Part shown: piece by piece, positions 1 to 64,000 of the stretch
How the letters are laid out: each line of letters opens with the position of its first letter
Numbering within the stretch: the stretch's first letter is position 1
Assembly: GCA_016281555.1 (NCBI GenBank)
Contig: JAEEIV010000032.1
Coordinates: forward strand, 311 to 64,310
Length of the DNA stretch: 64,000 nt
DNA from: Lachnospiraceae bacterium
Lineage (GTDB): Bacteria > Bacillota > Clostridia > Lachnospirales > Lachnospiraceae
Direction: 5' to 3'
Program-made: the position numbers and the translations under genes
Notes under the pieces: model-generated
Database searches by the model: none
The model's input: only the letters and a program-made list of their open reading frames with translations
What the model was told of the DNA's origin: nothing

Positions 1-68
1 TAGGAGACGTTCCGGTGCGTGAAGGCGCATCCGTGGAAGCGGGCAATGTGCTCATGACGCTGAACTGA
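1..68 (+). CDS. 3' end of a biotinyl-domain protein (likely the biotin carrier subunit of the decarboxylase), truncated by the window edge
   Basis: Frame 3 reads GDVPVREGASVEAGNVLMTLN* with TGA at 66-68. This resembles the C-terminal strand of biotinyl domains (GDxVxxGxxLxxL). It lies directly upstream of oadB/oadA-like genes. Confidence 0.45.
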   Translation, partial: GDVPVREGASVEAGNVLMTLN

Positions 69-79
69 CGGAGACGACC

Positions 80-1222
80 GTGGAATACTTTCTGACAACG
101 CTGGACAATTTACTGCACCAGACCGCGTTCTTTCATCTGACGTGGGGCAATTATCTTCTGATCGCCGTCGCGTTGGTGCTCCTGTTCCTTGCGATCGCAA
201 AGAACTTCGAACCGCTGCTTCTCGTGCCGATCTCGTTCGGGATGCTGCTCGTCAACATGTAACCGGACATCATGGCGCCGCCGGCGGACGGTCATGCGGG
301 CGGACTTCTGTATTACTTTTATCTGCTGGATGAATGGAGCATCCTGCCGTCTCTCATTTTCATGGGCGTCGGCGCGATGACCGACTTCGCGCCGCTCATC
401 GCGAATCCCATGAGCTTTTTACTCGGCGCGGCAGCCCAGTTCGGCATTTACGCTGCTTATTTCCTCGCCATTCTGTTAGGCTTTAACGACAAGGCGGCAG
501 CGGCGATCTCGATCATCGGCGGCGCGGACGGACCGACTTCCATCTTCCTCTGCTCGAAACTCGGGCAGACGGACTACATGGGACCGATCGCGGTGGCGGC
601 GTATTCCTATATGTCGCTGGTTCCCATCATTCAGCCGCCGATCATGAAGCTTCTGACGACAAAGAAGGAGCGTTCGATCAGGATGAATCAGCTCCGCCCG
701 GTCTCAAAACTGGAGCGGATCCTGTTCCCGATCATCGTGACCATCGTGGTCGTCATGATCCTGCCTTCCACGGCCCCGCTCGTCGGCATGCTGATGCTCG
801 GAAATCTGTTCCGGGAATGCGGCGTGACGAGACAGCTTTCGGAGACGGCGTCGAACGCGCTCATGTACATCGTGGTCATCATCCTCGGAACTTCGGTCGG
901 CGCAACGACGAGCGCGGAAGCGTTCCTCAGGTTCGACACGCTGAAGATCGTCGGCCTCGGCCTCGTGGCCTTCGCCTTCGGTACCGCAGCTGGCGTTCTG
1001 TTCGGAAAACTGATGTGCAAACTGACGAAGGGCAAGGTGAATCCGCTCATCGGAAGCGCGGGCGTTTCCGCGGTGCCGATGGCTGCCCGTGTTTCCCAGA
1101 AGGTCGGCTCGGAAGCCGATCCCTCGAATTTCCTGCTGATGCACGCCATGGGACCGAACGTCGCGGGCGTCATCGGAACGGCGGTGGCCGCCGGCGCCTT
1201 CATGGCGATCTTCGGCGTTTGA
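80..1222 (+). pseudogene. oadB: Na+-translocating decarboxylase beta subunit (OadB/GcdB/MmdB family) interrupted by an in-frame TAA at 260-262
   Basis: ORFs 80-262 and 272-1222 share one frame. Joined they read [124 protein letters not shown]. This is colinear with full-length OadB-type proteins. Confidence 0.75.
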
Positions 1223-1240
1223 CGATGGAGAGATAAGACA

Positions 1241-2650
1241 ATGGAAGAGAACAAAAGACCGGTAAAAATCGTGGAAACGGTACTGCGCGACGCTCATCAG
1301 TCGCTCATTGCCACGCGGATGACGACGGAAGAAATGCTGCCCATCGTTCCGATCATGGACGAGGTTGGGTATCATGCCGTGGAATGCTGGGGCGGCGCGA
1401 CCTTTGACGCCTGCCTGCGCTTCCTGAAGGAGGATCCGTGGGAGCGCTTGCGCAAACTCCGCGCGGGATTCAAAAAAACCAAGCTTCAGATGCTGTTCCG
1501 CGGTCAGAATATACTCGGATACAATCATTATGCCGACGACGTCGTCGAGTATTTCGTGCAGAAATCGATCGCGAACGGCATCGACATCATCCGGATCTTC
1601 GACTGCTTCAATGACCTCAGAAATCTGGAGACTGCGGTGAATGCGGCGAAAAAGGAGCAGGGTGAGGCGCAGATCGCATTGTCCTATACGCTCGGCGACG
1701 CCTACACGCTGGATTATTGGAAGGAGACTGCCCGGCGGATCGAAGAGATGGGAGCGGATTCGCTCTGCATCAAGGACATGGCGGGACTGCTGACTCCGTA
1801 CGAAGGATCGAAACTCGTCAGTGCGATCCGCGAAGGGACGAAGCTGCCGATCGACATCCACACGCATTACACGTCCGGCGTCGCGTCCATGACGTACATG
1901 AAGTGCATCGAGGCGGGCGCGGACATCATCGATACGGCGATCTCGCCGCTTTCTATGGGCACGAGCCAGCCTGCGACGGAAGTGCTCGTGAAGACCTTCG
2001 AAGGAACGCCCTACGATACGGGACTGGATCTGAACAAACTCTCCGAGATCGCGGACTATTTCCGTCCGCTCCGGGAAAAATACATTGCCTCCGGCCGCCT
2101 GAACACGAAAGTGCTCGGTGTGGACATCAAGACGTTATTGTATCAGGTGCCGGGCGGCATGCTTTCGAACCTCGTGTCGCAGTTGAAGGAAGCGCACGCG
2201 GAAGATAAGTATTACGACGTATTGCGCGAGATCCCGAACGTCCGGAAGGACCTCGGAGAACCTCCGCTCGTCACCCCGTCTTCGCAGATCGTCGGCACGC
2301 AGGCTGTATTGAACGTGCTGCAGGGCGAGCGGTATAAAATGATCACGAAAGAAACGAAGAAGGTGCTTCGCGGCGAATTCGGAAAGACGATCAAGCCGTT
2401 CAACCCCGAGGTCCAGAAAAAGGCCATCGGAGACGAGGAGCCGATCACCTGCCGGCCGGCGGACCTTTTAAAGCCGCAGTTAGACGGATTCCGCGAGGAG
2501 ATCCGGGACTATATGAGGCAGGACGAGGACGTTCTGTCGTATGCCCTGTTCCCGCAGGTCGCGATGGAATTCTTTAAGTACCGCGACGCGCAGGAGAGCG
2601 GCGTGGATGAAAACAAGGCCGATAAGGCGACGAAGAGTTATCCGGTATAA
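1241..2650 (+). CDS. oadA: Oxaloacetate decarboxylase alpha subunit / carboxyltransferase (5S-type) subunit without a fused biotinyl domain
   Basis: VKIVETVLRDAHQSLIATRMTTEEMLPI..VGYHAVECWGGATFDACLRFLKEDPWERLRKLR is the classic OadA/PycB carboxyltransferase N-terminus. At 469 aa it has no C-terminal biotin domain. RBS GGAGAG lies upstream. Confidence 0.9.
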   Translation: MEENKRPVKIVETVLRDAHQSLIATRMTTEEMLPIVPIMDEVGYHAVECWGGATFDACLRFLKEDPWERLRKLRAGFKKTKLQMLFRGQNILGYNHYADDVVEYFVQKSIANGIDIIRIFDCFNDLRNLETAVNAAKKEQGEAQIALSYTLGDAYTLDYWKETARRIEEMGADSLCIKDMAGLLTPYEGSKLVSAIREGTKLPIDIHTHYTSGVASMTYMKCIEAGADIIDTAISPLSMGTSQPATEVLVKTFEGTPYDTGLDLNKLSEIADYFRPLREKYIASGRLNTKVLGVDIKTLLYQVPGGMLSNLVSQLKEAHAEDKYYDVLREIPNVRKDLGEPPLVTPSSQIVGTQAVLNVLQGERYKMITKETKKVLRGEFGKTIKPFNPEVQKKAIGDEEPITCRPADLLKPQLDGFREEIRDYMRQDEDVLSYALFPQVAMEFFKYRDAQESGVDENKADKATKSYPV

Positions 2651-2677
2651 AGAAAGATTGGCAAGGAGCCGACTGAC

Positions 2678-3073
2678 ATGATCCAGCCCGAAAAAGTCTA
2701 TCTCATGACGAAAGCCGCCGCTTTTGAGAAGCGGGAGGCTCACCGCGCGCTGAAGATCGTGAATTACCGCCGGAAAGACTACGTGCTTTCCCGCATGCTG
2801 CTCGTGCTCCTGTCGGTGACGATCGCCTATGCGATCCTGGTCGCGACGGTGATTTTCCTCGTCATCATGGCCAACGAATCCCTGGTCTTAAGCGTGACCG
2901 AAATGGTGTTCATCATTCTCGGCATTCTGGCCGGATACGTGGTCGTGCTCCTGTTTTACTACGTGGTGAGCCACAAGTTTTACGGCGAACGGCACGTGAA
3001 GGCGAGACGGGACGTAAAGAAGTATCTCGCGGTGCTGAAGGCGCTGGACAGTTATAACGAGGAGCGGGCCTGA
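2678..3073 (+). CDS. Hypothetical small membrane protein (2 predicted TM helices)
   Basis: The ORF has two long hydrophobic stretches (LLVLLSVTIAYAILVATVIFLVIM; VFIILGILAGYVVVLLFYYVV). Codon usage matches its neighbours. No family recognised, and the start is uncertain (2678 or 2705). Confidence 0.5.
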   Translation: MIQPEKVYLMTKAAAFEKREAHRALKIVNYRRKDYVLSRMLLVLLSVTIAYAILVATVIFLVIMANESLVLSVTEMVFIILGILAGYVVVLLFYYVVSHKFYGERHVKARRDVKKYLAVLKALDSYNEERA

Positions 3074-3099
3074 CGGAGCCCGGAAAAAAGGTCGGTATC

Positions 3100-4089
3100 A
3101 TGAAAAACCTGCTGAAGTTGAAGGAACTCATCAAATCGTTCTACGAGAAGTACGACAAGTACGTGCTCGGTTTCATACGCTTTGCCACGGGCCTCGTCGT
3201 CTATCTGACGCTCTTTTACAATACCGGATACAACGCGGCGTTCTCGAATCCGTTCGTGGCCGTCGGCCTGGCTGTGATCTCCGCGTTTCTCCCGTCGTAC
3301 ATGATCACGGTGTTCGGCGCGTTCATTCTCATCGTGCAGTTCTTAAGCGTTGCCATCGAGATCGCGGTCATAGCGCTCGTCATCTTCATCCTGATGCTGC
3401 TGCTGTACTTCGTCTTCAAGGCGGACAAGAGCTGGATCCTCATGTTCACGACGGTCATCTGTCTGTTCGGATTCACTCCCGCGGTACTGCCGGTCGCGCT
3501 TCTCGTTTCGCCGGTCGAGACCATCGTCGTGGCTTTCGGCGTCATCGTCTACGGCCTCGTGGCAGTGGTGCGGAAAGACGTTTCGGTGCTGACGAGCGGC
3601 AGCAATCTTTCGCTCGGCGGCAGAGTGAACCTGCTTCTCACGGACCTGCTGTCCAATGAGTACTTCATCCTGCTTCTTGTGACGCTGGCCGCTTCGGTAT
3701 TGCTCGTATCGGCAGTGCGGCGGTCGAAGATCAATCACGCCTCGCTCGTCGCGATCGTTTTCGGGAACCTCCTGTTCCTCATTTCGTTCCTGCTCGGGAA
3801 TTATTTTCTGGACATTTCGCTCGACGTTGCGGGTTTCATCGTCGGCTTCGTACTGAACATTCTGTTTACCTTCTTGCTCGTCGCGCTGGTGCTCGGCATG
3901 GATTACAAGCGGACGGAAGAGGTTCAGTTTGAAGACGACGACTATTATTACTTTGTGAAGGCCATTCCGAAAGTGGCCATTTCCTTGACGAAAAAGCGCA
4001 TGGAGAACATCACCTCCGGTACGAAGGAGAAAGACGCTTCAGGGGACATTGACGTAAAACAGGTATTCGTCCGTCGGGACGAAGAGTAA
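3100..4089 (+). CDS. Hypothetical polytopic membrane protein
   Basis: 329-aa ORF with multiple hydrophobic segments and an acidic C-terminal tail (EEVQFEDDDYYYF). It sits immediately upstream of cdaA. No family recognised. Confidence 0.55.
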   Translation: MKNLLKLKELIKSFYEKYDKYVLGFIRFATGLVVYLTLFYNTGYNAAFSNPFVAVGLAVISAFLPSYMITVFGAFILIVQFLSVAIEIAVIALVIFILMLLLYFVFKADKSWILMFTTVICLFGFTPAVLPVALLVSPVETIVVAFGVIVYGLVAVVRKDVSVLTSGSNLSLGGRVNLLLTDLLSNEYFILLLVTLAASVLLVSAVRRSKINHASLVAIVFGNLLFLISFLLGNYFLDISLDVAGFIVGFVLNILFTFLLVALVLGMDYKRTEEVQFEDDDYYYFVKAIPKVAISLTKKRMENITSGTKEKDASGDIDVKQVFVRRDEE

Positions 4090-4105
4090 AGGGAAGGGAT
4101 AAGTC

Positions 4106-4981
4106 ATGTTGGATCAGCTTTTCGGGTTTAACCACACACTGACCATCGGATCGTTCAGCATCACGTTTTCCGTCAGCGGGATCATTGAGATCCTGATTTT
4201 CGCCGTGCTCATCTATTACGTGATCGTATGGATCAAGCGCACGAAGGCATGGAATCTTCTGAAAGGCGTGATCGTTCTGGCGGTGGTCTACGCCGCGGCC
4301 GCGCTTCTCGGACTGAACAATCTGACGTTCATTTTCCGCGCCTTGTTCTCTTCGTTGATCCTGGCCATCATCATCATCTTCCAACCGGAGATCCGCAGAG
4401 GTCTCGAGCAGATCGGCGAACGGAACATCATTCAGAAACTGATTCCGACGAGCGACAATGCGAACCCGGGACTCAGTGCCGATTCCATCGAAGCCATCGT
4501 TTCGGCGCTTTCCATGCTCGGGAAGAACAAGGTCGGCGCGCTCATCGTGGTGGAGCAGAAGATCGACTTAAGGGAGTTCGTGAACACGGGCATCACGCTG
4601 GATGCGAAGATCTCCGCGGCGCTGCTCGAGCAGATCTTTGAACACAATACGCCGCTTCATGACGGCGCGGTCGTGATCCGGAAAAACCGGATCGTATCCG
4701 CGACCTGCTACCTGCCGCTGTCGCAGAACATGTCGATCAGCAAGGAACTCGGAACGCGTCACCGCGCGGGACTCGGCATTTCCGAGGTTTCGGACTGCAT
4801 CACGCTCATTGCCTCGGAAGAGACGGGCGGACTCAGCATTGCCGAACACGGCGAGCTGCGCCGGAACGTCTCGCTCGAAGAGATCCGCTCCGTGCTGGCG
4901 GGAACCAGAATGGAGGGGCAGGGCAAGACGTCAAGGAATCCGGTAAAACGTTGGATCAGGAGGCGGAAGCATGAAAGCTAA
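4106..4981 (+). CDS. cdaA: Diadenylate cyclase CdaA (DisA_N/DAC domain, three N-terminal TM helices)
   Basis: Motifs TPLHDGAVVIRKNRIVSATCYLPLS and GTRHRAGLGISEVSDCITLIASEETGGLS are the DAC-domain signatures. An N-terminal membrane segment is present, and a YbbR-type gene follows. Confidence 0.92.
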   Translation: MLDQLFGFNHTLTIGSFSITFSVSGIIEILIFAVLIYYVIVWIKRTKAWNLLKGVIVLAVVYAAAALLGLNNLTFIFRALFSSLILAIIIIFQPEIRRGLEQIGERNIIQKLIPTSDNANPGLSADSIEAIVSALSMLGKNKVGALIVVEQKIDLREFVNTGITLDAKISAALLEQIFEHNTPLHDGAVVIRKNRIVSATCYLPLSQNMSISKELGTRHRAGLGISEVSDCITLIASEETGGLSIAEHGELRRNVSLEEIRSVLAGTRMEGQGKTSRNPVKRWIRRRKHES

Positions 4982-6338
4982 GATCAAGTCCTTCTTTACC
5001 AAAAACATTCCGCTGAAGGTCATCTCGCTGATCCTCGGTCTCGCCGTCTGGGCGATCCTCGCGAACTCGCAGGATCCGACGATCACGAGGACCGTGAACG
5101 TGCCGATCACCTACGTGAACGCGGATCTGCTCGAAAAGAACGAGAACCGCCTCATGCTTTCGGGACCGGATACGGTGCCGATCAACGTCAGCGTCCGGAC
5201 CAGCATGCAGAACCGGGCCACGGCTTCGCTTTTCAAGTGCACGGCGGACTTGACCGACCATAACGGCGGCGATCTTTCGAACCAGCGCGTGCACGTGAAC
5301 GTGAGCCAGGTGGGCGGAACGAACATCGTTCTCGACTGGAACTATTCGCGGAACGATCCGAACATCACGGTCGTCATGGATGAGATCGTGACGAAGAACT
5401 ACCCGGTGGAACTTCTTCCGACGGATAACCTGACGGAAGGCCTCGTGCTCGGAGGATCGGTGACGTTCAACCCCGCGACGGCAACGGTCCGCGGACCTTT
5501 GTCGAAGTTCTCGAACATCACGGCGGTGAAGGCGAAGGTTTCGCTGAGCGAGTTCACCGAAGGTACGGGCGGCACGTTCACGGAAACCGTGAAACTTGCG
5601 ATGTACGACGGCAATGACCGCGTCATCGAAGACAAGACGCTGACGCTGACGCCTGACGAATCGGTCATGACCGCCATCGTGTCCCGCGTGCAGACGGCCA
5701 TGGTGAAACTGGCCGGAACGACGGGAACCGTTGCGCCTGGATACCGCTACGTGAATTATACGCTCTCTCCGGAACGGATCTCCGTATACGGATTGAAGAG
5801 CGTCGTCGCGGATCTTTCCGAGATCACGATCCCGGAGAGCGCGGTCGACATCACTGGCATCACGGAAGACCGCGAATACACGCTGAATATCATTGATTAT
5901 CTCCCGGACGGCGTCCGGCTGCTGGACGGGACCGGATACGAGATCAAGGTCATGGTCCACGTGGAACCGCTCGTCACGGAGGAAGTGCCGATCGACGTGA
6001 ACGACATTGCCAGGGAAGGTGAGAACGAGGATTATCTTTACGAGTATGAGGCGGAAGAGCTCTACCTGAAGGTGACCGGCCTCGAAGAAGACGTCAAGGT
6101 CTTTAAGATCTCCGATGTGTTCCCCACGGTCGACGTATCGGAACTCGAGCCCGGAACGTATGACGTTAAGATCACGGTGACCGGGAAGAAGGGTTATACG
6201 TTTGACAATGCCGATTCGCTCTTCATCCGCGTGACCGTCACGGATCCTGCGGCGGAAAGCACGGAGGAAGAGGAAAGCGGAAGCGAAGAAACGGAAGAAG
6301 TCCCGACGTCGCCGCAGATGACGGAGGAGGAGCCGTGA
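4971..6338 (+). CDS. cdaR: CdaA regulator CdaR (YbbR-like repeat protein) with an acidic C-terminal tail
   Basis: N-terminal TM segment (LKVISLILGLAVWAIL) followed by repeated YbbR-like beta segments. It overlaps the cdaA stop by 11 nt and has RBS AGGAGG. The conserved cdaA-cdaR gene order supports the call. Confidence 0.8.
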   Translation: MKAKIKSFFTKNIPLKVISLILGLAVWAILANSQDPTITRTVNVPITYVNADLLEKNENRLMLSGPDTVPINVSVRTSMQNRATASLFKCTADLTDHNGGDLSNQRVHVNVSQVGGTNIVLDWNYSRNDPNITVVMDEIVTKNYPVELLPTDNLTEGLVLGGSVTFNPATATVRGPLSKFSNITAVKAKVSLSEFTEGTGGTFTETVKLAMYDGNDRVIEDKTLTLTPDESVMTAIVSRVQTAMVKLAGTTGTVAPGYRYVNYTLSPERISVYGLKSVVADLSEITIPESAVDITGITEDREYTLNIIDYLPDGVRLLDGTGYEIKVMVHVEPLVTEEVPIDVNDIAREGENEDYLYEYEAEELYLKVTGLEEDVKVFKISDVFPTVDVSELEPGTYDVKITVTGKKGYTFDNADSLFIRVTVTDPAAESTEEEESGSEETEEVPTSPQMTEEEP

Positions 6339-7300
6339 CGAAGGACGGAGAAAAAACGCCTTCGGTGGATGCGGTCATCCCGGTATACCGGCCCGGAAAG
6401 GAGTTTCCTGAACTTCTCAGAATGCTGAAAGCCCAGGAGCATCCCGTCCGGAAGATCATCCTGATGGTGACGCTTTCCGAAGGCGAAGCGCTTCCGGACA
6501 CCGTTGACCGGGAAGGCACGGAGATCCATGAACTGCAGCCCGAAGCGTTCGATCACGGCGGCACGAGAAACTTAGGCGCCTCCTTTTCCGATGCGGATTA
6601 TCTGCTGTTTCTGACACAGGACGCCAAGCCGGAAGACGGGAAACTCGTTTCGGAACTGCTCTCGGCGTTTTCCGGCGAAAAGACGGGCGCAGCCTACGCG
6701 CGGCAGATCGCCAGGGAGGACGCGGGCATTGCGGAGAAACTGACGCGGTCGTTCAATTATCCCGAAACCGCCAGGGTGCAGGACCTGTCGACGGCGGAGC
6801 GCTACGGCGTGAAGAATTATTTCCTGTCGAACGTCGCGGCCATGTATGACCGGAAACTTTTTGTCCGTCTCGGCGGATTCATTGACCGGACCGCGTTCAA
6901 CGAGGACATGATCTATGCCCACAAGCTGATCTCGGCCGGATATCAGGTGCGTTACGTGCCGTCGGCAGTGGTCCGTCATTCGCATCAGTACACGGGAAAG
7001 GAAGAGTTCCGCCGGAATTTCGACCTCGGCGTTTCCCAGGCGGATCACCCGGAGATCTTCGAAGCCGTTTCCTCTGAAAAGGAAGGCGTTTCGATGGTGA
7101 AGACCGTCATCCGGGAATTGTTCCGGGCGGGAAAAGGGCATCTTACCGTTCCGTTCCTTTACCGGACGGGAATGAAGTATCTCGGGTACCGGAAAGGAAA
7201 AAAATACAAGAAGCTGCCGGAGAAAAAAGTGCGGAAATATTCGCTGAACAAGTATTATTGGGAGAAGTATTATGGGACAGATCAAAGTGACGCGCTGTGA
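6335..7300 (+). CDS. Family 2 glycosyltransferase (rhamnosyltransferase-like)
   Basis: GTG start overlaps the cdaR stop, with RBS GGAGGAGG. Motifs VDAVIPVYRPG, DHGGTRNLG and FLTQDA are typical of GT2 rhamnosyltransferase-type enzymes. Confidence 0.8.
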   Translation: MTKDGEKTPSVDAVIPVYRPGKEFPELLRMLKAQEHPVRKIILMVTLSEGEALPDTVDREGTEIHELQPEAFDHGGTRNLGASFSDADYLLFLTQDAKPEDGKLVSELLSAFSGEKTGAAYARQIAREDAGIAEKLTRSFNYPETARVQDLSTAERYGVKNYFLSNVAAMYDRKLFVRLGGFIDRTAFNEDMIYAHKLISAGYQVRYVPSAVVRHSHQYTGKEEFRRNFDLGVSQADHPEIFEAVSSEKEGVSMVKTVIRELFRAGKGHLTVPFLYRTGMKYLGYRKGKKYKKLPEKKVRKYSLNKYYWEKYYGTDQSDAL

Positions 7301-7820
7301 GATCGAAGGACTCATGGTCATCGAGCCGAAAGTCCACCGGGACGAACGCGGCTATTTCGTCGAGACCTACAATGAGCGGGATCTGGAGGAAGAAGGATTT
7401 TTCAAGAAATTCGTACAGGACAACCAGTCCATGTCCTCCGGCGGCGTGCTCCGGGGTCTGCATTATCAGAAGCAGTTCCCCCAGGGAAAACTGGTCCGCG
7501 TCCTGTTCGGTAAAGTCTTCGACGTGGCCGTGGACATCCGTCCGGGATCCGAAACGTACGGAAAATGGTTCGGCGTCGAGCTCTCGGAAGAGAACATGAA
7601 GCAGTTCTATATTCCCGAAGGATTCGCCCACGGGTTCTACGTCATGAGCGAGAAGGCCGTTTTCGCGTATAAATGCACCGATTTTTACCATCCGAACGAT
7701 GAGGGCGGTATTTTATACTCGGATCCGGACATCGGCATTAAGTGGCCTTTTAACGAAGGAGACGAGGTGATCCTTTCCGAGAAGGACAAACTCTGGCCCG
7801 GTCTTTACGGGAAGAAATGA
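7272..7820 (+). CDS. rfbC: dTDP-4-dehydrorhamnose 3,5-epimerase
   Basis: IEGLMVIEPKVHRDERGYFVETY, GLHYQ and QGKLVRVLFGKVFDVAVDIRPGSETYGKW are RmlC signature segments. The gene overlaps the upstream GT2 gene by 29 nt. Confidence 0.92.
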   Translation: MGQIKVTRCEIEGLMVIEPKVHRDERGYFVETYNERDLEEEGFFKKFVQDNQSMSSGGVLRGLHYQKQFPQGKLVRVLFGKVFDVAVDIRPGSETYGKWFGVELSEENMKQFYIPEGFAHGFYVMSEKAVFAYKCTDFYHPNDEGGILYSDPDIGIKWPFNEGDEVILSEKDKLWPGLYGKK

Positions 7821-7844
7821 GGCGAAGAGAGAACGGTCATTGCC

Positions 7845-8879
7845 ATGACGGACATTAATTTCAAAAAAATCATCCGCATCGGACTCATCGTTTATTTCGC
7901 TGCGATCGCGCTCTTCACGGTCGGGACCTTAAGCCGGCTGAAGGACGGGAGCGTTTTCGGTCTGCCGAAATTCCTCGTCTACGGCGCGGTCGTGCTCGTG
8001 CTTACGGTCTGCGTGCTTCTTTACGTACTGCATCTTCAGAAGCGGCTGAAGTCCGGAAAGGACGCCTTCGGGCTCCGGGTGCTCCGGACGATCCACAAGT
8101 ACCGCTTCCTGATCGAGCAGCTCGTGACGCGCGATTTCAAGATCAAGTACAAGCGTTCCGTGCTCGGCGTGTTCTGGAGTTTCTTAAATCCGCTTCTTAT
8201 GATGATCGTCCAGTACGTGGTGTTCAGTTATCTTCTGAATTTCCGCGGCACGGTCGAGCATTATGCATTATACCTGCTTTGCGGTATCGTGATCTGGAAC
8301 GGGTTCAACGACTGTTCGACGCAGTCGATGCGTTCGATCATCGGCAATGCCCACCTCATCACGAAAGTGTACGTGCCGAAATACATCTATCCCGTGACGA
8401 AGGTGCTGTCGGCCTCGATCAACGTCCTGCTTTCCATGGTGCCGCTTCTGCTCGTCACCGTGATCTACGGACTCATTGCGACGCCGAAACTGTATCTGTC
8501 GTTCGCGGTGCTGCTTCTGCCGCTGGCGCTCCTTCTGCTCCTCGTGTTCTGCATCGGCATCGGATTCATTCTTTCGAGTCTCATGGTCTTTTTCCATGAC
8601 ATCGAGTTTCTCTGGACCGTGTTCTCCACGATCTGGATGTATGCGACGCCGATCATCTACTCGCTGGAGATGTTTGAATCCCGGGCGCCGTGGCTCATCA
8701 CCGTGATGCAGTTCAATCCGATGTATCATTACATCAATTTCGTGCGGTCCATCGTACTGTACCGCACGGCGCCGACGTTCCTCGAGATGGGCATTACGGC
8801 ACTCATTTCGTTCGGCACGTTCGCGGTCGGGCTCCTGATTTTTAAGAAATGTCAGGATAAATTCGTTTTGTACCTGTAA
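7845..8879 (+). CDS. ABC-2 type polysaccharide/teichoic-acid export permease (Wzm/TagG-like)
   Basis: LVTRDFKIKYKRSVLGVFWSFLNPLLMM is the ABC-2 permease signature. About six TM segments are present, and the cognate ATPase follows. Confidence 0.88.
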   Translation: MTDINFKKIIRIGLIVYFAAIALFTVGTLSRLKDGSVFGLPKFLVYGAVVLVLTVCVLLYVLHLQKRLKSGKDAFGLRVLRTIHKYRFLIEQLVTRDFKIKYKRSVLGVFWSFLNPLLMMIVQYVVFSYLLNFRGTVEHYALYLLCGIVIWNGFNDCSTQSMRSIIGNAHLITKVYVPKYIYPVTKVLSASINVLLSMVPLLLVTVIYGLIATPKLYLSFAVLLLPLALLLLLVFCIGIGFILSSLMVFFHDIEFLWTVFSTIWMYATPIIYSLEMFESRAPWLITVMQFNPMYHYINFVRSIVLYRTAPTFLEMGITALISFGTFAVGLLIFKKCQDKFVLYL

Positions 8880-8897
8880 GGAGATGAGGAGAAGAAA

Positions 8898-9635
8898 ATG
8901 AACGAAGAAAGAAAACTCATGATCTCCGTACAGGACGTGACCATGACGTTCAGGAGAGAGGAAGACCGCTCCGGTTCGCTCAAGGAGACCGTAACCAAAC
9001 TGCTTTCGAGAAAACTGAAATTCAGCACGTTCACGGCGCTTCACGACGTGAGCTTTGACGTATACAACGGCGACGTGCTCGGCATCATCGGGCGGAACGG
9101 CGCCGGAAAGAGCACGATCCTGAAAATCATTTCCGGGATCATGAAGCCGACGAAGGGCAATATCATCCGGAACGGGAACATCGTGCCCATGCTGGAACTC
9201 GGCTCCGGCTTCGATTTCGACTTAAGCGGCCGGGAGAACATTTTCTTAAACGGCGCGATCCTGGGCTACGAGAAGCCGTATCTTTTCTCGAAATATGAAG
9301 AGATCGTCGATTTCTCGGAACTGCGCGATTTCATCGACGTGCCGCTCCGGAATTATTCCTCGGGCATGATCATGCGTCTCGCGTTTTCGATCGCGGCGGT
9401 CGTGGAACCCGAGATCCTCATCGTGGACGAGATCCTGGCGGTCGGCGACGAGAATTTCCAGAAGAAGAGCCGGGCGCGGATGATGGAACTCATGGGCGGC
9501 GGCACCACGGTGCTGTTCGTTTCCCACGATATGAACCAGATCCGCGAGATGTGCAACCGCGTGATCTGGCTGGACGGCGGAACGATCCGCATGCAGGGCG
9601 AAACGAAGGAAGTCTGCGACGCATACAGGATCTAG
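8898..9635 (+). CDS. ABC transporter ATP-binding protein (Wzt/TagH-like)
   Basis: Walker A GRNGAGKST, LSGRENIFLNGAILG, signature YSSGM and Walker B ILIVDE are all present. RBS AAGGAG. Confidence 0.9.
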   Translation: MNEERKLMISVQDVTMTFRREEDRSGSLKETVTKLLSRKLKFSTFTALHDVSFDVYNGDVLGIIGRNGAGKSTILKIISGIMKPTKGNIIRNGNIVPMLELGSGFDFDLSGRENIFLNGAILGYEKPYLFSKYEEIVDFSELRDFIDVPLRNYSSGMIMRLAFSIAAVVEPEILIVDEILAVGDENFQKKSRARMMELMGGGTTVLFVSHDMNQIREMCNRVIWLDGGTIRMQGETKEVCDAYRI

Positions 9636-9638
9636 GGC

Positions 9639-10649
9639 ATGAAGAACGTAACGGTCGTTATCCCGAACTGGAACGGGATGCAGTATTTGAAAACCTGTCT
9701 GGATTCCTTAAGGAAGCAGGATACGGATGATTTCGAGACGCTCGTCGTGGACAATCATTCCGAAGACGGTTCCGTGGAATTCATCCGGGCGAATTATCCG
9801 GAAGTCCGCCTCATCGTTCATGAGGAAAACCTCGGATTCACCGGCGGCGTCAATGCAGGCATTGAAGCATCGGAGAGTCCGTTCGTCCTGCTGCTCAATA
9901 ACGACACGGAGTGCGATCCGTGCTTCGTCCGCGCTTTGTTCACGGCCGTTTCGAAAGACCCGCGGATCTTTTCCGTTTCTTCCCGGATGATCCGTTTCCG
10001 GGAACGGGATTTGTTAGATGATGCCGGCGATCTGTTCACGGTGCTCGGTTATCAGGCGCAGCGCGGGACCGGACAGTCCGTCCGGGATCCGAAGTATCTG
10101 AAGCCGAAAACGGTTTTCTCTTCCTGCGCGGGCGCGGCGATCTACCGGAAGTCCGTCTTTGAGGAAATGGGCGCGTTTGATCCGGATCATTTCGCGTATC
10201 TCGAGGACGTGGACGTCGGCTACCGGGCCATGATCTACGGCTACCGGAACGTTTACGAGCCTTCGGCCGTGGTCTACCACGTCGGAAGCGGTGCTTCGGG
10301 CGCGGTCCAGTACAGCGAATTCAAGGTACGCCTTTCCGCAAGGAACAGCCGGTATCTGCTCTACAAGAACATGCCGGGCTTTTTCCGGGGGCTGAACGCA
10401 TTGCCGCTCGCGCTCGGACGGTTCGTAAAGCGGCGCTTCTTCCGGAAACTCGGGTTCGAAGATGCCTACAGGGCGGGAGAGCTTGAAGCGAAGGAAAACC
10501 GGAATAATCTGAAGATCGTGCCGCTCACTTTCCGGAGGTTTTTCAGACACTTCGGGATCGAAGGCCGGGAGATCGCCTACACCTTCACGTACGTTTTCGA
10601 ATATCTGAAGAGACGGAAACTGAAAAAGGGCACGGCGGACGGGACTTGA
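9639..10649 (+). CDS. Family 2 glycosyltransferase
   Basis: VTVVIPNWNG..LVVDNHSEDGS..LLLNNDT, plus the later YLEDVD motif, is typical of GT2 (rhamnosyltransferase-type) enzymes. Confidence 0.85.
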   Translation: MKNVTVVIPNWNGMQYLKTCLDSLRKQDTDDFETLVVDNHSEDGSVEFIRANYPEVRLIVHEENLGFTGGVNAGIEASESPFVLLLNNDTECDPCFVRALFTAVSKDPRIFSVSSRMIRFRERDLLDDAGDLFTVLGYQAQRGTGQSVRDPKYLKPKTVFSSCAGAAIYRKSVFEEMGAFDPDHFAYLEDVDVGYRAMIYGYRNVYEPSAVVYHVGSGASGAVQYSEFKVRLSARNSRYLLYKNMPGFFRGLNALPLALGRFVKRRFFRKLGFEDAYRAGELEAKENRNNLKIVPLTFRRFFRHFGIEGREIAYTFTYVFEYLKRRKLKKGTADGT

Positions 10650-10734
10650 TAGATTCCGGAAAAAGCGGTATAATCCTTTCCGTTTGTTCGGAAATGGAAG
10701 AGAAATATTTGTAAGAGACGACAGGGTACGGAAG

Positions 10735-10923
10735 ATGAACACGGGAGAGATCTTATTATCCATACTGTACACGGCGCTTCCCGTAGCGGGCGCATTGGCG
10801 CTCCTTCTGATCTGGGCCGCCGTACGGCACAAGGCTTGGGCGAAGGAACGGGCGGAAAAGGAAGCGGAAAAGGCCGCAAAGAAAGAAGCCGAAGAGCAGG
10901 CTTTACGGCAGCAGGAAGCGTAA
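10735..10923 (+). CDS. Possible small single-pass membrane protein with a Lys/Glu/Ala-rich tail
   Basis: The internal ATG at 10735 gives MNTGEILLSILYTALPVAGALALLLIWAAV followed by KERAEKEAEKAAKKEAEEQALRQQEA. The SD is weak (GGAAG). No family recognised. Confidence 0.35.
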   Translation: MNTGEILLSILYTALPVAGALALLLIWAAVRHKAWAKERAEKEAEKAAKKEAEEQALRQQEA

Positions 10924-10938
10924 CGGAGGCAGTTTGCC

Positions 10939-12366
10939 ATGATCAAGGATAACCAGCACAAATTTAACAGACTGAGGGCCTTTCTGGACCTTCTGGTGCT
11001 GGTGCTCGCCTATTTTCTGACGTTCTGGCTTTTCTTCTACGTCTTTCCGTCGGACAGCGTTTTCGGCGGTTCTTTCAGCCCGAACGTGACGGCGCACGAT
11101 TACCGGCTCGCGGTGCTTTACATCGCGCCGCTGCATCTTGTTATGTACATCCTGTTCCGTCTGTACCGTCCGATGAGGGTGACGGGACGGCGGATCGAGG
11201 CGCTGAAGATCTTCATTGCCAATCTGCTCAGCATCATGATCGTCGTCGTGGTGTTCTGGCTGTTCGTCCGGGAGTATTCGACTCACTTCTCTCGTATGTT
11301 CCTGTTCGAGTTCGGTGCGGTGAATACCTTCCTCATCGTGCTGGCACGGAACCTCGTCCGCCTTGCGGTCGTGAAACTCCGGAAAAAGGGCTTCAATTCG
11401 AAGAAGATCCTGGTCGTCGGCTATTCCGACGGCTGCATGGGCTTTTTGAAGCGCGTGAAGGAAAACGCGCGCTGGGGATATAAGGTGGTCGGCGTTCTGG
11501 ACGACCGGGCGGAAATCGGAACGGAGTATTTCGGCTTCCCCGTCATCGGCAGGATCTCCGACCTCAAGGCGGTGCTGGAGAAGAACGAGGTCGAGGAAGT
11601 ATTCGTCACGTTAAAACTGCGGGACTACACGAAACTGGAAGAAGTGGTGCAGGCGTGCGAAAAAGCAGGCGTCATGACGAAGTTCGTGCCGGATTACGGA
11701 AACCTGATGTCGAACCGGCCGTATACCGAGGATCTTCTCGGTCTTCCCGTCATTTACGTCCGGCAGGTGCCGCTGAACGATATGGTCAATGCGTTCATCA
11801 AACGCGCCATGGACGTCTTCGGTTCCCTCTTTGCATTGGCGCTGTTCGCACCGGTCATGCTCGTCGTGGCATTGCTCATCAAACTGACGTCGAAAGGCCC
11901 CGTGATCTTCAAACAGGAGCGCGTCGGTCTCCATAATAAGAACTTCATGATGTACAAGTTCCGTTCCATGGTGGTGCAGAGCGAAGAGGACGAGAAGAAG
12001 GAATGGACGACGAAGAACGATTCCCGGGTGACGGGGATCGGAAAGTTCATCCGGAAGACGAGCATCGACGAACTGCCGCAGCTCTTCAACGTGCTGTCCG
12101 GAAAGATGAGCCTCATCGGGCCGAGACCGGAACGGCCGCAGTTCGTGGAAAAGTTTAAGGAAGAGATCCCGCGCTACATGGTGAAGCATCAGGTGCGGCC
12201 GGGACTCACCGGCTGGGCGCAGGTCAACGGTCTTCGGGGAGATACCTCGATCGAAGAGCGGATCCGCTGCGACATCTATTATATCGAAAACTGGTCCCTT
12301 GGTTTGGATCTCAAGATCCTGTTCCTGACGTTTTTCAAGGGATTCGTGAATAAAAACGCGTATTGA
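10939..12366 (+). CDS. Polyprenyl-phosphate glycosyl-1-phosphate transferase (bacterial sugar transferase, WcaJ/EpsL-type priming enzyme)
   Basis: N-terminal TM region plus the C-terminal catalytic block FKQERVGLHNKNFMMYKFRSM..DELPQLFNVLSGKMSLIGPRPERP. RBS ACGGAGG. Confidence 0.9.
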   Translation: MIKDNQHKFNRLRAFLDLLVLVLAYFLTFWLFFYVFPSDSVFGGSFSPNVTAHDYRLAVLYIAPLHLVMYILFRLYRPMRVTGRRIEALKIFIANLLSIMIVVVVFWLFVREYSTHFSRMFLFEFGAVNTFLIVLARNLVRLAVVKLRKKGFNSKKILVVGYSDGCMGFLKRVKENARWGYKVVGVLDDRAEIGTEYFGFPVIGRISDLKAVLEKNEVEEVFVTLKLRDYTKLEEVVQACEKAGVMTKFVPDYGNLMSNRPYTEDLLGLPVIYVRQVPLNDMVNAFIKRAMDVFGSLFALALFAPVMLVVALLIKLTSKGPVIFKQERVGLHNKNFMMYKFRSMVVQSEEDEKKEWTTKNDSRVTGIGKFIRKTSIDELPQLFNVLSGKMSLIGPRPERPQFVEKFKEEIPRYMVKHQVRPGLTGWAQVNGLRGDTSIEERIRCDIYYIENWSLGLDLKILFLTFFKGFVNKNAY

Positions 12367-12380
12367 CGGGAGAAACGTTC

Positions 12381-13529
12381 ATGGCAGAAATGAAAGCGAA
12401 AAAAATCGATGAATCCGCCGTCAAGCGGAGACGAAGGATCGTGCTCGTCGTGCTGGCGGAAGTGATCCTTTGCCTTTCGCTCGGCATCGTCGCTTACGGG
12501 GCATTCGTGCTTCAATCCTATAAGACCGAGGAACTGGATGACAATTTCTTCGTGGAAACGGGCGTGCAGACCAGGATCGAAACGCGCGTCGTAACGGACG
12601 CGGCCGGAAAGACATACGTGCAGCCCACCGAGATCCCGATCATGTCCAACATGGCGGGATACCGGAACATCCTCGTGCTCGGCGTGGACGAGCAGGGGTA
12701 CAACACCGACGTCATCATCATCGTCAGCATTAACAACGACACCGGCGAGATCCGCATGGTTTCGGTGCTCCGCGACACGCTCATGAAGTTCGAGGAAGGA
12801 TCGAAACCGACGGCATACGGCAAGGCGAACGCGCAGTACTCCAGCAGCATTTCCGACGCGGTCTCCATGTTCAACCGGAACTTCGGTCTGAACATCCGGG
12901 AATACGTGGTCATGAACTGGTTCGGCGTCGCCACCTGCGTGAACCAGCTCGGCGGCATCGAACTGGAATTGCCGAACAATAAACTCTTCATCAGTGAGTT
13001 CAATGGCTATCTGACGGCCGTCAATGAAAACACGGGACTGTTCGCGCCGCAGATCTGGGAGCCGGGCGTTCATACCATGTACGGCACGCACGTGGTCGCC
13101 TACTGCCGGATCCGTCACGTCGGCGCAGACTGGGGACGGGCGGAGAATCAGCGGACCGCGATCACGAAAATGCTGGAAAAAGCAAAACTTTACGCAAAGA
13201 GCGGCGATTTCGGAACGTTGATCCGGGTGGCTCAGACCGGGCTCGGAAACGTGACGACGAACATGAAGCTTCCGGACATCCTGTATCTCGCCATGAACAT
13301 CACGAAATACTCCGTGACCGAAACGAAGCAGTTCCCGGAGAATCTGGCGACCTCCGGCGTCGGAAACGTCGCGTCGAAATACAATTGCCCGGACGTGCTC
13401 ATGGCGTCGAATTTCGCGGATGAAGTCAAGAAGATGCACGCGTTCCTCTTCAACGAGACCGATTACGTGCCGAGTTCCTTCATTCAGTCGATCTCGGACC
13501 AGATGGCGAGAGACCGCGCCGGAAACTAA
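12381..13529 (+). CDS. LytR-CpsA-Psr (LCP) family glycopolymer-to-peptidoglycan ligase
   Basis: TM anchor followed by NILVLGVDEQGYNTDVIIIVSINNDTGEIRMVSVLRDT, the LCP core motif. The ATG at 12381 has a GGGAG RBS; the track ORF start at 12363 is a TTG overlapping the upstream stop. Confidence 0.88.
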   Translation: MAEMKAKKIDESAVKRRRRIVLVVLAEVILCLSLGIVAYGAFVLQSYKTEELDDNFFVETGVQTRIETRVVTDAAGKTYVQPTEIPIMSNMAGYRNILVLGVDEQGYNTDVIIIVSINNDTGEIRMVSVLRDTLMKFEEGSKPTAYGKANAQYSSSISDAVSMFNRNFGLNIREYVVMNWFGVATCVNQLGGIELELPNNKLFISEFNGYLTAVNENTGLFAPQIWEPGVHTMYGTHVVAYCRIRHVGADWGRAENQRTAITKMLEKAKLYAKSGDFGTLIRVAQTGLGNVTTNMKLPDILYLAMNITKYSVTETKQFPENLATSGVGNVASKYNCPDVLMASNFADEVKKMHAFLFNETDYVPSSFIQSISDQMARDRAGN

Positions 13530-13669
13530 AAAAGACTTATCTTTTTCAACGATTCGTCACATTTTTTTCACAATCGATGAGTATAATGGCCCTGTCAAAA
13601 TCCGAAAAGGACATTGAAAGGGCCTTTTCATTATCGTGAAAGGCGGCATATGCCGTACGAGGAGGAAAA

Positions 13670-15073
13670 ATGGATTCGTATAATTATGACGTAAACGGAA
13701 ATAATATGAGCGATCCGGGAAACGGAAACAAAAAGCAGGGCGGCGGGAAAGCGCTGATCATCGTCTTGGCGGCGGTGCTGTCCGTTCTCGTCATTGCGAG
13801 CGGCGCGCTGCTCGTGCATGAGATCGTTTCCGGCGGAAACGGCAGTCGCTTCTTCGGTGACAGTTCCGATCCCGCGACGAGGGTGACGCTGGCCGAGAAC
13901 GAGCATTCCGGTGATTCCAAAGCTACTCTGACGGATGAGACGGAATCCAAGGGCAGTTCCGATACGGTCTATAACGACAGCAATGAAGTCAAGCGGACGG
14001 AGACCCGAGCGAAAGCGTACGTGATCGACGTGACAGAAGTCGTAGAGAACGTATTGCCGTCCGTCGTGTCCATCGTGGATGAACTGGAAGTCACGCAGAC
14101 GTACAACCCGTTCAATTTCTTTTTCGACGGCGACAGTTCCGGCTCCTCGCAGATCGCCAATGCGTCAGGCTCCGGCGTGATCATCGGCGTGAACGGGAAC
14201 GAACTGCTCATCGTGACGAATAATCACGTGGTGAGCAACGAAAGCAGTTCTTATTATTCGGTCACCCATTCCAACGGACTGACCGTGACTTTCGCGGACG
14301 GAGAGTCGGCGAAAGCCACGATCCGCGGCACGGATCCGTATTCGGATCTTGCGGTCATCACCGTGGATCTTTCGGAACTTTCTTCCTCCACCAAGGACTC
14401 GATCCGCATCGCCGTCCTCGGCTCCTCGGATGACGCGAAGATCGGCTCGGGCGTCATCGTCATCGGAAATGCCGGAGGATACGGACAGTCCGTGACGAGC
14501 GGCATCATCAGCGCGAAGGACCGGGAAGTGACCATTGACAACGTTACCCGGAAACTGATCCAGACCGATGCGGCGATCAATCCCGGAAACTCCGGCGGCG
14601 GCATGTTCAATGCGGCGGGCGAACTCATCGGCATCAACTGCGCGAAGACCGTCAGCACGGACATTGAGGGCATGTGTTTCGCGATCCCGATCACTTCCGT
14701 GAAGAGCATCATTGAAAACCTGATGAACAAAGAGCCGGTCGAGGAAGGTGAGGAAGGGTACCTCGGCGTCATGGCCGATGAAGTCCCGAACGATTTCGTG
14801 ACGAATTACGGGTATCCCGCAGGCGTTTCGATCTCCCAGATCATGGACGGTTCTCCTGTGATCGACGCAGGACTGCAGATCCGCGACATCATTACCGCAG
14901 TGAACGGACAGAAGGTGAAGACCAGAGCGGAACTGAAGAGCGCGGTGAACGGCTACAAGGCCGGCACGACCGTGACGCTGACGATCTCCAGAGCGGAGAG
15001 ACGGGGATTCAAGGAGTTCACCGTGGAAGTCACGCTTGTGAAGCAGAGCGATCTGAAGACGGACGGCGAATGA
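13670..15073 (+). CDS. htrA: HtrA/DegP-family serine protease with a PDZ domain, membrane anchored
   Basis: TM anchor, catalytic segments TNNHV and GNSGGGMFNAAGELIGIN, and a C-terminal PDZ-like region. Strong RBS GAGGAGG. Confidence 0.9.
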   Translation: MDSYNYDVNGNNMSDPGNGNKKQGGGKALIIVLAAVLSVLVIASGALLVHEIVSGGNGSRFFGDSSDPATRVTLAENEHSGDSKATLTDETESKGSSDTVYNDSNEVKRTETRAKAYVIDVTEVVENVLPSVVSIVDELEVTQTYNPFNFFFDGDSSGSSQIANASGSGVIIGVNGNELLIVTNNHVVSNESSSYYSVTHSNGLTVTFADGESAKATIRGTDPYSDLAVITVDLSELSSSTKDSIRIAVLGSSDDAKIGSGVIVIGNAGGYGQSVTSGIISAKDREVTIDNVTRKLIQTDAAINPGNSGGGMFNAAGELIGINCAKTVSTDIEGMCFAIPITSVKSIIENLMNKEPVEEGEEGYLGVMADEVPNDFVTNYGYPAGVSISQIMDGSPVIDAGLQIRDIITAVNGQKVKTRAELKSAVNGYKAGTTVTLTISRAERRGFKEFTVEVTLVKQSDLKTDGE

Positions 15074-15090
15074 TCCTTTGATCAGAGAAT

Positions 15091-15130
15091 AAAAAAAGCG
15101 GGCTCCGGAATGCCGGGGCCCGCTTTTTTT
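15091..15130. terminator. Bidirectional intrinsic terminator between the convergent htrA and udk genes
   Basis: AAAAAAA-GCGGGCTCCGG-AATG-CCGGGGCCCGC-TTTTTTT: a GC-rich stem of about 11 bp with one mismatch, flanked by an A-tract and a T-tract. Confidence 0.85.
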
Positions 15131-15136
15131 CGCGGT

Positions 15137-15757
15137 TCAGTATTTTTGCAGGTGTTCCGCGATGCGGCTCGTCAGCATGTCCATCGCGACGTCGTTCAGA
15201 CCGCCTTCCGGAATGATGACGTCCGCATATTTCCGGGAGGGGGCGACGTAGAGTTCATGCATCGGCCGGACCGTCGACAGGTATTGGTTGATGACGGAAT
15301 CCAGCGTGCGTCCCCGCTCGTTGACGTCGCGGAGGATGCGGCGCAGGATCCGGATGTCGTCCGGCGTGTCGACGAAGATCTTAATGTTCATGATTCTCCG
15401 GAGCGTTTCCTCCGCGAGGATCAGGATCCCGTCGATGATCAGCACCCGGGAGGGCCGGATCGTTTTGGTTTCACTGCTCCGGTTATGGACCGTATAATCG
15501 TAGACCGGGCATTCCACGCTGTTTCCCTGCTTCAGTTCCTCGATGTGACGGACCATAAGTTCCGTCTCGAAGGCTTCCGGACAGTCGTAGTTCACGGCGG
15601 CCCGTTCCTCATAGGTCTTTCCGACCTGAAGACGGTAGTAATCGTCGTGGCGCATGACCGTCACGTCCGGTCCGAACTTCTGCCGGAGGCGGTCCGCAAC
15701 CGTGGTTTTTCCGCTGCCGGACCCGCCGGCAATGCCAATGATCAGCATGGGATTCAT
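15137..15757 (-). CDS. udk: Uridine kinase
   Basis: IIGIAGGSGSGKTT P-loop at the N-terminus. Length (206 aa) and overall sequence are typical of Udk. Confidence 0.9.
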   Translation of the reverse strand: MNPMLIIGIAGGSGSGKTTVADRLRQKFGPDVTVMRHDDYYRLQVGKTYEERAAVNYDCPEAFETELMVRHIEELKQGNSVECPVYDYTVHNRSSETKTIRPSRVLIIDGILILAEETLRRIMNIKIFVDTPDDIRILRRILRDVNERGRTLDSVINQYLSTVRPMHELYVAPSRKYADVIIPEGGLNDVAMDMLTSRIAEHLQKY

Positions 15758-15800
15758 ACATTCCCTCCAAAGCCCTGAAAACGAGCCGTATTTCGATCGG

Positions 15801-17102
15801 TCACCGGATGATTTCGTAGATCAGCGGTTTCTTTACCGGCGGCTCCATGGAGAAGGTGAGTGCACCGAGGAACCGTTTCTCGGCATCCGGGATCTTCGTT
15901 TCGTCGTTCGTGTAAAGGATCGCGACCGTTTCGCCCTGACGCACGAAATCGCCGGTTTTCTTTTCCAGCACGATGCCTGCGCCGTAGTCGATCGCGTCTT
16001 CCTTCGACGCGCGGCCGGCACCGAGGATCATTGCCGCCATACCGATCTCCGAAGCGTTCATCGAGGCAATGCAGCCGTCGGACGGCGCCTGGACCTTATA
16101 TGCGACGGAAGCGCCGGGCAGAAGCGAGAAATCATCGATCGCGCGAAGGTCGCCGCCCTGTTCCGAGATCCATTTCCGGAAGGTTTCATAGGCCCGGCCG
16201 GACTCAATGGCTTCCCGCACGCGGGCTTCCGCCTCTTTCTCCGGGATGCCGTGCAGCATACGGATGAGTTCGGCGGAAAGCGCGACCGAGACTTCCAGAA
16301 GGTCGTTCTTCACTTCACCCCGGAGCACCCTGACCGCTTCGATGACTTCGAGGGAATTGCCGACATTCGTGCCGAGAGGCTCGTCCATGTCAGTCAGCAG
16401 GGCGGCAATGCGTCTCCCGTGCATTTTCCCGATCGTGACCATCTTTTCAGCGAGTTCCTTCGCGCCCTCCAGTGTTTTCATGAAGGCACCGGAGCCGACC
16501 TTGACGTCCAGAACGATGTTCTTGGATCCTGCCGCCAGTTTCTTCCCCATGATGCTGGAAGTGATGAGCGGGATGGAGTCGACGGTCGCGGTGACGTCGC
16601 GGAGCGCATAGAGTTTTTTGTCCGCGGGCGTCAGGTTTCCGCTCTGACCGATGACGGCGACGCCGGTCTTCGTGACGGCCGAGAGAAACTCGTCGGGAGA
16701 GAGCTGGATCCGGTAGCCGGGGATCGACTCGAGCTTGTCGACCGTGCCGCCGGTGTGACCGAGGCCGCGGCCGGACATTTTCGCGAAAAAGCCGCCGAGG
16801 CTTGCCACGGTCGGAGAGACGATGAGAGAAGTCTTGTCGCCGACGCCGCCGGTCGAATGCTTGTCGCAGGAAAGATCGCCGAACAGGCTTAGGTCGACGG
16901 TGTCGCCGGAAGTGGCGATGGCTTCGGTGAGCGTTCCGATCTCACGGTCACTCATGCCGTTGAAGAACACGGCCATGGTGAACGCCGATGCCTGATAATC
17001 AGGAATGGAACCGTTTACGTATCCTTGAATGAAGAAACGGATCTCTTCATCGGTGAGTTCGAGGCCGTCCCGCTTGTGCAGGATCACGTCATACATGCGC
17101 AT
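15801..17102 (-). CDS. pdp: Pyrimidine-nucleoside (thymidine) phosphorylase
   Basis: MRMYDVILHKRDG..LTDEEIRFFIQGYVNGSIPDYQASAFTMAVFFNGM and CDKHSTGGVGDKTSL are Pdp/DeoA signatures. Confidence 0.92.
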   Translation of the reverse strand: MRMYDVILHKRDGLELTDEEIRFFIQGYVNGSIPDYQASAFTMAVFFNGMSDREIGTLTEAIATSGDTVDLSLFGDLSCDKHSTGGVGDKTSLIVSPTVASLGGFFAKMSGRGLGHTGGTVDKLESIPGYRIQLSPDEFLSAVTKTGVAVIGQSGNLTPADKKLYALRDVTATVDSIPLITSSIMGKKLAAGSKNIVLDVKVGSGAFMKTLEGAKELAEKMVTIGKMHGRRIAALLTDMDEPLGTNVGNSLEVIEAVRVLRGEVKNDLLEVSVALSAELIRMLHGIPEKEAEARVREAIESGRAYETFRKWISEQGGDLRAIDDFSLLPGASVAYKVQAPSDGCIASMNASEIGMAAMILGAGRASKEDAIDYGAGIVLEKKTGDFVRQGETVAILYTNDETKIPDAEKRFLGALTFSMEPPVKKPLIYEIIR

Positions 17103-17152
17103 AATGGTTGCTCCTTGAATGCTTCTTTTTCCGGACTGCCGGAAGAAAATGT

Positions 17153-18742
17153 TTACCTGCCGAGATTCTTCGGCGTGAACGATTCGGGCAGCAATGCTCC
17201 GAGGGTGAGTTCCTTGAACTTAAGCGGCGAGGCGCTCTCAATGAGATAGACGGGCATTTCCGGAGAGCAGAATTCCGCCAGCACCTGACGACAGACGCCG
17301 CAGGGCGGGAAGGCGCCTTCGATCTTTCCGTCCGGTCCGCCGGTCACGGCGATCCCTTCAAATTCACGGTTGCCTTCGCTCACGGCCTTGAATACCGCGG
17401 TCCGTTCCGCACAGACGGAAGGAGAGTAGGCAGCGTTCTCGATATTGCAGCCCTGATAGATTTTTCCGTCTTTCGTCAGCAGCGCGGCGCCGACCTTGTA
17501 GCCGGAGTAAGGCACGTACGCGTTCTTCATCGCGTCGATCGCAGAAAGACAAAGCGTTTCGGCATCCGGCTTCGCTTCATTTTCCGCAAAGACCGGCAAT
17601 GCCTCGCCTTCGCAGTCAAACGGTACGCCGAGGTACTCCGTCACGGTTTTTGCGATGACCGAGAAAGGCGTCTTCGTGCCGTGATTTCCCGGGATCACGT
17701 TTTTCCCGTAGATGAGGAACGGAATGTATTCCCTCGTGTGGTCCGTGTGTGAATCTCCGGGATCGCAGCCGTGATCCGCGGTGATCATCAGGACGTCGTC
17801 CTCCCGCATCTTTTCCGTGAAGGAGGGCAGCCAGCCGTCGAATTCCGCGAAGGCCTTCGCATAGCCGTCCACGTCCTGACGGTGGCCGTACTGCGAGTCG
17901 AAATCCACGAGGTTCACGAAACAAAGTCCTTCGAACTCCTTGTCGAGCGCTTCAAGCGTGATCTGAAGTCCTTCGGTGTTCCCGTGTGTGTAAACGTATT
18001 CGGAAATGCCCTGGCCGGCGAAGATGTCATTGATCTTTCCGACCGCGTAGACCGTTTTCCCGGCGTCCTTTATGGCATCCAGCATGGTCTCCTTCGGCGG
18101 TTCCACGGAAAAATCGTGACGGTTCGCAGTCCGCTTGAAATCAGAGCTGTTCGTTCCGACGAAAGGCCGCGCAATGACCCGTCCGACCGCATGTTTTCCG
18201 GTCAGGATCTTTCTCGCGATCCGGCAGTATTCGTAGAGCTGCTCCAACGGAACGACATCTTCGTGCGCCGCGATCTGAAAAACAGAATCTGCGGAAGTGT
18301 AGACGATGAGATCGCCGGTTTTCATGTGTTCCTCGCCGTAATCCTTAATGACTTCGGTGCCGGAGTAGGGTTTGTTGCAGAGTGCCTTCCTGCCGGTCGC
18401 CTGTTCAAAAGCGGAGATCACTTCCTCCGGGAAGCCGTCCGGATAGGTCGGGAGCGGGCTAGGAGAAATGATGCCGGAGATCTCCCAATGACCGATCGTC
18501 GTGTCCTTGCCCATGGATTTCTCCTGAAGACGGGCAAAGGCCCCGAGCGGGCGGTCCACCGGGGTAAGGTATTCCTGACCGTCGATGTTCGCAAGCCCGA
18601 GCGCGCGCATGTTTTCATTCCGGTAGAACGGGCTGCCGGAGATCCGTTTCATCGTATTGCAGTCACGATCGCCGAACAGATGCGCGTCCGGTTCTTCGCC
18701 GATGCCGACCGAGTCGAGCACGATGAGAAAAACTCGTTTCAT
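17153..18742 (-). CDS. deoB: Phosphopentomutase fused to cytidine deaminase (DeoB-Cdd bifunctional protein)
   Basis: Residues 1 to about 390 are DeoB (MKRVFLIVLDSVGIGE..ITADHGCDPG..HTREYIPFL). The last 135 aa (nt 17153-17560) are Cdd (YVPYSGYKVGAALLTKDGKIYQGCNIENAAYSPSVCAERTAVF..PCGVCRQVLAEF). The frame is continuous with no stop. Confidence 0.88.
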   Translation of the reverse strand: MKRVFLIVLDSVGIGEEPDAHLFGDRDCNTMKRISGSPFYRNENMRALGLANIDGQEYLTPVDRPLGAFARLQEKSMGKDTTIGHWEISGIISPSPLPTYPDGFPEEVISAFEQATGRKALCNKPYSGTEVIKDYGEEHMKTGDLIVYTSADSVFQIAAHEDVVPLEQLYEYCRIARKILTGKHAVGRVIARPFVGTNSSDFKRTANRHDFSVEPPKETMLDAIKDAGKTVYAVGKINDIFAGQGISEYVYTHGNTEGLQITLEALDKEFEGLCFVNLVDFDSQYGHRQDVDGYAKAFAEFDGWLPSFTEKMREDDVLMITADHGCDPGDSHTDHTREYIPFLIYGKNVIPGNHGTKTPFSVIAKTVTEYLGVPFDCEGEALPVFAENEAKPDAETLCLSAIDAMKNAYVPYSGYKVGAALLTKDGKIYQGCNIENAAYSPSVCAERTAVFKAVSEGNREFEGIAVTGGPDGKIEGAFPPCGVCRQVLAEFCSPEMPVYLIESASPLKFKELTLGALLPESFTPKNLGR

Positions 18743-19491
18743 TGTTTGTCAAGCTCCTTTGCGGTTCTTAAGGCCAGCTCCATCATTTCGGTGAAGGAAT
18801 TCTGGCGTTCTTCTGCGGTCGTCACCTCGCCGGTCAGGATGTGATCGGAGATCGTGCAGATCGCGAGAGCGTCCTTCTTCGCTTTTGCGGCGTTCATGTA
18901 GAGCGCGGCGGCTTCCATTTCGATCGCCATGACGCCCATGGCCGCCCAGGACGGGGTCGAACGCATTCCTTCCGGCAATGCCGATTCGTCCGAATAGAAA
19001 GTGTCCGAGGAAAGCAGGTTTCCGACGTGATAACGGACGCCCATCCGATCGGCCTGTTCAACGCAGGTGCGGAGCATTTTGTAACTCGCGATCGGCGCGA
19101 AAGTGCCGGGCAGGTGGAACTGGTGCACGAACCGGGAGTTCGTGCAGGCGCCCATGCCGACGACGATGTCGCGGACGTGGATGTCCGGATCGATCGCACC
19201 GGCCGAGCCGATCCGCATGATGTGGTCGACGCCGAAGAAATTGAAGAGTTCGTAGGAATAGATCCCGATGGACGGCATGCCCATGCCGCTGGCCATGACG
19301 GACACTCTGGTGCCCTCGAAGGTTCCCGTGTAGCCCTGGATGCCGCGGACGTTGTTCACGAGGCGCGCGTCCGTCAAAAAGGTTTCGGCAATGAACTTCG
19401 CACGGAGCGGATCGCCGGGCATCAGCACGGTTCTCGCGAAGTCATCCGGCGTCGCGTTGATGTGCGGGGTGGGGTAGTTTTTTTCTGACAT
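18739..19491 (-). CDS. deoD: Purine nucleoside phosphorylase, DeoD type
   Basis: TPHINATPDDFARTVLMPGDPLRAKFIAETFL..GIQGYTGTF..VSVMASGMGMPS are DeoD signatures. The gene overlaps the deoB-cdd start by 4 nt. Confidence 0.92.
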   Translation of the reverse strand: MSEKNYPTPHINATPDDFARTVLMPGDPLRAKFIAETFLTDARLVNNVRGIQGYTGTFEGTRVSVMASGMGMPSIGIYSYELFNFFGVDHIMRIGSAGAIDPDIHVRDIVVGMGACTNSRFVHQFHLPGTFAPIASYKMLRTCVEQADRMGVRYHVGNLLSSDTFYSDESALPEGMRSTPSWAAMGVMAIEMEAAALYMNAAKAKKDALAICTISDHILTGEVTTAEERQNSFTEMMELALRTAKELDKQ

Positions 19492-19535
19492 GTCAGACCT
19501 CCTGTTGATTTTGTGGATTGAGGACCCGATCAGGA

Positions 19536-20195
19536 TCAGATCAGTCCTTCGGATTTGACGATCTTCACGATACGGCTCGTGCCGAGGCGTTCCGCACCGA
19601 GCGAGAGGAACTTTTCGGCGTCCTCGATCGAAGAGATGCCGCCGGCCGCCTTGATCTTCGTGCCGTTCGAAACGTGCTCGGCGAACAGTTTCACGTCGTC
19701 GAAAGTCGCGCCGCCCGTGGAAAAGCCGGTCGAAGTCTTGATGTAGTCCGCATCGGAAGCGGAGACTATCTCGGTGATTTTCACTTTTTCCTCTTCCGTG
19801 AGCAGGCAGGTCTCGACGATGACTTTCAGAAGCTTTCCGTAGCAGGACTTCTTGATCTCATTGATCTCGTTCAGCAGGTCCTCATAACGGCCGTCCTTCA
19901 GCCAGCCGACGTTGATGACCATGTCGACCTCGTCCGCGCCGTTTCTCACGGCGTCCGCGGCTTCAAAGCATTTTGCGGCGGTGGTGGAATAGCCGTTCGG
20001 GAAACCGATGACGGTGCAGATCTTCACGCCGCCCTTTGCGTATTCGGCCGCCTGTTTCACGAAGGAAGAGGGAATGCAGACCGAAGCGGTTTTGTATTTC
20101 ACGCCGTCGTCCACGATTTTCCGGATGTCTTCCCATGTCGATTCCTGCTTGAGGAGAGTGTGGTCCACATGGGCCAGGATTTCCTGTACGTTCAT
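19536..20195 (-). CDS. deoC: Deoxyribose-phosphate aldolase
   Basis: [23 protein letters not shown] and IKTSTGF (Schiff-base Lys region) match DeoC at 219 aa. Confidence 0.9.
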
Positions 20196-20243
20196 AGCTT
20201 TCTTTGCTCCTTTTTTATTCTGGAACCGCTGACCGGATCTTGC

Positions 20244-20879
20244 TCAATCCCGGTTCAGGAATTCCTTGCTTTTTCCTTTTTCTTCAATCAGCCGGACGTA
20301 GCATTTGTAACACATTCCGACGTAGCGGTCGTTGCCGCCGATCAGCACCTGGCTCCCTTCGGTAATGATCTCACCGGAGCCGTCGAATCTCGCGTTCACC
20401 GTGGCTTTCCGCCCGCAGCGGCAGATCGACTTGATCTCGGTGATGCTGTCCGCGATCTCAAGAAGCCGTTTGGACCCCGGGAACATCTTCGTCTGGAAAT
20501 CGGTCCTGAGACCGAAGCAGAGCACGGGAATGTCGGAAAAATCGGCCAGGTCCTTGAGTTCATTGACCTGAGAGACGGTAAGGAATTGCGCCTCGTCGAC
20601 GATGATGACGTCAAGCGGCGTACGCCGGTTTTCGTTTTCGAAAAGCGCCCTCATGGAGTCCCCGGCCGTGATCGCGACGGCTTCCTGGAACAGCCCGATC
20701 CTCGAACGGACGATGGTATGCACCCGCCCCGTTTCGTCGGTCACGTCGTCCCGGTTGTCCGTCGAAGGCTTCACAAGCAGAACGTGCTTGTCTTTCTCTT
20801 CGTAGTTGAATTTCGTCATGAGTGCCTGGGCCGTTTTCGACGAGCCCATGGCCCCGAACTTGAAATAGAGTTTCGCCAT
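20244..20879 (-). CDS. tdk: Thymidine kinase
   Basis: The internal start MAKLYFKFGAMGSSKTAQAL (P-loop) is at 20879. C-terminal zinc-ribbon cysteines (CRCGRKA..MCYKCY) are present. The 26-codon upstream extension in the track is unlikely to be real. Confidence 0.88.
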   Translation of the reverse strand: MAKLYFKFGAMGSSKTAQALMTKFNYEEKDKHVLLVKPSTDNRDDVTDETGRVHTIVRSRIGLFQEAVAITAGDSMRALFENENRRTPLDVIIVDEAQFLTVSQVNELKDLADFSDIPVLCFGLRTDFQTKMFPGSKRLLEIADSITEIKSICRCGRKATVNARFDGSGEIITEGSQVLIGGNDRYVGMCYKCYVRLIEEKGKSKEFLNRD

Positions 20880-21015
20880 TCCGGGATCCCTTTCTCCGAT
20901 CGTATAGATATGCCGTAATACTATTATAGAATAGCCGAAACAGGTAAGTTTTGTCAAGGAGAAAAGGGACGGCGGCCTTTTCCGGACGGACGGCCGAAAA
21001 AGAACGAGAAGAGTC

Positions 21016-21044
21016 TTGATTTTTCCGCCCCGTATAAGTAAAAT
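21016..21044 (+). promoter_or_regulatory. Candidate sigma-A promoter for the GH gene
   Basis: TTGATT (21016-21021), 17-nt spacer, TAAAAT (21039-21044), about 60 nt upstream of the ATG at 21105. Confidence 0.45.
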
Positions 21045-21104
21045 AGACAGAAAGGTCCGGCGGTTTCGGATCTACAATTTCATTGTCTGAAAGGAAGAGA
21101 GATC

Positions 21105-23126
21105 ATGTCAAAGTTTATTCCGGTTTATATGCATCCGGACTACATGCCGATCGACATTTCGTTCGTGTTCAAGGACGAAAAACCGGCGGGAAAGCATGGG
21201 TTTGCGAAAGTGGACGGAGAGAACATCCGGTTCGAGGACGGAACGCTTGCGCGTTTCTGGGGCGTCATGTTCAACGGCGCCGCCTGTTTCCCGACGCACG
21301 AGAAAGCGGAGCAGGTCGCGAGAAGACTGGCCCAGACCGGCATCAACATCGTCCGGTTCCATCAGATGGACGACGAGTGGACCGCGCCGAACCTGTACCG
21401 GCTGACGGCAGGCGAACGCGTGAAGAATACGCGCGATCTCTCCGAAGAGAGTCTGGAGCGTCTCGATTATCTCGTGAAGTGCCTGAAAGATCAGGGCATT
21501 TACGTGACGGTCGACATGACGACGTACCGGCGCTTCAAGCCCGGCGACGGCGTGAAGGACGCGCATCTCTTGCACGACGGCACGAGACTGTACGCGATGT
21601 ACGATCCGAAGATGATCGATCTGCAGAAGGAATTCTGCGAGAAATTCTGGAATCATCAGAATCCGTACACCGGCCTGAAATACAAGGACGATCCGGTCTT
21701 CGTGATGTGCACGATCATCAATGAAAACGATACCTTCATCAACCATGCGGGACGCCGCTGGTACAACCTGATCCCGTATTACGACGATGAATTCCGCGAC
21801 ATGTTCGCGGCGTGGCTGAAGGAGAAAGGCATTGACTACGATGCCTATAACTGCGAGCTGTTTGCGAAGGATCAGCCGATGTATGAATTCCGGATGGAAC
21901 TCATGCGCAAGTACTGCGACGAGATGTACGCCTACATCCGTTCGCTCGGCGTGAAGATCCCGATCTGCGGTTCGAACTATCACACCTGTTTCGGCACCGT
22001 GAAAGCTCAGGAAAACATGGATTTCCAGGATGCGCACAGCTATTTCTACGACTGGCATTGGGGCGAAGAGGAGAAGTGCTGCGCTCACAAGCACATCACC
22101 GAAGCGGCGACGGCGCCGCTTGCGGGTCCCTGCTGCAACCGGATCCACGGCAAGCCGTTCTTCATGACTGAGTGGGATATGCCGTTCCCGAACTCCTTCC
22201 GCGCGGAGGGCACGCTCTGGTATTCGTCCATGTCCTGCCTGCAGAACTGGACCGGCATGACCGTCCACACCTACGGCTACGGCCACGACATGAGCAAGTT
22301 CGACCTCCTCGGAAAGATCGCTTCGACCGACACGATCGGCGGCGTTCCGTACCGGGAAGGCATTTTCGCGATCTGGAACGATCCGGCGCAGTACGGCCTG
22401 TTCTATCACGCGGCGCTGATGGTGCGCCGTCAGGACGTGAGCCCGGCGAAGGAGATCCTCGGTCAGGAAGTCACGCCGGATCTTTACGGAAAACGGGCGC
22501 TGGCACTGAGCGGCACCGCTCTGGAGATCCATCAGGTGCATTCGGTGCTCGACACCTGCAGCAGGGAAGGTCTGACCGAACTCCGTGATCCCTCGAAGCC
22601 GTACGAACGCGAGGATCCGAAGGAGATCGCTTCCGATACCGGCGAACTGAAACGGTATCCGGGCAAGGGATATGCGGTCATTGACACGCCGAGAACGAAG
22701 TCCGTTTACGGACGGATCGGCACGCAGGCGGTCAATACGAAGACGAAGCCCGTCACCAAGAAGGAATTGAACCACGTGGCGATCAGCTGTCTGACCGACT
22801 TTGCGACGATCACGATGTCTTCACTGACCGACGATCCGATCGAGAAGTCCGACAACATTCTGTTGACCGCGGTCGGCCGCGCGAGAAACCACGGAGCAGA
22901 ATTCGACGGCGAGAAGATGCTTTATGCCGGCACGAATCCGATCGAAGTCGAGGTCATTAAGGCGGACATTGAGATCGAGACGGACCGCGAGACGCTCGAA
23001 GTCTGGGCGATCGATTCCGAAGGGTTCTATTCCGGAAGAGTGGATTCCGTTTACGATGACGGAAAGCGGAAGTTCACGATCGGCGAAGAGTTCCCGTGCA
23101 TGTATTATCTCATCGTGGAACCGTAA
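21105..23126 (+). CDS. Clan GH-A (GH5-like TIM-barrel) glycoside hydrolase, no signal peptide seen
   Basis: RFWGVMFNGAACF..GINIVRFHQMD, the IINEND (acid/base NE-type) motif and FFMTEWDMPF (nucleophile TEW-type) resemble cellulase-superfamily enzymes. The family assignment is not verified. Confidence 0.6.
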   Translation: MSKFIPVYMHPDYMPIDISFVFKDEKPAGKHGFAKVDGENIRFEDGTLARFWGVMFNGAACFPTHEKAEQVARRLAQTGINIVRFHQMDDEWTAPNLYRLTAGERVKNTRDLSEESLERLDYLVKCLKDQGIYVTVDMTTYRRFKPGDGVKDAHLLHDGTRLYAMYDPKMIDLQKEFCEKFWNHQNPYTGLKYKDDPVFVMCTIINENDTFINHAGRRWYNLIPYYDDEFRDMFAAWLKEKGIDYDAYNCELFAKDQPMYEFRMELMRKYCDEMYAYIRSLGVKIPICGSNYHTCFGTVKAQENMDFQDAHSYFYDWHWGEEEKCCAHKHITEAATAPLAGPCCNRIHGKPFFMTEWDMPFPNSFRAEGTLWYSSMSCLQNWTGMTVHTYGYGHDMSKFDLLGKIASTDTIGGVPYREGIFAIWNDPAQYGLFYHAALMVRRQDVSPAKEILGQEVTPDLYGKRALALSGTALEIHQVHSVLDTCSREGLTELRDPSKPYEREDPKEIASDTGELKRYPGKGYAVIDTPRTKSVYGRIGTQAVNTKTKPVTKKELNHVAISCLTDFATITMSSLTDDPIEKSDNILLTAVGRARNHGAEFDGEKMLYAGTNPIEVEVIKADIEIETDRETLEVWAIDSEGFYSGRVDSVYDDGKRKFTIGEEFPCMYYLIVEP

Positions 23127-23207
23127 GACAGAGAAAGGCGAAACCGGGCTGCTTTTCTTGAAGCCGGCGGTCGCGGATGAAAGAATAAAAGAGAGGATTG
23201 GGAGTTT

Positions 23208-24314
23208 ATGATCAGGATCGGTTTTACCGGAGACATCGGATTTACGAGGTATTTCAAGGGACGCGAGGAAGCGGATTTCGTGGATGAGAAATTGATCTCT
23301 TTCCTGAACGACGCGGATTACACGGTCTTAAACGTGGAAGGCGCGGTCGCCGCTCCGACGCACGCAGGTCTTTTCGTGCATACGAACTCGCCGAAGGCGA
23401 TCCCGCAGTTCAAGCGCATGCACGGAAACATCTGGAATCTGGCGAACAATCATACGATGGACGCGGAAGAGGACGGCATGATCGAGACGCTGCGCCACGC
23501 GAAGGAAGCCGGAGCGCAGACGATCGGCGCCGGTGCGAACCTGGAAGGCGCGATGACGCCGGTCATCATTGAGGAGGAAGGCGGCATCGGTCTGTTCGGC
23601 GTGGCCTACACGAAGAAGAACGTTCCGGCGTCAAAGGAACACGCGGGCTGCCTCGTGGAATCCCAGACCGACGAGATCCGCGAAGTGGTGAAGGGGATCA
23701 AGGAAAAGTGCCGTTGGTGCGTGATGGTCATTCACAGCGGCAGCGAGTTCCTGGACATTCCGACGAAGAATTACCGGGACACGTACCGTTCGTACATTGA
23801 CATGGGCGTGGACGTCATCGTGGCGCATCATCCTCACGTGCCGGAAAACTATGAACTGTACAAGGGCAAGTACATTTTCTACTCCCTTGGGAATTTCATT
23901 TTCGACACGGATTATCAGCGCGTGCAGCCGCACACCACGGAAGGCATTCTTCTGAAGCTGTCCTTTACGGAAAAAGAGGTGACGTTTGAAGCGCAGGGCA
24001 CGAAGATCGACCGCGAGACCGGGACGATCGGACCTGCCGAGCTTCCCGTCGTGTTCACCTGCCTCGACGAAGCGGATTACGAATATCTTTCGCCTCTGGC
24101 CTGCAAGCGCTATCTCGAGCACGAGCGGAACCGCTCGACGTTCGTGAATCCGGAGGAAGTGCAGGGCTTTACCGTCGAAGACTGGCTCGTGCGATGGAAG
24201 AAAGAGATCGACGGCGGACGCGCGGTCCTTCGTTGCTGCCTCGAAGAAGCGCCGAAGTACGATCCCGAAAAGCACGATCCGAAGTATGCGGAACTGGAGG
24301 CGTATCTCGTCTGA
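23208..24314 (+). CDS. CapA-family (PGA_cap) metallophosphatase-like protein
   Basis: GDIGFTRY, LNVEGAV, NLANNHTMD, HSGSEF, AHHPHV and SLGNFIFD are the CapA/metallophosphoesterase motifs. No capB/capC genes lie nearby. Confidence 0.8.
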   Translation: MIRIGFTGDIGFTRYFKGREEADFVDEKLISFLNDADYTVLNVEGAVAAPTHAGLFVHTNSPKAIPQFKRMHGNIWNLANNHTMDAEEDGMIETLRHAKEAGAQTIGAGANLEGAMTPVIIEEEGGIGLFGVAYTKKNVPASKEHAGCLVESQTDEIREVVKGIKEKCRWCVMVIHSGSEFLDIPTKNYRDTYRSYIDMGVDVIVAHHPHVPENYELYKGKYIFYSLGNFIFDTDYQRVQPHTTEGILLKLSFTEKEVTFEAQGTKIDRETGTIGPAELPVVFTCLDEADYEYLSPLACKRYLEHERNRSTFVNPEEVQGFTVEDWLVRWKKEIDGGRAVLRCCLEEAPKYDPEKHDPKYAELEAYLV

Positions 24315-24360
24315 TCCGTGACGTCCGGGAACGGAAAACAGTCATACGGTTTTAACACTG

Positions 24361-24390
24361 CGGGCTTGCAATTGCAGGCCCGTTTGTGTT
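24361..24390 (+). terminator. Intrinsic terminator after the CapA-like gene
   Basis: CGGGCTTGCA-AT-TGCAGGCCCG forms a hairpin with one G-T pair, followed by TTTGTGTT. Confidence 0.65.
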
Positions 24391-24404
24391 AGAATAAACT
24401 TGCT

Positions 24405-25490
24405 ATGTTCTTAACAGCGGAAATGGGCGCTGCCCTCGTCGGGTGGTTCGAAAAGAATAAACGGACGATGGCCTGGCGGGACGATCCGTCCCCGTATCAC
24501 GTGTGGGTGTCGGAGATCATGCTCCAGCAGACGCGTGTGGAGACGGTGCATTCGTATTACGCCCGGTTCATGAAGGCGTTTCCGACGTTACAAAGCCTGG
24601 CGGACGCCGGAGAGGAAGTCCTTCTGAAACAGTGGGAAGGGCTCGGCTATTACAGCCGGGCGCGAAATCTTCAGAAGGCCGCGAAGACCGTGGTTTCGGA
24701 ATACGGCGGAGTCGTGCCGGATTCCTTTGAGAAGCTCGTGAAGCTTCCCGGGATCGGTTCCTATACGGCGGGCGCGATCCTGTCCATCGCGTTTCATAAG
24801 CCCTTTCCGGTCGCGGACGGCAACGTCCTCAGGGTCCTTTCGAGAGTGCTCGGCCGGACGGATGACGTCCGGGACGAAAAGACGAAGGAGCGGTTTGAGA
24901 AAGAATTGAAGGCCTATCTCGACAGGGTCGCCTTGGATCCCGGAGAATTCAATCAGGGTCTCATGGAACTCGGCGCGCTCGTCTGCATTCCGAACGGACG
25001 GCCGAAATGTACGGAATGTCCGTGGAACGCTCTCTGCGAAGCCAAAAGGCGCGGACTCGAAGAAGCATTGCCGGTGATCTCGCCGAAGGCGGAGAAAAAG
25101 GTCGAGGAAAAGACGGTCCTTTTGCTGTACGAAGGGGAGAAACTGCTCGTCGAAAAGAGAAGCGGCAGGGACGTCCTGAACGGCTTGTACGGCTTTCCTT
25201 CGGCGGAGGGCGAACTGTCACAGAACCGGCTGTCCGAAGCGGTTTCCGGAGGGACGGTCAAGAAGCTGCCCGATCAAAGACACGTGTTCACACACAAGGT
25301 CTGGAACATGCATTGTTACGAAGTCAAAGTCGAAAACTTCGGCGCGGTGAGCGGCCGGGTGTTCGGATTGCTTTACGGGACAGAGGGAACGCCGGCATCG
25401 TACCGACTGGTCGGAAAGAAGGAACTGGAAGAAGAGATCGCATTGCCGGCGGCCTTCCGGAAATGGCCGTTGTTCGGTTCTGAAACATGA
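24405..25490 (+). CDS. mutY: A/G-specific adenine DNA glycosylase
   Basis: WRDDPSPYHVWVSEIMLQQTRVETV, a GLGYYSRARNL HhH-GPD region, the Fe-S cluster loop CIPNGRPKCTECPWNALC and a C-terminal NUDIX-like domain. Confidence 0.92.
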   Translation: MFLTAEMGAALVGWFEKNKRTMAWRDDPSPYHVWVSEIMLQQTRVETVHSYYARFMKAFPTLQSLADAGEEVLLKQWEGLGYYSRARNLQKAAKTVVSEYGGVVPDSFEKLVKLPGIGSYTAGAILSIAFHKPFPVADGNVLRVLSRVLGRTDDVRDEKTKERFEKELKAYLDRVALDPGEFNQGLMELGALVCIPNGRPKCTECPWNALCEAKRRGLEEALPVISPKAEKKVEEKTVLLLYEGEKLLVEKRSGRDVLNGLYGFPSAEGELSQNRLSEAVSGGTVKKLPDQRHVFTHKVWNMHCYEVKVENFGAVSGRVFGLLYGTEGTPASYRLVGKKELEEEIALPAAFRKWPLFGSET

Positions 25491-26653
25491 GAAAACTGAT
25501 GAGGAAAATCGGAATAGTTCTCCTTGTGCTGGCGGCAGCGCTTGGCATTGCCGGGTGCAATGAGGGCGGAAAAACCTACGAACGGGCGAAGGACGCCTAT
25601 GAGAAGGGACACTATGAAGAAGCGGTCTCTCTCTACCGTCTCGCGATCTCTCAGGGAGAAAAGAGCGGAGTCGTTTATGCCGACCTCGCATTGGCTTATC
25701 AGGGCTACGGCGATACGGAAAAGGCCGACGAGGCGATGGAGCGGGCGCTTTCGGAAGGAAAGGACCGGGAGGCGGTCCTGAAGAGAGAAGGCATCCTGAA
25801 GTATCTGAGAAGCGAATACGGGGAAGCCGGGACATTGTTCGAGCGGATCGTGGCGGAGGAAGGCATCCTTTCCGGCGAGAAAAAGCCGGGGCAGGAAGCT
25901 TTGGAAAACGTCGGTTTCCTGGCGGAATGCCGGAAGGAGAACGGGGAATACCGCGAAGCCATCGAACTCTTTAAGTTTCTGATCACGAACGGGTTCCACA
26001 CGCTTGAATCCAAACTGAAGATCGGGGAATGCCTCCTGGCTGAAAACGAGTTTTATGCCGCCGCGACGTATTTCGACTGGGCGAAAGAGGAACCGGACAT
26101 GAAACCGGAGCATTACCTCTTCATCTACCGGGCGGCGCGCGAGGCGGAAGACTACAGGGATTCGGAACTCTATTTCCAGGAAGGGTTATCGCTCTGCACC
26201 GGAGAAGACGGGACGATGACCGTGGGAGAATACTACGCCTATGCCGGGAAATTCCTGGCGGCGGCGGAAAAGCTGACGACCGAGAACACGACGGGGGCGA
26301 TCCTCGCCAAGGCCGCCATCGCGATCCGGGACGGGCGGTATGAAGAGGCGGAGTCATATTATCAGCTCCTGGTCCGGAGAGGAGAGGAACTTCCGGTCGT
26401 ATACAATCAGTACATGATCCTGAAAGCGGTGCAGGGCGAATACGACGCCGCGAAGCAGCTGCTTTCCGAGATCCGTTCCTACCGCGACCGCTCCATCGAG
26501 GAAGACGTGGACTGGAACGAGATCATATTGTACGAAATGCAGCAGGAGTACCGGAAGGCGTACGACCTGCTTCTGGAGTTCAGAAAGACCTACGGACAGT
26601 CGGAGGAAACGGAGCGGGAAGAACGCTTCCTTTCCCGGGTACTCACCCCATGA
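25487..26653 (+). CDS. TPR-repeat lipoprotein
   Basis: MRKLMRKIGIVLLVLAAALGIAGC has a lipobox. The rest consists of Y/A/E-rich helical repeats typical of TPR. ATGA start/stop overlap with mutY. Confidence 0.7.
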   Translation: MRKLMRKIGIVLLVLAAALGIAGCNEGGKTYERAKDAYEKGHYEEAVSLYRLAISQGEKSGVVYADLALAYQGYGDTEKADEAMERALSEGKDREAVLKREGILKYLRSEYGEAGTLFERIVAEEGILSGEKKPGQEALENVGFLAECRKENGEYREAIELFKFLITNGFHTLESKLKIGECLLAENEFYAAATYFDWAKEEPDMKPEHYLFIYRAAREAEDYRDSELYFQEGLSLCTGEDGTMTVGEYYAYAGKFLAAAEKLTTENTTGAILAKAAIAIRDGRYEEAESYYQLLVRRGEELPVVYNQYMILKAVQGEYDAAKQLLSEIRSYRDRSIEEDVDWNEIILYEMQQEYRKAYDLLLEFRKTYGQSEETEREERFLSRVLTP

Positions 26654-27456
26654 AGAAGCCCGGTCTCTTTCTCCGGGACCGGTTTCTCACGGTTTCCTAC
26701 GAACTGCCGTTTCCGGATCTTCCGGAATCGTTCGACGGCTTTTCCCTCGTGTTCCTCTCGGACCTGCACGGGAAGTCGTTCGGGACCGGCAATGAGGATC
26801 TCATCCGGGGCATTGTAAACGCCGCTCCGGACGCAGTGGTCTTCGGCGGAGATTCGACGATCGTAAGAAAGCGGAAAATGAAGGGCCTTTCCGCAGTTGA
26901 ATCGCTTCTTCAGGGGATCGCAGGCCGATTTCCCCTGTATCATGCGGAAGGCAATCACGAAGTCCGGATGAAAGAAGGATTCCGGAACGAATGGGAGAGC
27001 CTTCTCGAGAAGTATTCCGTGACGAAGCTGAAAGACGGTACGGCAGTGATCCGGCGGGGAGAGGAAGAACTCCGGATCTCGGGACTGTCCCTGCCGGAGA
27101 CTTATTTCAGGAACTTCAGAAAGGAGCCTCTTCCCGAAGAATTCATCGAAACGAAACTCGGAGAGAAAAAGGGTTTTACCGTATTGCTGGTCCATTCGCC
27201 GGCATATTTCGACGAGGCAGCGGCCTACGGCGCCGAACTTACGCTTTCAGGACATTACCACGGCGGCACGGTCCGACTCGGGAAACGAGGACTCATGACG
27301 CCCGACTTCGTGTTTTTCGAGAAAAGAGTGCAGGGGCTGTTTGAACTCGGAAAAAGCAAACTCATCGTCAGCGCGGGACTCGGCACCCACTCCGTGAACT
27401 TACGGGTGGGCGATCCGCCGGAACTTGTGAAGATCGTACTCAGAAAGACGAAATGA
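26650..27456 (+). CDS. Calcineurin-like metallophosphoesterase (YkuE-like)
   Basis: The motif series SDLHG, GGDS, EGNHE, VHSP and GHYHGG is present. ATGA overlap with the upstream gene. Confidence 0.8.
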   Translation: MKKPGLFLRDRFLTVSYELPFPDLPESFDGFSLVFLSDLHGKSFGTGNEDLIRGIVNAAPDAVVFGGDSTIVRKRKMKGLSAVESLLQGIAGRFPLYHAEGNHEVRMKEGFRNEWESLLEKYSVTKLKDGTAVIRRGEEELRISGLSLPETYFRNFRKEPLPEEFIETKLGEKKGFTVLLVHSPAYFDEAAAYGAELTLSGHYHGGTVRLGKRGLMTPDFVFFEKRVQGLFELGKSKLIVSAGLGTHSVNLRVGDPPELVKIVLRKTK

Positions 27457-28247
27457 TGGAACAGGTGGAATTTAAACTGGAGTCGTTCGAAGGTCCGCTG
27501 GACCTCCTGCTTCAGCTCATTGAAAAGAACAAGGTCGACATTTACGACATTCCGATCGCTGTGATCACGGACCAGTATCTCGAATATCTGGACCGGCTGA
27601 AGGCCATGGATCTCGACAATCTGTCCGACTTTCTCGTCATGGCCTGCACCCTGCTCGACATCAAGGCAAGGATGCTGCTTCCGAAGGAAGAGGACGAGAA
27701 CGGAGAAGAGATCGATCCGCGGCTGGAACTGGAAGTCCGGCTCGCGGAGTATCAGGAATACAAGAACAAAGCGGCGGAACTGCGCTCGTACGACGAGAGC
27801 ACGGACGGGCAGATGACGCGGGACGAGGACCTTCCGAAAGAGGTCCGGAACTATAAGCCCGTGCCGGATTACGACGAGTTATTCAAGGACGTGACGATGG
27901 AACGGCTGAAGAGCCTGTTTGAACTCGTGCTCCGGCGGCAGGAAGACAAGGTGGATCCGATCCGCGCCTCCTTCGGCACCATCAAGGCCGATCCCGTCCG
28001 GATCTCGGACAAGTTCGCGTTCCTGAAGGATTACGGGCGGAAGAGAAAACACTTCACGTTTTCCGGCCTCATGGAAGGACAGAAGACGAAAGCGGACGTC
28101 GTCGTGACGTTCCTTGCGCTTCTGGAACTCGTGAAGATCGGGCAGATCAAGGTGAAGCAGGAAGAAACGTTCAGCGAGATCGAACTGGAATGGGACGATA
28201 CCTGCGACGCGGAAGTCGCAAAAGAGGACATCAAGCAATATGAATGA
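27453..28247 (+). CDS. scpA: Segregation and condensation protein A
   Basis: FEGPLDLLLQLIEKNKVDIYDIPIAVITDQYLEYL is the ScpA N-terminal signature. scpB follows. Confidence 0.92.
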   Translation: MMEQVEFKLESFEGPLDLLLQLIEKNKVDIYDIPIAVITDQYLEYLDRLKAMDLDNLSDFLVMACTLLDIKARMLLPKEEDENGEEIDPRLELEVRLAEYQEYKNKAAELRSYDESTDGQMTRDEDLPKEVRNYKPVPDYDELFKDVTMERLKSLFELVLRRQEDKVDPIRASFGTIKADPVRISDKFAFLKDYGRKRKHFTFSGLMEGQKTKADVVVTFLALLELVKIGQIKVKQEETFSEIELEWDDTCDAEVAKEDIKQYE

Positions 28248-28923
28248 CAGTGAGTTGATGAAAAAGGAAGCGGCGTTGGAAGCCGTACTGTTCACCATGG
28301 GGGCGTCCGTGAAAGAGGCGACGCTTTCGAAGGCCATGGAAATATCCGTGGAGGAACTGGAGGACGTGGCGTCTGCATTGCAGGAAAAATATGAGGCGGA
28401 GGACCGCGGCATCCGGATCATCCGTCTGGAGGATGCGTACCAGCTCGTCACGAAAACCGAGTTTTACGAGGTGCTGATCCGGGTGGCGTCGACGCCGGTG
28501 AAACCGACGCTGACCGACGTCATGCTGGAGGTGCTTTCGATCATTGCCTACAAGCAGCCGGTGACGCGGTCGGAGATCGAGCGGATCCGCGGCGTTTCCA
28601 GCGATTATTCGGTGAACCGTCTGATCGAATTCGGACTCGTCGAAGAGAAGGGCCGTCAGGAAAGCCCCGGGCGCCCGATCCTGTTCGGCACGACCGAAGA
28701 ATTCCTGCGCCGGTTCGGCCTTTCCTCGACGGAAGACCTGCCGCCGATCAATGAGGAGCTGCTCCTCAAGGTGAAGGAACTCGAGGAATACGCCCAGAAC
28801 TCGCTGGAGATGGAAGGGCAGATGACTTTCCCGATCAGTGCGGACGGGCGGCTCCTCAACGAGGAAGAAGTCAAGGAAAGCGCGGACTCCGCCAATGAAG
28901 GACCGATCACGGTCGACGTATGA
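28240..28923 (+). CDS. scpB: Segregation and condensation protein B
   Basis: LEAVLFTMG, AYQLVTK, LSIIAYKQPVTRSEIERIRGV and GRPILFGTTEEFLRRFGL are ScpB signatures. Overlaps scpA by 8 nt. Confidence 0.9.
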   Translation: MNDSELMKKEAALEAVLFTMGASVKEATLSKAMEISVEELEDVASALQEKYEAEDRGIRIIRLEDAYQLVTKTEFYEVLIRVASTPVKPTLTDVMLEVLSIIAYKQPVTRSEIERIRGVSSDYSVNRLIEFGLVEEKGRQESPGRPILFGTTEEFLRRFGLSSTEDLPPINEELLLKVKELEEYAQNSLEMEGQMTFPISADGRLLNEEEVKESADSANEGPITVDV

Positions 28924-28942
28924 CGGACGGGAGGACCGGGGA

Positions 28943-29491
28943 ATGAAACTCATGATCGCATCGGACCTGCACGGTTCGGAAAAATACGGTGAATTGCTGT
29001 TTGAACGCTACCGGGAGGAAGGCGCGGGAAAACTGATCCTGCTCGGAGATCTTCTGTATCACGGAGCGAGAAACGCGTTGCCCGAAGTTTATTCCACCAT
29101 CGGCCTGACGGCTTTGCTCAACGCACATAAAAAAGAGATCTTCGCCGTACGCGGCAATTGCGACAGCGAGGTGGACCAGATGGTGCTGGAGTTCCCGATC
29201 ATGGCCGATTACAACATGATGTTCATGGACGGACACCAGTGGATCCTGACGCACGGCCATCTTTTTGACGAGTATTCGATGATCGCCCACGACCCGGGCG
29301 CCGTGCTTCTGCACGGGCACACGCACGTGAAAGTCATGGACCGGTGCGGAGATTTTTACGTCATGAATCCGGGCTCCGTATCGATCCCGAAGGATGACGA
29401 GATCCATTCCTACATGGTCTACGAAGACCGCAAATTCACAATGAAAGACGTGACGGACGGTCAGGTGATCGATTTCTTCACGATCGAATAA
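28943..29491 (+). CDS. YfcE/MJ0936-family phosphodiesterase
   Basis: MKLMIASDLHGS, LLGDLLYHG, RGNCD, THGH and LLHGHTH motifs. The ATG at 28943 is preceded by GGGAGGA. The upstream extension in the track overlaps scpB. Confidence 0.85.
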   Translation: MKLMIASDLHGSEKYGELLFERYREEGAGKLILLGDLLYHGARNALPEVYSTIGLTALLNAHKKEIFAVRGNCDSEVDQMVLEFPIMADYNMMFMDGHQWILTHGHLFDEYSMIAHDPGAVLLHGHTHVKVMDRCGDFYVMNPGSVSIPKDDEIHSYMVYEDRKFTMKDVTDGQVIDFFTIE

Positions 29492-29581
29492 ACCGGCGCT
29501 CCGGGAATCCCCTCTCCCGGAGCCCGGACCCGCTTCTTACGGGGCGGATCCCATTCATTTCCGGCGTATCCGGAATCATCT

Positions 29582-31108
29582 ATGTTCGGAAAAACAGAAA
29601 CTTCGGCGATCGTCGGCATCGACGCCCGCCGGGTCACGGTAGAGGCAGATTTCGGCGACGGACTGCCTGAATTTGACATGGTCGGCTTTCTCGGGAGCGA
29701 AGTGAAGGAGGCGCGGGAGCGCGTCCGTTCCGCCCTGAAAAATGCCGGCATTTCCATTCCCCCCGGCCGTCTCACGGTCAATTTAAGTCCGGCAAACCTG
29801 AAAAAACAGGGCAATGCCTTCGATCTCGCGATTGCATTGGCGGTCCTCGCGGCCGTCGGCGTGCTTCCGCCGGCATTGCTCGAACCCTATGATTTCGTCG
29901 GAGAACTGTCGCTTGACGGACATCTTAGGCCGGTGAACGGCACGTTGCCGCACGTCCTTTCCGCGAGAGAGGCCGGGAAATCAGGAAGCGTCGTTCCGAA
30001 GGAAAACGGAAGGGAAGGCGCCGTCTTCCCGGACCACGCGGTCTATGCCTTTGACTCGCTTTCCGAGGTCATCCGCTTCGTCCTTTCTCCGGAATCCGCC
30101 GAGCGCGTTCCGACCGTGGAAGAACCGCAGGGAACACAGCATTTCGGCGTCGATTTTTCGGAGATCATCGGGCAGGAGAGCGTGAAACGGGCCTCCTCGG
30201 TGGCCTGCGCCGGAATGCACGGTTTTCTGATGATCGGTCCGCCCGGCACCGGGAAAACCCTGACCGCGAGACGGATCCCGACGATCCTGCCTCCGCTCAC
30301 GGAACGGGAGAGGATCGAATGCACGAAGATCTATTCCGTCGCCGGTCTGCTCTCGGAAACGGAGGGACTCGTCCGGGAGCGGCCGTTCCGTTCGCCGCAC
30401 CATACGATCAGTACAAACGGACTCGTCGGAGGGGGAGGCATTCCGAAACCAGGAGAAATGTCGCTTGCGCACAACGGCGTCCTGTTTCTTGATGAATTGC
30501 CGGAATTTCCGAAAAGCACGCTGGAAGTCATGCGGCAGCCGCTGGAGGACAAGCAGGTCGTGATCTCCCGGGTGCAGGGCTCCTTCGTGTTTCCGACGAG
30601 AGTCATGCTCGTCCTCGCCATGAATCCGTGTCAATGCGGCTTCTATCCGGACAGGAACAAGTGTCATTGTTCGGAAGCCGACGTCCGGCGTTATCTTTCC
30701 CGGATCTCCAAGCCGCTTCTTGACCGGGTGGACATCACGGTGGAGGTGCCGCGGATCGGAAAGGACGGGATCAGTCAGGGAAGACCGGGGAAGAGTTCTT
30801 CGGAACTCAAGGAGGCTGTCATCCGGGCGTGGGAGATCCAGAAAGAACGGTACCGACAGGAGCGCATCGTGTTCAATTCCGAACTGGAGGGCCGGAAGAT
30901 CAGGAAATACTGCGTTCTGACGAAAGAAGGCGAGGACTTTCTGAAAGAAGCGTTTGAAAAACTGGAGCTCTCGCTCAGAGCCTACGACCGGATCCTGAAG
31001 GTCGGAAGAACGATCGCGGATCTCGAAGGCGCGGAAACGATAGAACTGTCTCACGTCTCCGAAGCGGTCGCTTACCGGAGCATGGACCGGAAATTCTGGA
31101 GGTCGTGA
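29582..31108 (+). CDS. comM: YifB/ComM family Mg-chelatase-like AAA+ ATPase
   Basis: N-terminal Lon-protease-like domain (GLPEFDMVGL..RV), Walker A GPPGTGKT, HHTIS, GEMSLAHNGVLFLDELPEF and a C-terminal ChlI-like domain. Confidence 0.9.
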   Translation: MFGKTETSAIVGIDARRVTVEADFGDGLPEFDMVGFLGSEVKEARERVRSALKNAGISIPPGRLTVNLSPANLKKQGNAFDLAIALAVLAAVGVLPPALLEPYDFVGELSLDGHLRPVNGTLPHVLSAREAGKSGSVVPKENGREGAVFPDHAVYAFDSLSEVIRFVLSPESAERVPTVEEPQGTQHFGVDFSEIIGQESVKRASSVACAGMHGFLMIGPPGTGKTLTARRIPTILPPLTERERIECTKIYSVAGLLSETEGLVRERPFRSPHHTISTNGLVGGGGIPKPGEMSLAHNGVLFLDELPEFPKSTLEVMRQPLEDKQVVISRVQGSFVFPTRVMLVLAMNPCQCGFYPDRNKCHCSEADVRRYLSRISKPLLDRVDITVEVPRIGKDGISQGRPGKSSSELKEAVIRAWEIQKERYRQERIVFNSELEGRKIRKYCVLTKEGEDFLKEAFEKLELSLRAYDRILKVGRTIADLEGAETIELSHVSEAVAYRSMDRKFWRS

Positions 31109-32199
31109 TGACAGAGAGACTCTATTATCTTTATCTCGCCTGCCTCAATACCGTATATGCGGTGAGTACGCTCAGGAGGGCGGCGGAACTGGCCGGAGGA
31201 CCCGAGGCTCTGTTCGAGGAATACGACGAGAATACGTCGGCGATCCTCGGGATGAGGCCGACGGAAGAGGGGATCCGCAGGATCCGGGATTGCAGGAACG
31301 AGACGTTTCTTGAGAAAACGGAGAAAGCGGCGAAAGAGCGGGGGATCCGCTTTGTCACGGAATCGGAAGCAGAGTATCCGGAACGGCTGAATGATTTGAA
31401 AGAACGTCCTTTTGCTTTGTTTTACCGCGGCTCACTGCCGGACGGGAAAAAGCCGGCCGTGGCGCTCATCGGATCCCGGCGGTGTTCTCCCTACGGCAGG
31501 GAAACGGCGGAACGGTTCGGGGAAGCCTTCGCCCGGGCTGGGCTGAACGTGATCTCCGGAATGGCGTTCGGCGTGGACGGACATGCGGGACGCGGCGCCG
31601 TTACGGTTCCGAACGCATCCTTCGCCGTTCTTGGATCCGGTCCGGACATCTGCTATCCGAGAGAGAATCTCGATCTGTACGAAGCGCTGAAACGGAGCGG
31701 GGGCATTCTTTCCGAACGTCCTCCCGGATACTATGCGAAGTCCTACGACTTTCCGATCCGGAACCGTCTGATCAGCGGGCTTTCGGACGCGGTGGCGGTC
31801 GTCGAGGCCGCGGAGAATTCCGGCTCGCTCATTACCGTGAATTACGCACTCGAGCAGAACCGGACCGTGTTCGCATTGCCGGGACGGATCACGGACCGTC
31901 AGGCGTCAGGGACGAACCGCCTTCTTCGGGAAGGCGCGGAGATCCTGACCTGCCCGGAAGACCTGATCCAGGCACTCGGTGTCACTGTCAAAAGCGACAC
32001 GGTCTACCGGAAGAAACCGCAGCTTTCCGGGGCAGAAGAGACGGTGGCATCGGCAGTGAAGGAACGCGCGCTTTCCGTGGACGGCGTCCTGGAAGCAACG
32101 GGGATCCCGGTGCCGCTTTTATTGGAAACGCTGGTAAAGCTGGAGGTCAAAGGAGTGATCCGGAAGTCGGCGGACGGTCTGTATTATTCCGAGTTGTGA
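31105..32199 (+). CDS. dprA: DNA-processing protein DprA (Smf)
   Basis: ALIGSRRCSPYG, SGMAFGVDGHAGRGA and VVEAAENSGSLITVNYALEQNRTVFALPG are DprA Rossmann-domain signatures. ATGA overlap with comM. Confidence 0.9.
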   Translation: MMTERLYYLYLACLNTVYAVSTLRRAAELAGGPEALFEEYDENTSAILGMRPTEEGIRRIRDCRNETFLEKTEKAAKERGIRFVTESEAEYPERLNDLKERPFALFYRGSLPDGKKPAVALIGSRRCSPYGRETAERFGEAFARAGLNVISGMAFGVDGHAGRGAVTVPNASFAVLGSGPDICYPRENLDLYEALKRSGGILSERPPGYYAKSYDFPIRNRLISGLSDAVAVVEAAENSGSLITVNYALEQNRTVFALPGRITDRQASGTNRLLREGAEILTCPEDLIQALGVTVKSDTVYRKKPQLSGAEETVASAVKERALSVDGVLEATGIPVPLLLETLVKLEVKGVIRKSADGLYYSEL

Positions 32200-32283
32200 A
32201 CGAAGATCATTCGGGTCTGTGCCTTTTTCACAAAAACAGGTTGGAATACGATAAATTCAATGGTCATTCTTCCAAATTTGTTG

Positions 32284-32312
32284 TTGAAAACGGCTGAAAA
32301 AAATGCTACTAT
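32284..32312 (+). promoter_or_regulatory. Candidate sigma-A promoter with an extended -10
   Basis: TTGAAA (32284-32289), 17-nt spacer, TGcTACTAT (-10 at 32307-32312), about 60 nt upstream of the ATG at 32374. Confidence 0.55.
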
Positions 32313-32373
32313 TTAGCATAGGAATATATAGAGGGGATTGCTGTGCCCTGATCTGAATAAGGAGAAATCGGCA

Positions 32374-33933
32374 ATGAGGAAAGTTTATCCACTTTTATTG
32401 GCTGTGTTTTTGCTCATGACGGCGCTTCTTTCCGCATGTAACGGCGGCGAAACGAAGGCACCCGAAGATCCTTCTCAAAACGGGACGGAAGCTACGCCCG
32501 GAACGGGCAGCGAAAATGAATCGGAACCGGAAAGCGTTCCGGTATCGTCGGGCGCATTCCAGGTCGGCTATGCGAGAGAGAACATCACGCCGGACGCGAC
32601 CGAAGGACTTCCGCTCGCCGGCTACGGAAACACGGACAAGCGTTTGTCCACCGGTTTCCTGGATTACATCTACATGACCTGCATCGCATTTCAGGATGAA
32701 GAGGGCAACCGCCTCGTATGGTTCACTCAGGACCTCATCACTTCGAACGGAACCGTCGTGGCGAAGATGAAGGAGATGGTCTCCGAGGCGACGGGGATCG
32801 ACATTGACCACATCCTGGTGACCGCGACGCATACCCATTCGAACGTCGACCAGGGACAGACGAAATTCAACAGCGTAAACAAATACATCAGCTTCATTCA
32901 GGAGGCCGGCGTGAAGGCGGCGCTCGCGGCGCTGGATGACCTTCATCCCGCTTCGTTCAACTGGAGCACGGCGGATCTGACCGGCTACAATTTCGTCCGG
33001 CATTATTTCACCGACGTGGAAGGGGATCCGTCGGTCGGCGACAACCACGGCGCGCTCGCGGAAGGCAAAGTCGTCCGGCATACCACGGAAGCCAATCACA
33101 TCATGTACATCCTTGAAATCGACCGGGAAGACGCGAAAGACATTCTGCTGACGACATGGAGAGCGCATCCGACCATTACGGGCGGACTCACGAAGGGCGA
33201 GATCTCTGCGGATTTCGTCGGATACGTCCGGAACGAGATCGAAAAGAAGACGGAGTATCTCTTCGCCTATTATCAGGGTGATGCCGGAAACATGAACCCG
33301 CGGACGAGACTCAGCGCGGACGTGGAATTCAATCCCCCGAAGGACGTTAAGGAATACGGCAAACAGGTTTCGGAACTCATTCTCAAAGGACTGGAGGAGA
33401 ACGGGCTCACGCCGATCAAGACCGGTACGATCTCGACGATCAACACGACGTTTACCGGAGAAATCAATCACGACTGGGATTCGCTGGCCGGAATCGGGCA
33501 GGAACTCAGGGACTACTGGAACCAGACGAGCGATTATCAGCACGTCTATAAGGAAGGCGCGAAGTATAAGATCATCGACAGTCTCGGACACGAGCAGTAC
33601 ATCCAGAGCCCGTATCATGCGGGCGCCATCGCATCCCGCGCAGGCATGGGAAAGACTTCCGACGTCGAGATCCACGCGACGAGGATCGGCGATTTCGCGT
33701 TCATCAACGCGCCGTTTGAACTTTTTGACACGAACGGAGATTTCGTCCGCGAGAATTCGCCGTCGCCGTATACCATGGTGATCGGTTATTCGAACAACGG
33801 GAACGGATACCTGCCTTCCCAGTTTGCGTACGAGTATGATTGCTACGAGTCGAATACGACGAGATTCAAGCCCGGTACCGGCGAGCTTCTGGCATCCAAG
33901 TTTGTGGAATTGTTAAACGAATTGTACAAATAA
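32374..33933 (+). CDS. Neutral/alkaline-ceramidase-like lipoprotein (function unknown)
   Basis: The internal start gives MRKVYPLLLAVFLLMTALLSAC (lipobox) and then a Ser/Glu/Pro linker. GYARENITPD..PLAGYGN and ATHTHSN resemble the ceramidase_alk N-terminal domain zinc motifs. Confidence 0.6.
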   Translation: MRKVYPLLLAVFLLMTALLSACNGGETKAPEDPSQNGTEATPGTGSENESEPESVPVSSGAFQVGYARENITPDATEGLPLAGYGNTDKRLSTGFLDYIYMTCIAFQDEEGNRLVWFTQDLITSNGTVVAKMKEMVSEATGIDIDHILVTATHTHSNVDQGQTKFNSVNKYISFIQEAGVKAALAALDDLHPASFNWSTADLTGYNFVRHYFTDVEGDPSVGDNHGALAEGKVVRHTTEANHIMYILEIDREDAKDILLTTWRAHPTITGGLTKGEISADFVGYVRNEIEKKTEYLFAYYQGDAGNMNPRTRLSADVEFNPPKDVKEYGKQVSELILKGLEENGLTPIKTGTISTINTTFTGEINHDWDSLAGIGQELRDYWNQTSDYQHVYKEGAKYKIIDSLGHEQYIQSPYHAGAIASRAGMGKTSDVEIHATRIGDFAFINAPFELFDTNGDFVRENSPSPYTMVIGYSNNGNGYLPSQFAYEYDCYESNTTRFKPGTGELLASKFVELLNELYK

Positions 33934-33939
33934 GCAGCG

Positions 33940-33978
33940 ACCGTTTCCGGCCGGCATGAGCCGGGCGGAAACGGTTTT
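33940..33978 (+). terminator. Intrinsic terminator
   Basis: ACCGTTTCCG..(GCCGGCATGAGCCGGG)..CGGAAACGGT followed by TTTT: a perfect 10-bp outer stem. Confidence 0.75.
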
Positions 33979-34011
33979 CGCTATATCATCAGTCATTCAG
34001 GAGAGAACGAA

Positions 34012-35508
34012 ATGAAAATCGGTTGGGGAAGAAGAGAGTATTCAATGAACGTGCCGGTCAACATCTGCGGCCAGATGTACATGCGCGTCTGTGAAGGCAT
34101 TCTGGATCCGCTTTACATGACGGCAATGGTCGTCGAAGGAGAGGAGACGGTGGTCTTCGTGTCGATCGATCTCGTGGCGCCGAACGGCGAACTCCATCAG
34201 GGGATCATTGACAAGGTGCGGGAAAAGTATCCTGAGATCCCGGAAACAAACTTTATTTTCAACGTCACGCATACTCATACGTCGATGCAGCTCTGGCCGG
34301 GCGCCGAGAAGACCCCGGACGGAAAGGAACTCTATCCGCCGGTCAAGGCGAGAGAGCACGCGATCGAAAAGGGCGCGGAAGCCGTCATCGAGGCGTATGA
34401 GAACCGGAAGGAAGCAGGCATCGCTTACGGATACGGGTACGCGGTCGTCGCGCATTCCCGCCGCGTCTTATATTATGAAGATATGGGAGTCGCGAATCCG
34501 GCGAGCGCAGCGCCGAACGGTCATGCGATCATGTATGGAAACACGAACCGCCCGCAGTTCGAGGGATATGAAGCAGGCGCGGATCATTTCGTGAACCTGA
34601 TGTATACATTCGACGAGCATGACAAACTGACCGGCATCGTTGTGAACGTGCCCTGTCCGAGCCAGACTTCCGAGCACCTGAAGGTCCTTTCGGCGGACTA
34701 CTGGGCGCAGGTCCGGGAACTCATCGCGAAGGAATTCGGACCGGACGTCTATGTGCTTCCGCAGTGTGCGGCTGCCGGAGACCTTTCTCCGAGGATCCTG
34801 CATTACAAGGGCGCGCAGCAGCGCAGAATGCATTTGAAATACGGTCTGGATTATGACTGGACGATCCCGACGCTTGACGACGTGGACAATTTTGCGAGAA
34901 AAGCCATGGCGGAGCGGAAGGACATCGCGGAGCGGATCACCGCCGCAGTCAAGGAAGTGTACGCGTGGGCGTCCAAGGACATTCAGAGAGATCTGCCTGT
35001 CCGTCATATTAAAGTGGATATGCCGGTCACCCGCCGCTACGTTTCGGACGAAGAGGCGGAATGGTGCAGGGAGAACATCAAGTATCTTGAGGCGAACCTG
35101 CCGGATCCCGCGACCTGCTCTGCGGAAGAGTATCGCGTGAAGCGGTCCACCTTTGATTCGTACGCAGCGAGGAACCGCCGCGCGATCGCGAGAAATGAAA
35201 ACGAGACGGAAGGCGAGAAGGTCGAGACCGTCGTGCACGTGACCAGGATCGGCGACATTGCGTTTGCGACGAACCGCTTCGAACTGTACATGGATTACAT
35301 GCATCAGATCCAGGCGAGAAGCCCGTTCATCCAGACGTTTGTCATCCAGATGTGCGGCGAGGGCGCCGGCGGGTATCTCCCGACGGAGCGCGGCAAGGAG
35401 AACAAGGGATATTCCGCATCGATCTTCTGCAATACGGTCGGACCGGAAGGCGGAAGAGACCTCGTGGAAGGAACGTTGGAATTATTGAATCAGCTTGCTG
35501 AGAAATAA
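34012..35508 (+). CDS. Neutral/alkaline-ceramidase-like protein, cytoplasmic paralogue (no signal peptide)
   Basis: KIGWGRREYSMNVPVNICGQMY, LYMTAMVVEG and NVTHTHTS show the same architecture as the 32374 gene. A C-terminal YSASIF..GPEGG region is present. Confidence 0.55.
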   Translation: MKIGWGRREYSMNVPVNICGQMYMRVCEGILDPLYMTAMVVEGEETVVFVSIDLVAPNGELHQGIIDKVREKYPEIPETNFIFNVTHTHTSMQLWPGAEKTPDGKELYPPVKAREHAIEKGAEAVIEAYENRKEAGIAYGYGYAVVAHSRRVLYYEDMGVANPASAAPNGHAIMYGNTNRPQFEGYEAGADHFVNLMYTFDEHDKLTGIVVNVPCPSQTSEHLKVLSADYWAQVRELIAKEFGPDVYVLPQCAAAGDLSPRILHYKGAQQRRMHLKYGLDYDWTIPTLDDVDNFARKAMAERKDIAERITAAVKEVYAWASKDIQRDLPVRHIKVDMPVTRRYVSDEEAEWCRENIKYLEANLPDPATCSAEEYRVKRSTFDSYAARNRRAIARNENETEGEKVETVVHVTRIGDIAFATNRFELYMDYMHQIQARSPFIQTFVIQMCGEGAGGYLPTERGKENKGYSASIFCNTVGPEGGRDLVEGTLELLNQLAEK

Positions 35509-35593
35509 TACGGTAAACAAGAAAACAGTCTAAACGAAATGCAGGCGGAATGATCCGAAAGGAATCGTTCCGGTCAAACGAAGGGAGACAAGC

Positions 35594-38500
35594 ATGAACG
35601 AGGACAAAAAGAAAAAGAAGAAAGGGTTGATCATCGGCATCATCATCGGTGCCGTGGCCCTCGCCGGACTCGGCGTCGGGGCAGCTCTCCTGTTCGGCGG
35701 AAAAGGCGGGCAGGGAGAACCGACGGCAGCGCCGACGGAAAACGTTGAGGATCCATCTGTCGATGCATCCGAGACCGAACCGGAACCGGTGCCTCCGGAA
35801 GGAAGTCTGATCGATCAGCTCTTCTGGAACGTCGAGAAGAACATCTATGCCGGTCAGACGGAAATCGGCACCTCTTCGAGAACGCCGGACAAGGACGACG
35901 GCTACTATCACATTTCGTTCGCGGTGAACGGACGAACCGTGGAGCGTCGTGTCGCGGACAAGAAGATCGTGAACCAGATCGACGGTCTGGACCTCATGGG
36001 TCTCGTCTTTGACGATAAGAACATCGTCATCGGCGTCCGCAGGATCGAGGAATTCACCGGCGGTTTTGCACACAAGGGATTCTACGTGGACCATATCGAA
36101 GAAGACGGAACGATCGTTCTGAATTCCTCCGCTTCCCTGAACGGTATGGAATTCGAACTCGTGGTCCCCGATGACGCGAAGATCTTCGACGTTTCCGGAA
36201 ACGTGAATCCGATCGGTTTCGTTCTGAAACCGTCCGATCTCCATCAGGGCGACCGGGTGTATACGGTTCAGGACTACGACGGAAACATCATTGCCGCGTA
36301 CGTGACCGAGAGATACGTGAAGAACAAGGTCTTCTGGAACATCGAACGGATGTGGGACGATGCAATCGCGTCGACGAAACGTCTTCCGGACGTGGACGGC
36401 GTCTATACGTTCCTGATGGCCTGCGAAGGCGAACAGGTCACAGTCAAGACGAAGTCTCTTGCAGTCGCGAACAAGATCGACCAGCAGGCGGCGAAGGTCG
36501 TCAGCCTGAAGTTCGATAAGGACGGCTATGCGACAGAATATCTCAGCGCTTACCCCGGAGGTTCGTTCGGTTCGTGGTATCACGTCACCGAACTGAACGG
36601 CAAGAAGATCGTGGCGCATAAGTTCATTGCGGCCGCCGATACCGGCACGACGCAGGAAGGCACGCTCGCGGACGACTATGAATGCTACGACGTTTCGGGT
36701 GTCGGCGAATTCGTCGGCGTCAAATATCAGCTGAAGGAGTGGGACAAGGTCCACTGCGTGAAGAACGCGAAGGGCGAGGTCTCCATCGTCTTCGTCGTCG
36801 GCCGTACCGATGATCAGGCTCAGATCTACTGGAATATGAAGCGTGAGACGAACTCTCAGCGCGAGACGACGAAAACCCCGGATGCGAACGGTTATTACTG
36901 GTTCGAACTGGCCAGTAACGGCTCCGTGAAACGGTATAAGACCAATGACAAGAAACTGGCGGATGCCCTTGATTATGAGCCCGCGCGTGTCTACGCCCTT
37001 CGGGTGGAAGGCGACACGATCGTGAAGAAGCTGGGAACCGACGCCGTGACCGGCGGCGGCTCGACCGCATCCTGGTTCACGGTCATTGAGAAGAAGAATG
37101 CGAAGGAATACGTGACGAAGAAGATCATTCAGGCGTCGGATACCGGTAAGGTCACGCCGATCACCCTGTCCGACGACGTGAAGATCTACAACGTCTCTGA
37201 TAACAAAATGTACGACGATCACGCCGGCGAGCTTTTAAAGCAGCTGAACATCGGCGACCGGGTGCACTGCCTGACGAACGTGGCGGGCGAAGTCTCTTAC
37301 GTCATGCTGGTCAACCGTGCGATGGGCGGCGAGATCTACTGGAACCTGTCCAGAAAGTATGACTCGAAGAATAAAGTGACTACCCGGAAACCGGATGCGG
37401 ACGGCTGGTACGTCTTCCAGATGGCGACCGGCGGAAAGCAGGTCACGTTAAAGACGAAGAGCAAGGATCTCGCAACGGAGGTCGATTCGTACATTGCGAA
37501 CTGCATGTGCCTCGACGTGGCGGGCGACGTCATCGTCAGAGCCGGCTCCACGACCTCGAAGCTGAAGACTTCGGGCGGTACGACGGCGTCCTGGTTCGAC
37601 GTCCTGTCCATCTCCGGAAATCAGTTCCACGCCGAGAAACTCATCGAGGCGACAGATACCGGGCAAAAGAGAGACGTTCCGATCGCGGCGGACGTGGAAG
37701 TCTACAACGTCGGTGCGGAATACACGGTCAAGGGTGAAAAGACTGACCTGAGAGTCGGCGACCGTGTGCACGTGCTCCTGAACGGCGACAAGCAGGCCTC
37801 GATCATCTTCGTCGTGAACCGGCCCGGACGGAAGATGTCCGGCACCTGTCCGGAATGCGGCAAGACCGTGACGTGGGTCTCCTTCAACGGTTCTTACGCA
37901 AGCTCCGGCGAAGTGAAGGCGACGGAGAGCTTTAATGGAAACGACGTGGAGTGCCAGGTGCTCCATTACTTCCTTGACGGCGACCGGAACCTGAACGGCC
38001 AGTCGCAATCCCTGAAGAACACGATCGTTCACTTCAACATGAACGGTCATACGCTGATGTCTGCGGAAGACAACCGCGGTCTGACGCTGTTTAGTGAGTA
38101 TTCGGTCCTGAAGATCTTCGACCTGTCCGACAAGAAGGGCGGCGTGATCAAGTCTCAGAACGGCAAGGGCATGGGCGCGGACACCGGCGCAACCGAGATC
38201 GGCGGCGTGCTCTGGCTCCGCTACGGTACGAACAAACTGTATATTAAGGATACGACGCTTGACTTCAGCCTGATGGATCAGGGCATGACGAACGGCGCGA
38301 TCTATGCACCGGCGGACTCGATCGTTGAACTCGAGAACGTGACGATCAAGGGCGCGAAGAACGCATTGACCGGCGCGGCGATCTATTCAAACGGCAATCT
38401 GACGTTGAAGAACGTGACGATCACCGGCGGCGTAAGCGGTTCCGGCGGATCGGTCTACGTGAACACCGGTACGTTCACGATCGACGGCAATACGTCCGTG

Positions 38501-41500
38501 AAGGGCGGCAAACTCTCCGACGGTACGCCCGCGAACATTTATCTCGCGAACGGCATGAAGATCAAGACGGCCTCCGGCATCACGTCGGCGGCAGGTTCCG
38601 TGTATTTCACGACCGCTGCGGGCGGCGTCTTCACCGAGAATGAGTTCGAAGCTTACAAGGACGTCTTCAAGTGCGACGTTCCGGCCACGATCGACGTGAA
38701 CGCGAACAAGGCTTTGACGGTCACTTATGAATTGAGCGGTCTGAAACTCTCAGAAGAGACGCTGACGCTCGAGCAGGGCGGCGTGCAGAGAGTCGTCGTG
38801 AATCCGGTTCCGGCTTCCGCGGCGCTCGGAACGCTTACCTATGAAAGTTCTGATCCGACGAAGGTGTCGGTCGACGAAAACGGTAACGTGAAGGCAATCG
38901 CCGTCACGGGAGACGCCGGCGTGACGATCACGGTAAAGACTTCCGACGGTAAATTCTCGGCGGAGGCAAAGGTCGTGGTCAAGGCGGCATCCGCGAATGC
39001 GCATACGCACGTCGTAGGTACGCTTGAGGATATCAATGCGGCGACCGGAGAGAAGGTGCTCTTCGAAGCGTTTGACGCGAAGAAGGTCACTTCCGGTAAG
39101 GGCGGCACGTTCTATATGTATCTGACGGAAGACGTCGAACTCGGCGGAACGCTCGTGATCCCGGACACCAATTTGGTCCTCTGTCTGAACGGACATAAGA
39201 TCCGGAAGGCAAACGGCCGTGTCATTCAGAACAACGGGGCGTCAACGGCAGCGGAGATCAAGATCTGCGACTGCTCGGCGAGACAGACCGGTCAGGTGGT
39301 CGGCGGTTCTCTGGATCAGGGCGGCGTGCTCTGGATCACGACCCCGAGTGTAGTGCTTTCGATCTACGGCGGCACCTATACGAGCGAGCGTCCGTCGACG
39401 CATGCATTCGGCGGTGCAGTCGTCAATGCAGTCTCGTTCAACATGTACGGCGGCACGATCACCGGCGGTAAAATGAACTACGGCTCCAGAGAGAGCACTA
39501 GTTCTTACTCAGCCGGCGGCGCGAACGTCTATGCCACCAACTTCAATATGTACGGAGGCACGATCGAAAACGGCATGATCTTCGTGGAATGCGACAAGTC
39601 TTCCAACGGACAGCCTGTTTACGCGTTCGGCGCGAACGTCTATGCGGTCAACATGACGATGTCGGGCGGCACGATCAAGGGCGGCCAGTTAAAGATCGCG
39701 GACGGCTTAAGCCATACGAGATGGGCTTCCGGCGCGAACGTGTACACGAGAAACATCACGATGACCGGCGGTAGCATTGAAGACGGCGTATCCGATACGT
39801 TCTGCGGAAACCTGCACATTACGGGCAATTCCGAGATCACAGGCGGAACGATCAAAAACGGTACCTCCTATGAATACGGCGCGAACATTGCCATCGACAA
39901 TACGTCCGCGACGGTCCGGATCGGCGGCAATGCCGTGATCGAAGGCGGTAATTCCACGAACGGCGGCGGCGGCAACATCCGTGTGAACGGCATCTTGTTC
40001 GTGGAAGGCGATGCGGTCATCAAGGACGGCACGGCGAAGACGAACGGCGGTAACATCTGGGTCCAGAAGGGTTCGGCGACCATTAACGGCGGCACGATCT
40101 CCGGCGGTTCCGCGGGAGCGGGCGGCAACATCCGTTCCGAGCAGGCGCTCACGATGAACGGCGGTGTCATTGAAGACGCGAAGTCGGCTCAGAACATCTT
40201 CCTGAATATTACGAACGGCGGCGTTCCGGCCATCTTCACGATGACCGGCGGCACGATCCGGAATACGTCCGGCCCTGCGAACATCGTCGTGAACGGCGGT
40301 GCGAACGGTTCCGGCGTGGCTTACGTGAACGGCGAATTCCATATGTCGGGCGGCGAGATCTATCAGGATGCTTCTCACAGCGGACGGAACGTGGAACTCG
40401 GCGGCGCGATGTACATGAGCGGCGGTAAGATCTACGGCGGCAAGGCAACGGGCGGCGACGGCGGAAACATCTTCTTGTTCAACGGCACTTCGAGAACCAC
40501 AGCCCCGAGCGGCGTGACGGAAAAGGCGAAGTACATGCCGTACCTGAACATTTCCAGCGGCGAAGTCTACAGCGGCACGGCATCTGCCAATGCGGGCAAC
40601 ATCAACATTCAGGGCGGCGCGATCGTTGAGATCTCCGGCGGCATGATCTACGGCGGCGATGCGACCGGCGGTGACATGTCCATCCCGAACATGATCGCAA
40701 ACAGCGGTGCAACGCTGACCGTCACCGGCGGCACCATCACCTGCGAGGAGAGCCCGTCCATTCCGAGAAATTCGATCTGGATCTCGAAGGCGGCTACGGT
40801 TTCGATCGAGAATGCAAAGATCACGCGCGTCTGGGCTCAGCCCGACACGCCGGCATTCATCAAGAGCGGTACGTTCTTTGCCGAACCTGCTGCGGCGTAC
40901 GTCGTAAGCGGCAACCTCATCAAGGAACTCGGCACGCCGGAAACCGAAACGGTCGGAGAGACGGATTATACCTTCAAGTATCAGGTCATTTCGAATGAAG
41001 ACGTCGTGAAAGTGACGCTTCCTGCCACGGCGAATGCGACGATCGGAACGGACATTACACTGACTGCTACGGTGAACCCGGGCAGAGTGGACATCACTTC
41101 GGTCGAATGGACCACCGGCGACGCGACGGTCGCAACGGTCGCGAAGGATTCTTCGAACCAGTACAAGGCGACGGTCACCCCGGTTGCGGAAGGAAACGCC
41201 GACATTACGATCACGATCAACGGCGAGTTTACGGCGACGACCACGATCACTGTTGCGGCAGCTGAGGCGGCGCATCAGTCGCACTGCATCTGCGGTGACG
41301 GCACGATCACGACCGGCAGCCATGCGCATGCGGTCGTGGATTGGACCGAGTGGACGACGGCGGGCAAGCTCCCGACGGCCGCGGACTGCACCGATTCTGT
41401 GGCGCACGACAGCGACGGACATTATTACTTCTATCTGAACAATGCGGATTCGAACGGGGTCATTGATCTCGGAACGAACATCTACTATCCGTACGGCGGT

Positions 41501-44500
41501 GACGACAAGGCCACGGACGGCAAGAAAATCGTAATCTGCTTAAACGGCAAGACCGTGAGATCGAGTGCTCACCGCGCGATCCGGATGCGGAACAACACCG
41601 ATGCGGACTTCACGGTCACGGCTTGCCGGAGTTCCGGTAAGATCGAGACCGTCACGACCGGCACCGGCGGCGACCAGGGTTCGTTCCTGTGGCTGACCTC
41701 CACGAACGGCAAGTTCACCCTGTACAACGGCACGCTCGACATGAGCGCCCGGTCCGTTATTTATAACGGCGGCGGCGCGTCGCTCGATTTCACCGGCACA
41801 GGCACGACGTTTGCAATGTACGGCGGCACGATCAAGGGCGGCAACTATGAACGTACGAGCGGCACTTCGAACGGCATCACGGTCTTCTTCGGAAGCGGCA
41901 CGTTCGGTGAATTCTACGGCGGCACGATCTACGGCGGCACCAGTGAAACCCGGTGCGGCGCTGCGATTTATCCGTCCGGAACCTCGGTCGTGAACATTTA
42001 CGACGGATTCGAGATTCTGAACGGTCACGCAAACTATGCCGGTAACATTTACACGAGCGGTTCCGCGAAACTGACGATCGGAAAAGCAACTATTTCCGGC
42101 GGCAGCGCGAACAATCAGGGTGGCAACTTCTATATTGAAGGCGGCGAAACGATCCTGAACGGGACGATCGTTACCGGCGGCACGTCCGGCGGCGGTGGCA
42201 ACATCTTGCTTCAGGCGGGAACTCTGACGATCAATGAAGATACGCTGATCGAAAACGGTTCCGTGCCTGGCACGGGCACCGCATGGAAGTACGGCGGCAA
42301 CATCGCATTGGCCGGCGGCACCACACTGACCATGAACGGCGGTACCGTAAAGGGCGGCAATACGAACTACGGCGGCAGCATTTACATCGGCACCGCGAAG
42401 TTCGTCATGAACGGCGGCACGATCGACGGCGGTGCGGCGAACCAGTCCGGCGGTAACTTCTTCCTGGACGGCGCGGCTGAACTCATCGTGAACGACGGTA
42501 CGATCACGAACGGCGCTTCCGGCGACGTCGGCGGAAACATCATAACGAAGGGCAAGAACCTCACGATCAACGGCGGCGAGATTTCGAACGGCGTTGCAGG
42601 CACGTCTTCTGCAGGAAAGAGCGGCGGCAACATTTTGCTGAATGGTTCCGGTAAGATGACCATCAACGGCGGTAAGATCTTCGGCGGAACGGCCTATGAC
42701 GCAGGCGGCAACATCTGCATCCAGGGTACGTCCGAATCCGTGATCACCGGCGGTGAGATCTATGACGGCAAGGCGGGATCGGGCGCGTCGGCGGCTTCTT
42801 CGAGAGCGAACATTTTCGTAAACGCGAGCGGCGGCACGATCAAGATGATCGGCGGCACGGTGAAGGGCGGATTCGAGCTCATGGGCATCAAGTCCCTTGA
42901 ACTCGCCGGAACGCCGGTCATTCACGACGGCGAGTCCGGTCTTTGGATCTACAACGAGCATACGTCGATCACGGCGCAGAACATCAAAATCGGAACGACG
43001 ATCTACGGAACCGATTACGAGCATCTTGAGGACGGCGCGGACATCTACATTGCCGGCTACAACCGGAACGGAAATGCGAACCTGACCGTTGCGGATCCGA
43101 CGCTTCTTGCGACGGGCGCTAACTTCGAGGATGCGGGCTTCTTCAGCGCAAAGGATTACACGGTCGTGGCGCTTGATGACGACAATGACGGCACCGAGGA
43201 TACGCTGCATATGATGACCGGTCATCAGCATTACGTCTTCGGCAGCAGCAAAGCGGCGAAAGAGTCGGATGATTACAAGACTGCAACGATTCAGACTTTT
43301 GAAGAATTCGACGCGGCAGCGCTTACAGAGTTTAAAGATGCGGAAACGGATATCTACATGTTCCTCAAAGAGGACGTGGATCTCGAGAAAACGATCGTTT
43401 TAGGAAACAACATCCATCTGCACCTTTGCCTGAACGGACATAAACTCAGTCTTCCGACGTCACGCGTGCTCCAGCCGGCGAGCAGTTCTGCGGGCTACAC
43501 CCGCGGCAGCGTCAGCTTCTGTGACTGCACGCCAAACGGCGAAGTGGTCGGCGGGTCGAAAGATCAGGGCGGCACGATTTGGGGCAACAGCCTGATGAAG
43601 ATCACGATCTTCGGCGGAACGTTCACGAACGCGAGAGAAGCCACGCATCCGCAGGGCGGCGCGGTCATCATGGCCGGCGTGCTCGACATGTACGGCGGCA
43701 CTGTGAAAGACGGCGTCCTGCAGTACGGCGCCCGTACGCTTGACAGTGCGAGCGCGACCCCGGCGCAGAGAGGCGGCGCGAACATCAATGCGTCTACGTT
43801 CAATATGTATGACGGCACGGTGGAAGGCGGAAAGATCATCGTCAACGCCGACAAGTCGCCGATCAAGAATTCCACGGAGACGAAGCCGGTTTACGCGTTC
43901 GGCGGAAACATTTACGCGAGCAGGTTTAACCTGTACGGCGGAACGATCAAAGACGGCAAGATCTTCTTCAAGGAAGGCGTCACCCGTACCTGGTCTTCCG
44001 GCGGCAATATCTGGACGCAGAACTTCCATATGTACGACGGCACCATTGAGAACGGCTTCGCGGATGCCAACGGCGGAAACATCCATTTCGCTGGCGGCAA
44101 TTCCGTGATCGAAGGCGGAACGATCTCGGGAGGCGTCGCGAATAACGGCTACGGCGGAAACATCGCGATGGACGGCGGGAAAGTGAAGGTCACGAACTGC
44201 GTGATCACCGGCGGTATTTCGAGAGGCCTCGGCGGAAACTTCCGTGTCGGCGCAAATGCGGAACTGACGATCGGTACCGCGGCAGACGATACGGTGGAGA
44301 TCTCCGGTGGTCAGTCCGGTATCCAGTTCACATTGGATTCGGAGTACTCTCCTTCGGAAACCTACACGATCATGGGTGCAAGCGGCGGCAACATCGGCCT
44401 GGAAGCGAACACCAGCCAGAACCGGATCGGCACGATCATCATGAACGGCGGCACGGTGAAGGACGGCAAGGCGTTCCAGGGCAACGGCGGCAACGTTTAC

Positions 44501-45295
44501 ATGGCGGATAAGTGCGTGTTCACTTTGAACAACGGAACGGTTTCCGGCGGTATCGCGGACAATAACTCGGTCAACTCGATCGGACGCGGCGGAAACGTGT
44601 TCGTCGGTACAAGCGCGGTCTTTACAATGAACGACGGTACCGTTGAAAACGGTCAGGCACTTCGTACCGGTGATTCAGGAGTGGACGATGCTGGCTTCGG
44701 CGGCAACGTCGTCGTCATGACGTCCACAGACGCGAATTCCGGTTTCTACCTGAACGGCGGCACGGTGAAGGGCGGCAGCGCCCCGAGCGGCGGCAACGTC
44801 CGGATCAATAACAACGCGAAGATGGTCATGACCGGCGGCACGATCGAAAGTTCGGCGACCGGCGACAACGTCTTCATCAACATCACCGGCAGTCTCACAA
44901 TGTCCGACGGCATCATCCGGAACGCGGCTGCCGTGAACGTGACGATCAACGGCATTGCTTCCTCCAAGGGCTTATTCACGATGACCGGCGGTACCGTGTA
45001 TCTGGCCGGAGACGGCACGAACATGAATGTGTACGGCACCTTCAATATGAGCGGCGAATCCGCGGTCGTCGGAGCGAAAGTGAATTATGGCATCAACGCG
45101 GCAAACTGCTCCATCACCGGCGGTTACGTCTCGTCCCTCTTTGGACAGCCGAAGGCCAATGCTTCCGGCGGCTATTTCGTGACCGCGCCGGGTGCAGACT
45201 TCATAGCCTCGGGTGCGACGGTTCAGACACTTGGCACTCCGGTCCAAAAGACCATTGAAGGTACGGATTTCACGTTCGGGTATCAACTTCAGTAA
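35594..45295 (+). CDS. Giant (3,233 aa) N-terminally membrane-anchored surface protein: 4 tandem ~165-170-aa repeats, 4 beta-helix-like GGxI/GGN repeat modules and 2 Big_2-like Ig domains
   Basis: Uninterrupted ORF with RBS AGGGAG. N-terminus is MNEDKKKKKKGLIIGIIIGAVALAGLGVGAALLF (signal anchor). Dozens of hxGG[TEKS]IxxG...GGN[IVF] units follow, plus Big_2-like segments at 38741-38983 and 41006-41254. A strong terminator lies downstream. Confidence 0.85.
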   Translation: MNEDKKKKKKGLIIGIIIGAVALAGLGVGAALLFGGKGGQGEPTAAPTENVEDPSVDASETEPEPVPPEGSLIDQLFWNVEKNIYAGQTEIGTSSRTPDKDDGYYHISFAVNGRTVERRVADKKIVNQIDGLDLMGLVFDDKNIVIGVRRIEEFTGGFAHKGFYVDHIEEDGTIVLNSSASLNGMEFELVVPDDAKIFDVSGNVNPIGFVLKPSDLHQGDRVYTVQDYDGNIIAAYVTERYVKNKVFWNIERMWDDAIASTKRLPDVDGVYTFLMACEGEQVTVKTKSLAVANKIDQQAAKVVSLKFDKDGYATEYLSAYPGGSFGSWYHVTELNGKKIVAHKFIAAADTGTTQEGTLADDYECYDVSGVGEFVGVKYQLKEWDKVHCVKNAKGEVSIVFVVGRTDDQAQIYWNMKRETNSQRETTKTPDANGYYWFELASNGSVKRYKTNDKKLADALDYEPARVYALRVEGDTIVKKLGTDAVTGGGSTASWFTVIEKKNAKEYVTKKIIQASDTGKVTPITLSDDVKIYNVSDNKMYDDHAGELLKQLNIGDRVHCLTNVAGEVSYVMLVNRAMGGEIYWNLSRKYDSKNKVTTRKPDADGWYVFQMATGGKQVTLKTKSKDLATEVDSYIANCMCLDVAGDVIVRAGSTTSKLKTSGGTTASWFDVLSISGNQFHAEKLIEATDTGQKRDVPIAADVEVYNVGAEYTVKGEKTDLRVGDRVHVLLNGDKQASIIFVVNRPGRKMSGTCPECGKTVTWVSFNGSYASSGEVKATESFNGNDVECQVLHYFLDGDRNLNGQSQSLKNTIVHFNMNGHTLMSAEDNRGLTLFSEYSVLKIFDLSDKKGGVIKSQNGKGMGADTGATEIGGVLWLRYGTNKLYIKDTTLDFSLMDQGMTNGAIYAPADSIVELENVTIKGAKNALTGAAIYSNGNLTLKNVTITGGVSGSGGSVYVNTGTFTIDGNTSVKGGKLSDGTPANIYLANGMKIKTASGITSAAGSVYFTTAAGGVFTENEFEAYKDVFKCDVPATIDVNANKALTVTYELSGLKLSEETLTLEQGGVQRVVVNPVPASAALGTLTYESSDPTKVSVDENGNVKAIAVTGDAGVTITVKTSDGKFSAEAKVVVKAASANAHTHVVGTLEDINAATGEKVLFEAFDAKKVTSGKGGTFYMYLTEDVELGGTLVIPDTNLVLCLNGHKIRKANGRVIQNNGASTAAEIKICDCSARQTGQVVGGSLDQGGVLWITTPSVVLSIYGGTYTSERPSTHAFGGAVVNAVSFNMYGGTITGGKMNYGSRESTSSYSAGGANVYATNFNMYGGTIENGMIFVECDKSSNGQPVYAFGANVYAVNMTMSGGTIKGGQLKIADGLSHTRWASGANVYTRNITMTGGSIEDGVSDTFCGNLHITGNSEITGGTIKNGTSYEYGANIAIDNTSATVRIGGNAVIEGGNSTNGGGGNIRVNGILFVEGDAVIKDGTAKTNGGNIWVQKGSATINGGTISGGSAGAGGNIRSEQALTMNGGVIEDAKSAQNIFLNITNGGVPAIFTMTGGTIRNTSGPANIVVNGGANGSGVAYVNGEFHMSGGEIYQDASHSGRNVELGGAMYMSGGKIYGGKATGGDGGNIFLFNGTSRTTAPSGVTEKAKYMPYLNISSGEVYSGTASANAGNINIQGGAIVEISGGMIYGGDATGGDMSIPNMIANSGATLTVTGGTITCEESPSIPRNSIWISKAATVSIENAKITRVWAQPDTPAFIKSGTFFAEPAAAYVVSGNLIKELGTPETETVGETDYTFKYQVISNEDVVKVTLPATANATIGTDITLTATVNPGRVDITSVEWTTGDATVATVAKDSSNQYKATVTPVAEGNADITITINGEFTATTTITVAAAEAAHQSHCICGDGTITTGSHAHAVVDWTEWTTAGKLPTAADCTDSVAHDSDGHYYFYLNNADSNGVIDLGTNIYYPYGGDDKATDGKKIVICLNGKTVRSSAHRAIRMRNNTDADFTVTACRSSGKIETVTTGTGGDQGSFLWLTSTNGKFTLYNGTLDMSARSVIYNGGGASLDFTGTGTTFAMYGGTIKGGNYERTSGTSNGITVFFGSGTFGEFYGGTIYGGTSETRCGAAIYPSGTSVVNIYDGFEILNGHANYAGNIYTSGSAKLTIGKATISGGSANNQGGNFYIEGGETILNGTIVTGGTSGGGGNILLQAGTLTINEDTLIENGSVPGTGTAWKYGGNIALAGGTTLTMNGGTVKGGNTNYGGSIYIGTAKFVMNGGTIDGGAANQSGGNFFLDGAAELIVNDGTITNGASGDVGGNIITKGKNLTINGGEISNGVAGTSSAGKSGGNILLNGSGKMTINGGKIFGGTAYDAGGNICIQGTSESVITGGEIYDGKAGSGASAASSRANIFVNASGGTIKMIGGTVKGGFELMGIKSLELAGTPVIHDGESGLWIYNEHTSITAQNIKIGTTIYGTDYEHLEDGADIYIAGYNRNGNANLTVADPTLLATGANFEDAGFFSAKDYTVVALDDDNDGTEDTLHMMTGHQHYVFGSSKAAKESDDYKTATIQTFEEFDAAALTEFKDAETDIYMFLKEDVDLEKTIVLGNNIHLHLCLNGHKLSLPTSRVLQPASSSAGYTRGSVSFCDCTPNGEVVGGSKDQGGTIWGNSLMKITIFGGTFTNAREATHPQGGAVIMAGVLDMYGGTVKDGVLQYGARTLDSASATPAQRGGANINASTFNMYDGTVEGGKIIVNADKSPIKNSTETKPVYAFGGNIYASRFNLYGGTIKDGKIFFKEGVTRTWSSGGNIWTQNFHMYDGTIENGFADANGGNIHFAGGNSVIEGGTISGGVANNGYGGNIAMDGGKVKVTNCVITGGISRGLGGNFRVGANAELTIGTAADDTVEISGGQSGIQFTLDSEYSPSETYTIMGASGGNIGLEANTSQNRIGTIIMNGGTVKDGKAFQGNGGNVYMADKCVFTLNNGTVSGGIADNNSVNSIGRGGNVFVGTSAVFTMNDGTVENGQALRTGDSGVDDAGFGGNVVVMTSTDANSGFYLNGGTVKGGSAPSGGNVRINNNAKMVMTGGTIESSATGDNVFINITGSLTMSDGIIRNAAAVNVTINGIASSKGLFTMTGGTVYLAGDGTNMNVYGTFNMSGESAVVGAKVNYGINAANCSITGGYVSSLFGQPKANASGGYFVTAPGADFIASGATVQTLGTPVQKTIEGTDFTFGYQLQ
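35822..37830 (+). repeat. Four tandem protein-level repeats (~495-510 nt each) in the N-terminal region of the giant protein
   Basis: Units start at about 35822 (FWNVEKNIY), 36332 (FWNIERMWD), 36827 (YWNMKRETN) and 37337 (YWNLSRKYD). Each contains TPDxDG[YW]Y..KTKS/KTND..SW[FY]xV..DTG..[YC][ND]VS..GDRVH..[VI]xFVV. Confidence 0.8.
39002..40990 (+). repeat. Beta-helix module B, paralogous to module D (43223-45295) of the same protein
   Basis: Colinear similarity between B and D: HTHV.. vs HQHY..; YMYLTEDVELGGTLVI..LCLNGHKI vs YMFLKEDVDLEKTIVL..LCLNGHKL; ICDCS..QVVGGSLDQGGVLW vs FCDCT..EVVGGSKDQGGTIW; PVYAFGANVYA vs PVYAFGGNIYA. Both end in LGTP..G.D[YF]TF.YQ. Confidence 0.8.
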
Positions 45296-45348
45296 ACCGA
45301 TATTGAATGAGGTCATCTGAAGAAACGTTCCACGTTTCTTGAACGGGA

Positions 45349-45387
45349 GAGGGGTTGCTGCATAAAAGCAGCAACCCCTCGTCTTGT
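45349..45387 (+). terminator. Intrinsic terminator after the giant gene
   Basis: GAGGGGTTGCTGC-ATAAAA-GCAGCAACCCCTC is a perfect 13-bp stem followed by GTCTTGT. A second small hairpin (AGAAACG-TTCCA-CGTTTCT) lies at about 45320-45340. Confidence 0.8.
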
Positions 45388-45412
45388 AAAATCTTTCGTT
45401 CTGTGATATGAT
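45384..45412 (+). promoter_or_regulatory. Candidate sigma-A promoter with an extended -10
   Basis: TTGTAA (45384-45389), 17-nt spacer, TGaTATGAT (-10 at 45407-45412). Confidence 0.5.
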
Positions 45413-45436
45413 GCAGAAATGAAAGGTGGAATGGTC

Positions 45437-45910
45437 ATGAAAGAAAAGTGGCATCGGTTTCTGGATGATTATCTGATGTGGATCTTCGGGATCGGCGGAT
45501 TTCTGGCTGCACTTTACGCGGTCTGGCTGCAGTCCGGCGGGATCTCCATCGCGAGCGGAAAACCGGTCGCCTCCATAGGATTTATCTATATTCCGTTTTA
45601 TCTTGCTTTTCTCGTCGTCCTCGGCGGAGCGATCGGCGGGTATGCGATCAACGCCTATTTCAAGTCCGAAGCGAAAAAGTCGAGCGATATCCGGAAACTG
45701 ACGCCGCTTGATTTCGCTCATACGGCGCGCGGCTGCATTCTGCTCGTTCTCATTGCCACGCTCGCCGCGTTCTTCATGTCGGAAGTGCTGTGGGTCCTGG
45801 TCGGCGTATTCGGTATGGTCTTTGCATCGAGTACCATGATTGTTTACAAACTCTGGGTGATCCGGTGGGAACAGACCCGGAAGACGGAAAATGATGCGGC
45901 AGAGGCGTGA
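45437..45910 (+). CDS. Hypothetical membrane protein (about 4 TM helices)
   Basis: The ATG at 45437 lies 7 nt after AGGTGG. Hydrophobic segments are present throughout. The stop overlaps the start of the ThrE-like gene. No family recognised. Confidence 0.55.
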   Translation: MKEKWHRFLDDYLMWIFGIGGFLAALYAVWLQSGGISIASGKPVASIGFIYIPFYLAFLVVLGGAIGGYAINAYFKSEAKKSSDIRKLTPLDFAHTARGCILLVLIATLAAFFMSEVLWVLVGVFGMVFASSTMIVYKLWVIRWEQTRKTENDAAEA

Positions 45911-46719
45911 TGGAGAATAACGTTCCAAACAAAAATCACAGCGATTATGCGAGAGCGCTTGACGTTGCGTTGAAGGCGGGGGCGCTTCTTCTCGAGAGCG
46001 GCGCGGAGATCCGGCGGGTGGAAGACACCGTGATCCGGATCGCTTCCCATTTTGACCTGAACGTGCAGACCACGGTGTATTCCCTGACGAGCGCATTGTT
46101 CATCTCTGCAGAAACGCCGGATCATTCCGAGACTTTCTCGAAGGTCCTGCAGGTGCCGATGAAACGGATGCGCTTAAACCATCTGATTCGGTTAAACCAG
46201 CTTTCGAGAGACCTTTCCGCCGGCAAATACACGCTGGAAGATGCGGAAAAAGAGATCGAGGATATCGCGACCGAAAAGGATCCGCCGTATCTCATCCGGA
46301 TCGTTGCGGCGCTTCTCGCCTCGTTCTGCTTCGCCTTGCTGTTCGGCGGCAGTTTCTTAGAAGGTGCGGTCGCGGCCGCGGCCGGCATGATCGCGTTCCT
46401 TTTCGTCTCCGGACCCGGCGCGCGCATTTCGAAACTCATAGCGAATTTCACGGGAGGCGCGATCTTTTCCCTGTTTGCGATCCTCGTACCGATGCTCCTG
46501 CCTCAGGCGGGCTTCCGGTCGGTCTACATTATGCTCGGCGCAATGATGCCGCTCGTCCCCGGCGTTTCGTTTATGAACAGCTTCCGGGATTTCGCGAACG
46601 GCGATTATCTTTCCGGAACGATTCGCCTTCTGGACGCGATCCTCATCGGGACCTGCCTCGCATCCGGCGCGGCCGTCATGTGGCGGCTCATTGAATTCGT
46701 GGGAGGGCTCATCGGATGA
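45910..46719 (+). CDS. Threonine/serine exporter family protein (ThrE/DUF1212-type N-terminal component)
   Basis: YARALDVALKAGALLLESGAEIRRVEDTV is the ThrE-family signature, followed by 5 TM segments. An alternative GTG start lies at 45907. Confidence 0.8.
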   Translation: MENNVPNKNHSDYARALDVALKAGALLLESGAEIRRVEDTVIRIASHFDLNVQTTVYSLTSALFISAETPDHSETFSKVLQVPMKRMRLNHLIRLNQLSRDLSAGKYTLEDAEKEIEDIATEKDPPYLIRIVAALLASFCFALLFGGSFLEGAVAAAAGMIAFLFVSGPGARISKLIANFTGGAIFSLFAILVPMLLPQAGFRSVYIMLGAMMPLVPGVSFMNSFRDFANGDYLSGTIRLLDAILIGTCLASGAAVMWRLIEFVGGLIG

Positions 46720-47228
46720 ACTGGCTGACGGTCCTGATCCACGTACTTGCTTCCTACGTCGCGACGGCTTCCTTCGCGGCGGTGTTCCAGTGCCCCTGGA
46801 AACTGCTTCCGCTCGCCGGGATCCCCGGCGTGGTCGCATGGATGACGTATTATCTTCTGAAGCCCGTGATCGGGCTCGGATTCTCGATGTTTGCGGCGGC
46901 ATTATTGCTCACGCTGGCGGCAAGGGTCCTCTCGGTGCGAAAAAGGTGCCCTCTGACCGTTTTTCTCGTGGCGGGCATCATTCCCCTTGTCCCCGGTTCC
47001 GGCGTCTTTTTGGGCGTATTTCACCTCTTACAGCGCGATTTCGGTTCAGCGCTCGTGAAAGGCACGGAAACCTTCATGACCTGCGGCGCGATTCTGCTCG
47101 GCATCACGTTCATTTCCATGATCCCGCAGAAGGTCTTCAACCTGATCCGGAAAAAAGACCGGACGGAAAGACGTTCGAAAGAGGATCGCCGGGCCGTGAA
47201 GAAAAGCAAGAAGGAGGCGCGTGGATGA
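46716..47228 (+). CDS. Threonine/serine exporter family protein (ThrE_2/DUF3815-type second component)
   Basis: NWLTVLIHVLASYVATASFAAVFQCP, GIIPLVPGSG. ATGA overlap with the upstream ThrE-like gene. Confidence 0.75.
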   Translation: MNWLTVLIHVLASYVATASFAAVFQCPWKLLPLAGIPGVVAWMTYYLLKPVIGLGFSMFAAALLLTLAARVLSVRKRCPLTVFLVAGIIPLVPGSGVFLGVFHLLQRDFGSALVKGTETFMTCGAILLGITFISMIPQKVFNLIRKKDRTERRSKEDRRAVKKSKKEARG

Positions 47229-48274
47229 AGACGAGGATCCTCACCCTGACGCCTGAAAACGGGGAGGAAGCTGCGCGCATTGCAGCAGACGTGCTTGCAA
47301 AAGGCGGACTCGTCGCGTTTCCGACCGAAACCGTTTACGGCCTCGGCGGCAATGCCCTCGATGAAACGGCGGCGGAGCGGATCTATCAGGCGAAAGGCCG
47401 TCCTTCCGACAATCCGCTGATCGTCCACGTCGGCAGCATTCCCGCAGTTCGTCCGCTCGTGAAGCGGATCCCGAGAAAAGCGTCGAAACTGATGAAGGCG
47501 TTCTGGCCGGGACCGCTCACGATCATTTTCGAAAAATCCGGCCTCGTGCCGGAGAGAACGACGGGCGGTCTCAAGACCGTGGCGGTCAGGATGCCGTCGC
47601 ATCCCTTTGCGAATCTGATGCTTAAGACGTCTCCGGTGCCGGTCGCCGCACCGTCGGCGAACAAGTCCGGGCGGCCCTCGACGACGAATGCAAAACACGT
47701 CATCGAAGACCTGAACGGGAGGGTGGATCTCATCATTGACGACGGCAATGCCCCGATCGGCGTCGAGTCGACGATCATTGATTTAACGGGGCCGGTCCCG
47801 GTGCTCCTTCGTCCCGGACACATCACGAAGGAAGAACTGGAAGCCGTGATCGGACCGGTGGAAACGGACCGCGCCGTCGAGCGGGAGAGCATCATTTCAA
47901 AACAGACGGAAACGGTCCGGCCGAAGGCGCCCGGCATGAAATACCGGCATTACGCACCGAAAGCGCCGCTCACTGTCGTCAGCGGCACCGAAGAAAACAT
48001 GAAAGCGTATCTTTCTTCGCAGTCGGACAAAAAGACCGGGATCCTCACGGTGGAAGAGCGGCGCGACTGTTTTCCGGAGGCTTTTGCAGTCCTTACGGCC
48101 GGAAAGAAGAACGACGTGCTTTCGATGGAACGGGAACTCTTCGATGCGCTCCGGGAATTCGACGCATTGCCGGTCGAACGGATCTATGCGGAGGACCTCT
48201 CGAAATACGGCGCCGGAGAGGCGGTCATGAACCGGTTGTTAAAGGCGGCCGGCGGAACTCTCATCAACGTCTGA
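47225..48274 (+). CDS. tsaC: L-threonylcarbamoyladenylate synthase (Sua5/YwlC type, with the Sua5 C-terminal domain)
   Basis: The internal ATG at 47225 (RBS AGGAGG) gives MKTRILTL..GGLVAFPTETVYGLGGNALDE..IYQAKGRPSDNPLIVHV..SANKSGRPS at 350 aa. The 5' extension in the track overlaps the ThrE genes. Confidence 0.9.
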   Translation: MKTRILTLTPENGEEAARIAADVLAKGGLVAFPTETVYGLGGNALDETAAERIYQAKGRPSDNPLIVHVGSIPAVRPLVKRIPRKASKLMKAFWPGPLTIIFEKSGLVPERTTGGLKTVAVRMPSHPFANLMLKTSPVPVAAPSANKSGRPSTTNAKHVIEDLNGRVDLIIDDGNAPIGVESTIIDLTGPVPVLLRPGHITKEELEAVIGPVETDRAVERESIISKQTETVRPKAPGMKYRHYAPKAPLTVVSGTEENMKAYLSSQSDKKTGILTVEERRDCFPEAFAVLTAGKKNDVLSMERELFDALREFDALPVERIYAEDLSKYGAGEAVMNRLLKAAGGTLINV

Positions 48275-48368
48275 TCCTTACGAGACGTCGCGTACGCGGC
48301 GGGTTGAAACGGATTGGAAAAGAATGATAAAACGAGCGCACCGGAAGCGGTGCGGAACGGAGGGAATC

Positions 48369-48800
48369 ATGTTAGTCATTGCGTGTGATCACGGCGGATA
48401 CGAACTGAAACTAGAGATCATGAAGCATCTCGAGAAGCGCGGCACGGCCTACCGGGACCTCGGCTGCGATTCGCTGGCATCCGTGGATTATCCGATCTAC
48501 GCGAAGCGCGTCGCGACGGCGATCCAGGAAGGCGAAGCGGACCGGGGCATCCTGATCTGCGGAACGGGCATCGGCATCTCCATCACGGCGAACAAGCAGA
48601 AGGGCATCCGCGCCGCGCTCTGCACGGACTGCTTCATGGCGGAGATGACGCGCCTTCATAACGACGCGAACGTGCTCGCGCTCGGCGGAAGAGTCGTCGG
48701 ACCGGGCCTTGCGCTGAAGATCGTGGACACGTTCCTCGATACGCCGTTTTCCGGTGAGGAACGTCACGCGCGCCGGGTCAAGATGATCGAGGAGGTCTGA
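48369..48800 (+). CDS. rpiB: Ribose-5-phosphate isomerase B
   Basis: MLVIACDHGGYELK, GILICGTGIGISITANK, RAALC and LALGGRVVG. The ATG at 48369 is preceded by GGAGGG. Confidence 0.9.
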   Translation: MLVIACDHGGYELKLEIMKHLEKRGTAYRDLGCDSLASVDYPIYAKRVATAIQEGEADRGILICGTGIGISITANKQKGIRAALCTDCFMAEMTRLHNDANVLALGGRVVGPGLALKIVDTFLDTPFSGEERHARRVKMIEEV

Positions 48801-48802
48801 CC

Positions 48803-49279
48803 ATGTACGAACGGAAGGACCACATCAACTGGGACGAGTATTTCATGGGCATTGCCATGCTTTCCTGCCAGAGGTCCAAGGACCCGAACACGCAGGTAGG
48901 CTGCTGCATCGTGAGTCCGAGTCACAGGATCCTCTCGGTCGGATACAACGGCTTTCCGAACGGCATTCCGGACGAGGAGTTCACCTGGGCAAGAGAGGGC
49001 GAGGACAATAAGTATTTCTATACGACGCACAGCGAGCTGAACGCGATCTTAAACTATCGCGGCGGCACTTTAGACGGCGCAAGGATGTACGTGACGCTCT
49101 TTCCCTGCCAGGAATGCGCGAAAGCGATCATTCAGTCCGGCATTGCCTCCGTGTATTACAAGGACGACAAATATGCCGACACGCCGGGCGTCATGGCGTC
49201 GAAGCGGATGCTCGCGAGAGCCGGCGTGGAGTTCAAGCAGTACGAACCCACCGGACGAGAGATCGTTCTGAACGTCTGA
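48803..49279 (+). CDS. comEB: Deoxycytidylate (dCMP) deaminase
   Basis: WDEYFMGIAMLSCQRSKDPNTQVGCCIV, HSELNAI and PCQECAKAI (zinc ligands) are present. Confidence 0.88.
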   Translation: MYERKDHINWDEYFMGIAMLSCQRSKDPNTQVGCCIVSPSHRILSVGYNGFPNGIPDEEFTWAREGEDNKYFYTTHSELNAILNYRGGTLDGARMYVTLFPCQECAKAIIQSGIASVYYKDDKYADTPGVMASKRMLARAGVEFKQYEPTGREIVLNV

Positions 49280-49304
49280 TCCGCCCGCCCCGGGACCGGA
49301 GGCA

Positions 49305-49622
49305 ATGATGAAAAAAGACCGGAGCTTTCTCAAAAATCTGGTATTGATCTCGCAGGTCGGGATCACGATGCTCGTGCCCGTCGGCCTCATGCTGGCGCTC
49401 GGGCTGTTTCTTCGCGACCGCCTCAATGCCGACTGGATCCTGATCGTTGCCGTTTTGCTCGGCATTTCGGGCGGCATGTCCGCGGCGTGGGCGGTACTGA
49501 AGAAGTTCGCGCCGAAACCGGAAGACGATGAAAAAAGAGAAGAGTACGATCTCATGAAAAACTGGAAAGAGGAAGAAAAAGGGAAGGATCAGAGCCAAAC
49601 GGACGACGACACGCTGCTGTAG
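49305..49622 (+). CDS. AtpZ/AtpI-family small membrane protein (putative F-ATPase accessory protein)
   Basis: FLKNLVLISQVGITMLVPVGLMLALGLFLRDRL plus a second TM helix resembles AtpZ-type proteins, with an acidic/basic tail. Assigned from motif memory only. Confidence 0.5.
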   Translation: MMKKDRSFLKNLVLISQVGITMLVPVGLMLALGLFLRDRLNADWILIVAVLLGISGGMSAAWAVLKKFAPKPEDDEKREEYDLMKNWKEEEKGKDQSQTDDDTLL

Positions 49623-49654
49623 ATCCCCCGATTTCGGCACTGCCGGGAGAATGC

Positions 49655-50155
49655 ATGAAGAACCGATACGTGGATGAACTCCGGGCCGAAGCCGGCCTGG
49701 AAGAAGAGGACGAGATCCCGGAAGAGAACATTCTTCCGGTCCTGCCCTGTGAAGAAGAGAAGACGGTCCGTGAAACGATGAAGACCGTCTTTTTCTTCAT
49801 GGGCGTTCTCTTTCTCATCGAAGCGGTCATCGTCCTACTCTTCATCGGCGGACCGCTGGTTCAGCCTACGTGGGACAAATGGAAAGCCCTTCTCGGCCTC
49901 GTCATCGGAGAGGCGTTCGGCGTGCTCTGGTTTCTTTCCATCTCAAGTCAGATCCGGCACGTTCTGGATCTTCAGGAGCATCAGGCAAAAAACAGGATGA
50001 GGCTCGGTGCCGTCCTGCGCTTCCTGCTTCTGGCTGCCGTCGTCGTCGGCGCCTATTTCACGCGCATCGTGGATCCGATCCTCATCCTGGTCGGTGTATT
50101 CAATTTGAAATTGTCCGCGTTTTTGTCAGGGTTTTTCAATAAAAAGCACGCCTAA
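49655..50155 (+). CDS. Possible ATP synthase protein I (AtpI)-like membrane protein
   Basis: Four hydrophobic segments and a C-terminal LVGVFNLKLSAFLSGFF, reminiscent of ATP_synt_I. The position after an atpZ-like gene fits. The similarity judgement is weak. Confidence 0.4.
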   Translation: MKNRYVDELRAEAGLEEEDEIPEENILPVLPCEEEKTVRETMKTVFFFMGVLFLIEAVIVLLFIGGPLVQPTWDKWKALLGLVIGEAFGVLWFLSISSQIRHVLDLQEHQAKNRMRLGAVLRFLLLAAVVVGAYFTRIVDPILILVGVFNLKLSAFLSGFFNKKHA

Positions 50156-50980
50156 CGTTCCGGGACCGCAGTGCGAGGAAATCACCCCGCCGGCATTGGT
50201 CTCGTGGATCTCCTTGAAATAATTCAAAGATTTCAGATACTCGAATACCGCGTCAACGGCTTCCTGATCCACACCGATGGAATATGTGATGAACACGTGT
50301 TCCGGAAGAGCATTCAGAAGTTTCCCTTCCATTTCCTTCGCATAATCCGAGATCACGCGGGACATCTTCCCGCGGTATTTTTGTCCGGGTTCCATGCGGC
50401 CGTCCACGACGTTGATCCGGGGATGCAGTTTCAGCATGCCTCCGACGAGCGCCGCGACCCCGTTGCAGCGTCCGCCGCGGTAAAGATAAATGAGGGTATC
50501 CACGACGAAACTCGCCGAGACTCTCGGGCAGATGGATTCGAGATAGGAGACGATCTCCTGACGGGAAAGCCCTTCCTTCGCTTTTTCCGCCGCGGCAATG
50601 ACCTGCAGTCCGATCCCGGTGGAGAGGTTCCGGGAATCCACGACGCTGATCCGGTCTTCCCGGCCGAGTTCTTCCGCGGCCAGCCTCACTACGTTCATCG
50701 TGGTGGACATGTCGGAAGAAATGGGAAGAAAGATGAGCTCGTCCCCGTTGTCCGTATACTTTTTCAAAAATTCCTTTGCGTCTTCCGGATTCGGCGCCGA
50801 GGTCTTCGGCGTCCGCTTTACTTCGTCGGACCAGGCATAGATCTCTTCGGGCGAAATGTCGACGCCGTCCTTGTAGCTTTTATCATCCAGAATGACCTCC
50901 AGCGGCAGGACCGGAACGTCATAGCGTTCCAGGAGTTCCGGGCTGAGATCGGCCGTACTGTCCGTTGCAATTCGAATCAT
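50126..50980 (-). CDS. DegV-family fatty-acid-binding protein
   Basis: MIRIATDSTADLSPELLERYDVPVLPLEVILDDKSYKDGVDI, SSDMSTT and GPGTLGV are DegV signatures. Confidence 0.9.
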   Translation of the reverse strand: MIRIATDSTADLSPELLERYDVPVLPLEVILDDKSYKDGVDISPEEIYAWSDEVKRTPKTSAPNPEDAKEFLKKYTDNGDELIFLPISSDMSTTMNVVRLAAEELGREDRISVVDSRNLSTGIGLQVIAAAEKAKEGLSRQEIVSYLESICPRVSASFVVDTLIYLYRGGRCNGVAALVGGMLKLHPRINVVDGRMEPGQKYRGKMSRVISDYAKEMEGKLLNALPEHVFITYSIGVDQEAVDAVFEYLKSLNYFKEIHETNAGGVISSHCGPGTLGVLFIEKP

Positions 50981-51023
50981 GTTTCCTCCTTACGGCTCCT
51001 TTCACCGGAGCCTTGTGAAATAA

Positions 51024-52331
51024 TCAATCCAGGACCACGTGTCCGTAGCCCTGTTCATCGATCGTGATCTTCGTACCGTAGGGCGCGGACATTGCCTGAA
51101 GACGTTCCAGAATGCCGAGACCGAATCCCGGTTCCGGATAGCCGGTCCGCCAGCGTTCCAGGCCGAAGCCCAGGGAGAGCGGCATCAGGTCGATCTTCGT
51201 CACGCGGTCGTCTTCCAGCTCCACGTAGGGCAGATAGGCTTCGTAGACGCGCGTGTCCGTGCAGAGTCCGGCAGTATGGTCCTTCGTTCTGCGGACGTAG
51301 ATGTCGGTCAGCATTTCGTCGCTCGTCATGCCGAGTTCCGTGTACTGATCCTCGGGGGAATCGACCGCAACTTCGTCCTGAAACACGAAGTTCCCGAGGC
51401 AGTAGAAGATGGGGCGTCCCTTGTAGATCTCGATCGGACGGATGAGGTGCGGTCCGTGACCGACGACCGCGCTCGCGCCGGCGTCAATGCACTTTCTGCA
51501 GAACTCTTCAAAGAACATTGCGGGGATCTCCTTGTTCGGTCCGCCGAGATCGTGCGAGTGCGCGCTGACGACGACGTAATCCGCAAGCTTCCGCGCATTC
51601 CGGATCTCCTGTTCGATGCGATCCATGTCGATCGGATTGGGATGGGTGAGGAACGAAGGCTTGTCGCCGACGGAAACCGTGAGGCCGTGGAAGGAGATCG
51701 TGCCTTCCTTAAGCGGCGGACGGAAGCCTTCGGAGCGCGAGACGTCATCGGCCGCGTCCATATGACTGATCGTTTTCGCCTCGTTCATGGCGTCGAACTC
51801 GGGTTTGGTGACGACGAGTTCTTCCGTATGACGGAGCCCGTTCACGCCGGGACGGCCCGGGAAACGGCGGGACTGCTTGCCGGCCAGGGCCGCGACGTTC
51901 GTCATCGAAGAGGTGACGCCGATGACGCCGAGCGATCCTTTTTCAGTCTCCAGAAACGCCGGAGCGGCCGCTTCATTCAGGTTCTTTCCGATGCCTGCGT
52001 TCGGGATCCCGGCTGCGCGCACCGTTTCGATCGTCTTCAGGAGGCCGTTGTAGGCGAAATCCATCGTGTGGTTATTCGCGCTCGTGACCATGTTGAATCC
52101 GTAGCGGAGCGTGTCCTGAAACACCTCCGGATCGGCCCTGAGATATGCGCCGCCGTAGAAGGCACTGCCGAAACAGGTGTCGTCGGTGAAAACGGTCTCC
52201 AGATTAAAGAACCGGAAATCGCCGCGCTTGATGAAGTCCCGGACCTCCGGAAACCCTGCATACGTTTCGGGCATTCTTCTCTGCACGAGAAAGTCGCCCG
52301 CAGCGGTAAAGGAAAGCTTGCTTCGCATCAT
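51024..52331 (-). CDS. CapA-family (PGA_cap) metallophosphatase-like protein
   Basis: FTAAGDF, FNLETV, SANNHTMDF, SAHSHD, GHGPH and CLGNFVFQ motifs. The start at 52331 (MMRSKLSF) follows GGAGGTG, and the promoter -10 box overlaps the longer track ORF start. Confidence 0.8.
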   Translation of the reverse strand: MMRSKLSFTAAGDFLVQRRMPETYAGFPEVRDFIKRGDFRFFNLETVFTDDTCFGSAFYGGAYLRADPEVFQDTLRYGFNMVTSANNHTMDFAYNGLLKTIETVRAAGIPNAGIGKNLNEAAAPAFLETEKGSLGVIGVTSSMTNVAALAGKQSRRFPGRPGVNGLRHTEELVVTKPEFDAMNEAKTISHMDAADDVSRSEGFRPPLKEGTISFHGLTVSVGDKPSFLTHPNPIDMDRIEQEIRNARKLADYVVVSAHSHDLGGPNKEIPAMFFEEFCRKCIDAGASAVVGHGPHLIRPIEIYKGRPIFYCLGNFVFQDEVAVDSPEDQYTELGMTSDEMLTDIYVRRTKDHTAGLCTDTRVYEAYLPYVELEDDRVTKIDLMPLSLGFGLERWRTGYPEPGFGLGILERLQAMSAPYGTKITIDEQGYGHVVLD

Positions 52332-52365
52332 TGCACCTCCGTATGACGTGAGATATTTAAAAAAC

Positions 52366-52394
52366 ATTATATCATTTCAACGGAAGATTATCAA
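52366..52394 (-). promoter_or_regulatory. Candidate sigma-A promoter (minus strand) for the CapA-like gene
   Basis: The minus strand reads TTGATA (52394-52389), 17-nt spacer, TGaTATAAT (-10 at 52371-52366). This is near consensus with an extended -10. Confidence 0.65.
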
Positions 52395-52454
52395 GTTTAG
52401 AAACGGATTTGCTGCGGGACCGGGTTCGGAACGGAAAAACGTTTCAGGGAAGGC

Positions 52455-52483
52455 TTGCCACAGCGGAAAAGGTTTGGTATAGT
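52455..52483 (+). promoter_or_regulatory. Candidate sigma-A promoter for the divergent GH gene
   Basis: TTGCCA (52455-52460), 17-nt spacer, TATAGT (52478-52483), about 45 nt upstream of the ATG at 52529. Confidence 0.5.
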
Positions 52484-52528
52484 GAACGAAAGAGAAGACC
52501 GGAGCAAAACCGGAAGAGGAGGCCTGCA

Positions 52529-53662
52529 ATGAAACGGCGCTGGACGAAGGAAGAAGCATGGAACTGGTATGAAGCTTATCCGTGGATCCGCGGCTGCAAT
52601 TACATGAGCGCGGACTCGGCGAACCGGGTCGATCAGTGGCAGTCTCTCGGGTTTGAGGAGCGGATGAAGACGACGGAAGAAGAGTTCCGCCTCGCCCGGG
52701 AAACGGGGTTCAATTCCATTCGCGTGCTCATTGAATACGTGGTCTGGAAAGAGGAACACGACGGATTCCTCGAGCGGTTTGACCGGTACCTCGACCTTGC
52801 TGCCAAGTACGGCCTTTCCGTCATGGTCGTGCTTGCAAACGACGGTATGCCGGCGAAGGGACCGGACTATAAATTGCCTTATATCGGGGAGCAGACATAC
52901 GATTGGGGATACCACGGCGGAAGAAAGCATTCCCCGCACGCGGTCCAGACGGAGCCTGCGCCGCATTTCTATCTGGACGATCCTGAATCGCGGGAAGACT
53001 ATTTCCGGATGGTGAGCGAGATCGTCCGGCTTCACAGGACGGATGAGCGGATCATTGTCTGGGACGTATATAACGAGGCCGGACACAGCAACCGGAAGGA
53101 GATCTCGATCCCGAACGTGAAACGGATGTTTGAACTCGTCCGGGCGGAGGACCCCGTACAGCCGCTGACCGCCTGCGTCTGTCCGAGACGGGACGAAGCG
53201 AGGGAACTCCCAGAGATCGAGAAGATCTGTCTCGAAAACTCCGACGTGATCTCGTATCATTACTATCACAATTTCCAAAGACACGCGGAGATCCTCAAAC
53301 ATCTGAAGGCGTACGGCCGGCCGCTGTTCTGCACGGAGTGGCTCTGCAGGTGCTTTCACAATAACGTCGCGGATCTTTTCCCTTTGTTCTATATGGAGAG
53401 GATCGCCTGCTACAACTGGGGATTCGTCGCCGGCAAGTATCAGACGTACGAGCCGTGGGAACTCGTCTGGACCAACGTGGAGAACGGGACTTACGACGAC
53501 GTCCACGTGGATTTTACGAAATGGTTTCACGATCTGTACCGCCCGAATCACCGGCCTTACGACCCGGAAGAGATCCGGATCATACGAAAATATGCCGGTC
53601 TGGCCGACCGGGAATTTGCGGAAAAGAGGGAAAGGAAGGACCTGAGAGATCAAAAGATCTGA
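52529..53662 (+). CDS. Clan GH-A glycoside hydrolase (cellulase/xylanase-superfamily TIM barrel), cytoplasmic
   Basis: The ATG at 52529 follows GAGGAGG. WYEAYPWIRGCNY, GFNSIRVLIEY, WDVYNEAG (acid/base NE) and FCTEWL (nucleophile) are present. The exact GH family is not determined. Confidence 0.65.
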   Translation: MKRRWTKEEAWNWYEAYPWIRGCNYMSADSANRVDQWQSLGFEERMKTTEEEFRLARETGFNSIRVLIEYVVWKEEHDGFLERFDRYLDLAAKYGLSVMVVLANDGMPAKGPDYKLPYIGEQTYDWGYHGGRKHSPHAVQTEPAPHFYLDDPESREDYFRMVSEIVRLHRTDERIIVWDVYNEAGHSNRKEISIPNVKRMFELVRAEDPVQPLTACVCPRRDEARELPEIEKICLENSDVISYHYYHNFQRHAEILKHLKAYGRPLFCTEWLCRCFHNNVADLFPLFYMERIACYNWGFVAGKYQTYEPWELVWTNVENGTYDDVHVDFTKWFHDLYRPNHRPYDPEEIRIIRKYAGLADREFAEKRERKDLRDQKI

Positions 53663-53756
53663 CGGAAGGGTTTTTCTTGCAAGAAACGCGGGTTTGTGTT
53701 ACGCTTGCAGACAGGAACAGCGGACGGGGCAACGCGTCCGGAAGGAAGGTGGATTT

Positions 53757-55670
53757 ATGAATAAACGGCTTTTGACGGTACTGATCCTCGTGATCGCGCT
53801 TTTGATGAATGCGCTTTCAGGCTGCCTCGGGACGGTCGCGATCATCGGCGGACTGAATCCGGACGTTTTTACGGAGCCGGAATCCGAAGCGCCTCCGAAA
53901 ACGGAGTCTCCGTCAGGAACTGAAAAGCCGACGGAACCGGAAACCGAGCCGCAGACGGAAACGGAAGCTCCTCCGGAAACCGTTCCGGGAGGCGAAGTCG
54001 ACGAAGAGGAAATGGCGGCGTTCCGGGAGTTTACCGACGAGATCCTGGAATTCCTGCTCGTCGGAAGCACACTGAACTTGCATACGGTGTTCGCGGAGCC
54101 GGAAAAAGCCGGGATCACCATGACGGAAGTGAAACTCCCTTCGCTGGACTTCGAGAACGGAGCCACAGAAGAGTACAACGATTTCATCCGGGACTGCCTC
54201 GCTGAACTGGCTGATTTTGACCGCGAGAAGCTCGATGAGGAAGCGCAGATCACCTATGACAGCCTGAAGCGTTATCTGGAACTGGAGAAGGAAAGTGCGG
54301 GGCTGGACCTTTATTACGATCCGCTGACGAAGGATTACGGGCTTCCGACCAATCTTCCGATCGAATTCGAAGAGTACGCTTTTTACCGCGAATCCGACGT
54401 GCAGGACTACTTGGAACTCCTCGGTCTCGTGCCGGACCTGTTCCGGGAGATCCTCGATTTTGAGGAAAAAAGGGCGGATGCCGGTCTTTTTATGGAAGAC
54501 TTCCTGCTTGAGAAGGCGATCGATCAGTGCGATACTTTCCTGGAGGGAAAAGAGGACAGCTTCCTTTTTTCTTCCTTTGAAGCGCGGCTCGAGGCACTTG
54601 ATTTAAGCGAAGAGAAGAAGCAGGCGTACGTTGAGGAAAACCGGAAACTGGTTTCGGAAACTTTTTATCCGGCATACGAAGAATTGAAGGAAGGACTCGT
54701 GAAGTTCCGGGGCAGGAACGAGACCGAGGGCGGCCTCTGCAATTTCCCGGACGGAGAGCGGTATTACACCTATCTTCTGAAATCGAAAACCGGATCCGAC
54801 ATGTCGCCGGAGGAAATGATCGAACGGCTGGAGCGCGCGTTGAACGAAGACATGACCAGGGTCGTTCTCGTGAACATTGACGATCCCAATGCCGTCAACA
54901 TCATTCTCCGGGAAGATTATTATCCGACGACGGATCTGAAGGAGTGTCTGGAGATCCTGAAGGAAAAGATGAAGGACGATTTCCCGGAGATCCCGGACGT
55001 GTCGTATAAGGTCCGTTATCTCGACGAATCGCTCCGGGAGTTCATGTCGCCGGCGTTTTACATGATCCCGCCGATCGATCGCAGCGTTGACAATTCGATC
55101 GTCGTCAACTGTGATCCCGGAGACGAGCCGGAAGACATTCTGATCACGCTTGCCCATGAGGGATATCCGGGACATCTCTATCAGAACAATTACTTCGTGA
55201 GCCGGTGCCATTTCCCGCTCCAGAGGATCCTGGAAACGCTCGGATTCGCAGAAGGATACGCGAAGTACGTCGAGCATCTGTCGTATGATTACATTGACGG
55301 CATTTCCGAGGCGGAAGCGAAGATCCTGCGGCTCAATGCACGTCTCGTCATGTATCTCTATGCACGCGTCGATCTCGGCATCCATTACGAAGGATGGACC
55401 GAGGACCAGATCGCAGACTACATTGAACCGTATCTGGAATCCCCGGAATACGTGGCGGAGTGGATGTACGAACACATGCTCGGAGATCCGGCGAGTTACG
55501 AACCGTACGTCATCGGAGAACTGGAGATCCTGGACATCCTCGATGCGGCCGAAGACGCGGCCGATGCTGCCGGGGAGGAGTTCGATCTGAAAGCATTTCA
55601 TGAGAAACTTCTGAACGTGTCCTATGCGCCGTTCGGCGTCATCAGGGAATACATTCTCGGCAGGGAGTGA
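53757..55670 (+). CDS. DUF885-family lipoprotein (metallopeptidase-like HExxH-variant fold)
   Basis: The internal start gives MNKRLLTVLILVIALLMNALSGC (lipobox) and a Pro/Glu/Thr linker. LAHEGYPGHLYQ is the DUF885 signature. Confidence 0.75.
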   Translation: MNKRLLTVLILVIALLMNALSGCLGTVAIIGGLNPDVFTEPESEAPPKTESPSGTEKPTEPETEPQTETEAPPETVPGGEVDEEEMAAFREFTDEILEFLLVGSTLNLHTVFAEPEKAGITMTEVKLPSLDFENGATEEYNDFIRDCLAELADFDREKLDEEAQITYDSLKRYLELEKESAGLDLYYDPLTKDYGLPTNLPIEFEEYAFYRESDVQDYLELLGLVPDLFREILDFEEKRADAGLFMEDFLLEKAIDQCDTFLEGKEDSFLFSSFEARLEALDLSEEKKQAYVEENRKLVSETFYPAYEELKEGLVKFRGRNETEGGLCNFPDGERYYTYLLKSKTGSDMSPEEMIERLERALNEDMTRVVLVNIDDPNAVNIILREDYYPTTDLKECLEILKEKMKDDFPEIPDVSYKVRYLDESLREFMSPAFYMIPPIDRSVDNSIVVNCDPGDEPEDILITLAHEGYPGHLYQNNYFVSRCHFPLQRILETLGFAEGYAKYVEHLSYDYIDGISEAEAKILRLNARLVMYLYARVDLGIHYEGWTEDQIADYIEPYLESPEYVAEWMYEHMLGDPASYEPYVIGELEILDILDAAEDAADAAGEEFDLKAFHEKLLNVSYAPFGVIREYILGRE

Positions 55671-55681
55671 AAGGAGCAAAA

Positions 55682-56080
55682 ATGGGCGTTTTTCAGTCTT
55701 TGGAAGAGGCACGTGCATATTTTCAGGGCGATACCTTCGCGACCGGCAACGGCATGGAGATCCTGGAGATCGGCGAAGGCACGGCGACGGCCGGAATGAC
55801 GTTGGACGGACGGCACAAAAACGCGGAAGGCGGCGTCATGGGCGGCGTGATCTTTACGCTTGCGGACTTCGCCTTCGCGGCGGCGGCGAACAGCGTGCAC
55901 CGGCCGACGGTCGCCATGCAGGTCAGCGTGAATTATCTCTCCGCGCCGAAGGGCAATGTTCTCACCGCGAAAGCGCGCCAGTTGAAGGACGGGCGGACCT
56001 CCGCAGTCTACGTCGTCAGCGTTTTTGACGGGCAGGGACGCCACGTCGCCGAGTTTACCGGAACGGGGTTCAAACTGTAG
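55682..56080 (+). CDS. PaaI-family hotdog-fold thioesterase
   Basis: GMEILEIGEGTATAGMTLDGRHKNAEGGVMGGVIFTLADFAFAAAAN is typical of PaaI/YdiI thioesterases. The ATG at 55682 follows AAAGGAG. Confidence 0.8.
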   Translation: MGVFQSLEEARAYFQGDTFATGNGMEILEIGEGTATAGMTLDGRHKNAEGGVMGGVIFTLADFAFAAAANSVHRPTVAMQVSVNYLSAPKGNVLTAKARQLKDGRTSAVYVVSVFDGQGRHVAEFTGTGFKL

Positions 56081-56089
56081 TCCCCGGGT

Positions 56090-56118
56090 TTGACAAAACG
56101 GCATAAAAGGTGTATTCT
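56090..56118 (+). promoter_or_regulatory. Candidate sigma-A promoter upstream of the NUDIX gene
   Basis: TTGACA (56090-56095), 17-nt spacer, TATTCT (56113-56118). Its position argues for the start at 56176 rather than the track start at 56110. Confidence 0.45.
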
Positions 56119-56175
56119 ATTAAACGGTCGAGAGATATTTCGGCCGTTTTCGTATGTAAAAAAACGGAGGTCGGC

Positions 56176-56712
56176 ATGGAGGAAATCAAGCGCGTGGAAC
56201 GGAACCTCATCCACCACGGTCACGTCTTCGATTATTATGAGGATACGATGGAGATGCCGGACGGAAAACGGCATATCTGGGATACCGTCGTGCATAACGG
56301 CGCGGCGGCAGTCGTGGCAGTCCGAAACGACGGAAAGATCCTGCTCGTCAGGCAGTACCGGAACCCCGTGGAGCGGGAAACTCTGGAACTTCCGGCGGGA
56401 AAGCGGGATTCTGCTTCCGAATCGACGTACGACTGCGTGATCCGGGAACTCGAAGAGGAGACCGGATTTCAGGCGGGAAAAGTCGAGCTGCTGCTGAAGT
56501 TTGCGAGCGCCATTGCCTATTCCACGGAGCTGATCGACATCTACGTGGCGACCGGGCTCGTTCCGACCGCCGCACATCCGGACGAAGACGAATTCATTGA
56601 CGTCGAAGCCTATACGGCGGACGAACTCAAAGAGATGATTTTCAACGGTACGATCCAGGACTCGAAGACGATCGCGGGAGTGCTGGCGTATGCGGTCAAA
56701 TACGGGAAATGA
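56176..56712 (+). CDS. NUDIX hydrolase (ADP-ribose pyrophosphatase-like)
   Basis: Nudix box AGKRDSASESTYDCVIRELEEETGF. The ATG at 56176 follows ACGGAGG. Confidence 0.85.
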   Translation: MEEIKRVERNLIHHGHVFDYYEDTMEMPDGKRHIWDTVVHNGAAAVVAVRNDGKILLVRQYRNPVERETLELPAGKRDSASESTYDCVIRELEEETGFQAGKVELLLKFASAIAYSTELIDIYVATGLVPTAAHPDEDEFIDVEAYTADELKEMIFNGTIQDSKTIAGVLAYAVKYGK

Positions 56713-56749
56713 AAAGAGACGCGCCAAAGGCGCGGCAGGAGGGTATAAA

Positions 56750-57883
56750 ATGACGAAGATCGATGTGATTTCGGGATTTTTGGGCGCGGGAAAGACGACG
56801 CTCATCAGGAAACTGTTAGAAGAGGCGCTTCAGGGCGAGCAGATCGTGCTCATCGAAAACGAATTCGGTGAGATCGGCATCGACGGCGGGTTCTTAAAGG
56901 ACGTCGGCGTGAACATCACCGAAATGAGCCAGGGCTGCATCTGCTGTTCCCTGGTCGGCGATTTCGGTAAGGCGCTCCGGCAGGTAGTTTCGGACTTCCA
57001 TCCGGACCGCGTGATCATTGAACCGTCGGGCGTCGGAAAACTGTCGGACGTCATGGCGGCAGTGAACCGCGTGGCGGCGGAGTGCGACATTGAACTGAAC
57101 TCGGCGACGACGGTCGCGGATGCGAACAAGTGCAAGGTCTACATGAAGAACTTCGGCGAATTCTACGACAATCAGATCGAGAACGCCGGCGCCATCGTGC
57201 TTTCGAGAACGCAGTTCGTGTCGGAGGAGAAATTGGCGGAAGTGCTGGAACTGCTGCGCTCGAAGAACGCGAAGGCGCGCATCATCACGACGCCTTGGGA
57301 CGAACTCGACGGAAAGAAGATCCTTTCCGCGATGGAGGACTCCGAGGACCTGACGAAAGAACTCATGGCCCTTGCGGCGTCTCACGACGACGATGACGAC
57401 GATGATGACGACGAGCACGAGCACCATCACCACCACCATCACGATGATGACGATGACGAACACGAGCATGAGCACGAGCACCATCACCACCATCATGACG
57501 ATGATGACGACGATGACGACGAGCACGAGCACCATCATCACCATCATTACGACGAAAACGGAGTCTGCAGCTGCGGACATCACCATCATCACCACGGCCA
57601 CGACGCGGACGAAGTGTTTACAAGTTGGGGACAGGAATCCCCGAAGAAGTTCGACCGCGAAACGCTGGAGAACATCCTCGAGAAACTGTCGGAGAGCTCG
57701 GAGTACGGCATGATCCTCAGGGCGAAGGGCATGGTGCCGCTGACCGACGGTTCCTGGGCGTATTTCGATCTCGTTCCGGGCGAGTGCGAGGTCAGAAGCG
57801 GCGCACCGGAGTATACCGGGCGGTTCTGCGTGATCGGATCGGATCTCAAGGAAGACGGTCTGAAGGAACTCTTCGGACTGTGA
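56750..57883 (+). CDS. COG0523 (CobW/ZigA/YeiR-type) G3E metallochaperone GTPase with a ~77-aa His/Asp-rich insert
   Basis: P-loop GFLGAGKTT, metal-binding GCICCS, switch/NKxD-like SRTQ and a C-terminal CobW_C-like domain. The insert starts HDDDDDDDDDEHEHHHHHHH and ends HHHHHHGHD. Confidence 0.88.
   Translation: MTKIDVISGFLGAGKTTLIRKLLEEALQGEQIVLIENEFGEIGIDGGFLKDVGVNITEMSQGCICCSLVGDFGKALRQVVSDFHPDRVIIEPSGVGKLSDVMAAVNRVAAECDIELNSATTVADANKCKVYMKNFGEFYDNQIENAGAIVLSRTQFVSEEKLAEVLELLRSKNAKARIITTPWDELDGKKILSAMEDSEDLTKELMALAASHDDDDDDDDDEHEHHHHHHHDDDDDEHEHEHEHHHHHHDDDDDDDDEHEHHHHHHYDENGVCSCGHHHHHHGHDADEVFTSWGQESPKKFDRETLENILEKLSESSEYGMILRAKGMVPLTDGSWAYFDLVPGECEVRSGAPEYTGRFCVIGSDLKEDGLKELFGL
57383..57612 (+). 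repeat. Low-complexity GAY/CAY/GAR codon tract encoding the His/Asp-rich linker
   Basis: Three imperfect tandem units D(5-9)-EHEH(EHEH)-H(6-7) are followed by YDENGVCSCG-HHHHHH-GH. Counting codons by eye gives about 32 His. Confidence 0.9.
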
Positions 57884-57899
57884 CGGAAAGAGGCAAGGC

Positions 57900-58853
57900 A
57901 TGGCGAAAAAAGACCCGACGATCCCGGTATACCTCATCACGGGATTTCTGGACGGCGGAAAGACGAATTTCCTGAAATACACGCTTCAGGAGCCGTATTT
58001 CAACGACGGCAGTCATTCGCTCGTCATTCTGACGGAGGAGGGCGAAGAGGAGTTCGATGCGAAGATCCTGAAGAAGACTCATTCGAACCTCGTGATCCTC
58101 GACGACGTGGAAAACCTGACGACGGAGTATCTGGAAAGCCTTCAGATGCTTTACGCTCCGGAGCGCGTGCTCATTGAATACAACGGCATGTGGGACCTGC
58201 AGAAGATCCTGACTTTGAAACTGCCGGCGTTCTGGCTCGTCTACCAGATCATCACGATCCTGGACGGAGCCAATTTCGGACTGTATCTGAACAACATCAA
58301 AAGCCAGTCGATGGCGCTCCTCATGAACACCGACATGGTGATTTTCAACCGGTGCCGGAAGGACACCGACCTCGTCCGCTACCAGAGGACGGTCCGCTCG
58401 GTGAACGCCCGCTGCGCGCTGATCTTCGAGGACGAAGAGGGCAATGAACTGGAATGCCCGGAGCCCGACCTTCCGTATTCCCTCGAGACGGATCCGATCG
58501 AGATCACGGACGAAGTCTGGGGCTCGTTCTTCTTGGACCTGCAGGAGCATCCGAAGCGCTACGTGAACAAGAACATCCGCTTTTTGATGCAGATCATGCA
58601 GGATAAGAAATTCCCGAAAAACATGTTCGTCGCAGGCCGCCGGGCCATGACGTGCTGCGAGGCGGACATCCGTTTCCTGCCGTACATTTTCATTTACGAA
58701 AAGGCGTCTTCATTGCCGAACGGCGGCTGGGCCACGGTCACTGCGAACATGAAGTGGCAGTTCCACGACGGCTACCAGGAAGAGGGCCCGGTCTTTTACG
58801 TGAACGAGCTGAAACTGGCGAATCCTCCGGCGACGGAACTCATCACGTTCTGA
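57900..58853 (+). CDS. Degenerate COG0523-like G3E-family paralogue lacking the CxCC metal motif
   Basis: IPVYLITGFLDGGKTNFL retains a P-loop, but no GCxCC motif is seen. The C-terminal part has MTCCEADIRF and Trp-rich segments. It starts 17 nt after the first COG0523 gene. Confidence 0.6.
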   Translation: MAKKDPTIPVYLITGFLDGGKTNFLKYTLQEPYFNDGSHSLVILTEEGEEEFDAKILKKTHSNLVILDDVENLTTEYLESLQMLYAPERVLIEYNGMWDLQKILTLKLPAFWLVYQIITILDGANFGLYLNNIKSQSMALLMNTDMVIFNRCRKDTDLVRYQRTVRSVNARCALIFEDEEGNELECPEPDLPYSLETDPIEITDEVWGSFFLDLQEHPKRYVNKNIRFLMQIMQDKKFPKNMFVAGRRAMTCCEADIRFLPYIFIYEKASSLPNGGWATVTANMKWQFHDGYQEEGPVFYVNELKLANPPATELITF

Positions 58854-58900
58854 GGACGGTCGGCGGACTTTTTTCACGGGCGGAAACAAAATGTGAAAAC

Positions 58901-58918
58901 CTGTTAAAATTTTCACAA
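58901..58918. promoter_or_regulatory. Rex-like operator (redox-sensing repressor box) upstream of the hydrogenase operon
   Basis: CTGTTAA-AATT-TTCACAA matches TTGT[TG]AA-N4-TT[AC]ACAA at 17 of 18 positions. It sits inside a larger 8-bp inverted repeat TGTGAAAA-N10-TTTTCACA (58892-58917). Confidence 0.55.
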
Positions 58919-58945
58919 AAAAAGAATCGAACGCCTAAAATATTG

Positions 58946-58973
58946 TTGCAAAACATAGGAATTATGTTAGAAT
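58946..58973 (+). promoter_or_regulatory. Candidate sigma-A promoter of the hydrogenase operon
   Basis: TTGCAA (58946-58951), 16-nt spacer, TGtTAGAAT (-10 at 58968-58973). An alternative extended -10, TGtTAAAAT at 58902-58910, lies inside the Rex-like box. Confidence 0.5.
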
Positions 58974-59066
58974 ATACTTATGCCATTATGACCGTATTGC
59001 TGTCAATGTGATTCGGTTTGGAGCCGGAGCGTTAGACCGGCGTAAAAAAACAGGAGGAGTCTGTTC

Positions 59067-59564
59067 ATGAAAAAGAAAATCAGCAAAATCCCTTTCAACG
59101 GCACCAAGGAGCAGGAAGCGGAACTGATGGCCTTCATCGATGAGAATAAGGCCGACAAGTCGAACCTCATGGTGGTGATGCAGAAGGCCCAGGACATCTA
59201 CGGCTATCTGCCTTTCGAAGTGCAGAACATGATCGCGGAAGGCATGGAAGTTCCGCTCGAGAAGGTGTACGGCGTCGCGACGTTCTACGCGCAGTTCAAC
59301 CTTTCCCCGAAGGGCAAGTACAACGTTTCCGTCTGCCTCGGCACTGCCTGCTACGTGAAGGGATCCGGCGCGATCTTTGAGAAACTTCAGGAAAAGCTCG
59401 GCATCGGTCCGGACGAGTGCACGATGGACGGCAAGTATTCGCTTACGGCTTCCCGCTGTGTCGGTGCCTGCGGCCTTGCGCCGGTCATGATCGTGAACGA
59501 CGACGTATACGGCCGGATGACCGTGGATCAGATCGACGGCATCCTTGCGAAGTATCAGGATTGA
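59067..59564 (+). CDS. NuoE-like [2Fe-2S] subunit of an NAD(P)-linked/bifurcating [FeFe]-hydrogenase (HydC/HndA type)
   Basis: YGVATFYAQFNLSPKGKYNVSVCLGTACYVKGS..ASRCVGACGLAPVMIVND carries the four NuoE cluster cysteines. RBS AGGAGGAG. Confidence 0.9.
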   Translation: MKKKISKIPFNGTKEQEAELMAFIDENKADKSNLMVVMQKAQDIYGYLPFEVQNMIAEGMEVPLEKVYGVATFYAQFNLSPKGKYNVSVCLGTACYVKGSGAIFEKLQEKLGIGPDECTMDGKYSLTASRCVGACGLAPVMIVNDDVYGRMTVDQIDGILAKYQD

Positions 59565-59590
59565 GTTTCTGCCGTCAGAGAGGATAGTCA

Positions 59591-59947
59591 ATGAAGATCG
59601 CTACCGTTAGAGAACTCCTGAACGCAGAGATCGTCTGCGGAGAGGAACTTCTGGAAGAGCACGTGTATTCCGCCTGCGGTTCCGACATGATGAGCGACGT
59701 TCTGGCCTATGTGAAGGATCAGGCGGTCCTGCTCACCGGGCTTGTGAATTCACAGGTCATCCGGACTGCGGAAATGATGGATATGGTCTGCATCGTGCTC
59801 GTCCGTTCGAAAAAACCCACGGAAGAGATGGTCCGGCTGGCGAAGGCTTCCGGCATCGTCATGATGACGACGGAATACCGGATGTACGACGCCTGCGGCA
59901 TGCTTTATGCGAACGGACTCATCGGAAAAAAGGTCCGTCATGACTGA
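59591..59947 (+). CDS. DRTGG-domain protein
   Basis: Small protein of 118 aa with SACGSDMMSDVLAYVKDQAVLLTGL..VIRTAEMMD..IVLVR, typical of stand-alone DRTGG proteins. Confidence 0.7.
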   Translation: MKIATVRELLNAEIVCGEELLEEHVYSACGSDMMSDVLAYVKDQAVLLTGLVNSQVIRTAEMMDMVCIVLVRSKKPTEEMVRLAKASGIVMMTTEYRMYDACGMLYANGLIGKKVRHD

Positions 59948-60365
59948 ACCGCTGGTTTTTCGGTTTAACGTGGACGGTTCCGATTTCACCTCCGCGGGCC
60001 AGGCGTCCGTGCATGTGAAGAAGAATCTCCGCGAACTCGGACTTCCGCCGGAAATCATCCGCCGGGTCTCCATCGCCATGTATGAAGGCGAGATCAATAT
60101 GGTCATTCATGCAAACGGGGGAGTGGCAGAAGTCATCGTTTCGGAAGACGCGGTCGAGATCGTCTTAAAGGATCAGGGCCCCGGCATTCCGAACGTGGAG
60201 CAGGCCATGCAGGAAGGGTTCTCCACCGCGCCGAGTTCCGTCCAGTCTCTGGGCTTCGGTGCCGGCATGGGACTTCCGAACATGAAACGGTATACGGATA
60301 CGATGGAGATCGAGACCGAAGTCGGTGTCGGCACCACGATCCGTATGAAGATCTTTTTAAAGTAA
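59940..60365 (+). CDS. GHKL-type ATPase / anti-sigma-factor-like Ser/Thr kinase (RsbW/SpoIIAB fold)
   Basis: The ATG at 59940 overlaps the upstream stop by 8 nt. EGEINMVIHA (N-box-like), DQGPGIPNVEQAM (G1) and GFGAGMGLPNMKRY (G2) are present. Confidence 0.75.
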   Translation: MTEPLVFRFNVDGSDFTSAGQASVHVKKNLRELGLPPEIIRRVSIAMYEGEINMVIHANGGVAEVIVSEDAVEIVLKDQGPGIPNVEQAMQEGFSTAPSSVQSLGFGAGMGLPNMKRYTDTMEIETEVGVGTTIRMKIFLK

Positions 60366-60381
60366 CGCGAACGGAGCGCGC

Positions 60382-61629
60382 ATGGATCAGTACGTACATT
60401 CGGTTCTTTTAGACAGGGAGAAATGCAGCGGTTGTACGACCTGCCTGCATCATTGCCCGACGGAGGCCATCCGGATCATTGGCGGAAAGGCTTCCATTAA
60501 TTCGAACCGTTGCATCGACTGCGGCGAATGCATCCGCCAATGCCCTCACCAGGCGAAGAAGGCGGAGGCGGGACTCCTCGAAAACATGAACCGCTTCAAG
60601 TGGAAGATCGCATTGCCGGCCCCCACCTTGTATGCTCAGTTCGAAAATATGGACGACGTGGACTACGTGCTGAACGGTCTCAAAAAGATCGGATTCGACG
60701 ACGTCTTTGAAGTCTCGAAAGCCGCGGAGTTCGTTTCGGCCTATACGCGGCTTTACATTAAGACGGAGGGCGTCCGCATGCCGGTCATTTCGTCGGCCTG
60801 CCCCGTCGTCGTCCGCCTCATCAATCTGGTCTTCCCGTCCTTGAAGGATAACATCATGAAGCTTCTGCCGCCCGTCGAGGTCGCGGCGCTCATGGCGAAG
60901 GAACGGGCGAAGAAGATGCATCCCGAGTTTTCCGAAGAGGAGATCGGCGTCTGCTTCATTTCTCCCTGTCCCGGAAAGGTCAGTTACGTAAACAATTACA
61001 GAGACAAACTGAATCTCCACGTGGACGAGGTCGTCTCCATCAAGGACGTGTACTTCCTGCTCATCAATGCGATGAAGCGGGACGGTCAGCTGGAGACCCT
61101 TTCGGATTCCGGCATGATGGGTGTCGGCTGGGCGTCGTCGGGCGGCGAATCCACCGCCATCTTAAACGAGGGCTACCTCGCGGCGGACGGCATTGAAAAC
61201 GTGATTCACGTGCTGAATCAGATCGAAAACGGAAACATTCCGCCGGTGAGGTTCATCGAGCTGAATGCCTGTCCGGGCGGCTGCGTCGGCGGCGTGCTGA
61301 CCGTGCAGAATCCTTTCATTGCGAAGGCGAGACTGCAGTCGTTGCGCAGGTATCTCCCGATCTCGATGAATCATCTGGAGGGAGACGAAAAATACATTCC
61401 GACCGAGTTCTTCTTTGAAAAACTCGCGGAATACGAACCGATCAGCCGTCTGAGCGAGAATATGGCGGAGTCGATGCGGATGATGTCCGACATTCAAAGG
61501 ATCAAGGGCGAACTTCCCGGAATCGACTGCGGCGCCTGCGGGGCGCCGACCTGCAGAGCCCATGCGGAAGATCTGGTCCGGGCGGGAAAAACGGATTTTG
61601 ACTGCCCGATCCTGAAGGCGAGGGCGTAA
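60382..61629 (+). CDS. [FeFe]-hydrogenase large-subunit-like protein (2x 4Fe-4S ferredoxin + Fe_hyd_lg_C-like + C-terminal RnfB-type Fe-S motif), probable sensor rather than catalytic enzyme
   Basis: CSGCTTCLHHCP and CIDCGECIRQCP; H-cluster-like motifs SSACPVVV (in place of TSCCP), ISPCPGK and ELNACPGGCVGG; C-terminal CGACGAPTCRAHAEDL..DC. Confidence 0.8.
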   Translation: MDQYVHSVLLDREKCSGCTTCLHHCPTEAIRIIGGKASINSNRCIDCGECIRQCPHQAKKAEAGLLENMNRFKWKIALPAPTLYAQFENMDDVDYVLNGLKKIGFDDVFEVSKAAEFVSAYTRLYIKTEGVRMPVISSACPVVVRLINLVFPSLKDNIMKLLPPVEVAALMAKERAKKMHPEFSEEEIGVCFISPCPGKVSYVNNYRDKLNLHVDEVVSIKDVYFLLINAMKRDGQLETLSDSGMMGVGWASSGGESTAILNEGYLAADGIENVIHVLNQIENGNIPPVRFIELNACPGGCVGGVLTVQNPFIAKARLQSLRRYLPISMNHLEGDEKYIPTEFFFEKLAEYEPISRLSENMAESMRMMSDIQRIKGELPGIDCGACGAPTCRAHAEDLVRAGKTDFDCPILKARA

Positions 61630-61632
61630 GAC

Positions 61633-61959
61633 ATGACTGTCAGGGAACTTTTGGAACAGGGATTCACCGAAGTGACGATCCCGGAACCGGACCGCGAGAT
61701 CCGGGGCGCCTATATGGGCGACCTCCTGTCCTGGGTCATGGGACGCTGCAGGGAAGACGCGGCGTGGCTTACGATCATGTCGAACGTGAACGTCATTGCC
61801 GTCGCGTCGCTCGCGAATCCGGCGGTCGTCGTCCTGACGGAAGGCGTGACGCTGCCGGACGAGATCCGCATCCTTGCCGAATCGAAGGGCGTGAACGTGG
61901 TCTCTACGGAACTTCCGTCTTACGAAGCGGCCGTCGAACTTTCGAAACTGATTTCATGA
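61633..61959 (+). CDS. DRTGG-domain protein (second copy)
   Basis: 108 aa with GAYMGDLLSWVMGR..AWLTIMSNVNVIAVA..VVVLTEGV, the same architecture as the gene at 59591. Confidence 0.7.
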   Translation: MTVRELLEQGFTEVTIPEPDREIRGAYMGDLLSWVMGRCREDAAWLTIMSNVNVIAVASLANPAVVVLTEGVTLPDEIRILAESKGVNVVSTELPSYEAAVELSKLIS

Positions 61960-62693
61960 ACCGGTACACCTACGATCTGCACGTTCATTCCTGTCTGTCG
62001 CCCTGCGCGGACAATGACAACACGCCGAACAACCTGGCGGGGATGGCGGCGTTGAACGGCATTCAGATCATGGCGCTCACGGATCACAATTCCTGCCGGA
62101 ACTGTCCCGCGTTTTTTACGGCCGCGAAGCGCTACGGCGTGATCCCGGTCCCCGGCATGGAACTGACGACCGCGGAAGACATTCATGTGGTTTGTCTCTT
62201 TGAAAATTTGGAAGACGCGCTTTCGTTTAATGACGAAGTCGACTCGAGAAGGATCCTGATCCCGAACCGGAAGGACATCTTCGGAGACCAGTTCATCATG
62301 GACGAAAACGATGAGATTTCCGGCGAGGAACCGAATCTGCTTTCGAACGCGACGACGATCTCGCTCGACGAGGCGCCGGAGATCGTCGGAAAATACGGCG
62401 GCGTGTGCTATCCGGCACACATCGACCGCGAGGCGAACGGAGTCATTGCCGTTCTCGGAACGTTTCCGGAAAGCCCGTATTTTTCCGCGGCGGAGCTCCA
62501 TTTTGCGGAGAACCTCGGGAAGTATCCGGAAGAATTTCCGGTCCTGAAGGAAAAAACGCTCGTCGTTTCTTCCGACGCGCACTACCTCGGCGATCTGAGA
62601 GAAGAGAACGAGAGTTTTATGATCCCGGATGAGCCGTATTCCGGCGCGTTCGTCAGGAAAAACCTGATCCGGATCCTGAAAGGCGAAGCATGA
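61956..62693 (+). CDS. PHP-domain (polymerase/histidinol-phosphatase-like) metal-dependent phosphoesterase
   Basis: The ATG at 61956 makes an ATGA overlap with the upstream stop. YDLHVHSCLSPCAD, ALTDHNS and YPAHIDR are PHP His/Asp motifs. Confidence 0.8.
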   Translation: MNRYTYDLHVHSCLSPCADNDNTPNNLAGMAALNGIQIMALTDHNSCRNCPAFFTAAKRYGVIPVPGMELTTAEDIHVVCLFENLEDALSFNDEVDSRRILIPNRKDIFGDQFIMDENDEISGEEPNLLSNATTISLDEAPEIVGKYGGVCYPAHIDREANGVIAVLGTFPESPYFSAAELHFAENLGKYPEEFPVLKEKTLVVSSDAHYLGDLREENESFMIPDEPYSGAFVRKNLIRILKGEA

Positions 62694-63247
62694 AGGAATT
62701 GTCGTTAAACATTCTGGACATTGCGGAGAACTCCGTGAAAGCGAAGGCCGGCCTGACCGAGATCCTGATCACGGAAGATGAAAAGACGCTGAAGCTTCTC
62801 ATCAGGGACGACGGCACCGGAATGGAAGAGGACTTTCTGAAACGGGTGACCGATCCGTTCTGCACGACGCGGACGACGAGAAAAGTCGGCATGGGCATTC
62901 CGCTCTTAAAGATGGAAGCCGAAATGACGGGCGGCTCTTTCCGGATCGATTCGGTTTCGGAAAAAAAGGATCCGGAGCATCACGGCACCGAGACGGAAGC
63001 CCTGTTTTACAAGGATCACATTGATTTCATCCCGCTCGGCGACGTTCAGTCTTCGATCGTGACGCTGATCCAGGGGCATCCGGACACGGACTTTCTGTTC
63101 CGGCACGTCATGCCGGAAGGCACGGTGGAACTGGACACGAGAGAACTGCGCGCGGTTCTGGGAGACGAGGTCCCGCTCAATGAATACGAAGTGATAAAGT
63201 GGATTGAGGACAGCTTGAAAGAGCAATACGAAGATCTGCATTCATGA
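62690..63247 (+). CDS. GHKL-type ATP-binding protein (histidine-kinase-like ATPase domain only)
   Basis: LNILDIAENSVKA (N-box), IRDDGTGM (G1) and KVGMGIPLLKMEAEM (G2). No sensor or DHp domain is seen. ATGA overlap with the PHP gene. Confidence 0.75.
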   Translation: MKELSLNILDIAENSVKAKAGLTEILITEDEKTLKLLIRDDGTGMEEDFLKRVTDPFCTTRTTRKVGMGIPLLKMEAEMTGGSFRIDSVSEKKDPEHHGTETEALFYKDHIDFIPLGDVQSSIVTLIQGHPDTDFLFRHVMPEGTVELDTRELRAVLGDEVPLNEYEVIKWIEDSLKEQYEDLHS

Positions 63248-63280
63248 ATAATTAAACCATCTATCAAGGAGGAGCAGCAA

Positions 63281-63652
63281 ATGAAATCTCTGGAGGAACT
63301 TCAGGCCATCAAGGCGAAGATGAAGGACAAAGTCGTTCTTCGTGAAGGTTCCGGCGACGTTCGTGTCGTGGTCGGCATGGCGACCTGCGGTATCGCAGCC
63401 GGCGCCCGCCCGGTGCTGAACGAGTTCGTGAAGGACGTCAGCGAAGAAGGTCTTTCCGACAAGGTGACCGTCTCCCAGACCGGTTGCATCGGCATCTGCC
63501 AGTATGAGCCCGTCGTGGAAGTGTTCGAGGCGGGAAAAGAAAAAGTCACCTACGTGAAGATGACCGCGGAAAAAGCGAAGGAAGTCGTGGAAAAGCATCT
63601 GAAGGGCGGAAAGGTCGTGTCCCAGTATACGATCGGCGCTTATCAAGCATAA
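63281..63652 (+). CDS. Thioredoxin-like [2Fe-2S] ferredoxin
   Basis: VVVGMATCGIAAGA..VSQTGCIGICQYEPVV carries the Cx4-type and Cx3C cysteines of thioredoxin-like 2Fe-2S ferredoxins. RBS AGGAGGAG. Confidence 0.85.
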   Translation: MKSLEELQAIKAKMKDKVVLREGSGDVRVVVGMATCGIAAGARPVLNEFVKDVSEEGLSDKVTVSQTGCIGICQYEPVVEVFEAGKEKVTYVKMTAEKAKEVVEKHLKGGKVVSQYTIGAYQA

Positions 63653-63672
63653 ATTTTTGGAGGAGATAAACA

Positions 63673-64000
63673 ATGATTCGTGCACAAGTACTTATCTGCG
63701 GCGGCACCGGCTGCACTTCTTCCGGAAGCAAACAGATCCAGGAAGAGTTCAAGACGCAGATCGAGAAGAACGGTCTTCAGGATGAGATCAAGATCGTTCA
63801 GACCGGCTGCTTCGGCCTTTGCGCTCTGGGTCCGGTCGTCATCGTCTATCCGGACGGCACGTTCTACAGCCGCGTGACTGTGGAGAACGTGAAGGAGATC
63901 GTGGAAGAGCATCTTCTGAAGGGCCGTATCGTCGAGCACCTCGTCTACAATGACAAGGCCGTGACGGAGAAGGTCGAGGAAGAGATCCACACCGGACTGA
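63673..64000 (+). CDS. NuoF-like NAD(P)H-binding subunit (HydB/HndC type), N-terminal part, runs off the window
   Basis: My translation from the ATG at 63673 (RBS GGAGGAG) is MIRAQVLICGGTGCTSSGSKQI..IVQTGCFGLCALGPVVIVYPDGTFYSRV..EHLLKGRIV. This is the N-terminal thioredoxin-like 2Fe-2S domain typical of HydB. There is no stop before 64000. Confidence 0.85.
   Translation, partial: MIRAQVLICGGTGCTSSGSKQIQEEFKTQIEKNGLQDEIKIVQTGCFGLCALGPVVIVYPDGTFYSRVTVENVKEIVEEHLLKGRIVEHLVYNDKAVTEKVEEEIHTGL

What the first reader, a model, noticed from the sequence alone, without database searches (positions are those of the whole stretch)
35594..45295. 9.7-kb gene for a 3,233-aa, N-terminally anchored, four-module beta-helix surface protein of unassigned function
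Seen in the sequence: one uninterrupted ORF, by far the largest in the window.
- It has a good RBS and a Lys-rich N-terminus with a single hydrophobic helix (a signal anchor), followed by a Pro/Glu-rich linker.
- Next come four ~165-170-aa tandem repeats.
- Four large modules follow: A ~37847-38740, B ~39002-40990, C ~41273-43215 and D ~43223-45295. Each is built from dozens of ~20-25-aa units of the type h-x-GG-[TEKS]-I-x-x-G ... GGN-[IVF].
- Two Big_2-like Ig domains sit after modules A and B.
- I found no LPXTG, SLH, choline-binding or other C-terminal wall-anchor motif.
- Modules B and D are clear paralogues, and both end in LGTP-x(5-7)-G-x-D[YF]TF-x-YQ.
- The gene has its own strong terminator.

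Established knowledge: GGxI-type repeats of this periodicity form right-handed parallel beta-helices in Pmp-like, autotransporter-like and pectate-lyase-like proteins.

Inference: this is a giant adhesin or glycan-binding fibre held only by an N-terminal anchor. Neither the architecture as a whole nor the N-terminal repeats match anything I can name.
Basis: partly seen in the sequence, partly recalled or inferred. Interest (0 to 1): 0.72.

Follow-up and report, generated by a model that had tools for sequence, protein, structure and literature searches.

The report
Giant membrane-anchored beta-helix surface fibre
This is a real 9.7-kb gene for a 337-kDa cell-surface fibre of a gut Clostridia-type bacterium, one of a large unnamed family built on a previously undescribed stalk domain and usually encoded next to a ceramidase-like lipoprotein; its function has never been tested.

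Summary
ORF 35594-45295 is uninterrupted and encodes 3,233 aa. It has one N-terminal hydrophobic anchor, four ~165-aa repeats, four Gly-rich modules and two Big_2 domains. There is no C-terminal wall anchor, and a strong hairpin follows the stop codon.

What the tools add:
- The gene is not an orphan. The repeat profile finds 516 cluster representatives. The 175 top-scoring members in hand are nearly all 1-4.6-kaa proteins with the same plan: N-terminal anchor, then usually 4-5 repeats starting near residue 49.
- The repeat has no Pfam model. It folds very confidently (pLDDT 96.5) into an all-beta domain with no convincing match among solved or viral structures.
- Module B models as a right-handed parallel beta-helix. 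Its closest structures are pertactin and other autotransporter passengers. No Pmp, Beta_helix or pectate-lyase HMM matches.
- Each module starts with a Cys/His-rich cap (CxxC…W or HxH, then LCLNGH).
- A neutral-ceramidase-like lipoprotein gene (cerA, 32338-33933) lies next to the family gene in 11 of 15 independent loci, once as eight tandem copies. Its zinc ligands are conserved.

The best reading is an adhesin-like surface fibre that works together with a membrane-tethered amidase. The function is inferred, not shown.

The parts
32284..32312 (+). Sigma-70-like promoter candidate upstream of cerA (TTGAAA-17-TACTAT with a TG extension).
   Evidence: This is a consensus match only. No promoter-like site on the + strand was found between cerB and the giant gene.
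32338..33933 (+). cerA, a lipoprotein of the neutral-ceramidase superfamily. It is the conserved partner of the giant gene. The true start is probably Met13 at 32374, followed by a lipobox ...LLSAC.
   Evidence: - Pfam Ceramidase_alk scores 34.9 bits, above the 32.1-bit cut-off.
- The family profile A5 matches human (4wgk, E 4.7e-15) and P. aeruginosa (2zws, E 2.3e-14) neutral ceramidases.
- H165/H167, H277, E461 and Y491 are conserved.
- Homologues are adjacent to the family gene in 11 of 15 loci.
33936..33982 (+). Strong hairpin directly after the cerA stop, overlapping a short U run (UUUUCGCU) in its 3' arm. It may be a terminator or attenuator between cerA and cerB.
   Evidence: dG -35.3 kcal/mol, z -6.75. 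The consensus scan did not call it.
34012..35508 (+). cerB, a divergent ceramidase-like paralogue with no signal peptide, so probably cytoplasmic. The position equivalent to His277 is not conserved.
   Evidence: - Pfam Ceramidase_alk scores 27.2 bits, below the cut-off.
- hhalign against the CerA profile gives probability 99.4%.
- Orthologues are 67% identical in L017, in the same order cerA-cerB-giant, and 52% identical in L003.
35594..35695 (+). Start codon, Lys-rich cytoplasmic tail (aa 1-10) and a single hydrophobic helix (aa 11-34), read as an uncleaved signal-anchor.
   Evidence: An N-terminal hydrophobic segment is present in 174 of 175 family members.
35696..35815 (+). Acidic Pro/Glu-rich linker (aa 35-74).
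   Evidence: pI 4.05.
35816..37828 (+). Four tandem copies of a ~165-aa all-beta domain with no family assignment. In nucleotides they are 35816-36325, 36326-36820, 36821-37330 and 37331-37828. Proposed membrane-proximal stalk.
   Evidence: - Repeat boundaries and identities.
- AF2 model of repeat 3: pLDDT 96.5, pTM 0.89.
- No Pfam match.
- No PDB or BFVD structural match with E <= 1e-3.
- The profile finds 516 cluster representatives.
- Each repeat position has its own orthologues in relatives.
37829..38728 (+). Module A (aa 746-1045). It opens with the junction motif C752-P-E-C755-G-K-x-V-T-W, followed by H791, H813 and MNGH, then a short Gly-rich repeat region.
   Evidence: - Searches show the motif and the invariance of C752/C755/H791/H813 in the two closest relatives, P0001 and P0002.
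- A C..C...W motif follows the last repeat in 143 of 175 family members.
- Module A itself was not modelled.
38729..38983 (+). Big_2 Ig-like domain 1 (aa 1046-1130).
   Evidence: 39.7 bits, E 4.6e-10.
38984..40996 (+). Module B (aa 1131-1801). It has an HxH...LCLNGH...CDC cap, then a right-handed parallel beta-helix, and ends in LGTPETETVGETDYTFKYQ.
   Evidence: - AF2: pLDDT 80.3, pTM 0.78, about 55 short strands.
- Foldseek top hits are pertactin 1dab and 2iou_G (probability 1.00, E 2-3e-3), followed by Hbp, EspC, Ag43 and phage tailspikes.
40997..41260 (+). Big_2 Ig-like domain 2 (aa 1802-1889).
   Evidence: 23.2 bits against a 22.8-bit cut-off, so marginal. Weaker hits to other Ig-like families fall on the same stretch.
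41261..43195 (+). Module C (aa 1890-2534). It has an HxxHCIC...HAH...ICLNGK cap and GGN-type coils.
   Evidence: It was not modelled. Its relationship to B and D rests on sequence (28-38% identity).
43196..45295 (+). Module D (aa 2535-3233) plus the stop codon. It is a paralogue of module B, with an HQH...LCLNGH...CDC cap, and ends in LGTPVQKTIEGTDFTFGYQLQ*.
45343..45387 (+). Terminator-like GC-rich hairpin after the giant gene.
   Evidence: dG -34.1 kcal/mol, z -7.3. The U-tract is weak and the scan did not call it.

Best explanation
The ORF is a genuine gene for a type-II membrane protein (N-terminus inside the cell) that forms a long, modular cell-surface fibre.

Proposed layout, from the membrane outwards:
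1. A Lys-rich tail and one transmembrane helix hold the protein in the cytoplasmic membrane.
2. An acidic linker and four copies of a previously undescribed ~165-aa all-beta domain form a membrane-proximal stalk. I infer that this stalk carries the rest of the protein through the cell wall.
3. Four right-handed beta-helix rods follow. Each starts with a Cys/His-rich cap, and two are followed by Big_2 Ig domains. These rods project outwards and provide the working surface, most likely for binding (adhesin-like) rather than catalysis.

The gene is one member of a large unannotated family from gut Clostridia (order Oscillospirales). It is part of a conserved cassette with one or more neutral-ceramidase-like zinc amidases: CerA, a lipoprotein, and here also CerB.

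Shown: the gene, its domain plan, the folds, the existence of the family, and the gene neighbourhood.

Inferred: the membrane topology, the wall-spanning role of the stalk, the binding function, and any functional coupling with CerA.
For: Gene and topology
- The ORF is intact, with an RBS and a conserved start.
- There is a single N-terminal hydrophobic segment with a positively charged flank. There is no C-terminal anchor.

Family
- The full-length search gave 30 giant homologues.
- The repeat profile gave 516 representatives, 453 of them at E <= 1e-10.
- Of the 175 top-scoring members in hand, 174 have the N-terminal hydrophobic segment. Their first repeat starts at a median of residue 49. 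160 have 4 or 5 repeats, and none has a C-terminal LPXTG.

Stalk domain
- The AF2 model is very confident (pLDDT 96.5) and has no known relative.
- Repeat 1 of the query matches repeat 1 of relatives best (32-55% identity, against 23-28% to its own sister repeats). The array is therefore old and its order is conserved.

Beta-helix
- The module B model is closest to pertactin and to the Hbp, EspC and Ag43 passenger domains.

Conservation gradient against the closest relative, P0001
- Anchor, stalk and module A are 58-67% identical.
- Module B is 42%, C 35% and D 34% identical, with many coil-sized indels.
- This is the pattern expected for an exposed, fast-evolving tip on a conserved base.

Cassette
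- A cerA homologue is adjacent in the window and in L001, L002 (twice), L003, L004, L005, L006/L007, L008, L013 (eight tandem copies), L016 and L017.
- In L016 and L017 the housekeeping genes that flank the window's cassette are absent, so the cassette is kept as a unit.
- The CerA zinc ligands are conserved.
Against: - No binding or surface-localisation data exist.
- The Foldseek E-values for the beta-helix are weak (best 2.4e-3, TM 0.35-0.49). The model rests on a 13-sequence alignment, and several segments have low pLDDT.
- Only module B was modelled. Modules A, C and D are assigned by sequence similarity.
- The stalk domains are not basic (pI 4.8-8.5) and resemble no known wall-binding module, so the wall-spanning role is only a geometric argument.
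- A lipoprotein sits under the wall, far from the distal rods, so a direct mechanical link between CerA and the fibre tip is not obvious.
- cerA is missing within 6 kb of the family gene in 4 of 15 loci. A distant cerA homologue occurs without the fibre gene.
- A strong hairpin separates cerA from cerB, so co-transcription of all three genes is not established.
Confidence: 0.6

Rival explanations
1. The beta-helix modules are enzymes, that is polysaccharide lyases, hydrolases or depolymerases like PL6 and GH28 enzymes or phage tailspikes. The protein would then be a surface-anchored glycan-degrading machine in a nutrient-acquisition locus.
For: - The right-handed beta-helix is the fold of many carbohydrate-active enzymes.
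- PL6 alginate lyases and tailspike depolymerases appear in the Foldseek list.
- Two related loci (L008, L012) carry a DeoR regulator, a large solute-binding protein and two ABC permeases directly upstream of the family gene. That layout resembles Gram-positive polysaccharide-utilisation loci.
- A hydrolase (CerA) is co-encoded.
Against: - No Pfam or NCBIfam model for a lyase, a hydrolase, Beta_helix, NosD or Pectate_lyase hits any module, even at E <= 5.
- Lyases and tailspikes score far worse (E 0.04 to >1, probability <= 0.35) than pertactin (probability 1.00).
- The distal modules diverge fast and gain or lose coils. That is unusual for catalytic domains.
- The window's own locus has no ABC transporter or regulator next to the gene.
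Confidence: 0.15
2. The protein is mainly structural. It would form an envelope coat or mediate self-association between cells (Ag43-like aggregation or an S-layer-like layer) rather than recognise a foreign ligand.
For: - Ag43 and the S-layer protein RsaA appear among the weak structural matches.
- Some related genomes carry several giant family genes in tandem (L005, L011) or two cassettes (L002). This is compatible with an abundant envelope component.
Against: - These matches are very weak (E >= 1).
- There are no SLH or other S-layer anchoring domains.
- Strong divergence of the distal modules between close relatives fits ligand or immune pressure better than a self-assembling lattice.
Confidence: 0.12
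3. The fibre and the ceramidase-like enzymes form a lipid-harvesting apparatus. The fibre would capture host membranes, milk-fat or mucosal lipids, or sphingolipid-rich vesicles from Bacteroidota. The CerA lipoproteins would then cleave the N-acyl (ceramide-type) amide bonds at the cell surface.
For: - The cassette is conserved across loci in which CerA is only 31-65% identical.
- The CerA catalytic and zinc residues are intact.
- cerA is amplified to eight tandem paralogues upstream of one family gene, as is often seen for substrate-diversified acquisition enzymes.
Against: - The substrate is entirely hypothetical.
- CerA lacks the C-terminal domain of characterised neutral ceramidases (one search shows only N-terminal and active-site segments aligned).
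- No lipid-binding domain is detectable in the fibre.
- CerA would be under the wall, away from the fibre tip.
- 4 of 15 loci lack cerA nearby.
Confidence: 0.1
4. The ORF is an assembly artefact or a decaying pseudogene made of collapsed or expanded repeats.
For: The gene is very long and repetitive at the protein level. The exact protein is not on record in the gene-position index.
Against: - There is no stop or frameshift across 9.7 kb.
- The DNA repeats are short and divergent.
- A relative with the same four-module order exists on an independent contig, and two further relatives are colinear through module A.
- A CerA protein 97% identical to the window's is found in another data set.
Confidence: 0.02

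Closest known systems
Type Va autotransporter passenger domains (Bordetella pertactin P.69; E. coli Hbp, EspC, Pet, Ag43)
   Same: They share the right-handed parallel beta-helix rod that acts as an extended adhesive or scaffold surface. These are the best Foldseek matches to module B (pertactin probability 1.00).
   Different: - This protein has no C-terminal beta-barrel translocator. I presume there is no outer membrane either, since Oscillospirales are Gram-positive-type; this rests on my own knowledge of the group.
- It is anchored by an N-terminal transmembrane helix.
- It has four helices in series, each with a Cys/His cap.
- There is no sequence-level relationship.
Chlamydial polymorphic membrane proteins (Pmp; Pfam Chlam_PMP PF02415)
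   Same: - Both have short Gly-rich tetrapeptide motifs that mark the coils of a beta-helix. Pmps use GGA[ILV] and FxxN (PMC11166332, PMC10715098). This protein uses GGN[IVF] and [FL]xMxGG[TS][IV].
- A few distant homologues of module B carry precomputed PF02415 hits.
   Different: - PF02415 does not hit this protein, even at E <= 5.
- There are only 3 GGA[ILV] motifs against 21 GGN[IVFL].
- It has no autotransporter barrel.
Serine-rich-repeat protein binding region of Limosilactobacillus reuteri (SRRP-BR, PDB 5nxk)
   Same: It is a Gram-positive gut commensal adhesin whose binding region is a right-handed beta-solenoid. It appears in the Foldseek list (rank 41). That it functions as an adhesin is my own knowledge of the literature.
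   Different: - The match is very weak (E 5.6).
- SRRPs are LPXTG-anchored at the C-terminus, are exported by the accessory SecA2/Y2 system, and have Ser-rich stalks. None of these features is present here.
Giant Gram-positive surface fibres anchored by a transmembrane helix (for example Staphylococcus aureus Ebh)
   Same: A very large protein held by a single membrane-spanning segment, with tandem repeat domains forming a rod. This comparison rests on my own knowledge and was not tested here.
   Different: To my knowledge the Ebh anchor is C-terminal and its repeats are helical bundles. Here the anchor is N-terminal, the stalk is all-beta, and the rods are beta-helices.
Neutral/alkaline ceramidase (Pfam PF04734; human 4wgk, P. 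aeruginosa 2zws). This comparison is for the partner CerA, not for the fibre.
   Same: The N-terminal catalytic domain is detected above the Pfam cut-off. The HxH, His, Glu and Tyr zinc and catalytic positions are conserved.
   Different: - CerA is 470-530 aa, against 650-690 aa for the ceramidases. Only the N-terminal ~230 residues and a ~70-residue active-site segment align with them.
- CerA is a lipoprotein.
- It has no single-sequence match to any PDB entry.
- Its substrate is unknown.

Membership tests
Unnamed family of N-terminally anchored giant proteins with ~165-aa tandem domains (defined here) | An N-terminal hydrophobic anchor followed within about 80 residues by tandem copies of the 165-aa domain. 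| tested here: met
   The query has 4 copies starting at aa 75. The same plan is seen in 174 of 175 members in hand.
Unnamed family of N-terminally anchored giant proteins with ~165-aa tandem domains (defined here) | A Cys-pair junction motif (C-x2-C...W) after the last repeat, leading into a Gly-rich beta-helix module. | tested here: met
   The query has C752-x2-C755...W761. The motif is present in 143 of 175 members.
Chlamydial Pmp / Chlam_PMP repeat proteins (PF02415) | Detection by the PF02415 HMM, that is GGA[ILV] and FxxN repeats. | tested here: not met
   There is no hit at E <= 1 for the whole protein or at E <= 5 per module. There are 3 GGA[ILV] motifs.
Type V autotransporters | A C-terminal beta-barrel translocator domain. 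| tested here: not met
   No autotransporter Pfam hit. The protein ends in the same LGTP...YQ motif that closes the internal module B.
Type V autotransporters | A right-handed parallel beta-helix passenger. | tested here: met
   The module B model matches pertactin, Hbp and EspC. E-values are weak, at 2e-3 or worse.
Pectate-lyase-like / PbH1 beta-helix enzymes (PF13229 Beta_helix, PF05048 NosD, PF12708) | Detection by family HMMs. | tested here: not met
   No hits.
Pectate-lyase-like / PbH1 beta-helix enzymes (PF13229 Beta_helix, PF05048 NosD, PF12708) | Catalytic residues in a groove of the helix. | not testable with these tools
   Model coordinates cannot be inspected, and no reference alignment is available.
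Big_2 bacterial Ig-like domain (PF02368) | An HMM score above the gathering cut-off. | tested here: met
   Copy 1 scores 39.7 bits. Copy 2 scores 23.2 bits against a 22.8-bit cut-off, which is marginal.
Sortase-anchored (LPXTG) surface proteins | A C-terminal LPXTG motif followed by a hydrophobic segment and a charged tail. | tested here: not met
   The only LPxT[GAN] is LPATA at aa 1809, inside Big_2 copy 2. There is no C-terminal hydrophobic segment.
SLH, choline-binding or other non-covalent wall-binding proteins | The corresponding Pfam repeats. | tested here: not met
   None detected.
Neutral ceramidase superfamily (partner CerA, 32338-33933) | The PF04734 N-terminal domain above the cut-off. 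| tested here: met
   34.9 bits against a 32.1-bit cut-off. The profile also matches 4wgk and 2zws.
Neutral ceramidase superfamily (partner CerA, 32338-33933) | Zinc ligands (two His, Glu, Tyr) and the catalytic His. | tested here: met
   H165/H167, H277, E461 and Y491 are invariant or nearly so in 42 sequences, and they align with the HTHS, H, E and Y positions of 4wgk. The residue roles come from my own knowledge of the human enzyme.
Neutral ceramidase superfamily (partner CerA, 32338-33933) | The C-terminal ceramidase domain. | tested here: not met
   No Pfam hit for it. CerA is about 150 aa shorter than solved ceramidases, and the alignment covers only the N-terminal and active-site segments.
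Neutral ceramidase superfamily (partner CerA, 32338-33933) | Ceramide-hydrolysing activity. | not testable with these tools
   This needs an enzyme assay.

The most novel reading that the evidence does not exclude
The cerA-(cerB)-fibre cassette is a previously unrecognised two-part surface system of gut Oscillospirales. One part is a fixed-length stalk of 4-5 copies of a new double-barrel domain. This would be a new way for Gram-positive-type bacteria to hold very large proteins from the membrane and pass them through the wall without sortase, SLH or choline-binding modules. The other part is one or more co-encoded ceramidase-like zinc amidase lipoproteins that are functionally tied to the fibre. 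They might process lipids or N-acyl amides taken from host or neighbouring microbial membranes that the fibre contacts, or they might mature or release the fibre.
Probability: 0.2. Interest if true: 0.8.

Novelty: new variant of a known kind. Interest (0 to 1): 0.55.

Why it matters
Giant surface proteins are among the least understood genes of gut Clostridia. Yet they are the parts of the cell that touch the host, food particles and other microbes.

This gene gives a clean, complete example of a family with several hundred members that has no name, no Pfam model and no solved structure. It contributes three things:
- a well-defined new domain, the 165-aa stalk unit, which models with very high confidence;
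- a recognisable cap motif for the beta-helix modules;
- a testable genetic clue to function, namely the conserved neighbour that looks like an active ceramidase-type amidase.

If the link to a lipid amidase is real, it would connect surface fibres of butyrate-producing-type Clostridia to sphingolipid or N-acyl-amide metabolism in the gut. That area is currently known mainly from Bacteroidota and the host. If the link is not real, the result is still a useful family definition for annotation.

Tried and rejected
Searches that gave nothing useful
- Pfam and NCBIfam on the whole protein and on each module gave only Big_2. DUF4183, DUF7305 and FliL are sub-threshold noise.
- A PDB sequence search with the whole protein found nothing.
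- The module profile A3 against PDB sequences gave only Rhombotarget A at E 1e-3. That protein has no assigned function in the papers found.
- Literature searches found no paper describing this family, its stalk domain or the cerA association.

Hits considered and rejected
- The repeat profile hit the designed propellers Ika8 and Ika4 (E 4e-6 overall, but about 0.08 per domain). I rejected this as a beta-strand pattern match. The AF2 model is not a propeller blade set, and Foldseek finds no propeller with a meaningful score.
- The best Foldseek hits for the repeat are CusF, HIN-200 and exosome S1/OB subunits (TM 0.24-0.30, or covering only half the domain). I take these as 'two small beta-barrels', not as homology. 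The BFVD viral library also gave nothing.

- Exact look-ups of the window protein and of P0001 are not on record. Cluster names are empty.
- The search for related loci with the diverse repeat alignment A1 failed for lack of a conserved stretch.
- With the closer alignment A2 it returned only 3 genome loci and 2 metagenome loci. A taxonomic census was therefore not possible.
It was rerun with 13 rows.

Ideas tested without support
- Wall binding by charge: the repeats are not basic.
- A C-terminal toxin or effector domain: the protein ends with the same motif as the internal module B.
- A prophage or tail-fibre origin: the neighbourhood is made of housekeeping genes.


Full report
**1. The observation**

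The ORF at 35594-45295 (+) is real as described. It is 3,233 codons long with no stop and is by far the longest ORF in the window. A GGGAG ribosome-binding site lies 5-6 nt before the ATG. The product is 336.6 kDa, acidic (pI 5.08) and 14.6% glycine.

The only strongly hydrophobic stretch in the protein is residues 11-34. It is preceded by six lysines and followed by an acidic Pro/Glu linker. Self-comparison confirms four ~165-aa repeats at aa 75-745. It also confirms that modules B and D are paralogues and that C is related to both.

Pfam finds only Big_2, twice: aa 1051-1120 strongly and about aa 1813-1884 marginally. GGN[IVF] occurs 21 times against 0.87 expected. Both B and D end in LGTP...D[YF]TF.YQ. 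There is no C-terminal LPXTG, SLH or choline-binding element.

A 19-bp GC-rich hairpin (dG -34.1 kcal/mol, z -7.3) follows the stop codon. Its U-tract is weak, and the simple scan did not call it a terminator.

The coil spacing is mostly 24-37 aa rather than 20-25. The second Big_2 is borderline.

An assembly artefact is unlikely. DNA repeats inside the gene are 31-86 nt long at 60-89% identity, and there is no tandem array.

**2. It belongs to a large unnamed family**

A full-length search returned 30 homologues of 1,846-3,797 aa, almost all without any Pfam domain. What they share is the N-terminal anchor plus the ~165-aa repeats.

A profile of 50 repeat units (A1) was run against 1.84 billion cluster representatives. 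It found 516 proteins at E <= 1e-3 and 453 at E <= 1e-10. The top 150 are 940-4,597 aa long with 4-8 copies each.

Among the 175 members in hand:
- 174 have a hydrophobic segment in the first 70 residues;
- the first repeat starts at a median of residue 49;
- 126 have five copies and 34 have four;
- none has a C-terminal LPXTG.

These 175 are the best-scoring hits, so the copy-number distribution is biased towards proteins with many copies.

The closest relative, P0001, has the same four-module order, with four LNGH caps. It is 58-67% identical over the anchor, stalk and module A, but only 42%, 35% and 34% identical over modules B, C and D, with many indels.

The named relatives come from an Acutalibacteraceae MAG and a Hadza gut 'Eubacteriales' MAG. 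The window itself is about 57% G+C and carries Firmicute-type housekeeping genes: ScpA/B, ComM-like ChlI, DprA, ThrE, Sua5 and RpiB. I infer that the source is a gut member of the Oscillospirales. This is not shown.

**3. The stalk domain**

No Pfam family matches any of the 50 repeat units at a meaningful level.

A profile search of PDB sequences gave only the designed propellers Ika8 and Ika4. Their per-domain E-values are near 0.1, and I regard the hit as a strand-pattern coincidence.

AlphaFold2 on repeat 3 with the 50-row alignment gave pLDDT 96.5 and pTM 0.89. The model has about ten strands and two short helices.

Foldseek against the PDB and against BFVD found nothing at E <= 1e-3. The best partial matches (CusF, HIN-200, exosome S1/OB subunits; TM 0.24-0.30) suggest two small beta-barrels in tandem.

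The repeats are position-specific. Query repeat 1 is 32-55% identical to repeat 1 of six relatives, but only 23-28% identical to its own repeats 2-4. The array is therefore ancient and ordered, not a recently expanded spacer.

Three facts make a stalk that spans the zone between membrane and wall surface the most economical reading:
- the copy number is constant at 4-5;
- the array always sits directly after the anchor;
- it is better conserved than the distal parts.

This is an inference. The repeats are not basic (pI 4.8-8.5) and resemble no known wall-binding module.

**4. The modules**

All four modules begin with a related cap:
- a Cys or His pair: C752-x2-C755 in A, HxH in B and D, HxxHCIC...HAH in C;
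- an aromatic YYxL stretch;
- the motif [LIV]C[LM]NG[HK];
- in B and D, a CDC triplet.

C752, C755, H791 and H813 are invariant in the alignment of the query with its two closest relatives, P0001 and P0002. A C-x2-C...W motif follows the last stalk repeat in 143 of 175 family members. This looks like a metal site or disulphide site at the start of each helix. That idea was not tested.

Module B was modelled with a 13-row alignment and gave pLDDT 80.3 and pTM 0.78, with about 55 short strands. Its nearest solved structures are pertactin (1dab, 2iou_G; probability 1.00, E 2-3e-3, TM up to 0.49). Next come Hbp, EspC, Pet and Ag43, phage tailspikes, PL6 lyases and Rhombotarget A.

The fold claim (right-handed parallel beta-helix) is therefore supported. 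Chlam_PMP, Beta_helix, NosD and pectate-lyase HMMs all miss, even at E <= 5, and there are only 3 GGA[ILV] motifs. A module-level search finds 73 mostly 500-1,170-aa proteins. A few of them carry PF02415, PF13229, PF05048, Flg_new or SLH, so the module type is used more widely in other architectures.

**5. The conserved neighbour**

Two ORFs lie directly upstream on the same strand.
- cerA (32338-33933) probably starts at Met13 and has a lipobox ...LLSAC. It passes the Pfam Ceramidase_alk cut-off.
- cerB (34012-35508) has no signal peptide and is a divergent paralogue.

A cerA homologue is adjacent to the family gene in many loci:
- L002 (two cerA-fibre pairs), L003, L004, L005, L006/L007 and L008;
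- L001, where only the last 35 residues fit on the contig;
- L016, which is the P0001 contig, where cerA is 65% identical;
- L017, where cerA (62%), cerB (67%) and the fibre gene (61%) stand in the same order as in the window.

Starting from the cerA side, one contig (L013) has eight tandem cerA paralogues followed by a family gene with an anchor and four repeats.

In L016 and L017 none of the window's flanking housekeeping genes is present. It is the cassette that is conserved, not the neighbourhood.

cerA is absent within 6 kb in L009-L012. A distant cerA homologue stands alone beside a prophage. That makes 11 of 15 independent loci with the pair.

A 42-sequence CerA profile matches human and Pseudomonas neutral ceramidases (E 4.7e-15 and 2.3e-14). 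The HTHS, His, Glu and Tyr positions, which to my knowledge bind zinc in the human enzyme, are invariant or nearly so. CerA is therefore probably an active zinc amidase. However, it lacks the C-terminal domain of characterised ceramidases, and its substrate is unknown.

A strong hairpin (dG -35.3 kcal/mol) separates cerA from cerB. No promoter-like or terminator-like site on the + strand lies between cerB and the fibre gene. Co-transcription is plausible for cerB and the fibre gene, and open for cerA.

**6. Mechanism, with shown and inferred steps marked**

Shown:
- an intact gene;
- a single N-terminal hydrophobic segment with a positively charged N-flank;
- four ordered copies of a new domain;
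- a beta-helix fold for module B, with modules A, C and D assigned by sequence relationship;
- two Ig domains;
- a gradient of conservation from base to tip;
- a conserved ceramidase-like partner.

Inferred:
- The helix is an uncleaved signal-anchor with the N-terminus inside. This follows the positive-inside rule, and the hydrophobic stretch is 24 residues long with no obvious cleavage site.
- The stalk crosses the wall.
- The rods project outwards and bind something.
- CerA acts in the same process.

I put 0.6 on 'adhesin-like anchored surface fibre in a functional cassette with CerA'.

Rivals:
- Enzymatic beta-helix, that is a glycan depolymerase (0.15). The fold supports it, and so do ABC-transporter genes upstream in L008 and L012. 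All HMM tests and the fast divergence of the modules speak against it.
- A structural or self-associating coat (0.12).
- A lipid-harvesting apparatus with CerA (0.10).
- An artefact (0.02).

**7. Novelty and interest**

The kind of protein is familiar: a giant beta-helical surface protein. What is new is the family definition, the stalk domain without any known relative, the Cys/His cap, the purely N-terminal anchoring, and the conserved ceramidase-like partner. I found no paper describing any of this.

I rate it a new variant of a known kind, with interest 0.55. It is solid and well delimited and carries one surprising, testable association. There are no functional data, and gut Clostridia hold many uncharacterised giant surface proteins.

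Noticed in passing
window 32338-35508: Two ceramidase-like genes lie directly upstream of the giant gene. cerA is a lipoprotein with conserved zinc ligands. cerB has no signal peptide and has lost the His277 equivalent. The pair is conserved next to family genes in other genomes.
   Followed up: yes
L013 1336-13457, then 13530-17066: Eight tandem cerA paralogues (43-46% identical to the window's CerA) are followed by a fibre-family gene that runs off the contig end.
   Followed up: partly
window 37829-38070, 38984-39300, 41261-41700, 43196-43530: Each beta-helix module starts with a Cys/His-rich cap: CxxC...W or HxH, then LCLNGH, and often CDC. A C-x2-C...W motif follows the last stalk repeat in 143 of 175 family members. 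This may be a metal-binding or disulphide cap.
   Followed up: partly
L005 1-27394; L011 1-15960: Some genomes carry several giant genes in tandem. L005 has products of 4,647, 3,797 and 4,029 aa, with a cerA homologue between the last two. L011 has products of 3,007 and 3,319 aa.
   Followed up: no
L008 234-6651; L012 297-5736: In two related loci a DeoR regulator, a large protein without Pfam hits (547-566 aa, placed like a solute-binding protein) and two ABC permease genes precede the fibre gene. This resembles a Gram-positive nutrient-utilisation locus. In L008 the cerA homologue is called as three short genes, although tblastn aligns it continuously. That suggests frameshifts or sequencing errors.
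   Followed up: no
window 35342-37222 (-), 39707-41422 (-), 41540-43231 (-): Very long antisense ORFs (626, 571 and 563 aa) lie inside the giant gene. They are most likely a by-product of its G+C-rich, Gly-codon-rich composition rather than genes.
   Followed up: no
window 33936-33982: A strong hairpin (dG -35.3 kcal/mol, z -6.75) lies right after the cerA stop and overlaps a short U run (UUUUCGCU) in its 3' arm. It may be a terminator or attenuator that the consensus scan missed.
   Followed up: partly
window 46691-48274 and 46716-47228: The 527-aa ORF with the Sua5/YrdC domains has those domains only from residue 201 onwards. A 170-aa ORF in another frame overlaps its 5' part, just downstream of ThrE. 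The real Sua5 start is probably later. The 170-aa ORF may be the second ThrE-type subunit.
   Followed up: no
L014 10001-11461; L015 5678-7138: A distant cerA homologue (35% identical) is not next to a fibre gene. It sits beside a prophage (terminase, portal, scaffold genes) and near choline-binding and LRR surface proteins.
   Followed up: no
window 21105-23126, 52409-53662, 51024-52367 (-): Two weak GH5-like (Cellulase) ORFs and a PGA_cap capsule-synthesis-type gene lie elsewhere in the window. They are not adjacent to the cassette.
   Followed up: no
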